64,000 nt of DNA, taken from IMG/VR virus record IMGVR_UViG_3300035034_002799, positions 1 through 64,000 of that record, one strand, 5' to 3'. Positions 1-64,000 of the stretch are shown in pieces. Position 1 is the stretch's first letter. The number at the start of each line of letters is the position of its first letter. The DNA comes from a virus. A program made the position numbers and the translations under genes. Below the pieces are notes generated by a model. The model searched no databases. It saw nothing but the letters and a program-made list of their open reading frames with translations, and had not been told where the DNA came from.

Positions 1-307
1 AAGGTTCTCTGTTTGACACCTTTAGTCGGCTCTCAAGGGTAACTGCGAGGGAAGAGGCAAAACAGTGCGGATATATTAAGACAGCCATGCCGTAAGTTGG
101 TGTCTGCGCAGAATGGTCACATAGAGTCATTGTTTCCTGCTCTCATCAAAGTGCAGTGAGGACGACTATGCGATTATAATAAAATAGCCACAGAATAAGA
201 GGCTACAAAGCTCTCGATTCTATACTTAATAAAAATAACTTAATAAAAATAGATTTAAAAGTAACTGAGTAACTTAAAGTTATTCTGAGCCTAGAAGTAT
301 GTCTTCA

Positions 308-315
308 TATAAATA
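308..315 (+). promoter_or_regulatory. T4-type late promoter TATAAATA
   Basis: Exact TATAAATA 22 nt before the ATG at 338, with a GGAG RBS in between; a gp55 homolog is encoded in the window. Confidence 0.75.
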
Positions 316-337
316 ATGAAGAATATGGAGTAATATT

Positions 338-1348
338 ATGCCTAGTATGAATTATTATAACGATCTTAAAAATAATCTAGAATCTGCTATAAAGCTTAGA
401 GGTTTTTCTGGTAATGAAAAAACAGACATCGCTGATGCTCTAGATTTAGTTAGTTACGTTATTGATTCTGGTGATACTACTCTTCTTGATGATCAAGATA
501 AAAGAGTTATTAGTTCAGCAAAAAAAGCAATTGATCGTAGAAATAAAGAAGCAGGTCCTAAATCCAAAAGAGTAGACGTACCAAGCTCTGCTACAGGTCC
601 TAATATTGAGAATATTTTAAACACGTATAGTATTGTTGGTCTTAGTCAAGCTCTAATGGTATCTGCTGAAAGAATGAGTTTAAATAATGTACATTCACAA
701 TCTAGAGCTAGAGTAGAAGAAATTCTTAATAATTATGATGAAAACACAATTGGTGAAGCTCTTAGTAAAAAATATAATCAAGTTACAAAAGCTCGTAATG
801 ATATTCTTAATAAAGTTAAAAATCACGGTTCTCTTGCTATGATTAAACAACAAATGCCAAAGTTAGATTCACTTGATCAAAATGTCAAAAAACTTTTAGT
901 GACATTATTCAAAGCTGCTGAAAGTAGAAAAAAAGAAATCGAAATGAAATTTTTGACTACACCATTTAGATTTTTTGATCCTACATATAAAAAGAGAATC
1001 TACAGCATTTATAAAGGTTACTCTGATTTAGTTCGTGAAAAATTATTTGATTTAGTAAGTATTGTTATTAATCAAAAAGGACAAAACCTTCAAAATTATA
1101 GAGTTAAAGCTGAAGATTTCATGACTTCTCTTAATGAATTTATTACTAAAGCTTCTGATGACCTAGATAAAATGGCTAGTTCAAATCATCCTGTTACCGA
1201 TGACTTCATTAATTCTGCTTATGAATTCGTAGTAAAAGGCAAAAGAGATGAAGAAGAACCAATTGAAGAAGAAGATGAGCCTCTTTCAGTAGACTCTTTT
1301 AGAGAAAAAATTCAATCTACTCTTCGTGGTGCTTTTAGAAGTCGATAA
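338..1348 (+). CDS. Hypothetical late protein (336 aa), possibly an internal head protein
   Basis: Long ORF with RBS and late promoter; no recognisable family. Confidence 0.7.
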   Translation: MPSMNYYNDLKNNLESAIKLRGFSGNEKTDIADALDLVSYVIDSGDTTLLDDQDKRVISSAKKAIDRRNKEAGPKSKRVDVPSSATGPNIENILNTYSIVGLSQALMVSAERMSLNNVHSQSRARVEEILNNYDENTIGEALSKKYNQVTKARNDILNKVKNHGSLAMIKQQMPKLDSLDQNVKKLLVTLFKAAESRKKEIEMKFLTTPFRFFDPTYKKRIYSIYKGYSDLVREKLFDLVSIVINQKGQNLQNYRVKAEDFMTSLNEFITKASDDLDKMASSNHPVTDDFINSAYEFVVKGKRDEEEPIEEEDEPLSVDSFREKIQSTLRGAFRSR

Positions 1349-3137
1349 TAGAATCAATGTAAGTAAACCCATTTTTATTAACAAGATTTACTAAACGATC
1401 AAAATTATCATCAGCAATTTCTTTACGGTGTGTAATGATATAAATGCATTTCTCAGGATACTTAATTTTAAACTGATTTTTCAAATAATCTAAGAATGAT
1501 TCTACACCTTCATTATCCATAGAAGTATCAAGAACTTCATCAAGTACTAAAATATTTGTATCTACTGAGTTTTGCATTTTAGATACAGCCATTAGAGCAA
1601 GTAAAACAGCTACATCAACTCTCTTACGTTCACCAGCAGAGAGACTAGGATAACTTCTATTATCTCTAGTTTTCGTATTAATCGAAGCTTCAAGGTTAGC
1701 ATCAAACACAAGAGTATAATCAGAACCCATTACTTTTAAGTATTCATTTACTTTTGTATTAAGATACGGTAGAATTTTCGATACTACAAATTTTCTCATA
1801 CCTTCTTCACCGAGTAACTTACGAATTACTTTGAAGTAGTTGAATTCCTTTTCGGCTTTTTCGTATTCTTTCTCAGTTTTCTTTACTTCTGATTCAAGGT
1901 CCTTAAGTCGATCATCAGATATAATCCCATCAGCATCGAATTTCCTATTCTCTGCTTCTTCAAGCTGCGAAGTACGACTTTCAATAAGGGACGCGATTAC
2001 ATCTAAGCGACGATTAGCTTGTTCTTGAGAAGCCATAATCTTTTTTGCTTTTGATTCATTACGTTCATTTTTATCTTTTAATTCAAATTGTTCTTTATGT
2101 TCTTTTTGTTTTTGTTTTAAAAGATTATTATTGTCTTCTACTTTCTTTCGGCATTCCGTAATATAATTGAGAGCTATTTCGTTTTTCTCATCAATTTTTG
2201 ATTTGCATAGAGGGCAATGTGGTTTACTATCGAGTCTTTCTAGAACATCGTTTGTATCTCTGATTTGTTTTTTATGATCAGAAATTTCAGAATTGAGTTC
2301 AGCTAAACGTTTAATACAATCCATTACGTTTTTATGAAAGTCATCAACCTTCTTTGTATAATCACCCCAGCGGGTATTTTTTCTAATATTTTCATCTTCA
2401 GTACGAAGTTGATTAATTTCTTCGTTAAGTTCATTGATATGATTCTTTTTCTCTTCTTTAAAATGTTTAAGTTTTTCATCAATACTTTCACGGCTTTCTT
2501 TTGCAAGATTAAAAGCACTAACAGCCGACCTGAAATCACCTTCAAAGTCCTTCATGTTATCCTTAGCGTTTAGATGGCGTGTCTTTGCCTTCTCAGCCAT
2601 CTTTCCATATACGCCTAGTGTAAGTATGTCTTCCATTACTTCGCGCTTCCTAGCCTTATCCATGTCGAGGAAAGGGGTACTCGAATTAATGTTTAAAACT
2701 AGAATATTAGAAAAGCAAGTATGACTAATACCTATTTTATCTTCTAGCCATTCTTGGGTATGAGCTTTGGAGTCAAACTGTTTTGGTGAATCGCTATCAT
2801 TAACAAATACCTCAAGCGACCCTGGTTTCATTTTACGAACTATTTTAAGAACATCAGAATCAACCTCAAGACGTAAAGTAACTTCACATCCTTTTTTATT
2901 TACATTATTAACTAATTCATCTAGTTTTACTTTTCCACCACGGAGAGGTTTACCGTATATAGCAAAAGATGCCGAATCAACTAAAAGAGTTGATTTACCA
3001 ATACCGTTTCTACGTGTACTATTGGCTATATGACCAGTTACTGCATTAATTCCAGTCTGGTATTTAAAGGTCGTCTCGTTATTTCCAAAAGAACAGAAAT
3101 TCTTTAATGTTACATCTAAAAGATTTATCTTAGGCAT
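1335..3137 (-). CDS. 46: gp46-like recombination endonuclease ATPase subunit (SbcC/Rad50 family)
   Basis: Walker A NGIGKST, coiled coil with CPLC zinc hook, signature LSAGE, Walker B LVLDEVLD, H-loop ITH. Confidence 0.95.
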   Translation of the reverse strand: MPKINLLDVTLKNFCSFGNNETTFKYQTGINAVTGHIANSTRRNGIGKSTLLVDSASFAIYGKPLRGGKVKLDELVNNVNKKGCEVTLRLEVDSDVLKIVRKMKPGSLEVFVNDSDSPKQFDSKAHTQEWLEDKIGISHTCFSNILVLNINSSTPFLDMDKARKREVMEDILTLGVYGKMAEKAKTRHLNAKDNMKDFEGDFRSAVSAFNLAKESRESIDEKLKHFKEEKKNHINELNEEINQLRTEDENIRKNTRWGDYTKKVDDFHKNVMDCIKRLAELNSEISDHKKQIRDTNDVLERLDSKPHCPLCKSKIDEKNEIALNYITECRKKVEDNNNLLKQKQKEHKEQFELKDKNERNESKAKKIMASQEQANRRLDVIASLIESRTSQLEEAENRKFDADGIISDDRLKDLESEVKKTEKEYEKAEKEFNYFKVIRKLLGEEGMRKFVVSKILPYLNTKVNEYLKVMGSDYTLVFDANLEASINTKTRDNRSYPSLSAGERKRVDVAVLLALMAVSKMQNSVDTNILVLDEVLDTSMDNEGVESFLDYLKNQFKIKYPEKCIYIITHRKEIADDNFDRLVNLVNKNGFTYIDSIIDF

Positions 3138-3138
3138 A

Positions 3139-3183
3139 AAACCCCCTTATCATGATACATATTATATCACGTTAAGGGGGTTT
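3139..3183 (-). promoter_or_regulatory. Hairpin covering the gp46 RBS, with an extended -10 (TGATATAAT) in its loop
   Basis: Perfect 11-bp inverted repeat AAACCCCCTTA / TAAGGGGGTTT; minus-strand TATAAT at 3166-3161. Confidence 0.65.
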
Positions 3184-3206
3184 AGCTAATCCAAATTTAT
3201 AATAAG

Positions 3207-4298
3207 TTAGTCTTTTATTGCGGCAGCATAAAGTTCCTTCATTAACTTATTAATTTCATTCTTTTCTATTTTTTCTTCTTCTTCAAATTCAAAAGCTTCA
3301 ACATATTCACTCATGAAGGATATCGGATCATTAATGTTTTCAAGTTCAACATCATCTACTATTCCTTCAAAATCCTCAATGTATTGATTATCAACATCAA
3401 ACTTAATAGGACCCATTGCTTCAAGTTTAGCTTGGACTTTTATAAGTGCTGATTCGTTTACTTTCTTTTCAATTACTAATCTAGCAAAGTTACCACGAAT
3501 TTGTTGAAATTTAGCTTTGCGCTTTTTCTGGATATCATCAATAGTTATTTTGACAAACTTAGGAGAATCCTCGTTCATTACTAGCGTGGTTTCTCCAGTG
3601 TCTACATCAAATATATGAATTCCCTTTTCATTTCCATAATCACCCCAATCCATTTGATAAGGACAACCTAAATAAGTTATCTTACCGTCTTTAGAGGTAT
3701 TGCGAATATGAAAATGTCCAGTAAACACCCTCTTGTAGTTTTTAAAAGCACCACTCTCAACACCATCTTCACAAGAAATACCACGTTGCATTTCAAAACC
3801 ATTAATTTCAAAATGACCTAAACATAAATCATATTTTTCTTTTGAATCTTGAACAGACTTAAATTTGATATCAGCTTCGCTTCCATCTATAAGCCAAGGA
3901 TAAGTTATTATCTTTTTGCCGTTTATATTCTCTTCAGTAACTTTATCAATTATTTCAATATTGTTTAAGTCACGAAGTGCTTCTAACATGTTGATATCAA
4001 GTCGATTATGATAATAGATATCATGATTACCAGCAAGAATCTTAATAGACACTTGAGGCATTTCAGTTGCGTACCATCTAAAAATCTTTAGAACATAATT
4101 TAAAGTTCTAATATTAATAGTATTACGATACTCTACAAGATCACCCAAAATTCTTAAATCACGTATGTTATGATCATTAAGAACCTTAGGTAATGTTTTT
4201 AGAAAAAAATCTTCCATTATTCCAAGATAAATTTCGCTATTATTGCGAACACCGAAATGGATATCACTAATAAAAGCCATTTTAGAGTTGTTACTCAT
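3207..4298 (-). CDS. 47: gp47-like recombination nuclease (SbcD/Mre11 metallophosphoesterase)
   Basis: Motifs SDIHFG, LGD, GNHD, GHFE, FTGHFH; adjacent to gp46. Confidence 0.95.
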   Translation of the reverse strand: MSNNSKMAFISDIHFGVRNNSEIYLGIMEDFFLKTLPKVLNDHNIRDLRILGDLVEYRNTINIRTLNYVLKIFRWYATEMPQVSIKILAGNHDIYYHNRLDINMLEALRDLNNIEIIDKVTEENINGKKIITYPWLIDGSEADIKFKSVQDSKEKYDLCLGHFEINGFEMQRGISCEDGVESGAFKNYKRVFTGHFHIRNTSKDGKITYLGCPYQMDWGDYGNEKGIHIFDVDTGETTLVMNEDSPKFVKITIDDIQKKRKAKFQQIRGNFARLVIEKKVNESALIKVQAKLEAMGPIKFDVDNQYIEDFEGIVDDVELENINDPISFMSEYVEAFEFEEEEKIEKNEINKLMKELYAAAIKD

Positions 4299-4333
4299 TT
4301 AATAGACTCCTTTAAGATAATGATAAATCCAAA

Positions 4334-4798
4334 TTATTCTTCATCAAGGATAATTTTATCTAGCACTGAGAAACGACTTCTCTCTGGATCAATACGATCC
4401 TGTGCTTTAATAAGTCTATCCTTTAATTCTGAATGTTTCTTTTCTTTTGCGATAACCTGAAGAAATGCGTTGTGAATAATAGTAGTACAATACGAGAATG
4501 CGTTGTTACCATTAAAATTATTATGCGAATATTTCATCAAGAACAATAAAGCTTGTCCTTTCATTTCATCAAGAAAAGTATAACCTTTAAAGTTTGCAGC
4601 AGAAGCATATCGGTCTACATGAGTTTTATAAAGCTCACCTAAACGTTCAGTACATTTACCAGTTTCACGGTATGAGCTTAATTCTTTTGAGTATTCATCT
4701 TTATCAATGTAATAACGTGATTCATCTGAAATCAATCGACGTTTTGCTCTTTTCTTTTTTGGCTTTATCTTGGAATTATCCTGTGTAGAATCATCCAT
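4334..4798 (-). CDS. 55: gp55-like late transcription sigma factor
   Basis: YIDKDEY...NFKGYTFLDEM...AFSYCTTIIHNAFLQVIAKEKKH pattern; synteny 55-47-46. Confidence 0.9.
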   Translation of the reverse strand: MDDSTQDNSKIKPKKKRAKRRLISDESRYYIDKDEYSKELSSYRETGKCTERLGELYKTHVDRYASAANFKGYTFLDEMKGQALLFLMKYSHNNFNGNNAFSYCTTIIHNAFLQVIAKEKKHSELKDRLIKAQDRIDPERSRFSVLDKIILDEE

Positions 4799-4851
4799 AA
4801 GAATCTCCTTTTAATTTGTTATAATACAGTATACTACAGAAAGAATAAAAA

Positions 4852-5946
4852 ATGTCACAAACAAACGTAAATAAAAATATCCCTAAAATGTTTAGAGGTA
4901 GACAAAAAGAACCATCACGTACAATCATCAGTTTTCCTTCCGACCGCGCAGGGTGCGGTTTTTATAGAACTATTATACCTTTTAATTACCTAGTTTCTGA
5001 AAAAGAATATGATTGTCCTTTTCTATATAATTTTAACTTTGATATGAACTTTTTAGCCAGAGCAGATTGGTTGAGATTTCAGAGAAACTCAACTGCTTCT
5101 CATAAAGCTATTATTGCTGAATATCGCAGGATGTTAGCAAAAACTACATCTAAGTGTAAAATATCATATGAGTTAGATGATTTACTTCATGAAGTAGAAC
5201 CACATAATATTCTTGCTTATCAGTATTACACCCAATCACGAAAAGACACAACCATAGAAATAATGAAGATGTCAGACATGGTAACGTTCAGTACTCAATT
5301 TCTACAGGACTACTATGAAGATAGATTTAACATAACAAACTCAACGGTTATTCCTAACTTTTTACCTCGTTACTTATGGGGTCACTGCGGAAAAAGAGAC
5401 AAATATCGTAAGTCTAAGGATGGAAAACTTCGAATTCTTTGGTCAGGATCAGCAAGTCATATAGCCAAAGGTGGCGATTTTGATTTCTTACTTCCTCTTA
5501 TTGATAAAACTATTGACGAGTTTGAATGGGTTTTCTTGGGTGTATGTCCACCTTCATTATTAGGTAAGGTTGAGTTTTATGATTGGAGTGATTTCTATGC
5601 ATTCCCAAATGCTTTGGATGCAATAGACGCTGATGTTTTTATAGCGCCAATTAAAGATAGTATTTTTAATTATGGCAAGTCTGATCTTAAGTTGCTTGAA
5701 GCTTCTGCTATTGGGTTACCATGTATATGTTCTGCAACTAAAGACGGAATTGGTCCATATGATTTAGTACCTAATGCATTAACCGTAGAAAATAAAGTTG
5801 GTTCATGGTATGACGTTTTAAAACAACTTGAGAAAGACGAGACAATGTGGCAGGCTGCTCTTGATGCTGGTCGTGCCGAACTTGCAAATCGTTGGCTTGA
5901 GGACAATACCCAATTTTATACAGAATCATACACAAGGAACGCTTAA
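4852..5946 (+). CDS. GT-B fold glycosyltransferase (GT4-like)
   Basis: GCGFYR, YELDD, WSGSASH and FNYGKSDLKLLEASAIGLP motifs typical of phage glycosyltransferases. Confidence 0.8.
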   Translation: MSQTNVNKNIPKMFRGRQKEPSRTIISFPSDRAGCGFYRTIIPFNYLVSEKEYDCPFLYNFNFDMNFLARADWLRFQRNSTASHKAIIAEYRRMLAKTTSKCKISYELDDLLHEVEPHNILAYQYYTQSRKDTTIEIMKMSDMVTFSTQFLQDYYEDRFNITNSTVIPNFLPRYLWGHCGKRDKYRKSKDGKLRILWSGSASHIAKGGDFDFLLPLIDKTIDEFEWVFLGVCPPSLLGKVEFYDWSDFYAFPNALDAIDADVFIAPIKDSIFNYGKSDLKLLEASAIGLPCICSATKDGIGPYDLVPNALTVENKVGSWYDVLKQLEKDETMWQAALDAGRAELANRWLEDNTQFYTESYTRNA

Positions 5947-6812
5947 TGAAAATTGGAATAATTGGAAATGGTTTCGTTGGTCGTGCTCATGCAGCAGCTT
6001 TCTGTGATAAATGTGAAATACTTATTAACGATCCGCAATATGAACACACAGTAAGTATTGATGATATGGCTGAACAGTGCGAACTTATATTTGTATGTGT
6101 ACCGACACCTATGAATGAAGATTTATCTTTTGATTCTTCTATATGTGATTTTGTTTTTGTTTCTCTTAAAAAAAGAACCAAATCTAAAATTACAAAACCT
6201 ATAGTCATTCTGAAAAGTACGTGTATTCCTCAAAAAGTAGATGAATATTCACGAATTTCAAACATAGATTTTGCTTTTTCACCAGAGTTTTTAACTCAGA
6301 GAAACGCAGACTCTGATTTTGTTAACCAAGATTATATGATAGTTGGTACTAATAAATTATATATTAAAAAAGAAATAGAAGATATCTTTAAAAGAAAAAG
6401 TAAATGTAAGATTACAAAATTTCATAAAATGTCTCCTGTCTCCGCTGCTCTTTTAAAATATACACGAAATTCATTTTTAGCTCTCAAAGTAAGTTTTATG
6501 AATGAAATGTACGATTTATATACATCATTAGAACAGGATGATTGGCAAAACTTTATTAATGTGTTTCATGAAGACTCTCGTTGTGGTAATAGTCATGCTG
6601 ATGTACCAGGATTTGATGGGTTTAAGGGCTGGGGTGGAAAATGTTTTCCTAAAGATATCAACGCATTGATAAATTTGGCTGATGACATGGGAGTATCTAT
6701 GGATATAATGAAGACTGCTTGGGAAGTAAACCTAAGAATTAGAGAAAACAAGGATTGGTTAGATATTCCTTGGGCTGTTACTAAAGGAGAAAACAATGCC
6801 AAAAAAAGCTAA
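5946..6812 (+). CDS. ugd: UDP-glucose/GDP-mannose 6-dehydrogenase family protein
   Basis: GNGFVG Rossmann motif, CVPTP, KST, PEFL, GWGGKCFPKD catalytic motif. Confidence 0.9.
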   Translation: MKIGIIGNGFVGRAHAAAFCDKCEILINDPQYEHTVSIDDMAEQCELIFVCVPTPMNEDLSFDSSICDFVFVSLKKRTKSKITKPIVILKSTCIPQKVDEYSRISNIDFAFSPEFLTQRNADSDFVNQDYMIVGTNKLYIKKEIEDIFKRKSKCKITKFHKMSPVSAALLKYTRNSFLALKVSFMNEMYDLYTSLEQDDWQNFINVFHEDSRCGNSHADVPGFDGFKGWGGKCFPKDINALINLADDMGVSMDIMKTAWEVNLRIRENKDWLDIPWAVTKGENNAKKS

Positions 6813-7176
6813 AGATGAAGCAGATGAAAAAATGCCAAAACCAAAGGTACTTTTTAAAATGAACTTCCAAATTTTTGATAATGGAGTTATTGACAGTACG
6901 CTTTTTGAGCGTTTTGAGAACGATGAAACAGGTCGTTGGAAACAACAGACATGTAACACACCTCTTGATTTTAAAGAGGCTGTTGAACGCGAAATTTGCG
7001 AGAAACCAGAATTTGTTGGTTGTATAGTTTTAAAGCAAATGGGAATTGATCCACAAAAATTTGCTCGATCCGTTCTTAACGTTCAACCTCCTTCTATTGA
7101 AGAACCACCTAAACAAGAGGTAGTTGATTTAGAAGAAGTTATTGATGAGGCTGAGACTGAAGTACTTTTTGAATAA
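6796..7176 (+). CDS. Hypothetical protein (126 aa) with acidic C-terminus
   Basis: ORF with AAGGAG RBS, overlapping the ugd stop. Confidence 0.7.
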   Translation: MPKKAKDEADEKMPKPKVLFKMNFQIFDNGVIDSTLFERFENDETGRWKQQTCNTPLDFKEAVEREICEKPEFVGCIVLKQMGIDPQKFARSVLNVQPPSIEEPPKQEVVDLEEVIDEAETEVLFE

Positions 7177-7230
7177 AAGTGTGTTTTAGTTGGAGTGAAT
7201 TGAATGGTATAATTATACCAAGGGGATTTA

Positions 7231-9858
7231 ATGTATAGTAACGTTTACTTTGATCATCGCAGGAGCGAAATACATTACTGGGAATATAATAACGGGGTCA
7301 AGGAGCACAAAACAGCACCTGCCCCGTTGTTTTTCTATGTTGCACAACCCGACTCAAATGAGAGTACAGGTTATAGAACAATTTACGGTGAACCAGCTAA
7401 GCGTATTCAATGTGAAAAGTGGCGAGAATTCAAAGACACGTCAGCACGTTATAAGGATATGGGAAGAGACCTTTATGAGTCTGATGTTCCTATTGAGACT
7501 AAGTTTATAATTGAAAATTATATGAATTCAAATCTCACCCCTCCTAAATTTGATATTCACTATCTTGATATTGAGGTTCATTCAGAAGAAGGGTTTCCGA
7601 AACCAGAACATGCTGATTTTCCAATCACTATTATTACGGTTTGGTCTACTAAAGATGAAAAATTCTACGTGTTTGCCGAAAAGAACTTCAATGTTGATTT
7701 TATTACACAGAAAGGTGAAGAAGTTCAAAAGTATATTTTCGATAGTGAAGAAAAGCTTTTGAGTAATTATCTTCAGTGGACTCGTCGTAAGCACCCTGAT
7801 TTCTTATCTGGTTGGAATTCTAACGGTTATGACATACCGTATATCCTAAATAGAGCCGAGAAAATTTTAGGAAAAGATGAATCCAAAAAGATTAGCCCTA
7901 TTGGTGTTGTTCGTGAAAGAGAGATTACTCTTAAGAGTGGTAGGACACAACAACGTTTTATGATTGGTGGTATTTCAACAATTGATATGCTTGAAGTTTT
8001 TCAGAATTACACATTTTCTCAACGCTCAAGTTGGAAGCTTGATTCTGTTGCTGAAGATGAGTTAGGCGAAAAGAAAATAGAATATGATGGTACTCTTGCT
8101 GATCTTTATAACAATGATTGGCAAAAATATTGTGAATATAACGTGCAGGACGTTAGGCTTTTAAGAAAACTAGAAGATAAAAAAGGATTTCTTAATATTC
8201 TTACAGCTTTCTGTTATGGCTGTCATGTCCCATTTGACTTTTATCAAAAGACTGTTAGAGTACTTGATGGTGCATTCCTTTCCGAACTCGCTAAGGAATG
8301 TATTGTATTGCCTGATGTCAACCGAGCCGATGAGGGTAGTAAATTCCCAGGTGGTTTTGTTAAAGACCCAATTCAAGGTCTTCATGAATGGACCGTTAGT
8401 TTTGATGCTACTTCTCTTTATCCTTCAATTATGATGGGATGGAATATTTCACCTGAAACTAAAATAGGAAAACTTAAGGAAGAATCAGTATCTAAAATTA
8501 GAGAAGCTTTGGGTTCTGGTATCATACCTAATGGTGTGGTATATACTGAAGAAGATGAAGAAATGGAACTTCAAGAAGTAGTTGAGCTTATTAAAGATGG
8601 TAATTATTGTATGGCGGGTAATGGTGCTCTTTATTTACAGGATAAAGTTGGGGTTGTTCCTAGATTTGTAAAAGAGTGGTTTAATAAACGTAAAATTTAT
8701 AAAAATCAAATGCTCGCAGCTAAATCTTCAGGTGATAAAGAAGCTGAACAAACATACGACAACCTTCAGTTGAACTATAAAATCCTAATTAACTCTGTTT
8801 ATGGATATCTTTCAACTAAATATTCTCGTTTTTATGACCTTGATAACGCAATGGCAGTTACTCTTACTGGGCAGTCAATTACTAAGAGAGTATCGGAAGT
8901 TGTTGATGAATATTTCTCAACTAAATGGGATTCACATCCGTTAGCCGTTAAACGCGAAGCTAAGAATTTTGAGGGTGCTTCTATTTATTGCGACACTGAC
9001 TCAATTTATGTTGATGTTGGTCAAATTCTAGATACTTTGCGTGTTAAATATCGTAATTCTATAGATGATAATGAAATGGATAAAGTTATCGGTTTTATTA
9101 ATAACACTTTAGCACCTTTCATTTCTGATTATATTCAAGATTCAATGAATCACCTTTCTATAAAATCGTATAACTGTAATGAGAATATGATTTTCTTTAA
9201 GCGTGAATCTATTGCAAGGCGCTCCTTCTTTATCGAAAAGAAAAAATATGTAATGTGGGAAGTCAACGGTGAAGGTGATGTTAAGGTAGACAAACTAAAA
9301 GCAACTGGAGTTGATCTAGTTCGTAGCTCAACCCCTCCATTGGCTAAAAAATATATGAAGCAGTATGTGTTTGAGTTGCTTAAAAATGTTGACCGTGAAT
9401 TATTTGTATCGCGTATTAGAGAGGTAAGGAATGAATTTTTAACTGCTAGTGTTGCTGATATTGCCTTTCCATCGACTGCTAACAACATTAAAGATTGGTT
9501 AGAACGCCGAGAACTAGAAGGTAGGTTTAAATCTACACCGCAGCACATTAAAGGAAGTATTCTTTATAACCAAGCTATTAGGGACCGACCTGAGCTGGCT
9601 ACAAAATATGACTTGATTTATGAAGGAGATAAGATAAAACTTGTGTTAATGAAACCAGGACGACTTTGGAGATATGATATTTTATCTTATAAAGACCAAT
9701 GGGTAGATGAATTAAAAATTGACAATTATATTGACCGCGAAAGACAGTATGAAAGAGCTTTTTTTAACCCACTTAAGAAATTCTTTCAACTTATGAATTG
9801 GGATGTTCCTAGTTTAACCACTAACGATCTTTCACAATTATTTAGTTTTGGAGACTAA
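7231..9858 (+). CDS. 43: Family B DNA polymerase (gp43-like)
   Basis: Exo I DIE, GWNSNGYD, FDATSLYPS, KILINSVYG, YCDTDS, KKKY. Confidence 0.97.
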   Translation: MYSNVYFDHRRSEIHYWEYNNGVKEHKTAPAPLFFYVAQPDSNESTGYRTIYGEPAKRIQCEKWREFKDTSARYKDMGRDLYESDVPIETKFIIENYMNSNLTPPKFDIHYLDIEVHSEEGFPKPEHADFPITIITVWSTKDEKFYVFAEKNFNVDFITQKGEEVQKYIFDSEEKLLSNYLQWTRRKHPDFLSGWNSNGYDIPYILNRAEKILGKDESKKISPIGVVREREITLKSGRTQQRFMIGGISTIDMLEVFQNYTFSQRSSWKLDSVAEDELGEKKIEYDGTLADLYNNDWQKYCEYNVQDVRLLRKLEDKKGFLNILTAFCYGCHVPFDFYQKTVRVLDGAFLSELAKECIVLPDVNRADEGSKFPGGFVKDPIQGLHEWTVSFDATSLYPSIMMGWNISPETKIGKLKEESVSKIREALGSGIIPNGVVYTEEDEEMELQEVVELIKDGNYCMAGNGALYLQDKVGVVPRFVKEWFNKRKIYKNQMLAAKSSGDKEAEQTYDNLQLNYKILINSVYGYLSTKYSRFYDLDNAMAVTLTGQSITKRVSEVVDEYFSTKWDSHPLAVKREAKNFEGASIYCDTDSIYVDVGQILDTLRVKYRNSIDDNEMDKVIGFINNTLAPFISDYIQDSMNHLSIKSYNCNENMIFFKRESIARRSFFIEKKKYVMWEVNGEGDVKVDKLKATGVDLVRSSTPPLAKKYMKQYVFELLKNVDRELFVSRIREVRNEFLTASVADIAFPSTANNIKDWLERRELEGRFKSTPQHIKGSILYNQAIRDRPELATKYDLIYEGDKIKLVLMKPGRLWRYDILSYKDQWVDELKIDNYIDRERQYERAFFNPLKKFFQLMNWDVPSLTTNDLSQLFSFGD

Positions 9859-9859
9859 A

Positions 9860-10201
9860 ATGAAACACAATCCGCCAGAAGTTAAATCTATTAATGAGGA
9901 TATATCAGTTTATTTTTATACTGAAAAAGAAAAAGGATATCATTATTTTATTTTAACTTTAGATAACGCTGTAGCTTTTTTTCGACAAATTAAAAAGGCT
10001 AGTGAAACTAATCATAAGATTATAAATGTTCCTATTTTTAATAAGATGATGGATAAAAAAGGAACTATGAAATTTCATAAGGAAGACTTAGAAAAGATTA
10101 GACCCTTACTTGCCGATGAATTAAATTATAGAACAGGTAAAAAAGAAAGACCACCTAACCTCGATACCCCAGACTGGAGAAAAGTTCTAGGCGAGAAATA
10201 A
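9860..10201 (+). CDS. Hypothetical protein
   Basis: ORF directly after the polymerase with a GGAG RBS; start moved to the ATG at 9860. Confidence 0.65.
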   Translation: MKHNPPEVKSINEDISVYFYTEKEKGYHYFILTLDNAVAFFRQIKKASETNHKIINVPIFNKMMDKKGTMKFHKEDLEKIRPLLADELNYRTGKKERPPNLDTPDWRKVLGEK

Positions 10202-10236
10202 AAAAGAAAAGGCTCACTTAGAGCCTTTTTTCTTTT
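10202..10236. terminator. Bidirectional intrinsic terminator
   Basis: AAAAGGCTC-ACTTA-GAGCCTTTT stem with A/T tails, between convergent genes. Confidence 0.8.
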
Positions 10237-11626
10237 ATATATTTTTACGTAATCTTCGTCTAATCTCTTCAACTATGGGTCTTTCTACTGATTCTTTATT
10301 TAAATCAACAAAACCATCAATAGCTTGAATAGCTAATTGTTTAGCATCATTACCAAACTTAGCACCATATTCAGAAGTCGCAAAGTTGTTAATTGCTTGA
10401 GTTGCACTTCCTGTTTCATTGTAATCGTTTACCACTAATCTAATAATTTTATTAGCTGTTGCTCCATTCGCCCCAGGGTTATTTTTTCCAGTAACCTTTG
10501 CTATAATACTAGCAACTCCTTCGAGGTTTCTCTTACTTACTTCTTGAGCATCAATACTATTATTGGTTTCTTCTTCGCCCCCTTCATCAGGAGTATTAAG
10601 CTGATCTCCAGTTCCTGATCCAACATTATCGTTTGGTGTGGTTGTATTAGATAAACTCTGTCCTACTTCAGTATTTACAAAATCTCTCATAACTGATTTC
10701 TCAAGTTGATGAGCTATTTGATTTTGTTTACCTCTGCTTAGTTTATTAAATGCTTTAAGAAGAGATTTATCTGAAGCGTTTGATGAAAGAAGTTGAGCTA
10801 TTGATTTAGGGTTTATGATACCTCTAGCAGTTCTTTCTTGAATCTCAACAGCTTCGCCTAATACTCCCTTGTTTTCACCAATTCCAGCCTTTTTAAGAAT
10901 GTTAACAAGATATTCTCTTCCTTTAGTTCTAAGGATGTTTTGAATTTCTTTATTAGCCTGCGATTTAATATTACCATCAGCATTTTTAATTTGGTCAACT
11001 ATCGGGTCGGTATTCTCAGCTTCAGGTGCCACGCTATCCCCAGTAGTAGTAGAAGATGCCTGCTGTTCTGCTGCATCTGCTTTTTGAGATTGAAATTCTG
11101 CTTTTTGTTCTGCTTTCTCAGCCTGTTTTATAAACTCATCAGCTTTTTTAGGATCAGTAGTAGCATCAGCGAGTAAGTTATTTTTAGCTGCCATTACACG
11201 AGAAAGAAACTCTTGGGTATCTTTAATACGAGAATCTACCGCTGATTGAATTTTATTAGCAGTAACTTCATCAGCGTTTTTGGTTTTAACTATAAGTTGT
11301 TTACCTAATTCACCCAGTCTGTTAATACGACGAGCAAGAGCCGAAGCCATAACACCCATTGCGGCATTTAATTTACCTTGATCCTTTGCAACTGCTTTTG
11401 CAAGTTGGTTATCAGCACTCTTAACGAGTCTATTATTTTTGAAATTTTCAATCTTTCCGAAGAATTTAGAAAGTGGTCCCTCCATAACAATTTTAGTACT
11501 TTCACATAAAGAATCGAATTCTTCTGCTAATTTTTTAAAGTCATTATTATCGAATGAAAAATTTTCTAAAAGTGAAGTACTGTTCCCATATAAATTATAA
11601 TTAATGAGGGACTTGATTTTATCCAT
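10235..11626 (-). CDS. Hypothetical late protein (463 aa), alanine-rich and helical; candidate internal head or ejection protein
   Basis: Long ORF with AGGAG RBS; minus-strand TATAAATA at 11660-11653. Confidence 0.7.
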   Translation of the reverse strand: MDKIKSLINYNLYGNSTSLLENFSFDNNDFKKLAEEFDSLCESTKIVMEGPLSKFFGKIENFKNNRLVKSADNQLAKAVAKDQGKLNAAMGVMASALARRINRLGELGKQLIVKTKNADEVTANKIQSAVDSRIKDTQEFLSRVMAAKNNLLADATTDPKKADEFIKQAEKAEQKAEFQSQKADAAEQQASSTTTGDSVAPEAENTDPIVDQIKNADGNIKSQANKEIQNILRTKGREYLVNILKKAGIGENKGVLGEAVEIQERTARGIINPKSIAQLLSSNASDKSLLKAFNKLSRGKQNQIAHQLEKSVMRDFVNTEVGQSLSNTTTPNDNVGSGTGDQLNTPDEGGEEETNNSIDAQEVSKRNLEGVASIIAKVTGKNNPGANGATANKIIRLVVNDYNETGSATQAINNFATSEYGAKFGNDAKQLAIQAIDGFVDLNKESVERPIVEEIRRRLRKNI

Positions 11627-11652
11627 AATCTTGCTCCTAGAGTTCTAAAAGG

Positions 11653-11660
11653 TATTTATA
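11653..11660 (-). promoter_or_regulatory. T4-type late promoter TATAAATA
   Basis: TATTTATA on the + strand, 26 nt upstream of the 11626 start. Confidence 0.7.
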
Positions 11661-11763
11661 ATACCAAGGGGGTTTTTTGGTATAATAAGTTAATCGTAAA
11701 AGCGATAGAAACCAAAAGTAGCCTAGAGGGCGAAATGGTATGTTTGCTAAAAAGGAGATTAAA

Positions 11764-12873
11764 ATGGCAGATTTAAAAAGTAGACTTAGAGATTTTGCTA
11801 AGTCACATAAAGACATGGGGTTAGCACCAGCAAGTGATTCAGTTGGTGTAGAAGAAGAGGGAGATTCTCGCGTTTGGATTTCAACAGGCTCATATGCTAT
11901 GAATAAGCTAGTGAGTGGAGACCCTCGTCGTGGTTGGTTATCTAAAAAGATTCACGGTCTTGCTGGTGAGCCTGGGGTAGGTAAATCTTACTTAGCTTTA
12001 AGTACAGCAAGAGAAGCAATTAAAGAAGGACATGTTGTTGTCATCTATGACACAGAAGGTAATATCACTGAGGAAAATTTAGAAAATATGGGTATTAACT
12101 CAGATGAAATTCTTTATAAGCAGATTCATACTATTGAAGAGTTTAAAACCAATATGGTTAACGATGTAGAAACACTTAGAAAAGACTTTCCAGATGAAGA
12201 GATTTTAGTAATCACTGACTCTATTGGTATGTTGTCCTCTGATAAAGAGTACGATGATGCTAAAAGCGGTAAGAATGCCGCTGATATGGGCTTGAAGGCT
12301 AGAATGCTTAAGTCTGCTTCTCGTATCGCTCAGACGCTTTGTGTTAAGCAAGGAATGACAATGATTGTTGTCAACCATACATACACAAACCCAAGCTCAT
12401 ACGTACCTGAGCAAGTATTTTCTGGTGGTTCTGGTTTTATCTATGCATGTACTTCTATTGTCTTCCTTCGCAAGTCTGCTGAAAAGGAGAACGTTAAAAA
12501 GACTGATGATGGTAAAACATATAAAGTCCATACAGGTAACTTTATAACTGCACATACTGCGAAGAACCGTGTAGTACCTGAAGGTCAAAGTGAAAAGATT
12601 TATCTATCTATGAAAACGGGTTTAAATAAATGGTTTGGTTTATTAGAAGATGCAATTGATCTTGGTTTCTTTACACAAAAAGGAGCTAGAGTTGTGATCC
12701 ATCACCTTGATGAAAAAAGTGTATTCAAAAAGCAAATATATAAAGATGAATATTGGAATCCTATTCTTGATGACCTTTCTGAAAAACTTACGGAAAAATA
12801 CAAGTATCATAAAAATTCTGATATTGAAGAAGAAGAATTAACCGAAGATACCGAAGAAGATATAGGAGTATAA
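11764..12873 (+). CDS. uvsX: UvsX/RecA-like recombinase
   Basis: ISTGSYAMN, Walker A GEPGVGKS, YDTE, DSIG, VVNH, SGG; RBS AAGGAG supports the ATG at 11764. Confidence 0.93.
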   Translation: MADLKSRLRDFAKSHKDMGLAPASDSVGVEEEGDSRVWISTGSYAMNKLVSGDPRRGWLSKKIHGLAGEPGVGKSYLALSTAREAIKEGHVVVIYDTEGNITEENLENMGINSDEILYKQIHTIEEFKTNMVNDVETLRKDFPDEEILVITDSIGMLSSDKEYDDAKSGKNAADMGLKARMLKSASRIAQTLCVKQGMTMIVVNHTYTNPSSYVPEQVFSGGSGFIYACTSIVFLRKSAEKENVKKTDDGKTYKVHTGNFITAHTAKNRVVPEGQSEKIYLSMKTGLNKWFGLLEDAIDLGFFTQKGARVVIHHLDEKSVFKKQIYKDEYWNPILDDLSEKLTEKYKYHKNSDIEEEELTEDTEEDIGV

Positions 12874-12936
12874 CGAATACATATATTGATTCATATTTCC
12901 TTGTACGTATAATTAAAATTGTTAGGAGATATATTA

Positions 12937-14310
12937 ATGTCATCAGGTGATAAAACAGAAGCATATATAATCAAGGGACTATTGTCTTTTCCTGATTACG
13001 CCGCGAAATTTTTAGATAAACTTGACCGAGAATATTTTAGTAGTGAGGGTGGAGCTATTTTGCGCACCCTCCAAGTTTTTCATAATAAATATTCAAAGTT
13101 ACCTTCTTTAGGTATTCTTTGTGATAAAGAGTTACCTAAATACAAACCGTGTGCGAAAAATCCAGAGTTCCTTTCGGATTGCGAGGATTATGTACATTCC
13201 GCAATTTCTTTAAGAGTAGAAAAAGATAAGTTTTACGAATATCTTTGTGACGAAACAAAAGACTTTATAAAAAGGAAAAGAATTGAAAACGCATTAGTTG
13301 AATTAGTTGAATTAATGGACCAAGGCAAATCAGACGAAGCAGTTAAAGCAGTTTTAGATGCTGCTAATGTTCATTTTGATGAAAGCCTTGGTCTTGATTA
13401 TTTTGATGACTTAGCTAGTCGTATTGAAAAGATGAAATCTCCAGAGTCTGTGATACCATCAGGGATTGATGCTCTAGATGAGAAAATTGGAGGAGGTTGG
13501 CACCGTAAGGGGCTGATTGTATTCGGTGCTGCTACTAATGTTGGTAAGACTCTTGTTTTGGGAGATATCGCATGTAAATTAGTAAATCAAGGTTTGCATG
13601 GTCTTTACGTTTCCCTTGAAATTAATGAGAATATTTTAGCAAACCGTATTGACGCTAACCTTACTGATATATCAATGAGTGATTTATATGATGACCCAGA
13701 TCGTCTTATGAGTGAAATTATGAATCGTAAGAAATTAGCAGAAGACTCAGGGGATGATTTTGGTCGATTTATTATTAAAGAATATCCACCAGCTACCATG
13801 AATGCGAATCAACTTTTATCTCTTGTTAGAGAACTAGAATTAAAAAGAAATGGATTTAAACCTGATTTTATATGTGTTGACTATTTGGGTCTTATGATAC
13901 CAAATGGTAAAGGGTTTTCGGATAATACATATGGTAAGCTCAAAACCGCAGCGGAAGAACTTCGTGCAGTTGGTTGTATGCTTGATGTTCCAATCTTCTC
14001 AGCAGTACAGGTTAACCGCGAGGGATTTGACGATAGTCACATTGGATTAAACAAAACAGCAGACTCAATTGGTATTCCAATGACCGCTGATCTTATGTTT
14101 ATGATTTCACGTACAGAAGATATGGCAGCCCAAAATCAAATTTATTTTCATATTGCAAAATCGCGTTATAGTAAAAATGGAGATGGGCTTTATCTCAAGG
14201 TTGACTATGATCATATGAGAATATACGATGAGAACCAAGAAACTGATATAAAGAAAAAAGTTTCATTAGGAAAAAAATTGAGACAATTAAGAAGTGGGAG
14301 TAGTAAATAA
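12937..14310 (+). CDS. 41: gp41-like replicative helicase (DnaB family)
   Basis: Walker A ATNVGKT, SLE, IKEYP, VDYL, QVNR, ADSIG, KSRY. Confidence 0.95.
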   Translation: MSSGDKTEAYIIKGLLSFPDYAAKFLDKLDREYFSSEGGAILRTLQVFHNKYSKLPSLGILCDKELPKYKPCAKNPEFLSDCEDYVHSAISLRVEKDKFYEYLCDETKDFIKRKRIENALVELVELMDQGKSDEAVKAVLDAANVHFDESLGLDYFDDLASRIEKMKSPESVIPSGIDALDEKIGGGWHRKGLIVFGAATNVGKTLVLGDIACKLVNQGLHGLYVSLEINENILANRIDANLTDISMSDLYDDPDRLMSEIMNRKKLAEDSGDDFGRFIIKEYPPATMNANQLLSLVRELELKRNGFKPDFICVDYLGLMIPNGKGFSDNTYGKLKTAAEELRAVGCMLDVPIFSAVQVNREGFDDSHIGLNKTADSIGIPMTADLMFMISRTEDMAAQNQIYFHIAKSRYSKNGDGLYLKVDYDHMRIYDENQETDIKKKVSLGKKLRQLRSGSSK

Positions 14311-14606
14311 TGTCACGATCACCAAAAGTAAAACAAATGACTTATGAGGAATTATCTGAAGAATTTGATATCACACCTAATAAGGCACATATTGAAGTTA
14401 AGAGAGTATATAATAAAATAATAAATAGTCTCGTAACAGATGGAGTTCCTATGTGGGACGCTGTTATGGGGGTTAGAGATTTCTTCGGGATGTCAGAAAA
14501 GGAAGCAGTTGATAAACTCAACAAAGATTTCCAAGAAAGACTCAAAAAAGAAGCTCTACAAAAATATCATGTAACTGGTTTCAGTAGACATGAAGAAAGC
14601 GAATAA
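14310..14606 (+). CDS. gp33-like late transcription coactivator with an N-terminal HTH-like segment
   Basis: C-terminal half (PMWDAV...GMSEKEAVDKLNKDFQERLKKEA) follows the gp33 helical pattern; lies directly upstream of gp32. Confidence 0.5.
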   Translation: MSRSPKVKQMTYEELSEEFDITPNKAHIEVKRVYNKIINSLVTDGVPMWDAVMGVRDFFGMSEKEAVDKLNKDFQERLKKEALQKYHVTGFSRHEESE

Positions 14607-14668
14607 ACTTGGCATTGTGCTAGTTTATAGAAAGCGTATAATAGCGAAACAAACGAGGAGAAAACGTT

Positions 14669-15664
14669 ATGACAAATTTAAGTAAATTCAAAAATCAAAA
14701 GAAGAAGTTCGATGCTCTGAGAGATAGACTCAAACAGCAGCAGAACGATGAAGGTGGTAGTAACAGTTATGATGATAGCTGGAAATTCCGCCCAAAAATG
14801 AATCCAGGAAGCACCAAGGATAACTTCGTTATTCGTTTCCTTCCACACATGGCTGTAGAAGACGGTGAGGGTGAATTCTGGGCAGAAGGTTTTGTACATA
14901 TCTTCCAGCGTAATGATGGTAAAAAGGTATATACTCTTTGCCCTAAGCGTTCAAAGAAGGACAAGACACCTTGCCCAATTTGTGAGAAATCAGTAGGTCT
15001 TTATGATCTCGTAAATTCGGGAGCTGCATCGAAAGCTGATGAAGATTTAGCTCGTATGTACTATAAGAAGCAACGTTACTTTGCTAATGTGTTGGTTGTA
15101 AGTGACCCCCGCACTGGCGATGATAACCAAGAAGGTCAAGTACTTGTTTTCGAGTATGGACCGCAGATTCAAGAAAAGGTAACAGACGCGATTCTTGATC
15201 AAGACATCCAACCGCATAATCCATTCACTGGACATAACTTCAATCTTGTTATTAAGAAGAAGGGCGAATTCGTAACATACGAAAGTAGTCACTTTTCCAT
15301 GAAGAGTGAAGAAGTAGCTGACTCAGATGAAAAGATTGAATCAGTTTTAGATAAAGCCTATAATCTTAAAGAAAAGGTATTTGGTGATACCCGTGAGTAT
15401 GAGCAACTTAAGGCTCTATTGACTGGTAAAAAATCCGATGACGATGATGATGATGATGACGAACCATCAAAGAAGAAAGAATCAACACCTTCACGTACTC
15501 GTGACTCTGAAAACGAAGGAAAAGCAGAAAATGATGGTGATGATGATAACTTTGATGATGTTTCTGGTGAAGAAGAAGATGACAGTAAAAAGTCAACTGA
15601 CGATGATACCGATACCGATTCTGATGATGATTTAGATATTGATGACGATGAGTTGTTTGAATAA
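14669..15664 (+). CDS. 32: gp32-like single-stranded DNA-binding protein
   Basis: IRFLP, Zn ligands H/CP/CPIC, YFANVLVVSDP, GHNFNL, YESSHF, long acidic tail. Confidence 0.93.
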   Translation: MTNLSKFKNQKKKFDALRDRLKQQQNDEGGSNSYDDSWKFRPKMNPGSTKDNFVIRFLPHMAVEDGEGEFWAEGFVHIFQRNDGKKVYTLCPKRSKKDKTPCPICEKSVGLYDLVNSGAASKADEDLARMYYKKQRYFANVLVVSDPRTGDDNQEGQVLVFEYGPQIQEKVTDAILDQDIQPHNPFTGHNFNLVIKKKGEFVTYESSHFSMKSEEVADSDEKIESVLDKAYNLKEKVFGDTREYEQLKALLTGKKSDDDDDDDDEPSKKKESTPSRTRDSENEGKAENDGDDDNFDDVSGEEEDDSKKSTDDDTDTDSDDDLDIDDDELFE

Positions 15665-15686
15665 AAATCATTGATATATGATAGAA

Positions 15687-15723
15687 TATACCCACGGTAA
15701 TTAACGCCTTGGGTATTTTTTTT
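15687..15723 (+). terminator. Intrinsic terminator after gp32
   Basis: ATACCCA...TGGGTAT stem followed by a T run. Confidence 0.7.
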
Positions 15724-15734
15724 GGAGTGAATAT

Positions 15735-16727
15735 ATGAATTTATTATTAACTGGTTGTGCTGGGTTTATTGGGTTTAATTTTCTAAAAGTGTTTGCTGAA
15801 TATCGACATCTTTTTGAAAGAGTTATATCAATCGACAAGGAAGGTTATGCTAGTTACCATTTAATAAAAGAATATACAAAAATATGTAATGATATAGATA
15901 TTGAAATTGTATGTACAAATATTAAAAACATAAATTATACTTTAAAAGGTGATTGGATAGTTCTTAATTTTGCAAGCGAATCACATGTTGATAATAGTAT
16001 TTCTAATCCTTTCGAGTTTTATTTAGAAAATGTTAATATCGTTCCTTGTATAATTCAGATGATAGGAATGAATAACATTAAAAAGTTTATTCAGATTAGT
16101 ACAGATGAAGTTTATGGAGATATCCCACAAGACACCCCAAGTGTTTTATGGTTTGATTATGATCGCCCCAGCCCGTATCTACCAAATAACCCATATAGTG
16201 CATCAAAAGCATCACAAGATTTATTACTGAGAAGTTTAGCTCATACTTTTGATTTTCCAGTACAAACTATACGCCTTGCTAATCAATTTGGACCTTGGCA
16301 ACATCATGAAAAGATGATTGCTAAGAGTATACTTCATGTAATAAACAATGAACCTATTGAGTTACACGGAGATGGTACTAATATCAGACAATGGACTCCA
16401 GTAGTTGACAGTGTAAAAGTTATTCGAGATGTTTTGCTTGGTAAAATTAACACACCAGTTGTTCATATTGCCCATCAACATAAACTCTATAATAATAACC
16501 AAGTGGTTTCAATTTGGTCTGATATAATTAAAAGAAAATATGATATAGAGGTAAAAACCAAATTCATTAACAACCGTAGGGGTAATGATTTAATGTATGC
16601 GTTAAAGACAGAAAAAGCAGTTGATAGTTATTTTCAAACAAGTCTTATGCAAAGATTTGAAGAAACTATTGATTGGTATTTTGAAAACCAAAACAAATTT
16701 AATAGGGATAACACATATGACAGTTAG
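15735..16727 (+). CDS. rmlB: dTDP-glucose 4,6-dehydratase
   Basis: TGCAGFIG, FASESHVDNSI, ISTDEVYGD, YSASK, NQFGPWQHHEK. Confidence 0.88.
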   Translation: MNLLLTGCAGFIGFNFLKVFAEYRHLFERVISIDKEGYASYHLIKEYTKICNDIDIEIVCTNIKNINYTLKGDWIVLNFASESHVDNSISNPFEFYLENVNIVPCIIQMIGMNNIKKFIQISTDEVYGDIPQDTPSVLWFDYDRPSPYLPNNPYSASKASQDLLLRSLAHTFDFPVQTIRLANQFGPWQHHEKMIAKSILHVINNEPIELHGDGTNIRQWTPVVDSVKVIRDVLLGKINTPVVHIAHQHKLYNNNQVVSIWSDIIKRKYDIEVKTKFINNRRGNDLMYALKTEKAVDSYFQTSLMQRFEETIDWYFENQNKFNRDNTYDS

Positions 16728-16748
16728 ACGAATTAATACTATTTGAAA

Positions 16749-16862
16749 CTAAATGTATTCGAATTTCCACCCCTTATAGTGGTTTCTTTCTCCTGTTATA
16801 ACTCTTCTGACAAGTTTATTGTTTTTAATTCCCATTTGCCGACAAAGTTCTGATATAATCAT
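16749..16862 (-). pseudogene. 37-aa remnant of a homing endonuclease (NUMOD1/IENR1-like DNA-binding repeat)
   Basis: Own translation MIISELCRQMGIKNNKLVRRVITGERNHYKGWKFEYI; minus-strand TATAAATA at 16875-16868 lies 5 nt before the ATG. Confidence 0.6.
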
Positions 16863-16889
16863 ATAACTATTTATAAATGAAAGGTCCAC

Positions 16890-18224
16890 ATGAACAAAAA
16901 CACATTATCTAAAGAACTAATAGTGGAAAAATGGGAAGGTAAGGTAAAAATTTATGATTTAACTCAATTCGTAGATAACAGAGGGATGGTCACCGAGGTA
17001 TTTAGAAAAGATGACGAAGTGACCGAAAGAGTACAACAGTGTTATATTAGCGAAACAAAACCTTTTGTTCTTAGAGGACCACACCAACACCCTGGTGTTG
17101 AATGGATTGATGATGGTGTTGGGCAGTGTGATAATTTCATTACTTGGAAATCTAAAGTTTGTTATGAATTGTTTAATTTTGAAACCAACGAGTTTTTTAA
17201 TTTCACAACGAACTCTGATAAGATAACTCTAGTTCAAGTTGATACACCAATTGTTCATGGGTATAGGAATTTAGAAGAAAAAACTATACAGACAATGAAT
17301 TTTCCTACTCAATTGTTTAAAGGACAATGTAAAAACAAAGAACCTGACGAGGTTCGATATGAGGAGTCGTGTCACGAAAAGAAAAAAGTTATTGTGATAT
17401 TTGGAGCAACTGGTCGCCTTGGTTCTGCTCTAGTTGACGCAGCATATAATCATATTGGTTTTTATGATTATGAAGTAATTCCAATCTACTGTAAAATTGA
17501 AACTGAGAAGGAGGTTAATCCTCTTCTTACGAAAGTATTAGATGTCACAGAAGGTAAGGAAGTGTTTTTTATAAATGCTTCTGGTTATACTAATACAGCA
17601 TCTAAGTCAAATGAAAACATGATGTGGGTTAATTCTGATTTACCTGTTAAATTCGCTGAATTTGCAAAAAATAACAATTGGAATTTTATTCAATTTTCTA
17701 GTGACTACGTATTCCAAAGTTCATCAAAATATAATGTAAAACTTAATGCATACACTATAAGCAAACAACTTATGGAAACTAACATAAAAAACAGTGAATA
17801 CCCAGCAGTATTAGTTAGAGTCGCTAACTTGTTTTCTGACAAAGAAAATGATCTTCGCAATATGATTCAAAAATTTCAGACTAAAGTTAGGTTAAAGGAA
17901 AAGTTTGTGATCGACCCTCGTATTGTAGTTTCTCCTACTGATGTTAGTATTCTTGCCAACTTTATAGTAGACTCGATAGTAAATGAAACATTAAATACTG
18001 ATAGGTTTCGATCTAATATACTTAAAGCTATTAATGTTCTTCCAGAGAACACATACTCTTTACGAGAGTTTATAACAAAGTATTATGATGGTTATGATAA
18101 TATAGAAGAAAAAGAGGGACTTTTAGACCCATGGTTTGAAAAATTTAATTCTGCTGAGGCTATTAGAATTCCAAGCAGTGAACAAACCATTATAAATACT
18201 CTAAAACGGACTCAGGTCCTATAA
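16890..18224 (+). CDS. RmlC-RmlD fusion (dTDP-4-dehydrorhamnose 3,5-epimerase plus reductase)
   Basis: N-terminal cupin DNRG..VLRGPHQH..VHGY; C-terminal GATGRLG, FSSDYVF, YTISK. Confidence 0.8.
   Translation: MNKNTLSKELIVEKWEGKVKIYDLTQFVDNRGMVTEVFRKDDEVTERVQQCYISETKPFVLRGPHQHPGVEWIDDGVGQCDNFITWKSKVCYELFNFETNEFFNFTTNSDKITLVQVDTPIVHGYRNLEEKTIQTMNFPTQLFKGQCKNKEPDEVRYEESCHEKKKVIVIFGATGRLGSALVDAAYNHIGFYDYEVIPIYCKIETEKEVNPLLTKVLDVTEGKEVFFINASGYTNTASKSNENMMWVNSDLPVKFAEFAKNNNWNFIQFSSDYVFQSSSKYNVKLNAYTISKQLMETNIKNSEYPAVLVRVANLFSDKENDLRNMIQKFQTKVRLKEKFVIDPRIVVSPTDVSILANFIVDSIVNETLNTDRFRSNILKAINVLPENTYSLREFITKYYDGYDNIEEKEGLLDPWFEKFNSAEAIRIPSSEQTIINTLKRTQVL
18191..18198 (+). promoter_or_regulatory. T4-type late promoter TATAAATA
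   Basis: Exact motif upstream of the membrane/lipoprotein cassette. Confidence 0.7.
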
Positions 18225-18236
18225 AGGAGAAACGAA

Positions 18237-18605
18237 ATGGAAAATATAATCGAAATATTAATTCCGCTTATTCCAGGTGCTGTTATTGCACTTGTTGCAC
18301 TTGGTCTTGGGTGGATCAAAGGTAAAGGATGGATTAAAGAAGGATTTATTAATGAAATTGAAACAGATGTAAGTGCTGTTGTTAACGAAGTATATCAAGA
18401 ATATGTTAAGGAAAAGAAAACCGCAGCAGCAGACGGTAAACTTACCGAAGAAGAGAAGAAGCACGCTCGTCAGCTTGCTCTTGGAAAACTCAAGACTCTT
18501 GGTACTCAAAAAGGTAAGAACTATGCTAAAGAATGGCTTGTTCCTGTTATCCTTGATCTTATTGAGAAATTTGTATCTAACAAGAAAACTGGTACTAATA
18601 AATGA
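18237..18605 (+). CDS. Holin-like membrane protein (one N-terminal TM segment)
   Basis: Hydrophobic N-terminus, then QEYVKEKK..ADGKLTEEEKKHA, resembling LL-H-type holins. Confidence 0.5.
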   Translation: MENIIEILIPLIPGAVIALVALGLGWIKGKGWIKEGFINEIETDVSAVVNEVYQEYVKEKKTAAADGKLTEEEKKHARQLALGKLKTLGTQKGKNYAKEWLVPVILDLIEKFVSNKKTGTNK

Positions 18606-18871
18606 AGAATTTAATGAAAATCACGGCAGGTATTTTATTTGTCGTGGTTCTTTCAAGTTGTACAATAATTACTCGTGGTCAAGTAGAACTCTTACGAGAC
18701 CATGCAGCACAATCAGAATTAAGGGCAAAAAATAATGAGCGACAAATCCAGCTTTTGGAAGAAACTTTGGACAGTAATAGTCCAGTTATTCAAATCATTG
18801 GGTCAGAATCAATCTGGCACAAACATACCGCCGAACTCCTCTACGGGACAGTCGGTAGACCAACCGAGTGA
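18602..18871 (+). CDS. Small lipoprotein (possible spanin component)
   Basis: Signal peptide II ending in lipobox LSSC, followed by a coiled-coil segment. Confidence 0.6.
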   Translation: MKNLMKITAGILFVVVLSSCTIITRGQVELLRDHAAQSELRAKNNERQIQLLEETLDSNSPVIQIIGSESIWHKHTAELLYGTVGRPTE

Positions 18872-19217
18872 CATATTAAAAGAAACTGCCAAAGACGTAG
18901 CTGCTGAATTTTTAGCAAGTAAAGCCGCTGGGCTTGTTTCAAAATATGGTAGCATGCTTGACTCTCTTGACCCGAAACAAAAAGAATATGCATTACGTAT
19001 GGCAGAACTTAAATCAGTTAATCCTAGCCAGTTAAATTTAGAAGAGACTATTGAACTCGGTGAAGCTATTAATGAAGCTGCTAAACTTAGAGTTGAAATA
19101 AATCATGAACTTAATAGTTTTTGGTCTGAGGTTTTTGATGTTGTAGGCGAAGCTGCTGAAAAATTCGCTAATGTGGGTATACGAATACTATCTCGCACCC
19201 TCATTGGTTTTATATAA
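18735..19217 (+). CDS. Hypothetical helical protein with amphipathic termini, overlapping the lipoprotein gene by 137 nt
   Basis: 160-aa ORF in the +1 frame relative to 18602. Confidence 0.6.
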   Translation: MSDKSSFWKKLWTVIVQLFKSLGQNQSGTNIPPNSSTGQSVDQPSDILKETAKDVAAEFLASKAAGLVSKYGSMLDSLDPKQKEYALRMAELKSVNPSQLNLEETIELGEAINEAAKLRVEINHELNSFWSEVFDVVGEAAEKFANVGIRILSRTLIGFI

Positions 19218-19285
19218 TCTTGGTTGTTGTGTTATCCCTCCAATCTGGTACAATATAGTTCAAGTACCATTTGGAGGGGGTTTAT

Positions 19286-20026
19286 ATGTCTGATTATCCT
19301 TTAAGGGTTGCTTTTGATGAAGATAAGGCGAGAGCTTTTATGGCTCTTCTCCGAGATATCCAAAGAATTGGTATCAGCGGCATCTCATTCGAGGTAAGCA
19401 CCGATAAGAAAATTAATATAAAATGTCAAAACGAATCGAGGGATGTTTTGAATTTTGTCCTAATTAAAGAAAAGTTATTAGAAAAATCTCAAATCACAGA
19501 AGACTTTATGTTCTCTCTTTTTGATATTAATGAGTTTGTTTCTCTTATTAGCGTCTTTAGTGACGGTTTTGGTTTGAGTGTATGTCCTGAACATGCATTA
19601 ATCAAAAAGGCTCCAAATACCTTACGTTATTACGGATGTAACTCGTATTTGATCAAAAAACCAGATATTGAAAGGGAATTTGAGTGGATAACTCAATTCA
19701 ATTTTAATTGTGCTGAAATGAAATCTTTTATAAAAGCATTACCTATAACGTCACAGAAGTATGTAATCATAACTGGTGAAGTCGGAAGTACTGAACTTAA
19801 ACTTTCTATTACTGATAAAGATATTAAAGAAACAGCATTTGATACAACAATTGCTGTGGACACATTAGATAAAAAGGTTAGATTAGTATTTAATAAAGAC
19901 TTATTAATCCCTGTACTTAAAAGTCATTTTGAAGAATTTGAAATTAGAATACATAAAATGATGATGAGGTTGGCTGGAAGTAATGATTATTTTGATCAGA
20001 CTTTCTACGTATCTTCACTTGCATAA
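19286..20026 (+). CDS. 45: gp45-like sliding clamp
   Basis: About 246 aa, FSLFDINEFVSLISVF motif, directly upstream of the clamp loader. Confidence 0.75.
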   Translation: MSDYPLRVAFDEDKARAFMALLRDIQRIGISGISFEVSTDKKINIKCQNESRDVLNFVLIKEKLLEKSQITEDFMFSLFDINEFVSLISVFSDGFGLSVCPEHALIKKAPNTLRYYGCNSYLIKKPDIEREFEWITQFNFNCAEMKSFIKALPITSQKYVIITGEVGSTELKLSITDKDIKETAFDTTIAVDTLDKKVRLVFNKDLLIPVLKSHFEEFEIRIHKMMMRLAGSNDYFDQTFYVSSLA

Positions 20027-20087
20027 TGGAAGATAAAGAGTATAATAATACACACCTTATATTGAATAAGGGATTTTTGGAGGAGTG

Positions 20088-20987
20088 ATGGATTTACCGT
20101 GGGTTGAAAAATATAGACCAAGGTCGCTTGATGAATTAATTTGTGATGAAGATACTCTCGCAAAGTTTAAAGACTATGTTGATAATAAACATATTGAGCA
20201 GCATTTAATTTTAACAGGAAGTGCTGGCTTAGGAAAAACTACAACTGCTAAGATTTTAGCAAAAGAAGTTTCACCAGAAGAAACACTTTATATATGCGCC
20301 TCTGGTAAGGGTATAGACGAGATTAGAAATAACGTAACTAGATTCTGTAGTAGCTTTTCTTTCGGAGGGTTAAAAACAGTAATTCTAGATGAATTCGACG
20401 GGTTATCTAGTCCTTCAATGATGATGCTAAGAAACGTACTTGAAGATTTTGTAGAGACTACTCGTTTTATTCTAACCTGTAATTATATATCGAAAATACT
20501 TGATCCAATTCTTTCTCGTTGTATGATATTTGAATATAAAGGTTCGAGTGAAAAAGATATTGCAGTTCGATGTTTAGAAATTTTACAAAAAGAAAAAGTA
20601 GAAACAAGAAACAAAAAACATATCGGAAAGCTAGTTAGAAAGTTTTACCCTGATATAAGAGCAACTATTAATAACTTAGAGAAATTCACTCATGGTGGTA
20701 TCTTTGAATTAGATGATATTACATCTGGTAATGACTTAGTAAAAGATTTAATAGATACCATTAAAGAAAATGACTGGTTAGGTGTTAGACAAAATATAGT
20801 AGGCAAAGCAGATTTCCCAGAACTTTTTAAAATAATTTTCGACAATGCTGATATAATATCAGCAGAAAAAGCGGCATTTATCAGAATGCATGTTTTAGAA
20901 GGTATCAGATATCACTCTCTTGTAGTTGACCAAGAGATTAATTTCATGGGTACCGTAGATTGCATAATGCAAGAAATAGAGGAATGA
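20088..20987 (+). CDS. 44: gp44-like clamp loader AAA+ subunit
   Basis: WVEKYRP, GSAGLGKTT, LDEFD, FILTCN, LSRC, DIR. Confidence 0.95.
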   Translation: MDLPWVEKYRPRSLDELICDEDTLAKFKDYVDNKHIEQHLILTGSAGLGKTTTAKILAKEVSPEETLYICASGKGIDEIRNNVTRFCSSFSFGGLKTVILDEFDGLSSPSMMMLRNVLEDFVETTRFILTCNYISKILDPILSRCMIFEYKGSSEKDIAVRCLEILQKEKVETRNKKHIGKLVRKFYPDIRATINNLEKFTHGGIFELDDITSGNDLVKDLIDTIKENDWLGVRQNIVGKADFPELFKIIFDNADIISAEKAAFIRMHVLEGIRYHSLVVDQEINFMGTVDCIMQEIEE

Positions 20988-22042
20988 GTATTTGGTCATG
21001 GGTAAAAAACTTATTTGTAACATCGGCAGCACCTTTGGGGAAAATTCCAAAGGAGATAAAATTGTCGATGTCATCAACTACCCCCACCCCCGAACCACTC
21101 AAACCTCCGTTAAAAGAAAAAACAAAAAAGGATTACGAAATGGCTGAATCAAAAATATGGTTGGTTGTTATAGACAACTCAGACGTACCAGAAGCAAACG
21201 CATTAAGACCACCAGGGCTACATAATTTTTATATTGTTAATGCTCCTGATGAAATCTCAGCTAAGGGGTTTGTGTGGAGAAGTTTTGGCAACAACAGAGC
21301 ATTGATGGGTCAAATATCGGCATGTACTTTTGCGACTCAATTACCTTTAATAATAAGTACTGTTAATGATCAACCAGGGAAATTTTGGTCTTATGTTCCA
21401 ATCGGTGGTCGTAGATCACATGGACAGCGCAGGATCACTCCTAAGAGAGAAGATGTATTAGCTAAAAACGAATATGGTGAAATGTCAGCACAGGCATATC
21501 AGCATATACCACCAGATGTACCACCAGATACTACATCTCTTACAGAAGATGATATTAGAAGAGCAAGGGCAGAAACTGGCGCGGCTCGTTCTCCTCAACA
21601 AGCTCCTCAACAAGCTCCTCAACAAGCTCCTCAAGTACCAAACTTTAATGGTATGGACCCACAGCAGATGATGGCAGCAATGACTGCTATGATGGCAGCA
21701 TTTACACAGGGACAACAACCACAGGAACAACAACCACAAGCTTTTTCAGAAGCAGAACTTGAACGCCAAGCTGAACAAATGGAAGGAAGTAAACCTATTT
21801 CGGAATTACCTCCAGAAATTAACGCTGCCACGAGACTAGCCTCAGCTAGTCCTAGTGAACCTCAAAAAGTTTCAGAACAAGAAGATGCTGATCTTCAAGC
21901 AGCGATTAAAACTCAACGAGAAGCGGGTAAAATTCCTAAAGCAGGTACTCTCCCTGACGAGTTTAAAATCGACGATAACGTTGAAGATATGGAAGCAATG
22001 AGTCGTAAACTTAAGAGTGAATTGGATGATATGAATGGTTAA
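20984..22042 (+). CDS. Hypothetical protein with a Q/P-rich low-complexity region
   Basis: Long ORF between gp44 and gp62 containing QQAP repeats. Confidence 0.7.
   Translation: MSIWSWVKNLFVTSAAPLGKIPKEIKLSMSSTTPTPEPLKPPLKEKTKKDYEMAESKIWLVVIDNSDVPEANALRPPGLHNFYIVNAPDEISAKGFVWRSFGNNRALMGQISACTFATQLPLIISTVNDQPGKFWSYVPIGGRRSHGQRRITPKREDVLAKNEYGEMSAQAYQHIPPDVPPDTTSLTEDDIRRARAETGAARSPQQAPQQAPQQAPQVPNFNGMDPQQMMAAMTAMMAAFTQGQQPQEQQPQAFSEAELERQAEQMEGSKPISELPPEINAATRLASASPSEPQKVSEQEDADLQAAIKTQREAGKIPKAGTLPDEFKIDDNVEDMEAMSRKLKSELDDMNG
21591..21634 (+). repeat. 12-bp tandem repeat CTCCTCAACAAG, about 3.7 copies (encodes PQQA)
   Basis: Read directly from the sequence. Confidence 0.9.
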
Positions 22043-22466
22043 GCGTAAAAGTCTTAACAAGCAAAAGAAAAAGAATGATCATCTATGGGAAATATTAGAT
22101 GATATTAAATGGCATAAAACAGGGAAGCTTCTTGATAATGAAGAATTTTTCAAGAAGTTTTCTCCTTATTTAGTGTTGCGTATTCTTTCAATGGACAGAG
22201 CTAATCTTGAGGTTGTTAATCTAATTAATCAATATCAAAACGACTCCCATATTGACAATAAAATGATATATACTATTCTTGTTGATCTAATTCCTAAAAA
22301 CAAAGGTTTCACCAAATACATAAAACAAGAGAAAGTTAAGAATGAATATGTCAACATTATTATGGGATATTTTGAATGTTCTCGTAAGGACGCTGAAATT
22401 TATTTAGATATGCAGGGTGAAAATTGGGTTAAGGAAATAATGAACGAATATGGTGGAAAAAGATAA
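22035..22466 (+). CDS. 62: gp62-like clamp loader small subunit
   Basis: FSPYLVLRILS, YFECSRKDAEIYL, C-terminal GG; position just before regA. Confidence 0.8.
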   Translation: MVKRKSLNKQKKKNDHLWEILDDIKWHKTGKLLDNEEFFKKFSPYLVLRILSMDRANLEVVNLINQYQNDSHIDNKMIYTILVDLIPKNKGFTKYIKQEKVKNEYVNIIMGYFECSRKDAEIYLDMQGENWVKEIMNEYGGKR

Positions 22467-22520
22467 TTATTTTGATCATGATATAATACTTTTGTTCGTG
22501 ATGTTATGACAAGGAGATAT

Positions 22521-22904
22521 ATGATGTCAGATATTGAATTGGGTATTAAAGTGGAGTTAAAAGCCGAAGAAGCTGTTATACATGAAACCCTTGAGAGAAT
22601 TGGTGTAGTTGATGATAGAAATAAAGTTATTTACCCTTCGTGTTATTTGAGAAAATTGGAAAATGATGAATATGCTATAGTTCATTTTAAAGAATTATTC
22701 GTTTTGCAAAATAAACCTAGTACCTTTAATAAACTTGATGATCTTAGACGCTCAACCATTGCGTTCTTTCTACAGAAATGGGGTCTAATCTCCGTTTATC
22801 ATCCCGAAGACATCCAACGAATTTTAACCAAGAAAATAGACGTAGTTTCTCATAAAGATAAGAGAGAATACAAGGTCGTTCATAAATTCAAGCATAATCG
22901 TTAG
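22521..22904 (+). CDS. regA: RegA translational repressor
   Basis: ETLERIGV, YPSCYL, YAIVHFKELF, RRSTIAFFLQKWGLI. Confidence 0.92.
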   Translation: MMSDIELGIKVELKAEEAVIHETLERIGVVDDRNKVIYPSCYLRKLENDEYAIVHFKELFVLQNKPSTFNKLDDLRRSTIAFFLQKWGLISVYHPEDIQRILTKKIDVVSHKDKREYKVVHKFKHNR

Positions 22905-22944
22905 AATTTGTTTTTGTTGGATATAATTAGTGTATAATTAGCTA

Positions 22945-23997
22945 ATGAAGTTACCGCAGTATATAGTTCATAATATTTGGTATCGAATAGATGTTAGTGC
23001 TAAGCCTATTAGAACTTCTAATGTTTTTGTTCATTCTGGAAAATGTCCATTGTGCGAAGATCACAAACACCGCATGTATATTAGGGAATACCCAGACTTT
23101 TATAATGTTAAATGTCATAACTGTGGGTACAATAGTAATATTGAAAGTTTTTTAAAAGACGAATACCCCGCTGAATATGATTCGCTTAAAGAGTATTTCA
23201 TTGAGTCTATTAGAACTAGAGAGCTTTTCAAAAAACCTGTTCATATCCCAAAAGAAGAAAAATCTAAAAGCGAATTCGAGATGACCGATATGCGTTTGAG
23301 GTTATACCTCAAGGAAAACGGTTTCCGCATTGTTCGTCCACAGAAGGACCGTAAATTAGAGATTTTACGCCAGAGAGTCTTGCGGTACCTAGAAGGAAGA
23401 AAGCTTCCTAAAACCGTATACAGTGACTTCTGGGTGATGACAGATGGTTTCCTTAGAGGTTACATTGCTATCCCATTTTACGATGAAAACAAGAGTCACA
23501 TAATTCACGTTCAAGGTCGTTTGTTTGCCGAACTAGGTAGATCAGACCCACAGAAATATTTGTTTTTAAAAGACCTTGATAGTCATGTTGTTATTGAATT
23601 ACCAGGCAAAGAAATTTGGGGTCAGTGGAGAGTTACTAATAAAGATACTGTAATTATATGTGAAGGTACTCTTGATGCTGCTGCGTTCGAAAAAGGAGTA
23701 GCTACTTGTGGTGCGACAATAGGTGATGGCTTTATTAGAGATATAAAAAGAAAATACCCAAATAGAATATGGTCTGTTGATAACTTTTGGAACGATAAAG
23801 AAGGAAAGAAACTTACTGAGAAACTTCTTCTTATGGGAGAGACTTGTTTTATATTACCTAATGATCCAAATATAAAAGATTCTAATGATTTGATTAAAAC
23901 TATAGATGGTGAATATATAACCTCTGAAATGTTAGATAAGTGTTCATATACTGGAAAACTCGGTTTAGCTAAATTACGTCTTCAAAATATGATATAA
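22945..23997 (+). CDS. 61: gp61-like DNA primase
   Basis: Zn ribbon CPLC...CHNCG, QGR, TOPRIM ICEGTLDA, DN, KDSND. Confidence 0.9.
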   Translation: MKLPQYIVHNIWYRIDVSAKPIRTSNVFVHSGKCPLCEDHKHRMYIREYPDFYNVKCHNCGYNSNIESFLKDEYPAEYDSLKEYFIESIRTRELFKKPVHIPKEEKSKSEFEMTDMRLRLYLKENGFRIVRPQKDRKLEILRQRVLRYLEGRKLPKTVYSDFWVMTDGFLRGYIAIPFYDENKSHIIHVQGRLFAELGRSDPQKYLFLKDLDSHVVIELPGKEIWGQWRVTNKDTVIICEGTLDAAAFEKGVATCGATIGDGFIRDIKRKYPNRIWSVDNFWNDKEGKKLTEKLLLMGETCFILPNDPNIKDSNDLIKTIDGEYITSEMLDKCSYTGKLGLAKLRLQNMI

Positions 23998-24023
23998 TAA
24001 AACTGGATTTTCGCGGAGGTAAT

Positions 24024-25154
24024 ATGAAAACAGCAATAATGATACCAGCTCGCTCAGGGAGTAAAAGAGTTCCGAATAAAAATTTAAGACTATTAAGTGG
24101 GAAACCACTAATTACTTACGTTATTGAAACTTGTCTTAAAACGGATTTAGACGTTTGGGTGAATACAGACGATTTAAAGATTATTAATATGTGCCAAGAT
24201 TTATTCCCAGAAGTAAATATCTTTAAAAGAAAACCTGAACTTTGTTCAGATACTGCTACTAATGATGATTTTATGTTGGATTTTATGAACAAAGAATTAC
24301 GTTACAGTCATTTTCTTCAAGTCCTACCAACTTCTCCATTTGTAACTTTAGATGAAATTAATAATTTTGTATTGGCTATGAAAAGTCACGATACCGTTGT
24401 TTCAGTAAAAAATGCTCAAATTGGATGTGTATATGGTGACAGACCAATTAACTTCTCCAAAGATAAAAAGAACCCACCCTCACAGGAAATGACTCCTATC
24501 GGAATTTATGCCACTTCTTTAATGGGTTGGGAACGAACCACTTTTATTGATAATATGAATGAACTAGGCTGTGCGTATCATGGTGGTTTAGGATCAATAA
24601 AGTATTTTGAGCTTAGTGGGTTCTCTACTATTGATATTGACAACGAATCAGATTTTTTACTAGCAGAAGCGGTTGCTCAATTTATCCCTTTTCAAAGTCT
24701 CTATAAAAAGTTCTACTATGAAGATGGACAGTATATCGACTATTTTGTACCCAGAGTACTGAAAGATGATGGTATTGAAAAAACCACAGAAGTTAAACCA
24801 AACCAGAGAGTGGTTAGTGTTACTAATTTAATGCAAGAAATGACAGACCAAGAAGCTTGGTATAAGACAATTGTAGACTCCGATAGTAATTCGTGTACAG
24901 TGGTTAATCAAATGCCAGGAGAAGGTAACCGCCGCCATTATCACGCTAAGTGGAATGAGTGGTGGTATATTATTAGAGGTCAATGGAGATTCGATATTGA
25001 AGATGAGTCATATGTCGTAAAAGCTGGTGACTTAGTGTTTATTGAAAAGGGGAATAAACATCAGATAACGGCAATTGGTAATACCATTGCTTCTAGGTTA
25101 GCAGTGTCAAGATATGACGTTGAACATATTTATGCGGAGAAGCCAATTAGATGA
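24024..25154 (+). CDS. CMP-ulosonate synthetase-like cytidylyltransferase (NeuA family) fused to a C-terminal cupin
   Basis: IPARSGSKRVPNKN, PTSPF, IDIDNESDF; cupin RHYHAKWNEWWYIIRG...GNKH. Confidence 0.85.
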   Translation: MKTAIMIPARSGSKRVPNKNLRLLSGKPLITYVIETCLKTDLDVWVNTDDLKIINMCQDLFPEVNIFKRKPELCSDTATNDDFMLDFMNKELRYSHFLQVLPTSPFVTLDEINNFVLAMKSHDTVVSVKNAQIGCVYGDRPINFSKDKKNPPSQEMTPIGIYATSLMGWERTTFIDNMNELGCAYHGGLGSIKYFELSGFSTIDIDNESDFLLAEAVAQFIPFQSLYKKFYYEDGQYIDYFVPRVLKDDGIEKTTEVKPNQRVVSVTNLMQEMTDQEAWYKTIVDSDSNSCTVVNQMPGEGNRRHYHAKWNEWWYIIRGQWRFDIEDESYVVKAGDLVFIEKGNKHQITAIGNTIASRLAVSRYDVEHIYAEKPIR

Positions 25155-25471
25155 GCTTTGTACATCACAAAACTAATGGTAAAAAACTAGGAGCGAAACT
25201 TCTCTTTGAGGGAGAAGACTATTCGGTCTATGTTATCAATGAAAAAGAAGGGAAAGTAATACCCAATCATATGCATAGTCATTGGGATGAATCATGGTAT
25301 ATTATTAATGGATTATATAGCATTACAATTGAAGGTAAGAATGTTTTTGCTTACCCAGGTGATTTTATTACAGTAGAGAGAAATACTCGACATTCTATTA
25401 GATGTGCATCAGATAATGCCACTCGTCTTGCTATTTTCAAAAAAGATGTGGGGATTGAGTATGAAGATTGA
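25151..25471 (+). CDS. Cupin-domain protein
   Basis: HMHSHWDESWYIING...PGDFITVERNTRH. Confidence 0.85.
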   Translation: MSFVHHKTNGKKLGAKLLFEGEDYSVYVINEKEGKVIPNHMHSHWDESWYIINGLYSITIEGKNVFAYPGDFITVERNTRHSIRCASDNATRLAIFKKDVGIEYED

Positions 25472-26168
25472 TTTTACGGGAAAGAGGGTTTTAGTTACTG
25501 GAGGAAGTAAGGGTATTGGTAAGAAACTCGTTGAAGATTTTAATAGTTTGGGTGCTGATGTGTATTGGACGAGTACTAAAAAAGTTTGCAACCTAAAGCA
25601 TTGGCAAGTTGATCTTACAAATTATAATGAAACTATAGAATTTATAAAATGGATTAAGACTATGGAATTTGATATTCTCATTAATAATGCAGGTACTAAT
25701 AAGATTGGACCTATTGAAGAATATGATATAAGGGACTATGAACAAATAATCAACCTAAACCTAACATCGTGTTTCAAAACAACACAAGCGGTTATTCCTC
25801 ACATGAAAGAAACTAGTTGGGGGCGAATTGTGAACATTACTTCAATTTCAAGTGAGATTAGTATGCCTCTTCGTTCTGCTTATTGTTCGAGTAAATTTGG
25901 CTTACTTGGTTTAACAAAAGCTTCTGCTGTCGAATTGGCTAAATATGGTATTTTAGTAAATTCAGTTGGACCAGGGGTTACTGAAACAGAATTAACAGTT
26001 GATGTACTTGGCAGAGAAAAGATGAACGAAATAGCATCTAATGTACCTATAGGTCGTTTAGCTACTGTTGATGATATTTCAAAAACAGTCATGTTTATGT
26101 CAAGTGATTTAAATACTTATATGGTAGGTCAAAACGTTATTGTTGATGGGGGGTATACTTGTGTTTAA
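25461..26168 (+). CDS. SDR family oxidoreductase
   Basis: TGGSKGIG, NNAG, YCSSK, PG, VDGG. Confidence 0.92.
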   Translation: MKIDFTGKRVLVTGGSKGIGKKLVEDFNSLGADVYWTSTKKVCNLKHWQVDLTNYNETIEFIKWIKTMEFDILINNAGTNKIGPIEEYDIRDYEQIINLNLTSCFKTTQAVIPHMKETSWGRIVNITSISSEISMPLRSAYCSSKFGLLGLTKASAVELAKYGILVNSVGPGVTETELTVDVLGREKMNEIASNVPIGRLATVDDISKTVMFMSSDLNTYMVGQNVIVDGGYTCV

Positions 26169-27210
26169 AGTTAAATCATATAAAGGGATATATAAGGTAG
26201 AAACTATTGATCATTTAACTTTCGATGATAATAAAGGTGATATTATAGTAGTTGATTCTTTTATTTGGGATCAATATATCTCAGTACTAAACCACATGGA
26301 TATATTTGATGCTTCTGTATATGTATTAGAAACAACCGAAGAAACTAAAACGTTAGAAGAATCACAAAAGTTAATAGATAAGATGATTCAGATTGGCTTT
26401 AATAAGAGTAATAAACTTATTGCTGTTGGTGGCGGTGTTATTCAAGACCTTGTATCGTTTACAGCCTCTATATATTCAAGAGGTGTTGATTGGGTGTTTT
26501 ATCCTACCACTCTTCTCGCTCAATGTGATAGTTGCATAGGAAGTAAGACTTCCATAAACTACAAAGGCAGTAAAAATAAGTTGGGAGGGTTTCATCCACC
26601 TAAAGAGATTTATATTTACCGAAAGTTTCTTGAAACACTTCCAGAGTCAGAGATAAAATCAGGCATTGGGGAAATGCTACATTATTTTTTATTGGACCAT
26701 AATTTTGACATATCAGAAAAGATGGTCAATGATGAAAATGTTTTAGAAAATATAGAAGAGTATGTAAAAGAAAGTCTCTCAATAAAAAAAGAAATGATTG
26801 AAAAAGACGAGTTTGATAAAGGAGAACGTAACTTATTTAATTACGGTCATACTTTTGGACACGCTATCGAATCAATCAGTAACTATGAAGTCAATCATGG
26901 ACAAGCAGTTACATTGGGAATGGAAATAGCTAATAGAATTTCATTAAAAAAAGAGTTAATCTCAAAAGATGTTTATAAAAGACTTAATAATATACTTATA
27001 AAAAATATACCTAACTATGGAATCAATAATAACGATAAATACGTACAAGCTCTTAATAACGATAAGAAAAACATTAGTAATAACTTAACATGTATATTAC
27101 TCACAAGTGAATATGCTATAAAAACAGAAATTGCCTACGAAGATGTAGTGGAGGTGATTAATGAGTTATTTGGGGATAATTTAAATTATCCCATAGATTT
27201 TATGATTTGA
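26161..27210 (+). CDS. AroB/3-dehydroquinate synthase-like sugar-phosphate cyclase
   Basis: GGGVIQD, PTTLLAQCDSCIGSKT, NYGHTFGHAIE, HGQAV, DKK. Confidence 0.88.
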   Translation: MFKVKSYKGIYKVETIDHLTFDDNKGDIIVVDSFIWDQYISVLNHMDIFDASVYVLETTEETKTLEESQKLIDKMIQIGFNKSNKLIAVGGGVIQDLVSFTASIYSRGVDWVFYPTTLLAQCDSCIGSKTSINYKGSKNKLGGFHPPKEIYIYRKFLETLPESEIKSGIGEMLHYFLLDHNFDISEKMVNDENVLENIEEYVKESLSIKKEMIEKDEFDKGERNLFNYGHTFGHAIESISNYEVNHGQAVTLGMEIANRISLKKELISKDVYKRLNNILIKNIPNYGINNNDKYVQALNNDKKNISNNLTCILLTSEYAIKTEIAYEDVVEVINELFGDNLNYPIDFMI

Positions 27211-27217
27211 GGTTTAT

Positions 27218-27997
27218 ATGAAAGTTTATAGTTTAACAAAGACACTAGATGATTACGTTGATTTTTATATTAACGACCCTTCCGAAGCGGAAGTTATTGT
27301 TGTTGGTGGGTCAAGTATTGATCTCGAAAAATTTCCTAAACTCAAATACATATTTAAGTGTGGAGTTGGGGTAGATAATATACCAGACCTTAAAGACACT
27401 GGTGTTAAATTGATTATGCCTTCCGAATTGACAAAAATCAAAATTTACGATGAGGTTTCTTCATTTGCTGTATTTTTAATTTTACAATCTCATTATAGAA
27501 AATTAGGTAATGTTTCTAAATGGGAAAAAGAAGAAAGAAAAACACTTTCTGATAAATCATGTCTAACAGTAGGGAGCATGGGTAATATTGGTAGATTTGT
27601 TTTTGACAAATTAGAAGATTTGTTTAAAGATAATGTTGGATTTGATGTGAATTCTTTTTTCCATACTACATTAGAAAAGGAAATGAAGTCGGCAGATATT
27701 GTAACCCTTCATTGTCCTCTTACTGATGGTAATAGAGGAATGATAAAAACAGAATGGCTTAAAGATGATGTGATATTGGTTAATACCGCAAGAGCAGAAT
27801 TAGTAGATGAAAATGAATTATATGAATTCCTAAAAAGTAACCCAAAGGCAACTGCCGCATTTGACGTATTTTGGGAAGAACCATATAAAGGTAAACTACT
27901 AGAACTTGATAACTTCATTGCCACACCACACGTTGCAAGTATGGGTGATGGTTTTCGTAAAGGTCTGTATAGAGACTTGATGGAGTTATTAAAATGA
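27218..27997 (+). CDS. D-isomer-specific 2-hydroxyacid dehydrogenase family protein
   Basis: GVGVDNI, GNIG, LHCPLT, NTARAELVDE, DVFWEEP, TPHVA. Confidence 0.88.
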   Translation: MKVYSLTKTLDDYVDFYINDPSEAEVIVVGGSSIDLEKFPKLKYIFKCGVGVDNIPDLKDTGVKLIMPSELTKIKIYDEVSSFAVFLILQSHYRKLGNVSKWEKEERKTLSDKSCLTVGSMGNIGRFVFDKLEDLFKDNVGFDVNSFFHTTLEKEMKSADIVTLHCPLTDGNRGMIKTEWLKDDVILVNTARAELVDENELYEFLKSNPKATAAFDVFWEEPYKGKLLELDNFIATPHVASMGDGFRKGLYRDLMELLK

Positions 27998-28962
27998 AAA
28001 TTGGGATAATTGGATATGGTAAAATAGGAAAGATTAGACATGAGGTTTGTAAACAACTAATACCTAATGCTGAATATATGATTTATGATCCAAACGAAGA
28101 AACCAATTGTAAGAGTAGTCAAGAAGTAATAGATAAGACAGACCACGTATTTATTTGCACGCCAAATTTTTTAACCTCTGATTTAACTATAAAATGTTTA
28201 ATGGCTGGTAAGAATATTTTTTGTGAAAAACCACCAGCATTAAATTATGATGAGTTGCTTGAAGTTAATTATGCATACAGTAAAAACCGTAATTTGACTT
28301 TATTGTATGGATTTAATCATCGCCAATACGACAGTATTCAAAAGATGAAAGAGTTTATTGACAGTCAAGAAACTGGAAAAATTTTATGGATGAGAGGAAG
28401 GTACGGAAAGGCAATGGGTGATCCTAATACTACAGGATGGAGAGCAGACCCTAAAAAATGTGGAGGTGGTATTCTTTTAGACCAAGGTATTCATATGTTA
28501 GATTTAATGAATTGGTTTGGTGGGGATTTTGATACAGTTCAATCCGTCATAACAAATAATCTTTGGGGTATTGAAGGAATAGAAGATAATGCATTTTTAA
28601 ATCTTTATAATAGCTCGGATAACATTTCAGCATCGCTCCATTCGACGATGATAGAATGGAGACATATATTTTCATTAGAAATTGTTTTAGAACGAGGATA
28701 TGTTGCTCTCAATGGTTTAAAGACTCCATCTGGGTCTTATGGTAAAGAAGAGTTAACCATATGTAAAGACAAACATTTTGATTCCGATACGTCCACTAAA
28801 GAAACTATAGAGTTTAAGAACAATGATACTTGGTACAAGGAAGTACAATTATTTTTTGATAGTATTTTATCTGGAAAAAATAAAACTAATATAGAAGACG
28901 CGCTTGAAGTAATGAGGTTGATTAAGGAGGCTTATAATGGTATTAATGAAAAGACTCCCTGA
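27994..28962 (+). CDS. Gfo/Idh/MocA family oxidoreductase
   Basis: GYGKIG, CEKP, GFNHR, GGGILLDQGIHMLD. Confidence 0.9.
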   Translation: MKIGIIGYGKIGKIRHEVCKQLIPNAEYMIYDPNEETNCKSSQEVIDKTDHVFICTPNFLTSDLTIKCLMAGKNIFCEKPPALNYDELLEVNYAYSKNRNLTLLYGFNHRQYDSIQKMKEFIDSQETGKILWMRGRYGKAMGDPNTTGWRADPKKCGGGILLDQGIHMLDLMNWFGGDFDTVQSVITNNLWGIEGIEDNAFLNLYNSSDNISASLHSTMIEWRHIFSLEIVLERGYVALNGLKTPSGSYGKEELTICKDKHFDSDTSTKETIEFKNNDTWYKEVQLFFDSILSGKNKTNIEDALEVMRLIKEAYNGINEKTP

Positions 28963-30169
28963 AGATTTTTATAAAGATAAAAAAGTAATTGTTATTGGAC
29001 CGTCAGAAGGTGCTCCTAAAGAAGTTGAACAAGTTAACCTAGATGATTATGATTATGTTATAAGACTAAACGATCATTTTTACGACTCTGATAAACATGG
29101 TCTAGGTAAAAGAACTGATATAATTTATCATTCTCTTCTTAGTGGTCAATATAATAAAGACCATCTAACTTATTTAATAAAACACAATATTAAACTTATT
29201 GCTAGATACTGTAGTCCTAATAAAAAAATTGATGGTTATTTAAGAATGTGTGGAGACGAAACCCCAGATTGGTATCTTTTTAATGAAGGAAGAGCCAAAC
29301 GCTGTCCTATTGTATTAAAGTGTTGTCCAAGTACTGGAATTCTTGCAATATATGACGCATTAACGGATGGCGCTAAAGAAGTAGCTGCTTTAGGTTTCGA
29401 TTTTTATGAAACATTTTACACTGAGCGTCCTATAGAAACTATGAAACCAAAATCAATAAGCCGTATTATAAATGGTAACCATCGCCCAGCGACCCAACTT
29501 AGAAATTTTACTAAATGGGCTATGTGTAATAGAAGATTCAATCCAATTGGTAGATTTAAAGAACTTTTTGAAAGGGAGAAAATGATCATGAGTGAAGAAA
29601 AATTATTTCTTAAAAATAGAGTACAGGATGCCGCTAGAGCATCGCTTAATTTAGAATTGACGAGCGCATATGAATTCGCAGAAAAGATTTTTGAATTGAG
29701 GAAATCAGGTAAGAAAGCTATTTTCATGGGTAATGGTGCTTCGTATACTATCGCAAACCACGCTGCTCTTGATTATATGAGCCAACTGGGTATTCAGACG
29801 TTATGCGCAGCAGACCAAGCAGTTCTTACTGCGTTTGCTAATGATTTTGGGTATGACCACGCCTTAGAAAGATACTGTAAGATTAACTATAAAAAAGGTG
29901 ATATTTTAGTTTGTGTTAGTTCAAGTGGTAACTCACCAAATGTAGTTAACGCTGCTAAATGGGTCAAAGCTCAAGGAGGAACTGTTGTTACGTTTACTGG
30001 ATTTGAGCAAGATAATAAATTATCTGAGATAGCAAGCAGTAACTTTTGGGTAAACAGTAAAGTATATAACATAGTTGAATCTGTTCATAATCTTTGGCTA
30101 GCTATGATTTGTGATCTTATGATTGAATGGATGGGTGATGGTGTAGGTACTCACGGTATTAATATATGA
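28937..30169 (+). CDS. GT29/sialyltransferase-like domain fused to a GmhA-like SIS sugar isomerase
   Basis: N-terminal VIVIGPS..DDYDYVIRLN..GKRTD..PSTG..GFDFY..H; C-terminal GNGAS, ANDFGY, SSSGNSPNV, FTGF. Confidence 0.75.
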   Translation: MVLMKRLPEDFYKDKKVIVIGPSEGAPKEVEQVNLDDYDYVIRLNDHFYDSDKHGLGKRTDIIYHSLLSGQYNKDHLTYLIKHNIKLIARYCSPNKKIDGYLRMCGDETPDWYLFNEGRAKRCPIVLKCCPSTGILAIYDALTDGAKEVAALGFDFYETFYTERPIETMKPKSISRIINGNHRPATQLRNFTKWAMCNRRFNPIGRFKELFEREKMIMSEEKLFLKNRVQDAARASLNLELTSAYEFAEKIFELRKSGKKAIFMGNGASYTIANHAALDYMSQLGIQTLCAADQAVLTAFANDFGYDHALERYCKINYKKGDILVCVSSSGNSPNVVNAAKWVKAQGGTVVTFTGFEQDNKLSEIASSNFWVNSKVYNIVESVHNLWLAMICDLMIEWMGDGVGTHGINI

Positions 30170-30210
30170 TAGACACGAACACATAAGATAAATTTTATAT
30201 CATCTAGATG

Positions 30211-30218
30211 TATAAATA
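30211..30218 (+). promoter_or_regulatory. T4-type late promoter TATAAATA
   Basis: Exact motif 22 nt upstream of 30241. Confidence 0.7.
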
Positions 30219-30240
30219 AAAGTTAATAGGTAGGTTAATT

Positions 30241-30444
30241 ATGAGTGACACATTAGAAACATTGGCAGAATACTCCAAAAACAAAAATGGTTTGATAATA
30301 GGACCATCTTCAAATGTTTTACAAGACGTTCGAGGAATTGATGTTGATGGATATGACGTAATTGTTAGATTGGACGGTCATTATAATAGGAAAGATAAAA
30401 GGCTTGTACCACTAGGTATATTTAGGAATTTATTAAATGACTAA
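30241..30444 (+). pseudogene. Truncated GT29-like paralog (N-terminal 67 aa only)
   Basis: LIIGPS..DGYDVIVRLDGH mirrors VIGPS..DDYDYVIRLNDH of the 28937 gene, then the ORF ends. Confidence 0.6.
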
Positions 30445-31188
30445 AAAATGTATTATAATGGGAAATGGTCCATCGCTTAATAATGTAAATATAGATGATT
30501 TACGTGGTGTTGATACATTCTCTTTTAATAGAGCTTATATAGCATATAAAGAATGGGATTTTTATCCTACATATTTTGCATGTATTGATTGTAGAACTTT
30601 TAGAACTATATATGACGACTTGAAAAATCTTATTGATTCTGATAACCCCATTAAGAAATATTTTACGGCTCCGTGGGGTAATATGATTAATGGGATCGAA
30701 CAAAAAAATAAAATCGTTCAGACTGATTATACAAATGTCAATGCGATAGAAGACTCATCTTTATGTTTTGGTCAGTACAGTGACTTGAGTTTTCCTAATT
30801 TATTCAAAGGTACATGTCCGTTAGATAATGTTAGTATATGGGCGGTTCAGTTTGCCTACTTAATGGGTTACACTCATGTTGGTATGGTTGGGGTTGATTG
30901 TCGTTATGTTCCTAGATCAGATGTTAGGCAAATTGAAGGGGGGGGGATTGTGAATTTACTTCTGATGAAGACCCAAATCATTTTAGATCAGATTATTTTG
31001 GTAAAGGGTCGATAACAACTCACCATCATTTGAATAATGGTGTGGCTGGTAATAATTTAGGTGTGTGGGAAAAGTTGAAAGCTAGTTATGTTAAACAAAA
31101 TGAATTTAAACTATATTCTTGCACTGAAGGCTCCAGAGTAAATAGGATTTTTAATTATCTACCACTTAAAAAATTATTGGAGTTATAA
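30437..31188 (+). pseudogene. Maf/DUF115-like (sialyltransferase-fold) transferase, frameshifted at a G9 tract (30938-30946)
   Basis: IMGNGPSL, FNRAY, GVDC; the alternative frame after the tract continues DPNHFRSDYFGKG...SCTEGSRVN to TAA at 31188. Confidence 0.75.
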
Positions 31189-31847
31189 ATAATTAACTTC
31201 AATATATTTAGTTAGGGCTTTTATGCATTCATCAGTAGGGTGCCATGCCAAATCTTTAAACATTTTTCCATTATATGACTTAGCAAAATCTTCTAAGTCA
31301 ACTGAATTATGAAAAATACTATGAAGCTCTGGGTAGCTTATGTGATTTCCGTAAATATTCTTAGTTGGTTCTTTATCACCTTCTCCTCCCCACCAAGCTC
31401 CAAAATGACACAAAATATGAATTTCACTTGGGGGAATCTTTGATAATATCTTAACCATTTTACGAAGAACCTATTCTGAATATCGGTAACTATTTCATTT
31501 TTCAACAACTTATTGTCTATATACCATTTATCTGGGTTATTTAAAGATTTTAAATATAAAGAATGATTCATTTTTTTAGAGTAAAAATCATTATCTTCAA
31601 GCTTAAGATTGTCTTCCATCCAGTGGTTTATAGTATTAAAGGCTAATGATCTAAAAGGTAAAACAAAAACATGATCGCATTTTTTGCTTGCGTTTATTGT
31701 AGCATCTATCATTTTTTCGTGAAATATAGGCATTGATGTTGCCCCAAAAAAAGAGTTATAATTCCATCCAGTGGGTGAGAATAATGATTTTGGTAATTTT
31801 TGCATCCATGCAACATGCGAGCAACCGACGAATGATTTTACTGACAT
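31183..31847 (-). pseudogene. SGNH-hydrolase-like gene split by a 1-nt frameshift near 31410-31435
   Basis: First ORF starts VGCSH; the second, overlapping ORF ends DLAWHPT; one added base joins them. Confidence 0.5.
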
Positions 31848-31893
31848 ACAAACGATCCTTATGTTATAATTATATCAGAAAGAGTGTTAAAAT

Positions 31894-33957
31894 ATGAAAA
31901 AAGCATTAATCACGGGGATCACAGGACAAGACGGTAGTTACTTAACGGAACTGTTACTGGATAAAGGATATGAAGTACATGGAATAGTCCGTAGGTCTTC
32001 GTCTTTCAATACAGGTAGGATTGATCATTTAGTATCTGATCCTAAATTGTTTAATAAAACGTTACATCTTCATTTTGGTGACCTAACAGACTCAACTAAT
32101 ATTGACGAATTAATACGAACTATAAAGCCAGATGAAATTTATAATTTGGGCGCTCAATCTCATGTCAAAGTATCCTTCGAAGTTCCAGAATATACGGCAG
32201 ATGCTAATGCTATGGGACCACTAAGAATTTTAGAAGCTATGAAGAAGCATTGCCCTAATTCTAAGTATTACCAAGCTTCAACCAGTGAGATGTACGGTGG
32301 CGTAACAGAAGAGATGCCTGAAAAGGGATATAATGAAAACTCTCCCTTCCATCCCAGATCACCATATGGTGTAGCAAAGCTCTATGGACATTGGATTGCT
32401 CGTAATTACCGAGAGTCTTATAATATGTTTATAGTTTCGTCTTGCCTGTTTAATCATGAATGTTTCGATTCCAATACCCCGATAACTATAAAGAACGGCG
32501 AAACAATAGATGTCGTTTATATGAGAGACTTCTTACCAGAAAGAAAAGATATATCTAAAGATAATAATATTCTAATCGGAGATTTTTCTAATGAAAATAT
32601 AGAAGTATGGAATGGTAGCGGATATACTAAATTAAAAACTATAACTAGGCGCAAAATAAAAACCTTAGATACTGAAAATAGAAACAAAGTGGTCTCTAAT
32701 ACTAGAAATGGCTCAGTAGTTACTACACCCCATCACAATTTTCTAATAGGTCAGAAAAAAATACCACAGAGACAACTCAACTTACATGATGAATTAGATC
32801 ATGGGGGGTTACCGAAACTAGGTAATCATATTAAAATCACTGAGGCGGAAGCTAAATTTTTAGGAATGTTAGTAGGAGACGGTCATATATGTTCATCTGG
32901 TCATGTTCGTTTGGCGAACCTAGATCACGGTGAAACCTTTAAAGATTTATGCCGATTTCTATTTCCAGTCTTCAATATCAGAGAAGCTAACTACGCATCT
33001 GGGTATGGTGACAATACTAGACATCATAACGTGTCAGGTATTAGCAGTCATTTAGGTAAATTTTATAGGTCAGAAATATACGACGAACGCACAAAACATA
33101 AAAAAGTACCAAAGCGTATATTAAATTCTTCTTTGGAAGTAAAAACAAAATTCTTGGAGGGATATTATCTTTGTGATGGGTTAAAAAAAGACAAATGTAC
33201 ATATAAATTTAAGTCTTTTAAATCCAACTCACCACTATTATGTCAGGGTCTTATTTTACTTATGAATGAGGTAGTTGAAGGTTTCAAATTTAATATTAAT
33301 ACTTTTGAACAAAACAGTAGATTGTATAATCAAGTAAACATACATAGTGATAAAAAAGGAGATAAAGGACTACATTTGATAAAAAATAATAAAGAACTTA
33401 AAAAAGAGATCATATTAGATGAGTCTAATTGTTTTGTATATGACATAGAAACTGAATGTGGTTACTTACAAGCTGGGGTAGGTTCTATGGTGTTGGCTAA
33501 CTCACCACGTAGAGGTGATACATTCGTAACCAAAAAGATTACAAACTGGTGTAAAAAATGGAAAATGAACCCCAATGAAACTGAGCCGCTTGAATTGGGT
33601 AATTTATACGCTTATCGTGATTGGGGTCACGCTAAGGACTTTATGAATTGTGTGTATTTAATGATGCAACAAGAAACTCCAGAAGACTTCGTAATAGCTA
33701 CTGGTGAAACATACACCGTTAAGGATTTCGTTGAAGAGTGCTTTAATCAATTGGGAGAATCAATAACTTGGAAAGGTGAAGGTATTAATGAAGTAGGACT
33801 GGTAAATAATAAAACAGTAGTAAAAATCAATCCTAAATACTTCCGTCCTGCTGAGGTGGATATTTTGTTGGGTGATTCATCAAAGGCTCGTAAGAAGCTT
33901 GGATGGACCCCTGAGTATAATTTTAAAACGCTTGTTAAAGATATGTTGGATAACTAA
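31894..33957 (+). CDS. gmd: GDP-mannose 4,6-dehydratase with an intein
   Basis: [39 protein letters not shown]|intein|SPRRG, RDWGHA, FRPAEVD. Confidence 0.95.
32461..33501 (+). mobile_element. LAGLIDADG intein in Gmd (347 aa)
   Basis: Starts CFDSNT; block B TPHH; LGMLVGDG and [10 protein letters not shown]; VYDIET; ends VLAN before Ser; removing it restores NHESPRRG. Confidence 0.92.
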
Positions 33958-34535
33958 TGACTGAACACGAAAGATGGCTTAAAGATAACGGTGAAGAAAA
34001 GCGTTTAACATACCCATTAAACACCAAAAGTCTTTACGTGGATTTTGGTGCTTATGACGGTAAATTCGCTAGAAAGATTTATGATAAATTCAAATGTCAG
34101 ATAATTGCTTATGAGCCTATTCCTAAATTTTTGGATTTATGTGAGAAAAACTTAGAAGGTACAGATGCTACTGTTTTGCCTTATGGTGTTGGTAAAGAAA
34201 ATATCCAATTATATGTAGAAGATACTAATGATGCCACCCATCTTTTTTCTAAAGGTAATATTAAAATTGAAGTTAGAGATGTTTATAATCTTATAGGTAA
34301 AGATGATATAGACCTTCTAAAAATTAATATCGAAGGTGCTGAATATGATGTCTTAGAGAGAATGATCGAAACTGATTTATTAAAAAACGTTCGTTATCTT
34401 CAAGTTCAGTTTCATAAATTTCCTCATGTTGAACGACCAGTGGAAAGAAGACAAAAGATTTGGGAAGAACTTCAAAAAACTCATAAATGTCAATGGTCTT
34501 ATGATTTTGTTTGGGAGAGTTGGGAGAGAAAATGA
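33957..34535 (+). CDS. FkbM family methyltransferase
   Basis: VDFGAYDG, YEP, LLKINIEGAEY, QVQFH. Confidence 0.88.
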   Translation: MTEHERWLKDNGEEKRLTYPLNTKSLYVDFGAYDGKFARKIYDKFKCQIIAYEPIPKFLDLCEKNLEGTDATVLPYGVGKENIQLYVEDTNDATHLFSKGNIKIEVRDVYNLIGKDDIDLLKINIEGAEYDVLERMIETDLLKNVRYLQVQFHKFPHVERPVERRQKIWEELQKTHKCQWSYDFVWESWERK

Positions 34536-35458
34536 ATAAAGGCGATGTTATTTATGTAACTGGTTCTACTGGTCTGGTAGGTAGTGCTATTATGAGAAAA
34601 CTAAAAGAAGAAGGATTTACTCAAGTTTATGGAGCTTCAAGAGCTAATGGTTGTGATTTGGGAGATGTTAACTATGTAAAAGACATTCTATGGCATGTAC
34701 GTCCAAAATACATATTCCATTGTGCGTCTATGGTTGGTGGAATTGGTAAAAACATTAAATACCCCGCCGACTTTGGTTTAACTAATTCCCGAATAAACAA
34801 TAATGTTATTGAATGGGCTAGGGTTGTTAATGCTAAACTGTTATTTCTAGGTTCTTCTTGTATCTACCCCAGAGAATGCCCACAACCAATGAAAGAAGAA
34901 TATCTTATGACTGGTCCATGTGAACCAACCAATGAGATGTATGCTCTATCTAAGATTTATGGCATTAAAATGTGTCAGGCGTATCGTAAACAATACGGTA
35001 ATAATTTTATTACTTGTCAGCCTGCTAATATATATGGGGTAGGGGATCACTTCGATCCTGAAAACGCTCATGTTGTGGGTTCTCTTATTAGTAAATTTCA
35101 CAAAGCAAAGATCGAGAAGACACCTGTTGAACTTTGGGGTGATGGTTCAGCAATGAGAGAATTATTATATGTTGATGATGTTGCTGATGCTTGTTTGTTT
35201 CTTATGAACAATTATGACGGGGAAGAATTAATCAATGTTGGAACTGGTATTGATATTACTATAAAAGAATTAGCAAATATGATCAAGAAGGTTGTCGGGT
35301 ATGATGGGCACATTCAATGGGATGTTCTAAAGCCTAATGGAATGCCCCGCAAAGTTCTAGATGTAGCAAAAATTCATTCAATGGGATGGGAACATAAATT
35401 TGACCTTGACAAAGGAATAGAAAAGACTTATAATTGGTATTTGGGGAATATAATATGA
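34532..35458 (+). CDS. fcl: GDP-L-fucose synthase / ColC-like epimerase-reductase
   Basis: GSTGLVG, VGGI, LGSSCIYP, YALSK, WGDGSAMRE. Confidence 0.9.
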   Translation: MNKGDVIYVTGSTGLVGSAIMRKLKEEGFTQVYGASRANGCDLGDVNYVKDILWHVRPKYIFHCASMVGGIGKNIKYPADFGLTNSRINNNVIEWARVVNAKLLFLGSSCIYPRECPQPMKEEYLMTGPCEPTNEMYALSKIYGIKMCQAYRKQYGNNFITCQPANIYGVGDHFDPENAHVVGSLISKFHKAKIEKTPVELWGDGSAMRELLYVDDVADACLFLMNNYDGEELINVGTGIDITIKELANMIKKVVGYDGHIQWDVLKPNGMPRKVLDVAKIHSMGWEHKFDLDKGIEKTYNWYLGNII

Positions 35459-36288
35459 TTAACGTTATTATGTATAGTTTTGACCGAGCTTGTCAGTTAG
35501 ATTTAGCGTTAAGGTCAATAAAAGATCACTTTGCGGAATGGCAAAGTTGTACATGGACTATTATTGTAAAGTGTAGTAACGATGAATATTCAAAAGGATA
35601 TTCAAGAGTTAGACAACTTCATCCTGAAAGGCAATTTGAATTTGTTCATGAGATTAATTTTAGAGATGATACCCGCCGAGCTTTTAATAAACCGAATAAA
35701 CCCTATACTACATGGATGATGGACGATGATGCGTTTATTAGACCGTTCTCATTACAGGATCAACAATTTAAGGATTTCGCAAATAATCAAGAGATCACTA
35801 CTTTAAGTTGTAGACTAGCACCATATATGAACGAATGTTACACACAATCAAGAAAAGCATTAGTTCCTGATCTTACCGAAAATTTAACATGGAACTGGCG
35901 TAATTCATCCAAATTAGATTTGTTTCATGGATACCCTACTGATTGGGGGTATCCTATGTCAATTGCTAGTTTCCATATTTTTAGAACATATCAAATAGCA
36001 AGTACTGTTAATAAAGTAATATTTAAAGCACCTAATTCTCTTGAAGGTCAGTTAGCTCTTAATCCTCCTGCTGGTGACTATATGATGTGTTACCCAAGAG
36101 CTTTAAATATCAACATTCCTATTAATAAAGCCCAAACTGAAAATGGTAATCGTTTTGGTAATAAATCTCATCTTCAACAAGATGTCCTCAACCGAGAATT
36201 TATAGTAGGAAAAAGATTATCTACTGATAAAGTATATGGAGCAGTCACACCTAGCCCTCATTATGAATTAGATTTGGAGTTTGAATGA
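35455..36288 (+). CDS. GT-A fold glycosyltransferase
   Basis: SFDRACQL start, MDDD (DxD), WGYPMS motif seen in phage GT2-like proteins. Confidence 0.65.
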   Translation: MINVIMYSFDRACQLDLALRSIKDHFAEWQSCTWTIIVKCSNDEYSKGYSRVRQLHPERQFEFVHEINFRDDTRRAFNKPNKPYTTWMMDDDAFIRPFSLQDQQFKDFANNQEITTLSCRLAPYMNECYTQSRKALVPDLTENLTWNWRNSSKLDLFHGYPTDWGYPMSIASFHIFRTYQIASTVNKVIFKAPNSLEGQLALNPPAGDYMMCYPRALNINIPINKAQTENGNRFGNKSHLQQDVLNREFIVGKRLSTDKVYGAVTPSPHYELDLEFE

Positions 36289-37448
36289 AATACCCACTTG
36301 CAACTGAAACATGGACAGACATCGAAAAAAAGGTAGCTAAAGATGTCATTGATAGTGGCATGTGTACTATGGGTAATATAACAAAAGAATTTGAGGCTAA
36401 ATTTGCTGAATTTTTCGGAAGCAAATATGCAGTATTTAGTAACTCTGGTTCTTCAGCTAACCTATTGGCAGTAGCTGCATTAGTTCATAAATATAATTTA
36501 CAACGAGGAGATGAAGTCATTGTCCCTGCGGTATCTTGGAGTACTACATATTATCCATTACAACAGTATGGTTTGAAATTAGTTTTTGTAGACGTAAACG
36601 AAAACGATTTTAATATTGACATTGACGAAGTAACAAAAGCATTAACACACAAAACGAGATTAATTGTTGCAGTTAATCTTCTTGGTATGTCATGTAATTT
36701 TGGTGCGCTTGAGCATATTTGTAAATCTAAAAACATTATCCTTATGGAAGATAATTGTGAGTCAATGGGTGCTACATATGAAGATAAGTATTGTGGTGCG
36801 ATTGGTGAAATAGGAACTTTTAGTACTTTTTTCTCACATCATATATGTACTGTCGAAGGTGGTGTTACAGTAACTAATGATGAGGAACTTTATCATTTAA
36901 TGCTTTCAATTCGTTCTCATGGATGGACTCGACATCTACCAGACAATAATCATATTGAAAATAAAACGGGTGATTCTTTTTATGATTCTTACCGTTTTGT
37001 GTTGCCTGGGTATAATCTTAGAAATAATGACATTTTTGCTGCTATAGGTTTAGAACAACTTAAGAAATTACCTGAATTAGTTTCTAAAAGAATAGAAAAT
37101 TGGGATTATATGGTTTGTTCACTACAATATATCAACGTTAGTAATTTAAAACTTCAATGGACCAATGACGACCGCAGTAGTTCGTCTTGGTTTGGTTTCG
37201 GTTTCATTTATGATGGGGATAGAGACTCTTTAGTTAAAACCCTCACTGAAGAAGGTATTGATACCCGTCCTATCGTAGCTGGTAACTTTTGCAAAAACCC
37301 TGTGATTCAATATATGAATCACAGGATTGTAGGTGACTTACCTATTGCTAATTTAATTGATAAACAAGGTTTCTTTGTTGGTAATAACGGAAGTTCCTTG
37401 AGTTCTCAAATTGATCATTTTATTAATATTATTTCGAAAAATGCTTGA
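36285..37448 (+). CDS. colD: ColD-like GDP-4-keto-6-deoxymannose 3-dehydratase (DegT/DnrJ family)
   Basis: YPLA..TW N-terminus, NSGSSANLL, EDNCES, and STFFSHHICTVEGG with His in place of the PLP-binding Lys. Confidence 0.8.
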   Translation: MKYPLATETWTDIEKKVAKDVIDSGMCTMGNITKEFEAKFAEFFGSKYAVFSNSGSSANLLAVAALVHKYNLQRGDEVIVPAVSWSTTYYPLQQYGLKLVFVDVNENDFNIDIDEVTKALTHKTRLIVAVNLLGMSCNFGALEHICKSKNIILMEDNCESMGATYEDKYCGAIGEIGTFSTFFSHHICTVEGGVTVTNDEELYHLMLSIRSHGWTRHLPDNNHIENKTGDSFYDSYRFVLPGYNLRNNDIFAAIGLEQLKKLPELVSKRIENWDYMVCSLQYINVSNLKLQWTNDDRSSSSWFGFGFIYDGDRDSLVKTLTEEGIDTRPIVAGNFCKNPVIQYMNHRIVGDLPIANLIDKQGFFVGNNGSSLSSQIDHFINIISKNA

Positions 37449-38307
37449 TTATAAACTCAGCAAAGTTAGCTTCGCCAAGTAACTTATCTTGTGCTACTTT
37501 TGTAGACTTGTTATTTACGAACTGGTCGGTATTATAGTAAGCATTTTTTATTGTATTAAATATATCATTTACGTCATCACTAAGCTTATAGTGAGTCTCT
37601 TCTCCAAAAACATGATGACAGTGGTTAGCTCCCCAATATAAAGGAACACAATCACATATGATAGGATCAACAAATTTCTCAGTTATCCAATAAGGCATTC
37701 TTTTATTTTCAATAGCGATATTCATTTTATAATCTCTAAAGGCTAAAGTCTTATCTGCTATTTCTCCTTTAACTCTTCCGTCTAGTGGATAAAGTTCACG
37801 ACTACCTCTCCCATAAACATGAATATCCATATCGCTTGCTAAAATCTTTTTGATCAAACCATGGCGAAGATTGTGACCAGGTAAGAATTTCTTATTAGAT
37901 GCAATAATACTCATTTTCTGCGGTTTTTCTGGATTAGTATATCCAGAAAAATCTTTTACTAAAGGGATGTTTGGTAAGAATGTATACCATTCTTTTATAT
38001 TAGGACCGTTCATATAACGAAGATCGTAAACAAAATAGGTTCCTACATGTTTATCAACCCACTCTCTATATTTGTTCATATCAATAAGTTCATATACTTC
38101 TTGATGAAAACCCACCACGTTTTCTTTAGGTACTTTAAGTTGTGGGAGTTTACCATGATTGAAAATACACGCATGGGTATAGCTTTCATCATCAACAACC
38201 GTAATATTTTTGTAAGTAGTATTACCTAATCCCCAAGATTTAAATGCACCTTTAGCTACAGTAGGAGTGGTATAATCTGAAAATATTTTAAGCCTTATTT
38301 CTTGCAT
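37429..38307 (-). CDS. GT10 (alpha-1,3/4-fucosyltransferase-like) glycosyltransferase
   Basis: YKMNIAIEN..YWITEKFVDPIICDCVPLYWGA motif. Confidence 0.82.
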   Translation of the reverse strand: MQEIRLKIFSDYTTPTVAKGAFKSWGLGNTTYKNITVVDDESYTHACIFNHGKLPQLKVPKENVVGFHQEVYELIDMNKYREWVDKHVGTYFVYDLRYMNGPNIKEWYTFLPNIPLVKDFSGYTNPEKPQKMSIIASNKKFLPGHNLRHGLIKKILASDMDIHVYGRGSRELYPLDGRVKGEIADKTLAFRDYKMNIAIENKRMPYWITEKFVDPIICDCVPLYWGANHCHHVFGEETHYKLSDDVNDIFNTIKNAYYNTDQFVNNKSTKVAQDKLLGEANFAEFIIKHFSK

Positions 38308-39439
38308 TGGTATGTTCCCATGTTTTAATGTATTCTTTTAGTTCGGTAATTGTCATTTTTAAAACTTTTTCATGTTCTCTTATATTATTCCTATAAAGAG
38401 GATTTGAATATGTACTATTTTGAGTTATCATATGATCTACATGATAAAGATAACCTTCTAATGAATCAACTTTATAACCTAGTTTTTTAACTCTATGTAA
38501 TCTTTCCTGGTCTTCTGGACCCCATGAAATCATGTTTTCATTTTCCATCCCAGCTTCAATAAATTTTTCTCTATTCATAAAGAAACATCCACCAGGAGGA
38601 ATTCCTTGGTGAATAATCCCAGTTAACGAATCTACAATATCAAGATTGAGAGTTTCTCTTATTATTCTAAAGTCTTTCTTAAATATGTGTTTGAGAGGTT
38701 TATTAAAAGGATAACAAAAATCAAGTTTACCTGAACGAATAGCTTCAGCCGCCGCGACATATTTATCTGGTTGCATAAGAACGTCAGAATCGTAACTAAC
38801 AATAATAGGAGTAGTTACTAATTCAGCCATCTTATTAAGTATTCTTGTTTTATAAAAGTAGTCGGTTTTGTTTTCAATGAAAAGACAGCGAACATAAGAG
38901 TTCCATTCTGGTTTCCAAAAATCCTTAATGTTTATTTTCTTACCGCTTTCACATATAATAATATTAGTATTAAAATATTTACCTAAGTAGTCAATAATTA
39001 AAGTTAGATTGTTTTTTCTGTCTTGTGATTCTATACCAACAGGTATAGTAAAAGTTACGTCAGATAGATCAATTTTCCCACTATTTTCCATTTTTTTATT
39101 TCCTTTTAATACTTTATATTCTATAGTATTTGTTTCAGCTTTTTCTTTTTCTATTACTTGTTTTTCAGTTTCGACGTCTTCTACATATACTTCTATGGGC
39201 GTTTCGTCTTTTATTATGACATCTTCAATATTCACTTCTGTAGGTAGAGATAATTTTCTTAAACTATTACGAACTTCTATATTAGGTACCGTTGTATCTT
39301 CATCTGATAATTTTAGTAAACCCTTATAACTAGAAAAGAATTCAGGACCATTAATAGTTTGCTGGGGAGCGACTACTATTCTTCGACCGTGATGTAATAT
39401 TCTAATTTTACGGCGTGATGTGTTTTTAAATTCTGCCAT
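38288..39439 (-). CDS. GT2/GT7-like galactosyltransferase-related protein with an N-terminal extension
   Basis: YDSD (DxD), GGCFF, GMENENMISWGPED, YHVDH. Confidence 0.8.
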   Translation of the reverse strand: MAEFKNTSRRKIRILHHGRRIVVAPQQTINGPEFFSSYKGLLKLSDEDTTVPNIEVRNSLRKLSLPTEVNIEDVIIKDETPIEVYVEDVETEKQVIEKEKAETNTIEYKVLKGNKKMENSGKIDLSDVTFTIPVGIESQDRKNNLTLIIDYLGKYFNTNIIICESGKKINIKDFWKPEWNSYVRCLFIENKTDYFYKTRILNKMAELVTTPIIVSYDSDVLMQPDKYVAAAEAIRSGKLDFCYPFNKPLKHIFKKDFRIIRETLNLDIVDSLTGIIHQGIPPGGCFFMNREKFIEAGMENENMISWGPEDQERLHRVKKLGYKVDSLEGYLYHVDHMITQNSTYSNPLYRNNIREHEKVLKMTITELKEYIKTWEHTNARNKA

Positions 39440-39451
39440 TATTACTCCGTT

Positions 39452-40228
39452 TTAGTCCTTGAGCCACTTCCAAGATTTAATGTATTCATTTAGTAAATTC
39501 TTGTTCATTTGACTAACCTTAACCCATTCCTTTTCGTTCTTTTTATAAAAAGGATGTGAATTAGTAGCACTGTTAGGACTTGATCCGTGACTCATATGAA
39601 AAAGTGGACCTTTAAGTCGATTAACATTCAGCCCCATAGTTCTTGCTCTATAGTCTCTTTCAGTATCTTCAAACCCCCAAGATACAAAGTTTTCATTTTC
39701 CATACCAACACTAATGAATTTTTCTTTTGACCAGAAAATAGCACCACCAACCGAATCTGCTTTAGGTCGAAGGTTTCTACATACAGTTTCTGGAACATCT
39801 AGAGTTAAACTATTTCCTAATTTATGAACATGTGTTGCTGGTACATCCAGAAAGTTACCATTATATGGAAAAATTAAATCACTAAAACCGTTGCGAATCA
39901 TTGTAGCTGCTTCGACATATTGTTCAGGTTGTAAAAGCACATCAGTATCATAGTTTACAATAATTGGCGTGGTTGCTAATTTTGCCATATAATTAAGCAT
40001 CATAGTACGATGAAACCATTGGCTTTGGGTTTTCATAAAAATATACTTATAATCTATACCTTCATCAATATGTTGTTTAGCTTTTGATTCGGTGTCCATT
40101 TCGCATATCATAATATTTGTTTTAAGATGTTTTTTCAAATAACGGGTCATAATATTTAGATTACGACCACGGTCTGGTTGGTCTATTTTTACTGGAATTG
40201 TAAAGGTAACGTCACTTAGGTCTAACAT
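39452..40228 (-). CDS. GT2/GT7-like galactosyltransferase-related protein (paralog of the 38288-39439 gene)
   Basis: LDLSDVTFTIPV, YDTD, GMENENFVSWGFED, FHMSH. Confidence 0.8.
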   Translation of the reverse strand: MLDLSDVTFTIPVKIDQPDRGRNLNIMTRYLKKHLKTNIMICEMDTESKAKQHIDEGIDYKYIFMKTQSQWFHRTMMLNYMAKLATTPIIVNYDTDVLLQPEQYVEAATMIRNGFSDLIFPYNGNFLDVPATHVHKLGNSLTLDVPETVCRNLRPKADSVGGAIFWSKEKFISVGMENENFVSWGFEDTERDYRARTMGLNVNRLKGPLFHMSHGSSPNSATNSHPFYKKNEKEWVKVSQMNKNLLNEYIKSWKWLKD

Positions 40229-40946
40229 GTGTATACTCCGCACTAATAGGTATATGAATTTTAGGGACTGCTCCGTGATAAATTCTTGCATTATGTTGTA
40301 TGTATTTCTTTTTGTCCGATTCGTCAATAACAGAAGGGGTATGAATCCAATCAATATAAGGAGTAGATTCCATTACATGGAAATGCTCTTTAGGATGATA
40401 CATTCCAGCCATTCTACATCTGCGTGTATAATCGGCATGTTCATATCCATATCTATTATAACGCTCATCGAAGGCACCCACTTGGTTTAAACATTCTTTT
40501 GTCATTACCATTAGGACTCCGTTTACATAAGCACCGCATAGACCCAAATGAATTGATTCATACTTAAGAGCCTTCTTTATCATTTTTCTGTAGTCAGAAA
40601 CAATATAATTCATATGCTGAAACCCAGATTGTTCGATTGCTCTAAGATACACATCAATCCACCCTGATTTTTTAAAGCAGATATCATCCTCACTTATGAA
40701 TACAACATCATTATCTTTTAAAAAATGGAGAAGTCTATTCTTATTAACAGGGATACCACTGTTAGGTCCATGAATAAGACCAAAATTTTCGGCAATCCAT
40801 TCATAGCCTGTGGTATCATGGTCATCTACTGAACAAATAGTCTGTATCTCGTGTTTATTCTTATCTGTGGTCTTAAGAATATCTTCACATACTTTAGTTG
40901 CCAAGTCTGGTCTTTTATATGAACAAACCCCAATTCCGATCTTCAT
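40212..40946 (-). CDS. GT2 family glycosyltransferase
   Basis: SYKRP, VDD, SEDD, VGAFDERYNRYGYEHADY. Confidence 0.8.
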   Translation of the reverse strand: MKIGIGVCSYKRPDLATKVCEDILKTTDKNKHEIQTICSVDDHDTTGYEWIAENFGLIHGPNSGIPVNKNRLLHFLKDNDVVFISEDDICFKKSGWIDVYLRAIEQSGFQHMNYIVSDYRKMIKKALKYESIHLGLCGAYVNGVLMVMTKECLNQVGAFDERYNRYGYEHADYTRRCRMAGMYHPKEHFHVMESTPYIDWIHTPSVIDESDKKKYIQHNARIYHGAVPKIHIPISAEYTHVRPK

Positions 40947-40955
40947 TTTTTCCCC

Positions 40956-40983
40956 TTGACATTTTTAAAAGATCAAATATAAT
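40956..40983 (+). promoter_or_regulatory. Sigma70-like promoter TTGACA-N16-TATAAT
   Basis: Perfect hexamers upstream of the 3D-domain gene. Confidence 0.75.
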
Positions 40984-41019
40984 CTCTTCTGATATTTTAA
41001 CACAAAAGGAGTTAGTTTT

Positions 41020-41637
41020 ATGCAAAATTTTAAAGATATAACTTTACACATTTTTATTATATGTTCTCTTGGTTTTTCACTATTGTTCACCGCTTTTTTA
41101 ATTATAGATGCGGAACCACATACAGAAGAAAAACAGGGTGCGGTTATGTATCGTCACGAACTTTACGAAAATGATAATTATAATCAACCTTCTGCTGTAC
41201 CTTCTGTTAATGCTCCAGAGAATGAAGATAAAAACATTGAACCAGAAATCCATGAAGGTTATTGGTTATGGGCGCAGGTTACTGCTTATTGTCCTTGTAA
41301 GATTTGTTGTGGAAAAACACCAGACGATCCTGCTTATGGTATAACTAGCAGACAAGTGAATGTACTTTCAGGTGATCCTAACGATGCTTACGGTATTGCC
41401 GCTGATCCTAGAGCAATACCATATGGGACTTTTGTTTATATTCCAGGTTATTGGGAGAGTATTCAGAACAATAAGACATTTGTACCTACTCAATTGCCAT
41501 ATGTTGATGATACTGGTGGTGCGATGCGTCAAAGTTGGGAACAACGTGGTGTAATCCATTTAGATGTTCGTTATCGTACACACAAGGCAGCCCGTACTTG
41601 GGGCGTTAGGATGATGCAAGTTTTCGTATATGAATAA
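41020..41637 (+). CDS. Membrane-anchored 3D-domain protein (MltA-like peptidoglycan lytic domain)
   Basis: N-terminal TM segment; VTAYCPC, IAADPRAIPYGT, DDTGGA, HLDV. Confidence 0.85.
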   Translation: MQNFKDITLHIFIICSLGFSLLFTAFLIIDAEPHTEEKQGAVMYRHELYENDNYNQPSAVPSVNAPENEDKNIEPEIHEGYWLWAQVTAYCPCKICCGKTPDDPAYGITSRQVNVLSGDPNDAYGIAADPRAIPYGTFVYIPGYWESIQNNKTFVPTQLPYVDDTGGAMRQSWEQRGVIHLDVRYRTHKAARTWGVRMMQVFVYE

Positions 41638-41664
41638 AAATATAGTCCCTTGAGTGTTATACTG

Positions 41665-41672
41665 TATAAATA
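41665..41672 (+). promoter_or_regulatory. T4-type late promoter TATAAATA
   Basis: Exact motif before the RBS AAGGAG and the ATG at 41704. Confidence 0.75.
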
Positions 41673-41703
41673 AAAACAGATAATGTTATCAAAGGAGATT
41701 AAT

Positions 41704-42339
41704 ATGAGCGGTATGTCAATTAACGACGACGAAAAACTTCGCAGCCTCAAAGAGTCTTGGACATCAATGGAAAGCCAAATGGCTGGTACTGAAGACAAAG
41801 ACGGGCATGTCACTGACCAAGGAAACGATGTAACCAAAACTGGTGATGAACAAAACACTGAAGCTAACTCAAGTGGTGATCAGCATGTTCAGTATAGCAA
41901 ATCTGTCCGTAACGGTCCATCTTTTGATGTAAAAGAAGGCATGGGCGGCATGATGACTGCTGATGACATGGAAGATGATCCTGTTGACGATGATCTTAAT
42001 GTAGATACTGATGTTGGTGGTGAAATGGGTGGTGAAATCGGCGATGATCTTGGTGATGATCTTGGTGATGATCTTGGTGATGAAATGGGCGATGCGTCTC
42101 CTTGGGATACTATTGCTCGTGCTTTTGGTGACCTCCAAGCGGCTTTTGATCAACTTAAGGGTGATCAGGGTGACCTCGGTGGTGATGACCTCGGTGGTGA
42201 TGACCTCGGTGATGACCTCGGTGGTGAAGATGACCTTGATGAAGTTATCAACCGTTATGACGTAACAGAGAGCAAGCAGAGAAACGCTAATGCTCGTATG
42301 GCAAGAATCCGCGAAGCTCGCGCTCGTCGTCGTTCCTAA
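41704..42339 (+). CDS. Highly acidic late protein with GDDL repeats and an Arg-rich C-terminus; candidate prohead core or internal protein
   Basis: Late promoter, RBS and downstream terminator. Confidence 0.7.
   Translation: MSGMSINDDEKLRSLKESWTSMESQMAGTEDKDGHVTDQGNDVTKTGDEQNTEANSSGDQHVQYSKSVRNGPSFDVKEGMGGMMTADDMEDDPVDDDLNVDTDVGGEMGGEIGDDLGDDLGDDLGDEMGDASPWDTIARAFGDLQAAFDQLKGDQGDLGGDDLGGDDLGDDLGGEDDLDEVINRYDVTESKQRNANARMARIREARARRRS
42042..42240 (+). repeat. Two blocks of 12-15 bp tandem repeats encoding (G)GDDL
   Basis: CTTGGTGATGAT x3 and several CTCGGT(GGT)GATGAC units. Confidence 0.85.
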
Positions 42340-42360
42340 TAATTATATTCTCCAATAAAC

Positions 42361-42392
42361 AAAAAAAGGGTGGACAAGTTCCACCCTTTTTT
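42361..42392. terminator. Intrinsic terminator (bidirectional shape)
   Basis: AAAAAAGGGTGGA-CAAGT-TCCACCCTTTTTT. Confidence 0.85.
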
Positions 42393-42407
42393 ATTGGGTT
42401 CCTTAAA

Positions 42408-42415
42408 TATAAATA
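42408..42415 (+). promoter_or_regulatory. T4-type late promoter TATAAATA
   Basis: Exact motif before the GGAG RBS and the ATG at 42436. Confidence 0.75.
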
Positions 42416-42435
42416 AGGATATACGTGGAGTTAAT

Positions 42436-43884
42436 ATGAAAAAGAAATATCTTCCTCTTGTAAATGAATTAGATAACACTAAATTGTTTAGAAAATTAAA
42501 AGAAATTAATAAAAACCTAAAAGAGGGTGTGTTCAATCCGCTCGAATCTGAAGGTATTACTATATCTGAAAAAGCAGATTCTGTGTCGTGTCGTTTCGGT
42601 ATTAACGAAAAGGATGAATTGTTTTTCGAATCTGAAAGATGTGACGAAGAAGAGAAAGAACAAGCAGTTTCTTTTATTAGGAATAATAAACTATTGGAAG
42701 TTGTATTAAAAAACATGAAAAAAGACCACGGTCCTGTTCAATTTGAAGCAGAATTCTTTCCAACTTATAACCATGAATTTAATGAAGAAAACCGTACTGT
42801 TTTTAACGCTGTTCCATATCATAAAGACCGTCTCGGTGAAGCTGGTGCTTTTGTTGTATATGACGCAAAGGTTTACGATGATGAACTAGGCAGATGGAAC
42901 GAAATGCCAGATAATGTTCGATTTGGTAAAAAACACTTTGCAGAAATTAAAGATGCAGATTGTAAACATTGTCGTGTTTACACAAGTGAAGATTTGAAGG
43001 TTGATCAACCTATTGGTCTTTCAGTTAATCTCGAATCTCTCAGAGAGTATTTTGAAGATGATGAAATGTTTGAAAGAGGAATAAAGATTTTAAATAGTGG
43101 TTGGAAAACTCCTGAATTCTTAAGATTAAAAAATGAGTTAAATCAAATCAAAGAACAATTAAACAACGATTTTACAAATTTTGCAGAATCCTCTTCTTCT
43201 TACTTTGGAAGTGAATTCCCTGAAGGATATGTTATTAATGTTGGTAATGGTCCTGAAAGATTCTCTTCTAAAATAAACACTTCTCGTTTTAATGAAGCAA
43301 AAGATTTTAACTGGTCTGTAAGAACTTCAACTAGTAAGATTGTTAAGGAATGCTATAAGAAACTAAAAAGAGAAGTTCTCCAACTTGGATTTAGAAACAG
43401 TTCAACTATTAATGAAATAATTAAAAAGAAAATGGGTAAAATTGAAGAAACTAACAACGACGAAACTTATATTGAAGCTATAGGTAATATTTTAGAATCT
43501 GTTGTTTCTCCAGATGCGACTTTTGATGGTATCAAAGAGAACGCTCAACGTATTATATACGAAGCTGAAAACTCTCTCGCTCAATTGGAAGCTCAGTTAG
43601 ATGAATATGATTATAGTTCTGATGTTCGTCGTAAGACTGTTAGACGAATGGGAAAAGCAAAAGAAGTTATAAGTAAATTAAAAAATTCGTTTGTTAACAA
43701 TCAACTAGAAGGATATGAATATCTTGTTAGTGGTTTTATGGAAGTATTTAATAATCAATTAAATATCCCAGAGAGACCAGTTAAAGAAAAAGCACCAGTG
43801 ATAAATATAGTAAAAGAAAGTTATAAAGAAAATTGTCCTAAGATTTATAAAAGAATTTCCAATGCAATTTGGAGCAAGGAGTAA
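42436..43884 (+). CDS. Late protein with ligase/nucleotidyltransferase-like motifs
   Basis: SEKADS (motif I-like), FEAEF (III), FVVYD (IIIa), EGYVI (IV), SKI (V). Confidence 0.5.
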   Translation: MKKKYLPLVNELDNTKLFRKLKEINKNLKEGVFNPLESEGITISEKADSVSCRFGINEKDELFFESERCDEEEKEQAVSFIRNNKLLEVVLKNMKKDHGPVQFEAEFFPTYNHEFNEENRTVFNAVPYHKDRLGEAGAFVVYDAKVYDDELGRWNEMPDNVRFGKKHFAEIKDADCKHCRVYTSEDLKVDQPIGLSVNLESLREYFEDDEMFERGIKILNSGWKTPEFLRLKNELNQIKEQLNNDFTNFAESSSSYFGSEFPEGYVINVGNGPERFSSKINTSRFNEAKDFNWSVRTSTSKIVKECYKKLKREVLQLGFRNSSTINEIIKKKMGKIEETNNDETYIEAIGNILESVVSPDATFDGIKENAQRIIYEAENSLAQLEAQLDEYDYSSDVRRKTVRRMGKAKEVISKLKNSFVNNQLEGYEYLVSGFMEVFNNQLNIPERPVKEKAPVINIVKESYKENCPKIYKRISNAIWSKE

Positions 43885-43885
43885 C

Positions 43886-44020
43886 ATGATAATTAAAAGA
43901 TTTCTTAACGGAAGAGCCGTAAACAAACAGCGGGTTCATCGTCAACTCAATAAAGAACAGATTGACGAGAGACTTGATCAAAGAAAGAAAAAAGGCTGCG
44001 GGTGTGGTAGGAAAAAATAA
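43886..44020 (+). CDS. Small basic protein (44 aa) ending KKKGCGCGRKK
   Basis: Own translation; AAGGAG RBS; below the ORF-track size cutoff. Confidence 0.6.
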   Translation: MIIKRFLNGRAVNKQRVHRQLNKEQIDERLDQRKKKGCGCGRKK

Positions 44021-44075
44021 TAAATAAAATTGGCAATGAACCTCAAATAGTTCATGATATAATAGGAACTCGTCA

Positions 44076-44123
44076 TTACAATAAGTGGTGGCGAGTTGCT
44101 TATTTATATACCACATATAGTGT
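44076..44123 (+). promoter_or_regulatory. Tandem NrdR-box-like operators downstream of an extended -10 (TGATATAAT, 44055-44063)
   Basis: ATACCACATATAGTGT (44108-44123) and TTACAATAAGTGGTGG (44076-44091), offset by 32 bp, directly before nrdJ. Confidence 0.65.
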
Positions 44124-44218
44124 GATTTTACTTTTTATAGGAAAGAAAAAAGTATAATGAAATGTCACATGGCGGTAATAAATATCATGCACGAACCAAT
44201 ATTAGGAGGTATCAGAGA

Positions 44219-47200
44219 ATGTCAATAAAGGCACTAGCAGACTACACGCAATACAGTAAATACGCGAGATTTCAAAAAGAAAAAAAGAGAAGAGAAACGT
44301 GGAACGAACAAGTTGAGCGAGTGTTCAATATGCATGAAAAGAAGTTTGGTAGCAAGCTTGATGATATTAGAGAAGAATTTGAATGGGCAAAAGAACAAGT
44401 TAAAAAGAAAAGAATTTTAGGCTCACAGAGAGCACTTCAATTTGGTGGCGATCCTATTCTATCTAAGCCAGCCAAGATGTATAACTGTTTTAGAAAAAAT
44501 ACCACATTCATTACAAGTGATGGTGTAAAGTCATTTGAAGATTATGAAAATGGAGATTCTGTTAACGTTTTGACTCATACAGGAAGTTGGAAACCTGCAA
44601 TAGTTAAGAGTTATGGGGAACAGGTAGTATACCCAATTAGTTTCAATAAAGGAAAAAGTAAAGATTTTACTGTATGGGCTACTGGTGATCATACTTGGAT
44701 TCTAAAGGACGGATCAAAAACTACTGATCTTACCGAAGGTAATCAACTTATTAGCCAGCCAAATATTTTCAATGACTGGTCCTACGAAGAAGCAACTCCA
44801 GAGGAGAGACTTTATTGGGCTTATGGTTTAGTATATGGTGATGGTACTTGTATCCAAGATAAAAATGGAATTAATAAATATTCTATGATTAGACTTTGCG
44901 GGTCTGATAAAAAATACGCACCCCGTTTTGAGGAATTAGGATTTAAGACATCAACAAACCATTCTCTAAATGGTGATTTTTATGCTTATACAGGGTCATA
45001 CCTTAAACAATTACCTAACCCAGAAATAGATTCTATTGAGTTGATTAGAGCATTTGTTCGTGGGTTTTTAGACGCTGATGGTGAGAAAAATAGTAGTTTC
45101 AATGGAACAGGTAGTATGTTTGTTTCAATTCAGCAATCTAAAAAGGAAGCTCAAGAGTTTATCAGAAATGTTTTCCCTATAGTTGGTGCATATGTGTTGT
45201 CTGAAACAGAAATTAACAGAGAAACTAATTTAGGAAAACACGATGCGGTATTATTTAGAATATCAACCTCTTGTGAGGGATCATCGCCAATCTGGAAGGT
45301 AAATAATATTGATAAATCTTGGAATAAAAAAGAGATTGTTTGGTGTCTTGAAGTTGAAGATGATCATAGTTTTGTAATGCCTAATGGAGTGGTTACTGGT
45401 AACTGTACCGTCTCGTATGTTGACCGCCCAAGGTTTTTTCAAGAATGTATGTACTTATTACTTTGTGGATGTGGTACTGGATTCTCTGTCCAAAAACACC
45501 ATATCGCAAAATTACCAAAAGTAGGTCCACGTAATAAAGGAACCAAAACTTTTATTATACCTGACACAATTGAAGGATGGGCAGACGCTATTGGTGTACT
45601 TATGAGTTCTTATTTTATTAATGATGATGATAAAGGTTATTTTGCATATGATTATGGAACTGAGCTTGATAATTTTTCTGGTTACGAAGTAGAGTTTGAT
45701 TTTTCACAAATCCGCACGCGAGGAGCTTCTATTAGTTGGGGAGGTAAAGCACCAGGACCTGATGGGCTTAAAACCTCTATCAATAAAATTTCAACACTTC
45801 TTGATTTAGCAGTTCATGAAGGTAAAAAATCCCTTCGTCCTATCGAAGCATATGATATTATCATGCATTCATCAGATGCTGTTCTTTCTGGTGGTATTCG
45901 CCGCTCCGCTACCATTTGTTTGTTCTCGCCAGATGACGAAGAAATGATTGACGCGAAAACAGGTGACTGGTTTATTAAGAACCCACAAAGAGGACGTTCA
46001 AACAATTCAGTACTTCTTATCCGTAATGAAACCACTGCTGCACAATTTTCTAATCTTATGAAAAGTGTTAAAGAGTTCGGCGAACCAGGTTTTGTTTGGT
46101 CTGATGATACAGAACTTTTAGTAAATCCTTGCGTCGAAATAGGCATGAGAGCATACACAGAGGATGGTGAAAGTGGTTGGCAATTTTGCAATTTATGTGA
46201 AATTAACGGAAAGAAATCATCTGATGAAACCGCATTCCTTGATCAGTGCCGCGCTGCTGCTATTTTAGGAACCCTACAAGCTGCTTATGACGAGTTTGGT
46301 TACCTCACAGATGCAACTAGTAAGATCGTCAAGAAAGAGGCTTTATTGGGTGTTTCTATGACTGGTATGATGGATAACCCACATATTACTTTTGATCCAG
46401 AAATTCAAAAGAAGGGTGCAAAAATTATTCTAGATATTAATGAAAGAATTGCTGCTAAAATAGGAATAAACAAATGCGCTCGTGCCACATGCGTTAAACC
46501 CGCTGGTACAACTTCATGTATTTTAGGGTCTGCTTCGGGTGTACACCCACATCATGCCAAAAGATACCTGCGTAGAGTCCAAGCAAACAAACTTGAGTTT
46601 CCCGCTCAGCATTTTGAAAAAATAAACCCGCATGCCGTAGAGGAATCAGTATGGAGCAATAACGGCACTGATGTTGTTATTACTTTCTTGTGTGAAGTAC
46701 CTGATGGTGCGAAAACTAAAAATCAAGTAAATGCTATTAGTCTTCTTGAACATGTCAAATCAACTCAGCAAAATTGGGTTGAAGCTGGTACTCGTTATGA
46801 CTCATGTGTAGCTCCTTGGTTACGTCATAACGTAAGTAACACTATTAATGTTAAACCAGATGAATGGAAGGATGTTGAAAACTTTATTTACAAAAACCGT
46901 AAATGGTTTGCTGGTATTTCCCTCCTCTCCCATTCTGGAGATAAAGATTATCCACAGGCACCGTTTACTACTGTTTACACTCCCCAAGAAATGGTTAAGG
47001 AATATGGAGACGGCGCAATGATGGCATCAGGTCTTATTGTTGATGGCTTACATGCTTTTGATAACAATCTTTGGAAAGCATGTGATTGTGTTCTAGGAGT
47101 TGGTGAGAAAATTAAACTATTAGAAGCCCCAGAAGAACCAGTGTTACCTGCTAAAAATGGTTATACCATTAAAGAATGGAAAGAAAAACTTACTAAATAC

Positions 47201-47524
47201 GGCGAAGAAATGGAAAGCTATCATTTTAATCTTGTCTCATGGATGAAGAGCCTTGATAAAGTCGAATGGGTTCGCCGTGTTAAGCAGTTTGCTGATCGTT
47301 ACGTAGATCATGACGTGCGCCGTTGTACTTATTTATTGAAAGACGTTCACAACTGGAAACTTTGGTGTGATCTAAAACGTGAGTATAGTGATATTGATTG
47401 GGTAGATGTTGTAGAAGAAAGTTATGAACTTGATGTTTCTACTATCTCAGGAGAAGCTTGTGCAGGCGGCAAGTGTGATATAGGTGACTTGGGTAAAGCA
47501 ATCGAACAGGCTAATAAAAAATAG
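44219..47524 (+). CDS. nrdJ: Class II (adenosylcobalamin-dependent) ribonucleotide reductase with an intein
   Basis: RRETW, YN|C, GCGTGFSV, GGIRRSA, NPCVE, FCNLCE, TCVKPAGT, C-terminal ACAGGKC; RBS AGGAGG. Confidence 0.92.
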   Translation: MSIKALADYTQYSKYARFQKEKKRRETWNEQVERVFNMHEKKFGSKLDDIREEFEWAKEQVKKKRILGSQRALQFGGDPILSKPAKMYNCFRKNTTFITSDGVKSFEDYENGDSVNVLTHTGSWKPAIVKSYGEQVVYPISFNKGKSKDFTVWATGDHTWILKDGSKTTDLTEGNQLISQPNIFNDWSYEEATPEERLYWAYGLVYGDGTCIQDKNGINKYSMIRLCGSDKKYAPRFEELGFKTSTNHSLNGDFYAYTGSYLKQLPNPEIDSIELIRAFVRGFLDADGEKNSSFNGTGSMFVSIQQSKKEAQEFIRNVFPIVGAYVLSETEINRETNLGKHDAVLFRISTSCEGSSPIWKVNNIDKSWNKKEIVWCLEVEDDHSFVMPNGVVTGNCTVSYVDRPRFFQECMYLLLCGCGTGFSVQKHHIAKLPKVGPRNKGTKTFIIPDTIEGWADAIGVLMSSYFINDDDKGYFAYDYGTELDNFSGYEVEFDFSQIRTRGASISWGGKAPGPDGLKTSINKISTLLDLAVHEGKKSLRPIEAYDIIMHSSDAVLSGGIRRSATICLFSPDDEEMIDAKTGDWFIKNPQRGRSNNSVLLIRNETTAAQFSNLMKSVKEFGEPGFVWSDDTELLVNPCVEIGMRAYTEDGESGWQFCNLCEINGKKSSDETAFLDQCRAAAILGTLQAAYDEFGYLTDATSKIVKKEALLGVSMTGMMDNPHITFDPEIQKKGAKIILDINERIAAKIGINKCARATCVKPAGTTSCILGSASGVHPHHAKRYLRRVQANKLEFPAQHFEKINPHAVEESVWSNNGTDVVITFLCEVPDGAKTKNQVNAISLLEHVKSTQQNWVEAGTRYDSCVAPWLRHNVSNTINVKPDEWKDVENFIYKNRKWFAGISLLSHSGDKDYPQAPFTTVYTPQEMVKEYGDGAMMASGLIVDGLHAFDNNLWKACDCVLGVGEKIKLLEAPEEPVLPAKNGYTIKEWKEKLTKYGEEMESYHFNLVSWMKSLDKVEWVRRVKQFADRYVDHDVRRCTYLLKDVHNWKLWCDLKREYSDIDWVDVVEESYELDVSTISGEACAGGKCDIGDLGKAIEQANKK
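44486..45403 (+). mobile_element. LAGLIDADG intein in NrdJ (306 aa)
   Basis: Starts CFRKNT; block B TGDH; YGLVYGDG and FVRGFLDADG; VWCLEVEDDHSF; ends TGN before Cys. Confidence 0.93.
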
Positions 47525-47692
47525 ATGAATAATATTAATAAAGCAGCAGAACCTCTCTCAAGAGAAACTCTTCTTAAGAGAGGTTCGTGTTGTAACTTGG
47601 GTTGTGTAAATTGTCCATGGGGGTTTAAAAAGGAAAATAAAGAAACAATTCGTTTTCCTCAATTTAGCGACAACGAATGTAGGACGAAATAA
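47525..47692 (+). CDS. Small Cys-rich protein (55 aa), DUF5522-like
   Basis: Own translation containing LLKRGSCCNLGCVNCPW; ATG directly after the nrdJ stop. Confidence 0.6.
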   Translation: MNNINKAAEPLSRETLLKRGSCCNLGCVNCPWGFKKENKETIRFPQFSDNECRTK

Positions 47693-47759
47693 GGTGATGG
47701 TTAGTCAAAATAAGATAAATTTGACGAGAAGTATGTTATAATCTTTAAAGGAGTATGTT

Positions 47760-48005
47760 ATGAAAATTAGTGATGTCCAGAATCTTATTGCTTTATCCCG
47801 TCAGGGTGTTAAGGTTCTTGCCGAAAATGTAGACGCTCAACAGGGAGCACAAGCTTTTGCCTCAATTGCTGCGGTTGAACAGTGGGTAAATACCATGATT
47901 GAACAACATCAACAGAACCAGACAGCTAATGCTGATGAAAACGGTCAAGGAGTTGAAGTGGTTGAAGTTAAAGACGAAGAAGTATTTAATAAGTCTGAAA
48001 GTTAA
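47760..48005 (+). CDS. Hypothetical protein (81 aa)
   Basis: AAGGAG RBS and upstream TGTTATAAT. Confidence 0.7.
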   Translation: MKISDVQNLIALSRQGVKVLAENVDAQQGAQAFASIAAVEQWVNTMIEQHQQNQTANADENGQGVEVVEVKDEEVFNKSES

Positions 48006-48018
48006 TCGACCGAATGGT

Positions 48019-48771
48019 ATGAGAAAACTAGCTTATCTTGTAACTTTTGGTAAAACTTTCTTTTATCAGCTTGCTGAATTGTCAATAGAGAGTCTGTTAA
48101 AGACTGGTTTTGATGGTGATATAGTTGTTTTGTCTCAGCACCCTTATAAATTTAAGGGCGCAGAGACAATTCTATTAGATAGAGATTTTAAACACAAATA
48201 CGAACCTCATATGTGTCGCGCACGGCTTCATGAGTATATTGACATGTCCAAATATGATGTTGTTCTTTATATTGATACTGATGTCATTGCTATTAGAGAC
48301 ACAACACCTATACTCGAAGATACTATGAATAATAATTGTTTTTCTGTATTTACAGCACCAACTAGACTTCATAAACTTTGGCATTATGCAACCATGGATA
48401 AACCTCAACGAGATAAATTTATCAATAGTGAGACTCCATCAATTTGTAGTGGGGTTTATGCTCTTCCAGCTAATCAAGTAGAGGAAACTTTTAAACTTTG
48501 GCTAGATATTTTTGAAAATAGAATATCCAACCCCGATTTGTTTGTATGTGATCAGAACGTATTATGCGAGGCAATATACACAGAACAATTGAAATCTAAT
48601 CTTCTTCCCAACAAATGGTTATTTTATCCTAAGTATCATAAAGAAGAAAAGGGCACTGAGTTATTAATCCATCACTGTGCCCAAAGTCGATATGTTTTAA
48701 AATATAAATATCTTGAGGAACGTTTGGGAAAGGTAACAGATGATTATCAAAAAACCAGGACACAAAAATAA
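48019..48771 (+). CDS. GT8-like / nucleotide-diphospho-sugar transferase
   Basis: LYIDTD (DxD), CSGVY, CDQ, IHH. Confidence 0.72.
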   Translation: MRKLAYLVTFGKTFFYQLAELSIESLLKTGFDGDIVVLSQHPYKFKGAETILLDRDFKHKYEPHMCRARLHEYIDMSKYDVVLYIDTDVIAIRDTTPILEDTMNNNCFSVFTAPTRLHKLWHYATMDKPQRDKFINSETPSICSGVYALPANQVEETFKLWLDIFENRISNPDLFVCDQNVLCEAIYTEQLKSNLLPNKWLFYPKYHKEEKGTELLIHHCAQSRYVLKYKYLEERLGKVTDDYQKTRTQK

Positions 48772-49609
48772 ATTAGAAACAGTTGTTCCAGTTAATCCTA
48801 AAAAATCAACTGGAAAAGAGAAACCAATTCAGAAGTTTCCTTCTGTCGAGATTGGATGCTTTGCTTTCCGTTATCCTCGTCGTACATGGTGGCAGCTATC
48901 AAGTATTGCTGGTCAAGTTGCGTCTAAGGGTATCCAAGTACCTGATATAAAATTTACTTTGAACCTACACGAATCTGACCCTGGTCGTGATATGTGGGAA
49001 CTCCTTATTGATACCTTTTCTCCATTAATTGATTTGAATGTGCGTTGGTGGGACACTGAGGATTTTTTCAGAAGAGCCACTACTAGAACAAGAGATATCA
49101 AAGAGGCAACTGGAGATTTTCTTTTATTTGTTGATTCGGACCAAGTTTGGCACCCAGAATTTTTCTCGACGCTTGCTCCTTTCATGAAGCAATATGATGA
49201 AGAAAACGAAGGTCGTTGTATCGCTCACTGGCGATATACAATGTCAATCGAAGATGGGAATAACATTGTAGATACTGAGGAATATATTGATTCTCCAGTT
49301 AAAAACTGGTTTGGTAAATTAAAGTCAGTACCCCATAAAGTCATTTCTGGTGCTAGGGGAGCGGGAGGTTTTCAATTAGTGAACACTCGATTACTTAGAG
49401 AAAGAGGAATAGACACATACGGTAACCCAAATAAAGACCGCCCAGCAAATGCTAAAGTACATTACAAAACCAAAACCGAAATGCATTTTAGAGCAAGAAT
49501 TGGAGGGATTTATAGAAAACATTGTAATCTTTTCAAACCCTTCTATCATATCAACCACTTCCGAGCAGATGACCGCCTAGTGAAGATGGACGAAAATTAC
49601 TTATTTTAG
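48740..49609 (+). CDS. GT2-like glycosyltransferase
   Basis: LFVDSD (DxD), GAGGFQLV, YHINH. Confidence 0.68.
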   Translation: MIIKKPGHKNKLETVVPVNPKKSTGKEKPIQKFPSVEIGCFAFRYPRRTWWQLSSIAGQVASKGIQVPDIKFTLNLHESDPGRDMWELLIDTFSPLIDLNVRWWDTEDFFRRATTRTRDIKEATGDFLLFVDSDQVWHPEFFSTLAPFMKQYDEENEGRCIAHWRYTMSIEDGNNIVDTEEYIDSPVKNWFGKLKSVPHKVISGARGAGGFQLVNTRLLRERGIDTYGNPNKDRPANAKVHYKTKTEMHFRARIGGIYRKHCNLFKPFYHINHFRADDRLVKMDENYLF

Positions 49610-49612
49610 AAC

Positions 49613-49640
49613 TTGACTGTTAAATAAATTAGTGTATAAT
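49613..49640 (+). promoter_or_regulatory. Sigma70-like promoter TTGACT-N16-TATAAT
   Basis: Intergenic, upstream of the HNH gene. Confidence 0.7.
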
Positions 49641-49695
49641 ACTAAAACAGAATGGCACCCATCCTGTTTTAGGATGATATTACAAAGGAGAACCC

Positions 49696-50271
49696 ATGCG
49701 TTGTATGGTACTAAATCAAGATTATCAGCTTCTTGACATCGCCAATTGGACGGACGCGATCCATCTTGTTCTAGATGATAAAGCTACTGCAATTGCTCAT
49801 TATGATGAAGTAATCCATTCTGCGTATAATGAATATCAGCTACCTGCGGTTATGGTTATGAATTACTATATTCGCAGCAAAAAGAAAAATAAAATGTTCT
49901 CAGCAGCAACGAAACGAAACGTGTTCGTGCGTGACAATTTTATTTGTATGTATTGTGGTATTCCAGTTACTTTGAACTCTGGTACGCTTGATCATGTTAT
50001 TCCAACTTGTAGAGGTGGTCCAAATGTAATTACTAATGTTATATGTTCGTGTAAGACGTGTAACAACCGTAAAGATGATAAAACTGCTGAGGAATACTAC
50101 TCATGGGCTAAGAAGACAAAGGCTATGGACCCAGAAAACTGTAAGCTTTCATCCCCTCCTCGTTCTTTGACCGAAGAGGAAAAGATACGTGTATTGCTTA
50201 AAAAGTTTAAGAGTAAAGAACGTAAGGTTTGGTTAAAGTGTTTGAAAGATAAGGGTATTTCTTTATGGTAA
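49696..50271 (+). CDS. HNH endonuclease
   Basis: RDNFICMYCG, TLDHVIP..RGG, NVICSCKTCNNRK. Confidence 0.9.
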   Translation: MRCMVLNQDYQLLDIANWTDAIHLVLDDKATAIAHYDEVIHSAYNEYQLPAVMVMNYYIRSKKKNKMFSAATKRNVFVRDNFICMYCGIPVTLNSGTLDHVIPTCRGGPNVITNVICSCKTCNNRKDDKTAEEYYSWAKKTKAMDPENCKLSSPPRSLTEEEKIRVLLKKFKSKERKVWLKCLKDKGISLW

Positions 50272-50546
50272 GAGGGAAAGATTTCCACCTAGCTAGATTA
50301 GTCGGTTTAAATCCTAGAGCACAAAACATACTAGACCACTTCAACAACGGTCTACTCATCCGTGAATATGACGAGATGGGTAGACCGTTGTGTCATGCTC
50401 CTAATGGAAAACAAGCTATATTTTGTGTTGCTCCAGATTTTTCTTGGCAAGGTTGGATGGTTTTAGATGATGATGTTAGGTTCGAAGAAGAAGAAAAAAG
50501 AATCCATGATATAATGAAATCTGTACAGGAGAATCCTGATGGCTAA
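50265..50546 (+). CDS. Hypothetical protein
   Basis: ORF in a run of translationally coupled genes. Confidence 0.6.
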   Translation: MVRGKDFHLARLVGLNPRAQNILDHFNNGLLIREYDEMGRPLCHAPNGKQAIFCVAPDFSWQGWMVLDDDVRFEEEEKRIHDIMKSVQENPDG

Positions 50547-50787
50547 AAATCAAGATCGTGGAATGATCAAGTTAAGAAAAGGAATAATAGGAAATTTACA
50601 TCCTACCTTAACATTTTTAGATAAGGATGATATTCCTTTTCAAGGATGGTTCGACCTTGATAAGAAGTTCTTTTATATTGAATATGGAACTATAAATAGT
50701 GGACAATATGAACGTGGCGTAATTACAACTGATGTCGATAGCGTTGTTCATGATATAAAAGAATGGCAAAGGGAGCAAGCTAAATGA
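50539..50787 (+). CDS. Hypothetical protein
   Basis: AGGAG RBS; overlaps the previous stop. Confidence 0.65.
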   Translation: MAKNQDRGMIKLRKGIIGNLHPTLTFLDKDDIPFQGWFDLDKKFFYIEYGTINSGQYERGVITTDVDSVVHDIKEWQREQAK

Positions 50788-51041
50788 TAAAATATTTTTT
50801 TGAGCCAGATGAAAAAATCGAAATTGGCGTTTATAGTGATGATAGAAATCACTCTGATATTATTAACAAAGTCAGTGATATTTTAGGTTATTCTTTTGAA
50901 CCAGGACATGATGTTGATATTACTTTAGATGTAGACGATATTAGTCTAGATAGAGATGTTGTAATCTTCTACCGTCATATATTTACAGAAGAATTACTTG
51001 ATCTAACATCTGATGGGATTGGTGTGTATATTGTTAAATGA
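50784..51041 (+). CDS. Hypothetical protein
   Basis: ATGA overlaps at both ends. Confidence 0.65.
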   Translation: MIKYFFEPDEKIEIGVYSDDRNHSDIINKVSDILGYSFEPGHDVDITLDVDDISLDRDVVIFYRHIFTEELLDLTSDGIGVYIVK

Positions 51042-51808
51042 GTACTGAAGAAAAACCATTAAACGTGATGATTAGCCATAGCTCAATGGAAGCTATGGAA
51101 CAATGCCTATTAAAATGGTATTACAAATATATTGAAAAACTTAAAGTTGATATTCCTAGAAACATGGAAGCTAACTTTGGTTCTTATATTCATGATGTAG
51201 CTGAAAACTTTGAAGGTGGGTCTCAAAAAGATTTTAAAAACCTTGCCAAAACTATACTAAAAAAATATGACATTGACCCTTCTATACGATATAAGGTTCC
51301 TTTAGCTCTTAAGAATCTTTGGAAATATTGGAATAAGGTGATTAAACCACTTAATCTAACCAAAGATAATAAAGAAAGAAAAGTATTTGCAAATACCCAC
51401 GAAGATAATTTTCGTATGATGGCGATTTTTGATGTCATGTATAAAAATGAGGACGGTACTCTTACTGTTCTTGATTGGAAAACTAATAAAAAACCACGAG
51501 ACGCTTCTAAACAGCTTGCTTTTTATTTTTATATTTTAAAAATGGTTGGAGAAATACCAGAGCACGTAGACACTTGTAAGTTTAAAATTGTTTATTTGTG
51601 CCTTGAGGCGAAAGACTACGAACCCGTTGAGATAGAATATGTATTAGACGATCTTGACCTTGAGACTGCATCTAGTCGTATTGACGCTTTTATTAGAAGA
51701 GTAAAGAACAAGGGTAGAAATAAAGAAAAATATAGAAAAAAGACTGGTCCTTTATGTCCTTGGTGTGACTACTATCAGGCTGGAGTCTGTAAAGGTAAAG
51801 ACGAATAA
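51038..51808 (+). CDS. PD-(D/E)XK nuclease, Cas4/RecB-like
   Basis: SHSS..QC, GSYIH, FDVM..VLDWKT, QLAFY, C-terminal CPWCDY..VC. Confidence 0.85.
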   Translation: MSTEEKPLNVMISHSSMEAMEQCLLKWYYKYIEKLKVDIPRNMEANFGSYIHDVAENFEGGSQKDFKNLAKTILKKYDIDPSIRYKVPLALKNLWKYWNKVIKPLNLTKDNKERKVFANTHEDNFRMMAIFDVMYKNEDGTLTVLDWKTNKKPRDASKQLAFYFYILKMVGEIPEHVDTCKFKIVYLCLEAKDYEPVEIEYVLDDLDLETASSRIDAFIRRVKNKGRNKEKYRKKTGPLCPWCDYYQAGVCKGKDE

Positions 51809-51813
51809 TAAGA

Positions 51814-51841
51814 TTGACAGTCCTCTATAACATGCTATAAT
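51814..51841 (+). promoter_or_regulatory. Sigma70-like promoter TTGACA-N16-TATAAT with extended TG
   Basis: Perfect hexamers upstream of the ligase. Confidence 0.78.
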
Positions 51842-51859
51842 ATAGACATGGAGGACAAT

Positions 51860-53830
51860 ATGAATTACAACAGAGAAGACCTCATCACTGATCTTCGAGC
51901 AGCAGATGCTGCTTATTATGGCGATGGTACTTCCCCATTAACCGACAAAGAGTATGACGAGAAAAAGGCTTGGCTCAAGTCTAACTTTCCTGAAGAAACT
52001 TACTTAGATGAAGTAGGGGCTGAACCAATTGAAAATACTCATTGGGAGAAACACAAACATGAGTATCCACTTGGGTCTCTTGACAAAGTAAACAGTTATA
52101 GTGAACTTATTGGTTGGAAACCTCAGTTTCCTGTTGTAGTACAACAGAAACTTGATGGTATCTCAATTTGTCTTACTTATGAAGATGGTAAACTTACTCG
52201 TGCAGTTACTCGCGGTAAAAATGGTGTTGGTGATAATATTACTCGTAATGTGATTAAGATGAAAGGTATTGTAACTGAACTACCTGCTGGTTTTGAAGAT
52301 ACGAAGGCAGTAGTGAGGGGTGAGATCGTCCTTAAACATTCTGATTTTGAAAAGCTTCCTATTGAGAAACGAGGTAAGAACCCCCGAAATACAGCGGCTG
52401 GTGCTGCGAAGAAACTTTCGGGTGACTTGTGTTCACACCTTACTATCATTGTATATGATTTAATGAACGCCGCCGACCTTGGAGTTATCACTGAGACTAT
52501 CAGTAACACTTATCTCAAAAGCCTTGGTTTTCCTTTTATAGTTGATACAAATCGTTGCAATAACGAGGACGAACTTGATGAGTGTATTGGTGTAATGGAA
52601 GGCAACCGAGACGTATATGATTATGACATTGATGGTCTTGTTATTAAGAACAATCAGATAGACTCTAAAGACAATTGGGAACATCCAAAAAATAAAATCG
52701 CATATAAATTTAGTCATCAACTAGCTATGACAACCATTAAAGAAATAGTTTGGTCAACAAGCGGTGAACGAGTTAACCCTGTAGCAATTCTTGAACCTGT
52801 TGATATAGCTGGAGTTACTGTAAGTAAAGCGTCTTTGCATAATAAGGCGTATATTGAACAGCTTGCTAACGGTAATCCAATTCGCAGGGGTGATTGGGTT
52901 GAAGTTACTCGTCGTAATGACGTAATTCCTCAAGTCGAAAGAATAACAGAAAGAAGTCAAGGGTTAGTTCTTAAAATGATACCAAGCTCCTGTCCTACCT
53001 GTGATGGTGACATTGAACGCCCTTTTAACTCTGAAGGCAAAGAAATGGCTTGGTACATTTGCACAAACCCTGCTTGTTCAGCTAAAGCAATTAAAAATGT
53101 ATTAAAGTGGTTTGAAGTTCATGATTGTAAGGGGGTCGCAGAAAAGACCGTGGAGCTAATTCATAATGAAATCGGCTTTGATAATCTTGCTGAATTTATT
53201 GACATTATTAATAATAAAGAAGAAGATTTATTGAAACTTTCAGGTATGGGTAAGTCTAAACTTAAAACAATTCGTGATCAGCTCAAATCTACTAAAGACA
53301 CTTCTATTAGCAAGTTTATCGGTGGGTTAAATTTTCGAGGTTTCGGTCCTAAAAGCATTCAAAAAATTGTTAGTCATGTGACTAACAATTCCGACACTTC
53401 CATTAGTGAAGTCTTAAATATTAATTTCGAAGAACTAGTTAAGGTTGAGGGGTTTAGTGATAGTTCTGCTAGCTCTTATTTGAGCCAAGTTGATAATAGT
53501 AGAGTACTGATGGCTGAAATAGAAAAGAGAGGCGTCCGTCCTTCTATTGCTAGAAGGACTACAGCTACCTCCGCTCCTCTTACAGGCACTTCGTTCTGTT
53601 TCACAGGTGCTATGAACACTATGAACCGTAAAGAGGCTCAAGAGCTTGTAGAGAGCCTTGGTGGCGAATTCAGAGGTAGTGTCAGCAAGGGTCTGTCATA
53701 TTTAGTCACCAATACACCAGACAACGGCTCATCTAAAAATAAGAAGGCAACTCAGCTTGAAGTCAAAATCATAACTGAAGAAGAATTCAAATCACTTTTG
53801 GCTCCTATCGCGCTGTTAAAATCCCTCTAG
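51860..53830 (+). CDS. ligA: NAD-dependent DNA ligase
   Basis: AYY..D.EYD, KLDG, TRG, RGE, NPRN, DGLVIK, IAYKF, CPTC..C..C zinc finger, HhH repeats, BRCT (FTG..R..GG..SVSK). Confidence 0.95.
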   Translation: MNYNREDLITDLRAADAAYYGDGTSPLTDKEYDEKKAWLKSNFPEETYLDEVGAEPIENTHWEKHKHEYPLGSLDKVNSYSELIGWKPQFPVVVQQKLDGISICLTYEDGKLTRAVTRGKNGVGDNITRNVIKMKGIVTELPAGFEDTKAVVRGEIVLKHSDFEKLPIEKRGKNPRNTAAGAAKKLSGDLCSHLTIIVYDLMNAADLGVITETISNTYLKSLGFPFIVDTNRCNNEDELDECIGVMEGNRDVYDYDIDGLVIKNNQIDSKDNWEHPKNKIAYKFSHQLAMTTIKEIVWSTSGERVNPVAILEPVDIAGVTVSKASLHNKAYIEQLANGNPIRRGDWVEVTRRNDVIPQVERITERSQGLVLKMIPSSCPTCDGDIERPFNSEGKEMAWYICTNPACSAKAIKNVLKWFEVHDCKGVAEKTVELIHNEIGFDNLAEFIDIINNKEEDLLKLSGMGKSKLKTIRDQLKSTKDTSISKFIGGLNFRGFGPKSIQKIVSHVTNNSDTSISEVLNINFEELVKVEGFSDSSASSYLSQVDNSRVLMAEIEKRGVRPSIARRTTATSAPLTGTSFCFTGAMNTMNRKEAQELVESLGGEFRGSVSKGLSYLVTNTPDNGSSKNKKATQLEVKIITEEEFKSLLAPIALLKSL

Positions 53831-53883
53831 ACAATCATTATCTTGGACATATAATAATAAAAGTTAACTAAAGGAGAACTACT

Positions 53884-54084
53884 ATGACTAATGTAAAAGA
53901 ATCAAACTGTTTCTATGTTTATGCTCGTGATACTGGTGGATGTTACATCACTGAACGAGCAAGCCGCGCATCTACTGGCGAGAAGTATTTTTGGGTGAAG
54001 AGTAAGGGTGAAGCCGCTCCTCTCACTCGTAATGTGGCTCGTAAGGTAGCTCAGCGTTATGGTGGAGTTGTTCGTCAGTTCTGA
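53884..54084 (+). CDS. Small hypothetical protein (66 aa) in its own transcription unit
   Basis: TAGACA-N16-TATAAT promoter (53828-53855), AAGGAG RBS, downstream terminator. Confidence 0.75.
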   Translation: MTNVKESNCFYVYARDTGGCYITERASRASTGEKYFWVKSKGEAAPLTRNVARKVAQRYGGVVRQF

Positions 54085-54105
54085 TAAACAATAAACAATA
54101 AACAA

Positions 54106-54140
54106 TAAAAACCTCAGAGTTGATGCTCTGAGGTTTTTTT
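54106..54140 (+). terminator. Intrinsic terminator
   Basis: AAAAACCTCAGAG-TTGATG-CTCTGAGGTTTTTTT. Confidence 0.88.
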
Positions 54141-54193
54141 GTTTTTATATGTTATAATGGTCTCAAAATGATAAATAAGAAAAGGAGATCATT

Positions 54194-54610
54194 ATGGATG
54201 GTTTAAAATGGAGATTAACTGAATTTCTTGATAAAATAAAATCTGATAGAGATTTTAGAAAAATCCTATTGGATAACGCTGAGTCTATTATTGAGGATGT
54301 TTATACTTTTGGTGAAAGTGGCTGTGGTAAATGTAAAAAACATATTTTAAGATACGCCGACGAGAATGTAGACATTATAAATAAAGTTATTGATGAATAT
54401 TCTAAATTAAATATATCAAAAGAAGAAACTACTGTTGTACAACCACAACAACCACATAGACCAACCAGAGTCATAGGTGATATATTTGAGATAGACGCTA
54501 ATCCTGAGGCATATAAACAGTTTATCACTGAAGCACAACAAAAAAGATGGATGCATCGCGGTTTGACTGTTGTACCCAAAGATAACAAATGGATTATCTT
54601 TTTTTATTGA
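54194..54610 (+). CDS. Hypothetical protein containing CGKC
   Basis: AAGGAG RBS; first gene of the baseplate run. Confidence 0.7.
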   Translation: MDGLKWRLTEFLDKIKSDRDFRKILLDNAESIIEDVYTFGESGCGKCKKHILRYADENVDIINKVIDEYSKLNISKEETTVVQPQQPHRPTRVIGDIFEIDANPEAYKQFITEAQQKRWMHRGLTVVPKDNKWIIFFY

Positions 54611-54622
54611 GAGGTTTTATAA

Positions 54623-56389
54623 ATGGATATTGATTTTTCTCAATTTTCGAGAGAAGATTTTAAAATAAGTGGTTTTCGTAGAGCTATTGTTGAAGATAAT
54701 GATGACCCAACTGGTTCTGGTAGAGTCAGAGTTAGAATAATAGGCATACATAGTCTTGATGGTACAGAAACACCAGTTAGTCATTTACCATGGGCAGAAC
54801 CTTGTTTAAGTCTCTATACAAGCGGTGGTTTTAATCTTAAAAACAAAAATACTGAAAGTCCAGTATCTAGATATGAATCTGGTGGTGATGGGGGAACTGT
54901 TTTACAAGACCGCCCTTCAAAAAGAGAAACTGAAATAAAACTTATATCCGAATGGCAAGACCAAACTACGCAAAATAACGGAACAGGTGCTCATTACGTA
55001 GTACCATCTAAAGGTACTATGGTTTGGATTTTCTTTGATGATGGTAACCATCTCCGTCCTCAATATTTTGGTGCAGCTCCACGTAAACTTGATTGGGATA
55101 CTCAGTTTGATAAGTTAGCTGCTGATCTTAAAGATAAAGAACAAACATTAACTGACGTTATAGATGAAATGGAAGCTCTTAATTCACCAAATCAAAATTT
55201 TACTGGTAAAAGAAAAATAACGCAGAATATCCAAATTAAAACTCCCATTATACGACCAGAGTACACTTTTGAAGCAGATGATTTTAACTCTAATACAAAA
55301 AACAAAGATTTATCAAGCTGGACTTCACCAGGTGGTGTTACTTTTTTGGCAGTTAATGATAACAATGAAGGCTCTAATGAAAAAGTTTTTATTATGCATA
55401 AAGGTTATGTAGAACATGTTGATCAACGAGGGCAAAGAACTATACTAGTAGGCAAAACGAATGAGAATTCAACTGATCCTCTAAGTCCTCAACATGCTGA
55501 AGGTCAAGGAAACGATTTAAGAAACATCGTTGCTAATAATAGTGAATTATATGTATTAGGTGACTATAAGGTGTTTGTAAAAGGTAATTGTTTCATTCAA
55601 TGTGAAAAATCAGTAGAAATTAATGCTAAAGAAGAAGTCGGTATCTTTTCTAGAGAAGGGAATATTAATATATTAACAGAAGCCGCTGATATTAATATAG
55701 AGTCTAAAACTGCTAATTTTAACGTTAGTTCAACTAATACTCAATTTCAAGTAGATGCTGGATTCTTTGTAAAAGCTGAAGGTCCTATTAAGTTTGAGTC
55801 ATCCGAGTCGATTGATTTTGTTGCGCCAACTGTTCAAATTGGTGCTGAAACGCAATTTTCTGTTAATACTGGGGATATGAGAATATTAGTGGGTGATCAG
55901 TCTAAATTCGAAATAACATCTGATGGGTTTCTTGTTGAAGTAACTGGAGAAATAGCATGTAAGTCATCTGATCATATTATTGAATCTAAAAATACAATAC
56001 AGCACAAGACAGCCACTTATAATATATCAGTAGATGATGCTTATAACTTAGATGTGTTCAATAAAACAAGTATAATAAGTAATCAGATAGCATTTGATAC
56101 TGCAATATTCTCAGCTAATGCAACGGCTGAGGTTAAAATGAAAGGCGCTACGGCTAGTTATGCTGGAGAGGGTCCATGTTTTGTAGGTGGTTCAACTACT
56201 CAAGTTGGTGGTGTTGTGTCACTGGGACAAGGACAAGCTGCTCAACCAGATTCAGCCAACCAAGCGACAGTCAATACCCCAAGCTCTCCTGAACAACCAG
56301 AGGATATTGAGCCTATTGAGTTCCAAGATGGCTCTGTTGCAAAAGATATAGTAATTACCGAGACAAACTTCCCTAATGAAGAAGCTTAA
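54623..56389 (+). CDS. 5: gp5-like baseplate hub/central spike (OB-fold plus beta-helix; no lysozyme domain seen)
   Basis: VEDNDDPTGSGRVRVRIIGIH..LPWA, VPSKGTMVWIFFDDG..PQYFG; repetitive beta-helix C-terminal half. Confidence 0.88.
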   Translation: MDIDFSQFSREDFKISGFRRAIVEDNDDPTGSGRVRVRIIGIHSLDGTETPVSHLPWAEPCLSLYTSGGFNLKNKNTESPVSRYESGGDGGTVLQDRPSKRETEIKLISEWQDQTTQNNGTGAHYVVPSKGTMVWIFFDDGNHLRPQYFGAAPRKLDWDTQFDKLAADLKDKEQTLTDVIDEMEALNSPNQNFTGKRKITQNIQIKTPIIRPEYTFEADDFNSNTKNKDLSSWTSPGGVTFLAVNDNNEGSNEKVFIMHKGYVEHVDQRGQRTILVGKTNENSTDPLSPQHAEGQGNDLRNIVANNSELYVLGDYKVFVKGNCFIQCEKSVEINAKEEVGIFSREGNINILTEAADINIESKTANFNVSSTNTQFQVDAGFFVKAEGPIKFESSESIDFVAPTVQIGAETQFSVNTGDMRILVGDQSKFEITSDGFLVEVTGEIACKSSDHIIESKNTIQHKTATYNISVDDAYNLDVFNKTSIISNQIAFDTAIFSANATAEVKMKGATASYAGEGPCFVGGSTTQVGGVVSLGQGQAAQPDSANQATVNTPSSPEQPEDIEPIEFQDGSVAKDIVITETNFPNEEA

Positions 56390-56391
56390 AA

Positions 56392-56399
56392 TATAAATA
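56392..56399 (+). promoter_or_regulatory. T4-type late promoter TATAAATA
   Basis: Exact motif upstream of gp25. Confidence 0.75.
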
Positions 56400-56417
56400 G
56401 TTAAGAGGTTCATAAAA

Positions 56418-56810
56418 ATGAAGCGTGAGAGAAAACCAGAAAACTACTCTGATTTAGCATTTAATCCTGCTTTGGATCAAAATGGTGACTTTTCAGTAGT
56501 AAAAGATAATGATTCAATCAGTCAAGCTCTTTTTACACTATTTCATACTATTCCAGGTTCTAGAGTAATGGCTCCAGGGTACGGAGCAAGTTTAATTCCT
56601 TTTTTGTTTGAACCGTTTGATGAAAATACTGCCAGTAAATTAGGCACTTTTATTAAATCAACGGTTGATCGTTACGAACCGAGAATTATTTTAGATAAAG
56701 TAAGTATAGATATAAACGAATCCGAAAATAGGTATGATGTTGATTTATTTTATAAAATAGTTAATACAGAAATAGTACAGTCTATTACTTTTAATTTAGA
56801 AAGATTGTGA
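56418..56810 (+). CDS. 25: gp25-like baseplate wedge subunit
   Basis: YSDL, SISQAL..T.PGSRVMAPGYG, LFEP, YEPRI. Confidence 0.92.
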   Translation: MKRERKPENYSDLAFNPALDQNGDFSVVKDNDSISQALFTLFHTIPGSRVMAPGYGASLIPFLFEPFDENTASKLGTFIKSTVDRYEPRIILDKVSIDINESENRYDVDLFYKIVNTEIVQSITFNLERL

Positions 56811-56821
56811 GGAATTAAAAA

Positions 56822-59800
56822 ATGGCGAACGACCAGAATAACATGAAAAGAACTATTGACTATACATCTTATGATTTTGAAGCATTAAGAGATGAATTAA
56901 TTACCTATTTACAAGAAACTGGTTCTTTCAAGGATGTTCAATTTATTTCTTCAAATATCAGAACTTTAGTTGATCTATTCTCTTACATAGGTTCACTATT
57001 TGGTTATTATATTAACTCCGCAGCTAACGAAGTTTTTCTTCCTACTGCTAAGAGATATAAAAACTTAAATAAGATAGCTCAGCTTCTCCGATATGAACCA
57101 AGAGGAGTTACTTCTTCAAGAGTAAATGTAGTTGCTCAACTTTCTCCAGAATATGTTTTTAGTAAAGAATCTGTTGGTTTGGAGATTCCCGCCTATTCCA
57201 TATTTCCATCATCTAAACCTACTAATGATACTAATGAAAATTTTCAGTTTACTAATGATAAACCAGTTAACTATATCATCAAGGGTGTTGGTACCCGCCC
57301 AGTTCAAGCTAGTGATATTGAATATAAAGGGTATTCATTACCATACACTGCTCCTTTATCTTTCTGGAATAATAACTCAGGAGTTTATTTCCAGTCGAAT
57401 GGGATTGATATTCCTCTTTCTATGCAAAAGCAACTTAGAGTTATCGAAAACAACGATATTACTAATTATCGTGGATTTGATACCACTAATTACCCTCTAA
57501 TTAACCCATCAAGTAACCAAAGTGTTGGACAACCTTTCCAGAAAACTATTAAAACAAATGATTTTGGTTCTTTGTTAGTTCCTAACACTAGATATTTCTT
57601 AGTCATGAATTTTGATGACGCATCAAGTGACTCATACATGACAATCATCCAAAATGAATCTACTTTAGGTGATAAAATAGATGATGTTGTTGCAGTGTTA
57701 ATACTCGAAGCGACTGATAAAACAGGCGAGTTTTATACTCTTAAAGTAGATGAGATTAGAACTTTTCATAGATTCTACGTAGGTACTTTAGGGTTAACTA
57801 ATCTTGAATCCGTTTTTCTTGAATATGATCGTTTACCAAATAGAACAGACGGACTTGAAAAAATAAAAATGGTTATTAATAAAGATGGAAACTCTCCAGA
57901 CTTCGCTGTACTTGTAGATGGGGTTACATATGCGTTTAATAGTGGTACTATAGAAACACCAAAATATAAAGAGGATAATTGGGATAGAGATAGAGTAGAA
58001 TATAATCTTAATTTAGTAATTTCAAACCCAGACAGTCCAGAAACTAATTATGACGCAAAACTTGAAATTACATCAAATGAGCCATTATCTAATCAGGTAA
58101 CAATTGCTAAAATTTATACTAACTTCGTAGACCCAGATACTGGGACCCCAACTATTAAAACCCAAAGAGGTCGTAAATTTGGAGATTTTCAGATTGTAGA
58201 TAAAATTGAAACCAAGGGGGATATTCAAAAAGCTGGTACGGTTGATTTTAATTCAGGGGAAAATTTCTCCGCTGTTATTTTTAGTACTCCTTTTGAAAAT
58301 GATAACTATCAAGTTTCTTTGAGTTCACAGGAACCAATTAGGTCTTGGGTTGCTAACAAAAATGTTGAGGGGTTTACTATTTATGTGGAGCCAGGAAATA
58401 ACTTTGAGGGTAAAATAAGTTGGATAGCTACAAGTGTAATTGAGGAAAACATCAACGAAGTCAATGTTACTTTCTCAACTCCTATGTCTCTTTCAGTAAG
58501 CCCAGACGGTAATATTTCAAATTATATGGTACAACTAACTGCTAATGATAATGTTAATATGTGGTACGATAATCTTAATGAAAATGGGTTTACTATTAAG
58601 ACTGAAAAGAATTTTAGAGGTCATGTATCATGGTCAGCTTTTAATTTCTTTGCTGATGGTACAGTTCCTCAAGAAAACGTAAATTCTTTAAGACAAAGAG
58701 GTAATATTGTTTTCAGAAGCGATGACTTAATAAATGGAATAGATATTGAGTTTGAAGTTCCTATAAATGATGAAAATTACGCAATTCAACTAACTCCTGA
58801 TAAAGATGTTAATGTTTGGTATACGAAAAAATCATCAAATGGATTTACTATTAACATAGAACCAAGTTCAGAGGAACCCGTTAGAGAAGTTGTTATTGAA
58901 TGGATTGTTGATATTACTTCCGAATATACTTTCCAAAAACACGGAGAGATTAAATTCCGTGGGCAGGATACTTTAAATAGTCAAATTCCTGGCTTACAAT
59001 TTGTAAACATTTCTGAATCTTTTCAAATCCCTGATCTAATTGAAGGTCAGCCATCTATATCGTTTATTAGCTCCAACGCTGTTGTTGATTCAGATAAGAA
59101 CGGACTACAACTTTCACTTGATCCTGTTAGATTTTACGAAACGGATATTCGTTTCGTTGTTAATAATAAAAATATTTCAACAAACGGTATTAGAGTTTTT
59201 GTTAAAAACGAAGAGGGTAAATGGGACGAGTGGGACCGAGCTAGTTTAGTTACGAATAAAAATACCGCCGCAGGAGAAAAGATTTACATAATAAGAGTCA
59301 ACCCTGAAGAAAAAGTTCTTATTGAATTTGGAGACGGTGATAATTGGGGAACTAGTGTCCTTGATAAAGAGGTTCTTATTTTAGGATTAATATCTGTTGG
59401 TGAAAGTGGAAATATTAATAGAAGAACCTTAGATAAAAGAGTCATTCTCTCCCAGTACATTTTAGGTAATGATATTACTAATATTGATTTTGAGCAAAAC
59501 TTTATTAATCTAATTGGTCTTAAAAATGAATTATACTTCGAAGGTAGAGTTCCAGAGACTTCTATTTTAGACAGTGAACGAACACTTATTCCTCAAAATA
59601 AATTATTAATTGTTCAAAACCAAAACGCATTTGGTGGTAATGATATTGAAACAGCTAATGAGCTTAGAAAAAACGCAAACAACTTTTTCGTCTCTCAGAA
59701 TCGTTTGGTGTCTCTAGATGATTACGAGCGATTTTCTCGTCAGGCGTTTTCTGATTACTTAATTAAAACAAAAGTATTATCATATACAGAAGTCAAACAA

Positions 59801-60433
59801 CAGAATCTTTTAAGTGACGAAGAATTAGAACAATATTGGTTTAATCATGTGTTTCTAGTTGGTTTAAATGCTGATGGTTCAAATATTATTCCGAAGAACT
59901 TACGCGAATTTATTTCAGGGCAGCTTGATGATAATAAATTTAGGTTAATTGGTGCTGATCATGAAGTCATATCTGCTACTTGGGTTCCTATTGATGTAGC
60001 CATTAAATATAAGAAAACTGATTTCGGCAGTGCTCAGGCTATTGAAAATCAATTAAGAAATATTTTAATTGATTTCTTTAAATCGGATAACCACGAACTA
60101 GGTGCTAAAATTTATCATTCTAAGTTAATTAATCTTCTTTCTGTCGATAATGTTGAGTCTATAGAAGTATTTTTAAATAGAGATGAAAATAATACTTTAA
60201 AAGCAAGCGACTATGATGTTGATTTTAGAACTGATGAACCAGATCAAAATGTAGCAATAAGAAACCGCCTGATGGAACTTATGGCTAAAGATAAATCTCT
60301 TGCTAAGATATATCAGCCACTTTTTGATACACTTAAATCTGACGGGACAAGAGAATGGAATTTTAGCTTGGATATACAATTATCTGATTTTGAGTTTCCA
60401 CAACTTGGTGATGTTACGATTGAAAGAGAATAA
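56822..60433 (+). CDS. 6: gp6-like baseplate wedge subunit with a large internal insertion
   Basis: DFEALRDELITYL, EVFLPTAK, IEFGDG..G, G.SGN, GGNDIET, SQNRLVSLDDY. Confidence 0.88.
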   Translation: MANDQNNMKRTIDYTSYDFEALRDELITYLQETGSFKDVQFISSNIRTLVDLFSYIGSLFGYYINSAANEVFLPTAKRYKNLNKIAQLLRYEPRGVTSSRVNVVAQLSPEYVFSKESVGLEIPAYSIFPSSKPTNDTNENFQFTNDKPVNYIIKGVGTRPVQASDIEYKGYSLPYTAPLSFWNNNSGVYFQSNGIDIPLSMQKQLRVIENNDITNYRGFDTTNYPLINPSSNQSVGQPFQKTIKTNDFGSLLVPNTRYFLVMNFDDASSDSYMTIIQNESTLGDKIDDVVAVLILEATDKTGEFYTLKVDEIRTFHRFYVGTLGLTNLESVFLEYDRLPNRTDGLEKIKMVINKDGNSPDFAVLVDGVTYAFNSGTIETPKYKEDNWDRDRVEYNLNLVISNPDSPETNYDAKLEITSNEPLSNQVTIAKIYTNFVDPDTGTPTIKTQRGRKFGDFQIVDKIETKGDIQKAGTVDFNSGENFSAVIFSTPFENDNYQVSLSSQEPIRSWVANKNVEGFTIYVEPGNNFEGKISWIATSVIEENINEVNVTFSTPMSLSVSPDGNISNYMVQLTANDNVNMWYDNLNENGFTIKTEKNFRGHVSWSAFNFFADGTVPQENVNSLRQRGNIVFRSDDLINGIDIEFEVPINDENYAIQLTPDKDVNVWYTKKSSNGFTINIEPSSEEPVREVVIEWIVDITSEYTFQKHGEIKFRGQDTLNSQIPGLQFVNISESFQIPDLIEGQPSISFISSNAVVDSDKNGLQLSLDPVRFYETDIRFVVNNKNISTNGIRVFVKNEEGKWDEWDRASLVTNKNTAAGEKIYIIRVNPEEKVLIEFGDGDNWGTSVLDKEVLILGLISVGESGNINRRTLDKRVILSQYILGNDITNIDFEQNFINLIGLKNELYFEGRVPETSILDSERTLIPQNKLLIVQNQNAFGGNDIETANELRKNANNFFVSQNRLVSLDDYERFSRQAFSDYLIKTKVLSYTEVKQQNLLSDEELEQYWFNHVFLVGLNADGSNIIPKNLREFISGQLDDNKFRLIGADHEVISATWVPIDVAIKYKKTDFGSAQAIENQLRNILIDFFKSDNHELGAKIYHSKLINLLSVDNVESIEVFLNRDENNTLKASDYDVDFRTDEPDQNVAIRNRLMELMAKDKSLAKIYQPLFDTLKSDGTREWNFSLDIQLSDFEFPQLGDVTIERE

Positions 60434-60445
60434 TAGGAGCTTTAG

Positions 60446-63400
60446 ATGGCTTTCAGCGCAAACTACGATGTTCTTGATGAAGGACCATATGCTAATCAAA
60501 AAACACAGTTCAAAGCTAGTTCTAGCATAGGATTTGTTGTTGATGATGGTAATGTCACCCTTGATGGTAATGTCACCCTTGATGAACTTACTTTGTCTAA
60601 CTATACAGTAACCCAAATAACTAAATACCAATGGGACTTCTCAGATGGTCACTTTTATAATAGTGAAAATGTAATACATAAATTTTTAACATCTAAAAGA
60701 GAAACAGTAGTTCTAAAAATTTGGTCTGAAGTGTTCCAATATAATGGTATTAATTTTCAATTTACATACACCATCACTAAATATATTGATGTTCAATCAA
60801 GATTTTATAAGTTTTTAATTGATAGATTGCCTCTTTGGGAATTTATTAAAAGTGATGAGATGGACGACTTGATTAAATCTGCTGGCAAGTTTTTTGACAG
60901 GATGCACTCCGATACTTCTGAATTGTTTAATTTAATTGACATTGATCGTATGAACCCCTCATTCTTCGAGTATATTTCCCAAACATTAGGACATGATTCT
61001 CTATACGCAAGTAAAGTTGGTTATGATCTAACTAGTAATGATATTGAAGATTATGATATCTTTGATAGGATCGCTCAAAATAAAGCATCAAGTGTAGAAA
61101 TAGACGCATTCCGCCAATTCTTACATCTTTCTGCTGAGTTTTTTCGTAATAAAGGCGCTCCTAATAACGTAAGTAATCTACTTAGTTTTATGGGTATAAA
61201 CGCAACCACAAAGGACTTGTGGACCAAAAATTGGGGAGTAACTATCAAAGGAACAACCTCAGAAAACTTCTTGAAACTTACTGACTTTGAAGATAACCGT
61301 CTTGGTCTTAAGTGGGAAGAAGTTAGGGCTGTAAGTATTAACAATGAAGATGGTCATTTCACATTACTTGATAATTCAATTATATTAGATACTTATAATG
61401 AAACTCAAAAAATTGAATATGATGCTGATGTTGTTAATGAAAATAGTGATGGTTGGGTGGAGTTTGAGCTTAATTATGAAACATCTAAAATCAAAGATAT
61501 TCTTAACCATAATGGTAAAGTAATAACTGGTTTTGCTAGTGATAGTACTACTGTTCCTAATGATCCCGTTCGTTACGATACATCTAAACCAGAAATCCTT
61601 CAAGTTAATCCAGCTATTCTTGAACAGGGTGACAGGATTTCTGTAAGATATGAGGTACCAAGAGACGATGAGTTAGATTCTTTTGTTGCTGTTACTGATA
61701 ATAAAGTTCAAAACTTTGACATAAACTTTAAGGTTAGTATTATTCCCGAAAATACAAGAACCAACCTTTATAGAAGTCCATCTAATGAAATATTTTTTGT
61801 TTTTCGTGGTATTGAAAATCTTGAATCTGATCCATATGCTCACTTCCAAGACTTTTATCGTTTTAATGTAAATACTGAAAAAAGTACATTTTCGGTATCT
61901 AAAATGGTTTATAATGAACAATTAGATGATTACCTTACTCAAAACATTAGTCTTGATTATGATAAAGATGATGTGTTTGAAGCTCTTATTTTATACCCTG
62001 ATGATCATATGAATGCAGGCGAAACTTTTTGTTTTAAGAAAGATACTATTTACGAATTCGTTGTTATGGTTAACGGAACTATGATTACTGCTGCCGTTCG
62101 AGAAAACGTAAAAGAAACCGCAATTCAAAAAGCCATAGATTCTAATCTTGGAACTAACGAATTCTTTGACGAAGAACCAGAACAGTTCATCTCTCTTTTA
62201 ACGGCTTTTAATTTTGATGTATCAGTAAAGAAAACTAAATCTGTTGACCGTATGGGTAATGAGATTTATTCGCAAGGGTATAATGTTATTAAAAAAGCAG
62301 GTAATTGGGGTATTGGTGTTAGAAATGGCATCATAAAAATCAAAGAAATAACTATTGATAACTTTGATCTTGATGAAACATTACTTAATAACACTGAAAA
62401 AGAATTACAGTGTAAGCCAGAATATCTTGAATTTGTTAAGAGACAACAATTACGCCTTGATAACTTTAAAAATACCAAGAGAGATTTTACTAAAGTAATT
62501 GATAATGACTATAACACATCAACTTCGAAATACACGTTATCTGATGAGGAGGCTAATTCTATTGAACTTCTTTATCTAGAAGAAGCAAATATACTTGAAG
62601 AATTAGGAACTCGCTATAACATCGAATTTGATGAAACTTGGGTATCCAATAACTTTGAAAATGATGATGAGTTAATTAGTAAAATTATAATCCCTATAGG
62701 TAGCCAATATAGTTCAGTGATTAACGAAAGTCGTTTATATGATTCAAGTACATACCGTGATTTTTATGGTAATCAAGAAGCACTATCTGGTGCCCCAGGT
62801 TTATTCGCTGCTAACTTAAGCACAGTCCTTGATAATTATCCTACAGTACCTTTTGATCAATTCTCTACACTTATTAGACAAGAAGAATATTCCACAACAT
62901 TTACAATTAATAAAAAACTCGATCAATTTAAAAACTTAAGCGGTCAAACATTTACGTATGGTGGAGTTTGGGAAGAAGTTACGCCTCTATCTAATGTATT
63001 CGAATCTATTAATCCAGATATTACTCTTGATGATACAAGTATTTTCTTTAATAAACTATTCTTACCTATTATTGTTGATAATAATGATGGAGATAAAATA
63101 ATAGGCGTTAGGTTTAAAACGTGCGATCATATTACTTCTTTAATCAATCGTTATGGTACTGAAATTAACTCTGAGGTTATGCTTTGGGGTAGCTTTAAAT
63201 TCCATTTACCTTGTTATAGTGTACAGCATCGCCCAAATATAAACCACGAACTAAAAACCTCTTCCAAATTTAAAGGTCATTTTGAAATTGATATATTTGT
63301 TCCTCTTGGTGTTTTAAATACTGACATTCAGGATTATAAACTTGGATTAGAATTTATTAAAATCACCAATGCGTCTCCTTCGTTAATCGAATTAAATGGT

Positions 63401-64000
63401 GTGTTCTGTAAGCTTAATACAACCAAAGCGACTTTTAGTGGTAACATAGTTACCCTAAAATCGGCTAATCAATTTGAGAGTGTAGAAAAGGGAACAGTAT
63501 GTCGTTACTTTATGTCTTCTAATTTAAATGTAGTAACTAGTTTAGAAAAACCTGTTTCTAATGATCCAACTAAGCAACATAATATATTCCCACTTTCTCT
63601 TAACACTAGAAAATTCTTACATACTCTTGAGGATACTAACACATATAGTTACGAAAATGATTATGATTGGTGGGTACCTAAAGAAGTTTGGAGAATAAGA
63701 GAATATGAAGTTCTTGAAGTTAATGAAGATGTTGATATTCTTACGGGATTGAATCATTCTCAAAATAATACTTACAGTAAACTCTGGTTTGGTAGAGAAG
63801 TGGCTCCTAGTTCAGAAAATGTTAAGAGTTTACGAATTCGTTTACTTGATGGGAACATTACACCAGGGGTTAGTTATTATGCTAAAGTAAAAGTTTATAT
63901 TCAGTATAGTGGCTTTAATACAGCCCAGATTGATAATTTAACAGAACATGGTCGTCAGTCTCTTAGCGTCTCTGGGGGAGACTCTACAATTTATGAATAT
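60446..64000 (+). CDS. Large baseplate/tail structural protein (gp7-like or P2 gpI-like), truncated by the window end
   Basis: AGGAG RBS and ATG at 60446; PKD-like YQWDFSDG, then IDIDRMNPSFFEYISQTLG..FFRNKG; the same frame is still coding at 64000; not every codon in between was checked. Confidence 0.75.
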   Translation, partial: MAFSANYDVLDEGPYANQKTQFKASSSIGFVVDDGNVTLDGNVTLDELTLSNYTVTQITKYQWDFSDGHFYNSENVIHKFLTSKRETVVLKIWSEVFQYNGINFQFTYTITKYIDVQSRFYKFLIDRLPLWEFIKSDEMDDLIKSAGKFFDRMHSDTSELFNLIDIDRMNPSFFEYISQTLGHDSLYASKVGYDLTSNDIEDYDIFDRIAQNKASSVEIDAFRQFLHLSAEFFRNKGAPNNVSNLLSFMGINATTKDLWTKNWGVTIKGTTSENFLKLTDFEDNRLGLKWEEVRAVSINNEDGHFTLLDNSIILDTYNETQKIEYDADVVNENSDGWVEFELNYETSKIKDILNHNGKVITGFASDSTTVPNDPVRYDTSKPEILQVNPAILEQGDRISVRYEVPRDDELDSFVAVTDNKVQNFDINFKVSIIPENTRTNLYRSPSNEIFFVFRGIENLESDPYAHFQDFYRFNVNTEKSTFSVSKMVYNEQLDDYLTQNISLDYDKDDVFEALILYPDDHMNAGETFCFKKDTIYEFVVMVNGTMITAAVRENVKETAIQKAIDSNLGTNEFFDEEPEQFISLLTAFNFDVSVKKTKSVDRMGNEIYSQGYNVIKKAGNWGIGVRNGIIKIKEITIDNFDLDETLLNNTEKELQCKPEYLEFVKRQQLRLDNFKNTKRDFTKVIDNDYNTSTSKYTLSDEEANSIELLYLEEANILEELGTRYNIEFDETWVSNNFENDDELISKIIIPIGSQYSSVINESRLYDSSTYRDFYGNQEALSGAPGLFAANLSTVLDNYPTVPFDQFSTLIRQEEYSTTFTINKKLDQFKNLSGQTFTYGGVWEEVTPLSNVFESINPDITLDDTSIFFNKLFLPIIVDNNDGDKIIGVRFKTCDHITSLINRYGTEINSEVMLWGSFKFHLPCYSVQHRPNINHELKTSSKFKGHFEIDIFVPLGVLNTDIQDYKLGLEFIKITNASPSLIELNGVFCKLNTTKATFSGNIVTLKSANQFESVEKGTVCRYFMSSNLNVVTSLEKPVSNDPTKQHNIFPLSLNTRKFLHTLEDTNTYSYENDYDWWVPKEVWRIREYEVLEVNEDVDILTGLNHSQNNTYSKLWFGREVAPSSENVKSLRIRLLDGNITPGVSYYAKVKVYIQYSGFNTAQIDNLTEHGRQSLSVSGGDSTIYEY
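60545..60580 (+). repeat. Perfect 18-bp tandem duplication GATGGTAATGTCACCCTT (DGNVTL x2)
   Basis: Read directly from the sequence. Confidence 0.9.

Follow-up and report, generated by a model that had tools for sequence, protein, structure and literature searches.

A hydroxy variant of a widespread phage cassette, most likely for a CMP-activated sialic-acid-like sugar

What is made by seven sugar-enzyme genes that a phage carries directly 3' of its DNA primase gene? The question is raised by an operon of a large uncultured T4-like lake phage, found in a stretch of 64,000 nucleotides (the window; positions 1 to 64,000 of IMG/VR record IMGVR_UViG_3300035034_002799). The original prediction, made from the letters alone, described a self-contained route from a heptose phosphate to an unusual CMP donor. 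This interpretation is partly supported by our analysis: the gene families and the absence of a synthase stand and a CMP donor is implied, whereas a self-contained route is doubtful. Judging from the sequences, this is most likely an auxiliary glycan operon whose cassette, in its hydroxy version, would supply an acidic sugar that resembles sialic acid and is activated with CMP.

The operon genes and their neighbours

The seven genes are co-directional and mostly overlapping (Table 1); overlaps occur at four of the six junctions, and gaps of 7 and 26 bases separate the genes at the other two. All predicted assignments were reproduced, using Pfam, NCBIfam and, for the GT29-like domain, a profile, and every NCBIfam match of the operon proteins to a specific (equivalog) model scores below the cut-off.

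Table 1. Coordinates and assignments of the operon genes and adjoining features in the window
Feature	Position	Strand	Assignment	Supporting match or remark
primase	22945-23997		DNA primase, upstream of the operon	PHROG phrog_47, 128.8 bits
g1	24024..25154	+	NeuA/KdsB-family cytidylyltransferase (~residues 1-220) with C-terminal cupin (~290-360)	
g2	25151..25471	+	small stand-alone cupin	PF07883, 41.1 bits
g3	25404..26168	+	classical SDR, FabG/3-hydroxybutyrate-dehydrogenase-like	adh_short, 157 bits
g4	26140..27210	+	AroB-related NAD/metal enzyme, TIGR04425 clade	
g5	27218..27997	+	short D-2-hydroxyacid dehydrogenase, nearest PGDH/PdxB/glyoxylate-reductase groups	
g6	27994..28962	+	Gfo/Idh/MocA oxidoreductase	PF22725, 76 bits; PF01408, 49.8 bits
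g7	28937..30169	+	GT29-like domain (~residues 10-215) with GmhA-like SIS isomerase (~245-400)	
g8	30241..30444	+	short remnant (67 aa) of a further GT29-like gene	retains just the N-terminal nucleotide-binding motif
g9	30437..31188	+	Maf/MptE-like, flagellin-glycosyltransferase-type gene	directly downstream

In g1, Pfam recognizes CTP_transf_3 (PF02348, 71.1 bits) and a C-terminal Cupin_2 domain (PF07883, 50.3 bits). The NCBIfam matches, PseF (67 bits) and KdsB models (at most 50 bits), lie far under the equivalog cut-offs, and the top PDB sequence matches are NeuA and CMP-NeuAc synthetase. Such a fusion, of about 370-390 aa, is common to most type-A viral loci, and other loci have the cupin on its own, encoded by a gene of about 138 aa. 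The slot of g2 holds homologues with 48-53% identity in three relatives (L164-L166); none was detected in a fourth, L163. The probable start of g3 is the Met at 25461, and the alignment of its relatives begins at residue 20.

Most likely, g4 derives from dehydroquinate synthase (DHQS) of the shikimate pathway and has been recruited to a new role. It matches DHQ_synthase (124 bits) and DHQS_C (105 bits) in Pfam and, in NCBIfam, TIGR04425 at 376.6 bits (cut-off 400) and aroB at 268 bits (cut-off 305); the former family is named 'AroB-related putative sugar phosphate phospholyase (cyclizing)'. A database twin (P0001) of 349 aa, starting at 26161, is 100% identical. Compared with 54 true AroB sequences, the enzyme falls in a clade of its own, marked by clade-specific substitutions. 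By sequence, its nearest solved structure is a true DHQS (3clh, 183 bits), followed by DOIS (120), EEVS (90) and DDGS (83). It keeps 37 of the 43 AroB-invariant columns, including a Lys and an Arg (K216 and R230 of the window's enzyme), and all 76 clade members retain the DAHP-type pocket. At K181H, His replaces an AroB-invariant Lys; the same change is present in 26 of 26 aminotransferase-type enzymes, and Lys is found in seven of the ten dehydrogenase-type enzymes. At least 175 stretches of viral contigs code for relatives of the AroB-like enzyme. The bacterial members of the clade reach 481-482 bits on TIGR04425 and come from genomes that hold an ordinary aroB besides.

The two dehydrogenases are assigned to broad families. 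Pfam identifies 2-Hacid_dh_C (PF02826) in g5 at 99.7 bits, and the NCBIfam scores for PGDH (86 bits) and PdxB (42.6 bits) are both under the cut-off. All nine homologues aligned with it share the catalytic Arg and His (R192, H238) and the NAD glycines, and in the phage forms the N-terminal domain is shorter by about 45 residues. For g6, the best NCBIfam match is iolG (inositol 2-dehydrogenase, 85 bits), with weaker ones to levoglucosan dehydrogenase and the xylose 1-dehydrogenase Gfo6, all far under the cut-offs; its identity to the bacterial cassette homologues is 36-47%.

The C-terminal part of g7 matches gmhA (67 bits) and, over residues 247-355, SIS_2 (45 bits). Its best PDB sequence match is GmhA (E 9e-15), and all 15 of its best PDB sequence matches are phosphoheptose isomerase or DiaA. 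The N-terminal domain was missed by Pfam when the g7 protein of the window was searched alone. A profile built from this domain and 21 viral homologues matched eight PDB sequences, all of them GT29 sialyltransferases (best match 4mps, E 1.2e-7), and the homologue from locus L086 reaches 28.2 bits on PF00777 (cut-off 23). A structural model of mediocre quality (pLDDT 67) had GT29 enzymes as its top Foldseek matches (E 3e-3). Relatives L163-L166 and 27 viral loci encode the two parts separately, and no second GT29-like/SIS fusion was found beyond the g7 ORF, which contains internal Met codons at residues 216 and 218. An identical fused ORF, without a single differing letter, is present on X2 record 14, a contig of a second lake sample.

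Downstream, g8 has no Pfam match; in BLASTP it shares 34% identity with g7 over residues 10-53 of both proteins (E 3.9e-10). The reading frame of g9 is broken in the present assembly at a run of nine G (30938-30946), and the truncated ORF scores 26.5 bits on PF01973, under the cut-off of 34.6. Viral homologues follow one frame to about 30937 and another from 30949 to 31158, and the second-sample contig has two fewer G and an intact frame.

The cassette in other phages and in bacteria

A search for the same gene set in other phages and in bacteria, suggested in the original prediction, was productive. Gene content and order are kept in five metagenome relatives (L163-L166 and L168) at 55-91% identity, and the cassette also occurs in bacterial glycan islands (L003-L007, L009 and L073). 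In 70 of 80 viral loci and in seven of eight bacterial cassette loci, the gene immediately upstream of the AroB-like one encodes an SDR; none of 56 true-aroB loci has an SDR gene in this place. Because of this pairing and the order kept in the five relatives, the arrangement exceeds chance. The neighbours of the cassette are glycosyltransferase and GDP-sugar genes, without aminoglycoside-type genes, and in one bacterial locus a flagellin gene adjoins it. The cassette is therefore not unique to the window; it is widespread yet uncharacterised. In agreement with the expectation of an undescribed system, our search of the literature and curated families found no paper on the cassette and no family naming its pathway.

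No NeuB/KdsA-type synthase had been seen in the window, and this holds for the whole record of 85,206 bases, in which PF03102, PF00793 and PF03328 (NeuB, KdsA/DAHP-synthase and HpcH aldolase) gave no match. Since the record is only 42% complete according to CheckV, a synthase could sit elsewhere in the phage genome. The same three enzymes are absent from the annotated genes within 10 kb of the bacterial loci L005, L006, L007 and L009.

Relatives differ in how the sugar may be modified. Among 41 viral loci having both cytidylyltransferase and SIS, 29 carry a class-III aminotransferase and lack the Gfo and 2-hydroxyacid dehydrogenases, while keeping the SIS and the AroB-like enzyme. Aminotransferase and dehydrogenase pair are nearly mutually exclusive, occurring together in one locus (L148). 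We regard the window as the hydroxy variant because g5 and g6 occupy the place of the class-III aminotransferase of most relatives. Overall, 42 of the 80 viral loci keep a GmhA-like SIS, 64 have a DegT aminotransferase and 32 a class-III one. The SIS is about 190-212 aa long wherever an AroB-like gene is present in the loci examined. Sister cassettes with a GT29-like gene, a long GmhA-like SIS and a cytidylyltransferase, without AroB-like and SDR genes, make up eight of 47 GT29-anchored loci. Their long SIS has an extra C-terminal DxDG-type domain, which its motif suggests is HAD-like; it has no Pfam match, and its best PDB match has an E-value of 0.13. None of the eight long-SIS loci also holds an AroB-like gene. 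In 33 of 80 loci, the SDR/AroB-like pair stands without cytidylyltransferase and SIS, beside a TPP enzyme and an HpcH aldolase or NeuB.

A proposed route and its competitors

Three independent sialic-type parts, the cytidylyltransferase, the GT29-like domain and the Maf/MptE-like gene, imply the CMP donor and sialyltransferase-type transfer of the original prediction, and because of them we adopt a CMP-ulosonate logic. In general terms, the cassette probably makes an acidic sugar activated with CMP, and the AroB-like enzyme together with the SDR probably removes a phosphate on the way. We are more tentative, with confidence short of even, about a specific seven-step chain from sedoheptulose-7-P, whose substrate, step order, product and acceptor we infer from family membership and synteny. 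Entry from a heptose phosphate is plausible in view of the GmhA-like SIS matches.

The SIS of g7 would convert sedoheptulose-7-P to an aldoheptose-7-P, g6 would oxidise C1 to an aldonate, and g5 would oxidise C2. The resulting hept-2-ulosonate 7-phosphate would be a keto acid resembling DAHP, obtained without a PEP-condensing synthase. With its DAHP-type pocket kept, g4 may then oxidise the adjacent hydroxyl and eliminate the phosphate. Its obligate partner g3 would reduce the resulting keto or enone intermediate, and the two cupins, that of g2 and that at the C-terminus of g1, could act as epimerase or isomerase, giving a 7-deoxy sugar acid. Activation by the NeuA-like domain of g1 would yield a CMP-sugar, to be transferred by the GT29-like domain and the putatively phase-variable g9 to a candidate acceptor such as a virion or host-surface protein, or a glycan. 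For the targets named in the original prediction (virion proteins, phage DNA or the host surface), the one clue from gene context is the bacterial locus next to a flagellin gene. The separate clade of g4, the SDR pairing, the conserved gene set, the catalytic residues kept in g5 and the eight sister cassettes that have the long SIS but neither AroB-like nor SDR gene speak for this explanation. The K181H change, common to all 26 aminotransferase-type enzymes, counts against it, as do the motif-based HAD reading of the long SIS, the equivalog scores under cut-off and the incompleteness of the record.

The route may not be self-contained, since the two dehydrogenases that would make it so are missing from most cassettes of sister phages. 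Aminotransferase-type loci cannot obtain the acid by the second and third steps, and therefore a host keto-acid phosphate may start the route everywhere. A rather unlikely, though the strongest, competitor builds on this: the same cassette logic would act on a host-made 3-deoxy-2-ulosonate phosphate, most simply shikimate-pathway DAHP, which the AroB-like enzyme and SDR would turn into a deoxy keto-acid sugar. In this version, g5 and g6 would only tailor hydroxyl stereochemistry, sister phages would install an amine by the class-III aminotransferase instead, and the end product would be a truncated seven-carbon Kdn/sialic-acid analogue. The pocket conserved throughout the clade, the missing synthase in phage and bacterial loci, the 29 loci without dehydrogenases and the near exclusion of the two modification types all agree with it. 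However, the phosphate-binding GmhA-like SIS of 42 viral loci would have no role on DAHP, the 2-hydroxyacid dehydrogenase is hard to fit to a sugar that must retain its 2-keto group, and the product formed from DAHP is expected to cyclise to dehydroquinate.

Cyclisation is a difficulty for our preferred chain as well. When a pyranose keto acid undergoes DHQS-type elimination, aldol cyclisation to a carbocycle should follow, so the reduction by g3 requires g4 to escape it. If g4 does not, the product would be a carboxylated cyclitol, in the form of a carbasugar resembling dehydroquinate or quinate, reduced or aminated by the SDR, Gfo enzyme or aminotransferase and then CMP-linked as a carbocyclic ulosonic-acid mimic, or otherwise used. 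The complete DHQS catalytic set, the word 'cyclizing' in the TIGR04425 name and the inositol dehydrogenases of the Gfo family, with iolG as best match of g6, are in line with this, and a DHQS-like enzyme beside DegT or class-III aminotransferases echoes aminocyclitol pathways, which pair DOIS with an aminotransferase. Nevertheless, GT29- and Maf-type transferases act via an oxocarbenium-like state dependent on the ring oxygen, a tertiary carbocyclic centre beside a carboxylate would serve very poorly as donor, and the genomic company is of the glycan type, not the aminoglycoside type; we judge this outcome quite improbable.

Two unrelated modules lying side by side are less probable still. One (cytidylyltransferase, SIS and GT29-like parts) would handle a host Kdo/Kdn-like sugar, and the other (AroB-like enzyme, SDR and dehydrogenases) would make a separate small molecule or substituent. 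Each set does occur alone, in the eight and 33 loci mentioned above, but the window and its relatives have the genes of both sets interleaved and coupled in translation, and the long SIS with HAD-like extension never accompanies an AroB-like gene in the loci examined. That g4 is an ordinary aroB, an auxiliary metabolic gene boosting host aromatic amino-acid synthesis, is hardly credible despite its high similarity to true DHQS and conserved catalytic residues, given its score under the aroB cut-off, its separate clade with specific substitutions, the absence of other aro genes, its constant embedding among glycan genes and the separate aroB retained by cassette-bearing bacteria.

Comparison with known sugar pathways

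For the preferred chain, the Epd/PdxB route, from aldose-P through aldonate-P to 2-keto-aldonate-P, is a precedent. K216 and R230 of g4 presumably correspond to the DHQS residues holding the DAHP carboxylate. At two sites that we take to be equivalent, a review gives Leu/Asp or Glu/Ala for the S7P cyclases, where g4 has Lys/Arg. The phosphate elimination proposed for g4 would stand in for the hydrolytic phosphatase of Kdo/Kdn-type pathways.

The operon and its genomic setting

Seven co-directional open reading frames, g1 to g7, follow immediately after the primase gene (see the table below); four of their six junctions overlap, the remaining two are gaps of 7 and 26 bases, and all seven encode small soluble enzymes. 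The gene calls of the original prediction, namely a cytidylyltransferase joined to a cupin (g1), a second cupin (g2), an SDR (g3), an AroB-like enzyme (g4), a 2-hydroxyacid dehydrogenase (g5), a Gfo-type oxidoreductase (g6) and a GT29-like domain fused to an SIS domain (g7), were all reproduced with Pfam and NCBIfam, the GT29-like half of g7 through profile homology. No g1-g7 protein attains any NCBIfam equivalog cut-off. The prediction had also stated that the window holds no NeuB/KdsA-type synthase, and this was confirmed: the KdsA/DAHP-synthase (PF00793), NeuB (PF03102) and HpcH aldolase (PF03328) families gave no match across the whole 85,206-base record, which is 42% complete according to CheckV.

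The window has a G+C content of 31-38% and carries T4-type replication genes (family-B DNA polymerase, DnaB-like helicase, primase, ribonucleotide reductase, NAD ligase, baseplate hub). A scan for sigma-70 promoters and terminators gave counts at chance level (50 promoters versus 45.3 expected; 6 terminators versus 3.3). Downstream of the transferase gene g9, a GDP-sugar island extends to about 40.9 kb; its gmd gene is uninterrupted in the relatives L167 and L170.

The stretch is present nearly word for word in two lake-water metagenomes from separate studies, of which one is its probable source; two salt-lake runs (X3 and X4) contain only parts of it. Contigs in two metagenome runs (X1 and X2) appeared to join position 26122 to 31090, skipping 4967 bases. 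This joint was rejected, its shorter side being only 22 letters; the long contigs that carry it share just two other short regions with the stretch, 24249-24272 and 26482-26534, and it is probably a chance or conserved-word match in another organism. Among 50,697 phage records, blastn with the 6.1-kb stretch found no match, and tblastn with g4 found only aroB-like genes of 30-37% identity, mostly in host-contaminated records. The cassette, as we call the gene set around the AroB-like enzyme, is known from no cultured phage, and by tblastn with g4 a close relative is absent from the phage GenBank collection.

Features of the operon, its surroundings and its sister loci
Feature	Location	Description
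Primase gene	22945-23997	
g1-g7	24024-30169	plus strand
g8	30241-30444	67 aa; truncated paralogue of the GT29-like N-terminus of g7; 34% identity over 44 residues, E 3.9e-10
g9, Maf/MptE-like transferase	30437-31188	out of frame at a G9 run, 30938-30946
gmd, GDP-mannose 4,6-dehydratase	31894-33957	687 aa; family matched in two separated stretches; gene with an insertion
Second sugar island	33957-40946	FkbM methyltransferase, fcl-like epimerase/reductase, 284-aa protein without assigned family, DegT
Second sugar island, minus-strand part	33957-40946	GT10-like gene and three GT2/GT7C-like transferases
Ribonucleotide reductase ORF	44162-47524	1120 aa; PHROG matched in two stretches; may carry an insertion
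Sister cassettes	L174, L179, L182, L183, L185, L186, L188, L189	GT29-like gene, 322-338-aa SIS protein and 216-aa cytidylyltransferase

The AroB-like enzyme and its gene neighborhood

On TIGR04425 ('AroB-related putative sugar phosphate phospholyase (cyclizing)'), the enzyme encoded by g4 falls narrowly short of the cut-off of 400 with 376.6 bits; on the aroB model TIGR01357 it scores 268.1 bits, below the equivalog cut-off of 305. Cassette homologues in two bacterial genomes (G002 and G003) reach 481-482 bits on TIGR04425, and both genomes keep an ordinary aroB elsewhere. In a FastTree phylogeny of 130 sequences from the fetched loci, which comprises AroB and cassette enzymes only, two clades emerge: one unites g4 with 75 cassette enzymes (all viral and bacterial cassette copies), the other holds the 54 ordinary AroB proteins. 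The reading of g4 as an ordinary auxiliary aroB gene was rejected, since the aroB cut-off is missed, the clade is separate and bacteria with the cassette retain an aroB of their own.

The 54 AroB proteins define 43 invariant columns, of which g4 retains 37; 95% or more of the 76 clade members share 32 of them. Six invariant residues are altered in g4 (G66T, G106S, G135S, K181H, V220I and L233F). The clade as a whole differs from AroB by a G to Q change in the NAD loop and by the changes S to C, Q to F/Y, Q to P and E to I/Q/L, and the subclade of g4 additionally has an invariant Lys replaced by His. By comparison with DHQS structures, g4 presumably retains the metal ligands, the residues that bind the phosphate and the Lys/Arg pair that binds the carboxylate of DAHP. 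K216 and R230 of g4 are invariant in all 76 clade members, and we take their columns to be those of the EEVS and DDGS fingerprint sites, as the numbering of those sites matches that of the DHQS Lys/Arg pair with a constant offset. On that presumed column equivalence, g4 does not show the Lys/Arg replacement expected of an S7P cyclase of the EEVS/DDGS style. The fingerprint sites are Leu267/Asp281 in EEVS and Glu254/Ala268 in DDGS, according to a review (PMC10666671). In sequence comparison with solved structures in the PDB, g4 scores 112-183 bits with true DHQS, 120 with DOIS, 90 with EEVS and 83 with DDGS. From these comparisons, the most probable substrate of g4 is a phosphorylated keto acid resembling DAHP, which the enzyme would oxidize and strip of its phosphate by elimination in the manner of DHQS.

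Scanning viral contigs by pattern returned at least 175 stretches with an AroB-like relative, and 80 loci were examined. In 70 of these 80 viral loci the AroB-like gene is directly preceded by the SDR gene, an arrangement present in 0 of 56 bacterial loci with an ordinary aroB. Cytidylyltransferase and SIS genes are both present in 41 of the 80; 29 of these 41 carry a class-III aminotransferase, two a Gfo or 2-hydroxyacid dehydrogenase gene, and ten neither, several of the ten having DegT instead. The window version has two dehydrogenases and no aminotransferase, and the gene set proved not to be confined to it. With gene order kept and the primase before it or nearby, it occurs in the metagenome contigs L163, L164, L165/L166 and L168 at 55-91% amino-acid identity, and it is also found in bacteria, namely in Verrucomicrobiae, Syntrophaceae, Undibacterium, Geopsychrobacteraceae and Zetaproteobacteria MAGs. 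In the Geopsychrobacteraceae locus the order is PseB-like, DegT, Gfo, SIS, cytidylyltransferase, SDR, AroB-like, 2-hydroxyacid dehydrogenase, methyltransferase, GT2, GT61 and Maf-like. A flagellin gene lies 3 kb upstream of this cassette; it is the only such locus, with no flagellin gene within reach of the other bacterial cassettes. A conserved protein of about 640 residues, without assigned function, is encoded at the other bacterial loci alongside methyltransferases, aminotransferases and a second cytidylyltransferase. Neither the bacterial loci nor the viral ones of the aminotransferase type have a condensing synthase or aldolase among their annotated neighbors. Among 151 Campylobacterales genomes sampled, none has a TIGR04425 member above the cut-off.

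A second set of 47 loci, from a search anchored on the GT29-like domain, contains eight sister cassettes with no SDR and no AroB-like gene. The N-terminal part of their long SIS proteins matches GmhA by profile (E 1.7e-5), and the extra 110 C-terminal residues contain DxDG and IDD, motifs characteristic of HAD phosphatases. The three long SIS proteins tried gave no Pfam match, single-sequence searches gave no PDB match, and a profile of the C-terminal part found nothing significant in the PDB (best E 0.13); on its motifs, this part is predicted to be HAD-like. None of the loci examined has both the long SIS protein and an AroB-like gene, which fits the AroB-like enzyme and SDR in the role of the phosphatase. 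This pattern supports, without proving, a replacement in which elimination and reduction take the place of the phosphatase hydrolysis of the simpler cassette.

Several further loci vary this theme. In L105, L108, L124-L132 and L135-L162, the SDR/AroB-like pair stands without cytidylyltransferase and SIS beside an acetolactate-synthase-like TPP enzyme. Among the viral loci outside the 41, 33 carry the TPP enzyme together with an HpcH-type aldolase (24) or with a NeuB homologue and a protein of about 320 aa without assigned function (9); possibly these are related pathways that have a keto-acid synthase of their own. The cassette of L173 combines GT29, cytidylyltransferase-cupin, aminotransferase, SIS and methyltransferase genes without the SDR/AroB-like pair, and a fumarylacetoacetate-hydrolase-family gene is located at L173:8696-9313. 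Beside aminotransferase-type cassettes, a split transketolase-like pair and a B12-binding radical SAM enzyme are encoded (L085:2187-3291 and L087:5352-7070), and these neighbors hint at branched or C-methylated sugars.

Transfer genes, proposed route and alternatives

The g7 protein has 410 residues, and its C-terminal half is a GmhA-like SIS domain. This part scores 45.4 bits on SIS_2 versus a Pfam cut-off of 27 and 67.1 bits on the GmhA model TIGR00441, below the equivalog cut-off of 209; its best PDB sequence matches are GmhA (E 9e-15). The N-terminal half matched nothing in Pfam, including PF00777 (GT29), at E <= 0.01. A free-standing homologue of it is present in 27 viral loci, and the one in L086 reaches 28.2 bits on PF00777, whose gathering cut-off is 23. 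A profile of 22 sequences, the g7 domain and 21 homologues, found eight PDB matches, all of them mammalian GT29 sialyltransferases (ST6Gal1, ST3Gal1, ST6GalNAc2 and ST8Sia3 only), with a best E of 1.2e-7. The alignment covers positions 43-136 of the profile, where the CMP-binding sialylmotif L lies. The structural model of the domain is of modest quality (pLDDT 67.3), and its top Foldseek matches, ST8SiaIII, ST6GalNAc2 and ST3Gal1, are weak (E >= 3e-3, TM 0.3-0.46). The domain is accepted as GT29-like by homology, at which level the original call is borne out, and its transferase activity is putative.

The GT29-like and SIS parts are separate genes in the nearest relatives, and the fusion was seen nowhere else among the loci examined; candidate fusions in L177, L178 and L202 were ruled out, as those proteins match only the GT29-like part. 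An assembly slip does not explain the g7 fusion, since a second lake sample has a contig that spans it with zero differences. The fragment g8 is probably a remnant of the rearrangement that also gave the fusion. In g9, the frameshift-truncated ORF scores 26.5 bits on PF01973 (gathering score 34.6), and the Maf-like homologue in the bacterial locus L009 reaches 41.9 bits; viral Maf-like homologues align across the frameshift. The contig from the second lake has two fewer G in the run, which restores the frame. This length difference could reflect phase variation or, since only contigs and no reads were compared, a homopolymer error. The variable run in this neighboring transferase gene suggests on/off switching of attachment, for which it may serve as the switch.

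Concerning the remaining enzymes, g1 belongs to PF02348 (71.1 bits versus a cut-off of 22.6) and reaches no equivalog, with 67 bits on PseF (cut-off 205.7) and 31-50 on the KdsB models (155-281). The g5 protein is a short D-2-hydroxyacid dehydrogenase (PF02826, 99.7 bits) whose catalytic R192 and H238 are invariant across 10 sequences; it attains no equivalog cut-off, scoring 42.6 bits on PdxB (cut-off 434).

The NeuA-like cytidylyltransferase, the GT29-like domain and the Maf-like gene together point to a CMP-linked 2-keto acid sugar. The reading preferred for the window is a self-contained route. In the first step, the GmhA-like domain of g7 would convert sedoheptulose-7-P to aldoheptose-7-P; in the second, the Gfo enzyme g6 would oxidize C1; and in the third, the PdxB/PGDH-like g5, with its catalytic Arg and His intact, would oxidize C2 to give hept-2-ulosonate 7-phosphate. 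The AroB-like g4 would then eliminate the phosphate, the SDR g3 and the cupins would complete a 7-deoxy sugar acid, g1 would activate it with CMP, and the GT29-like and Maf-like enzymes would transfer it to an acceptor. The aldonate steps have a precedent in Epd and PdxB of pyridoxal phosphate synthesis, PdxB being a 2-hydroxyacid dehydrogenase that acts on a phospho-aldonate. The route explains all seven genes as well as the missing synthase.

The route is weakest in that the aminotransferase-type sisters lack the second and third steps yet keep the SIS protein and the same pocket, so that the substrate may instead be host-made DAHP throughout. As a second weak point, DHQS-type chemistry normally terminates in a carbocycle, and the AroB-like enzyme may thus cyclize its substrate; such a product, however, would be a poor donor for sialyl-type transferases. 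Carried to its end, cyclization would give a CMP-activated 'carba-ulosonic acid', a hydroxylated quinate-like ring transferred or displayed by the GT29-like enzyme. We consider this quite improbable; if true, no carbasugar donor of the sialic-acid type would have preceded it, and phages and bacteria would possess a new kind of non-hydrolysable surface cap. An aminoglycoside-type aminocyclitol cluster was rejected on gene context.

Should the 7-deoxy route be true, a shikimate-pathway enzyme would have been recruited into nucleotide-sugar biosynthesis, where the sugar phosphate is removed by elimination, and its products would form a new family of short deoxy sugars that resemble sialic acid and come in hydroxy and amino variants. 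Such sugars would be made by many aquatic phages and by diverse bacteria, which would attach them via sialyltransferase-type enzymes, and large phages would seem to remodel a surface glycan, of the virion or of the infected cell. The known chemical space of CMP-activated sugars would be widened and new enzymes for glyco-engineering gained. According to a preprint (10.64898/2026.04.20.719630), mass spectrometry already detects unassigned CMP-linked keto acids in environmental bacteria.

Comparison with known systems

As far as literature searches could show, no nucleotide-sugar pathway with an AroB-clade enzyme has been described. Searches on TIGR04425, or on dehydroquinate synthase or sugar phosphate cyclase with cytidylyltransferase, Maf, glycosylation island, nonulosonic acid or phage sialyltransferase, found nothing relevant.

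The CMP-Kdo pathway (KdsD, KdsA, KdsC, KdsB) similarly begins with an SIS-type isomerase and ends with a KdsB/NeuA-family cytidylyltransferase, and its phosphorylated keto-acid intermediate must shed the phosphate, which recalls the sister cassettes, where the isomerase is fused to a HAD-like domain. In contrast, the operon has no KdsA, its SIS domain is GmhA-like (SIS_2) rather than KdsD-like, the AroB-like enzyme and SDR would occupy the phosphatase slot, two dehydrogenases and two cupins are extra, and a GT29-like transferase stands in place of a Kdo transferase. With the sialic acid/Kdn pathway, which has 9-phosphate intermediates and GT29 enzymes, the operon shares NeuA-type CMP activation and a GT29-like domain. 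It differs in that the record holds no NeuB-family synthase, the GT29-like domain is very divergent and the backbone is likely of seven carbons instead of nine.

In deoxysugar biosynthesis, an NDP-hexose 4,6-dehydratase is followed by a ketoreductase, an aminotransferase or a cupin epimerase. The roles proposed here are alike: oxidation would assist an elimination beside the ring, an SDR ketoreductase or an aminotransferase would act next, and the cupins would serve as epimerases. The leaving group, however, would be phosphate on a free keto acid rather than water on an NDP-sugar, and the eliminating enzyme is of the DHQS family and not of the SDR family.

AroB itself (EC 4.2.3.4; TIGR01357) has the same fold and domains as g4, which shares the metal, phosphate and carboxylate positions among its retained invariant residues; unlike AroB, g4 has an obligate SDR neighbor, and the shikimate context is absent. 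The aminocyclitol pathways of EEVS, DDGS and DOIS likewise employ a DHQS-superfamily enzyme outside the shikimate pathway, often beside an aminotransferase and oxidoreductases. In contrast to EEVS and DDGS, g4 keeps the Lys/Arg pair that is replaced there, according to PMC10666671 and on the presumed column equivalence, and it sits with a CMP-transferase and sialyl-type transferases, not with natural-product genes.

The legionaminic and pseudaminic acid islands of flagellin modification also combine an SDR, a NeuA-like cytidylyltransferase, an oxidoreductase and a Maf/MptE-like transferase, and the bacterial cassette locus L009 adjoins a flagellin gene and PseB/PseC-like genes. Their Ptm trio consists of the SDR PtmA, the cytidylyltransferase LegF/PtmB and the oxidoreductase PtmF, as given in Table 5 of PMC4481668. 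Homologues of LegI/PseI, LegG and PtmE are absent here, and g3 and g6 are likened to PtmA and PtmF by family only.

Overall, the system would work like the Kdo, Kdn and sialic-acid pathways, by way of an isomerase, a phosphorylated keto acid, dephosphorylation, CMP activation and transfer. Membership in each known pathway fails, given the lack of a synthase, the lack of an equivalog score and the presence of an AroB-clade enzyme, and the literature searches found no characterized match for the operon. To this picture the window adds a phage dehydrogenase (hydroxy) variant with a direct bacterial counterpart, a GT29::SIS fusion and a link to a length-variable transferase gene.
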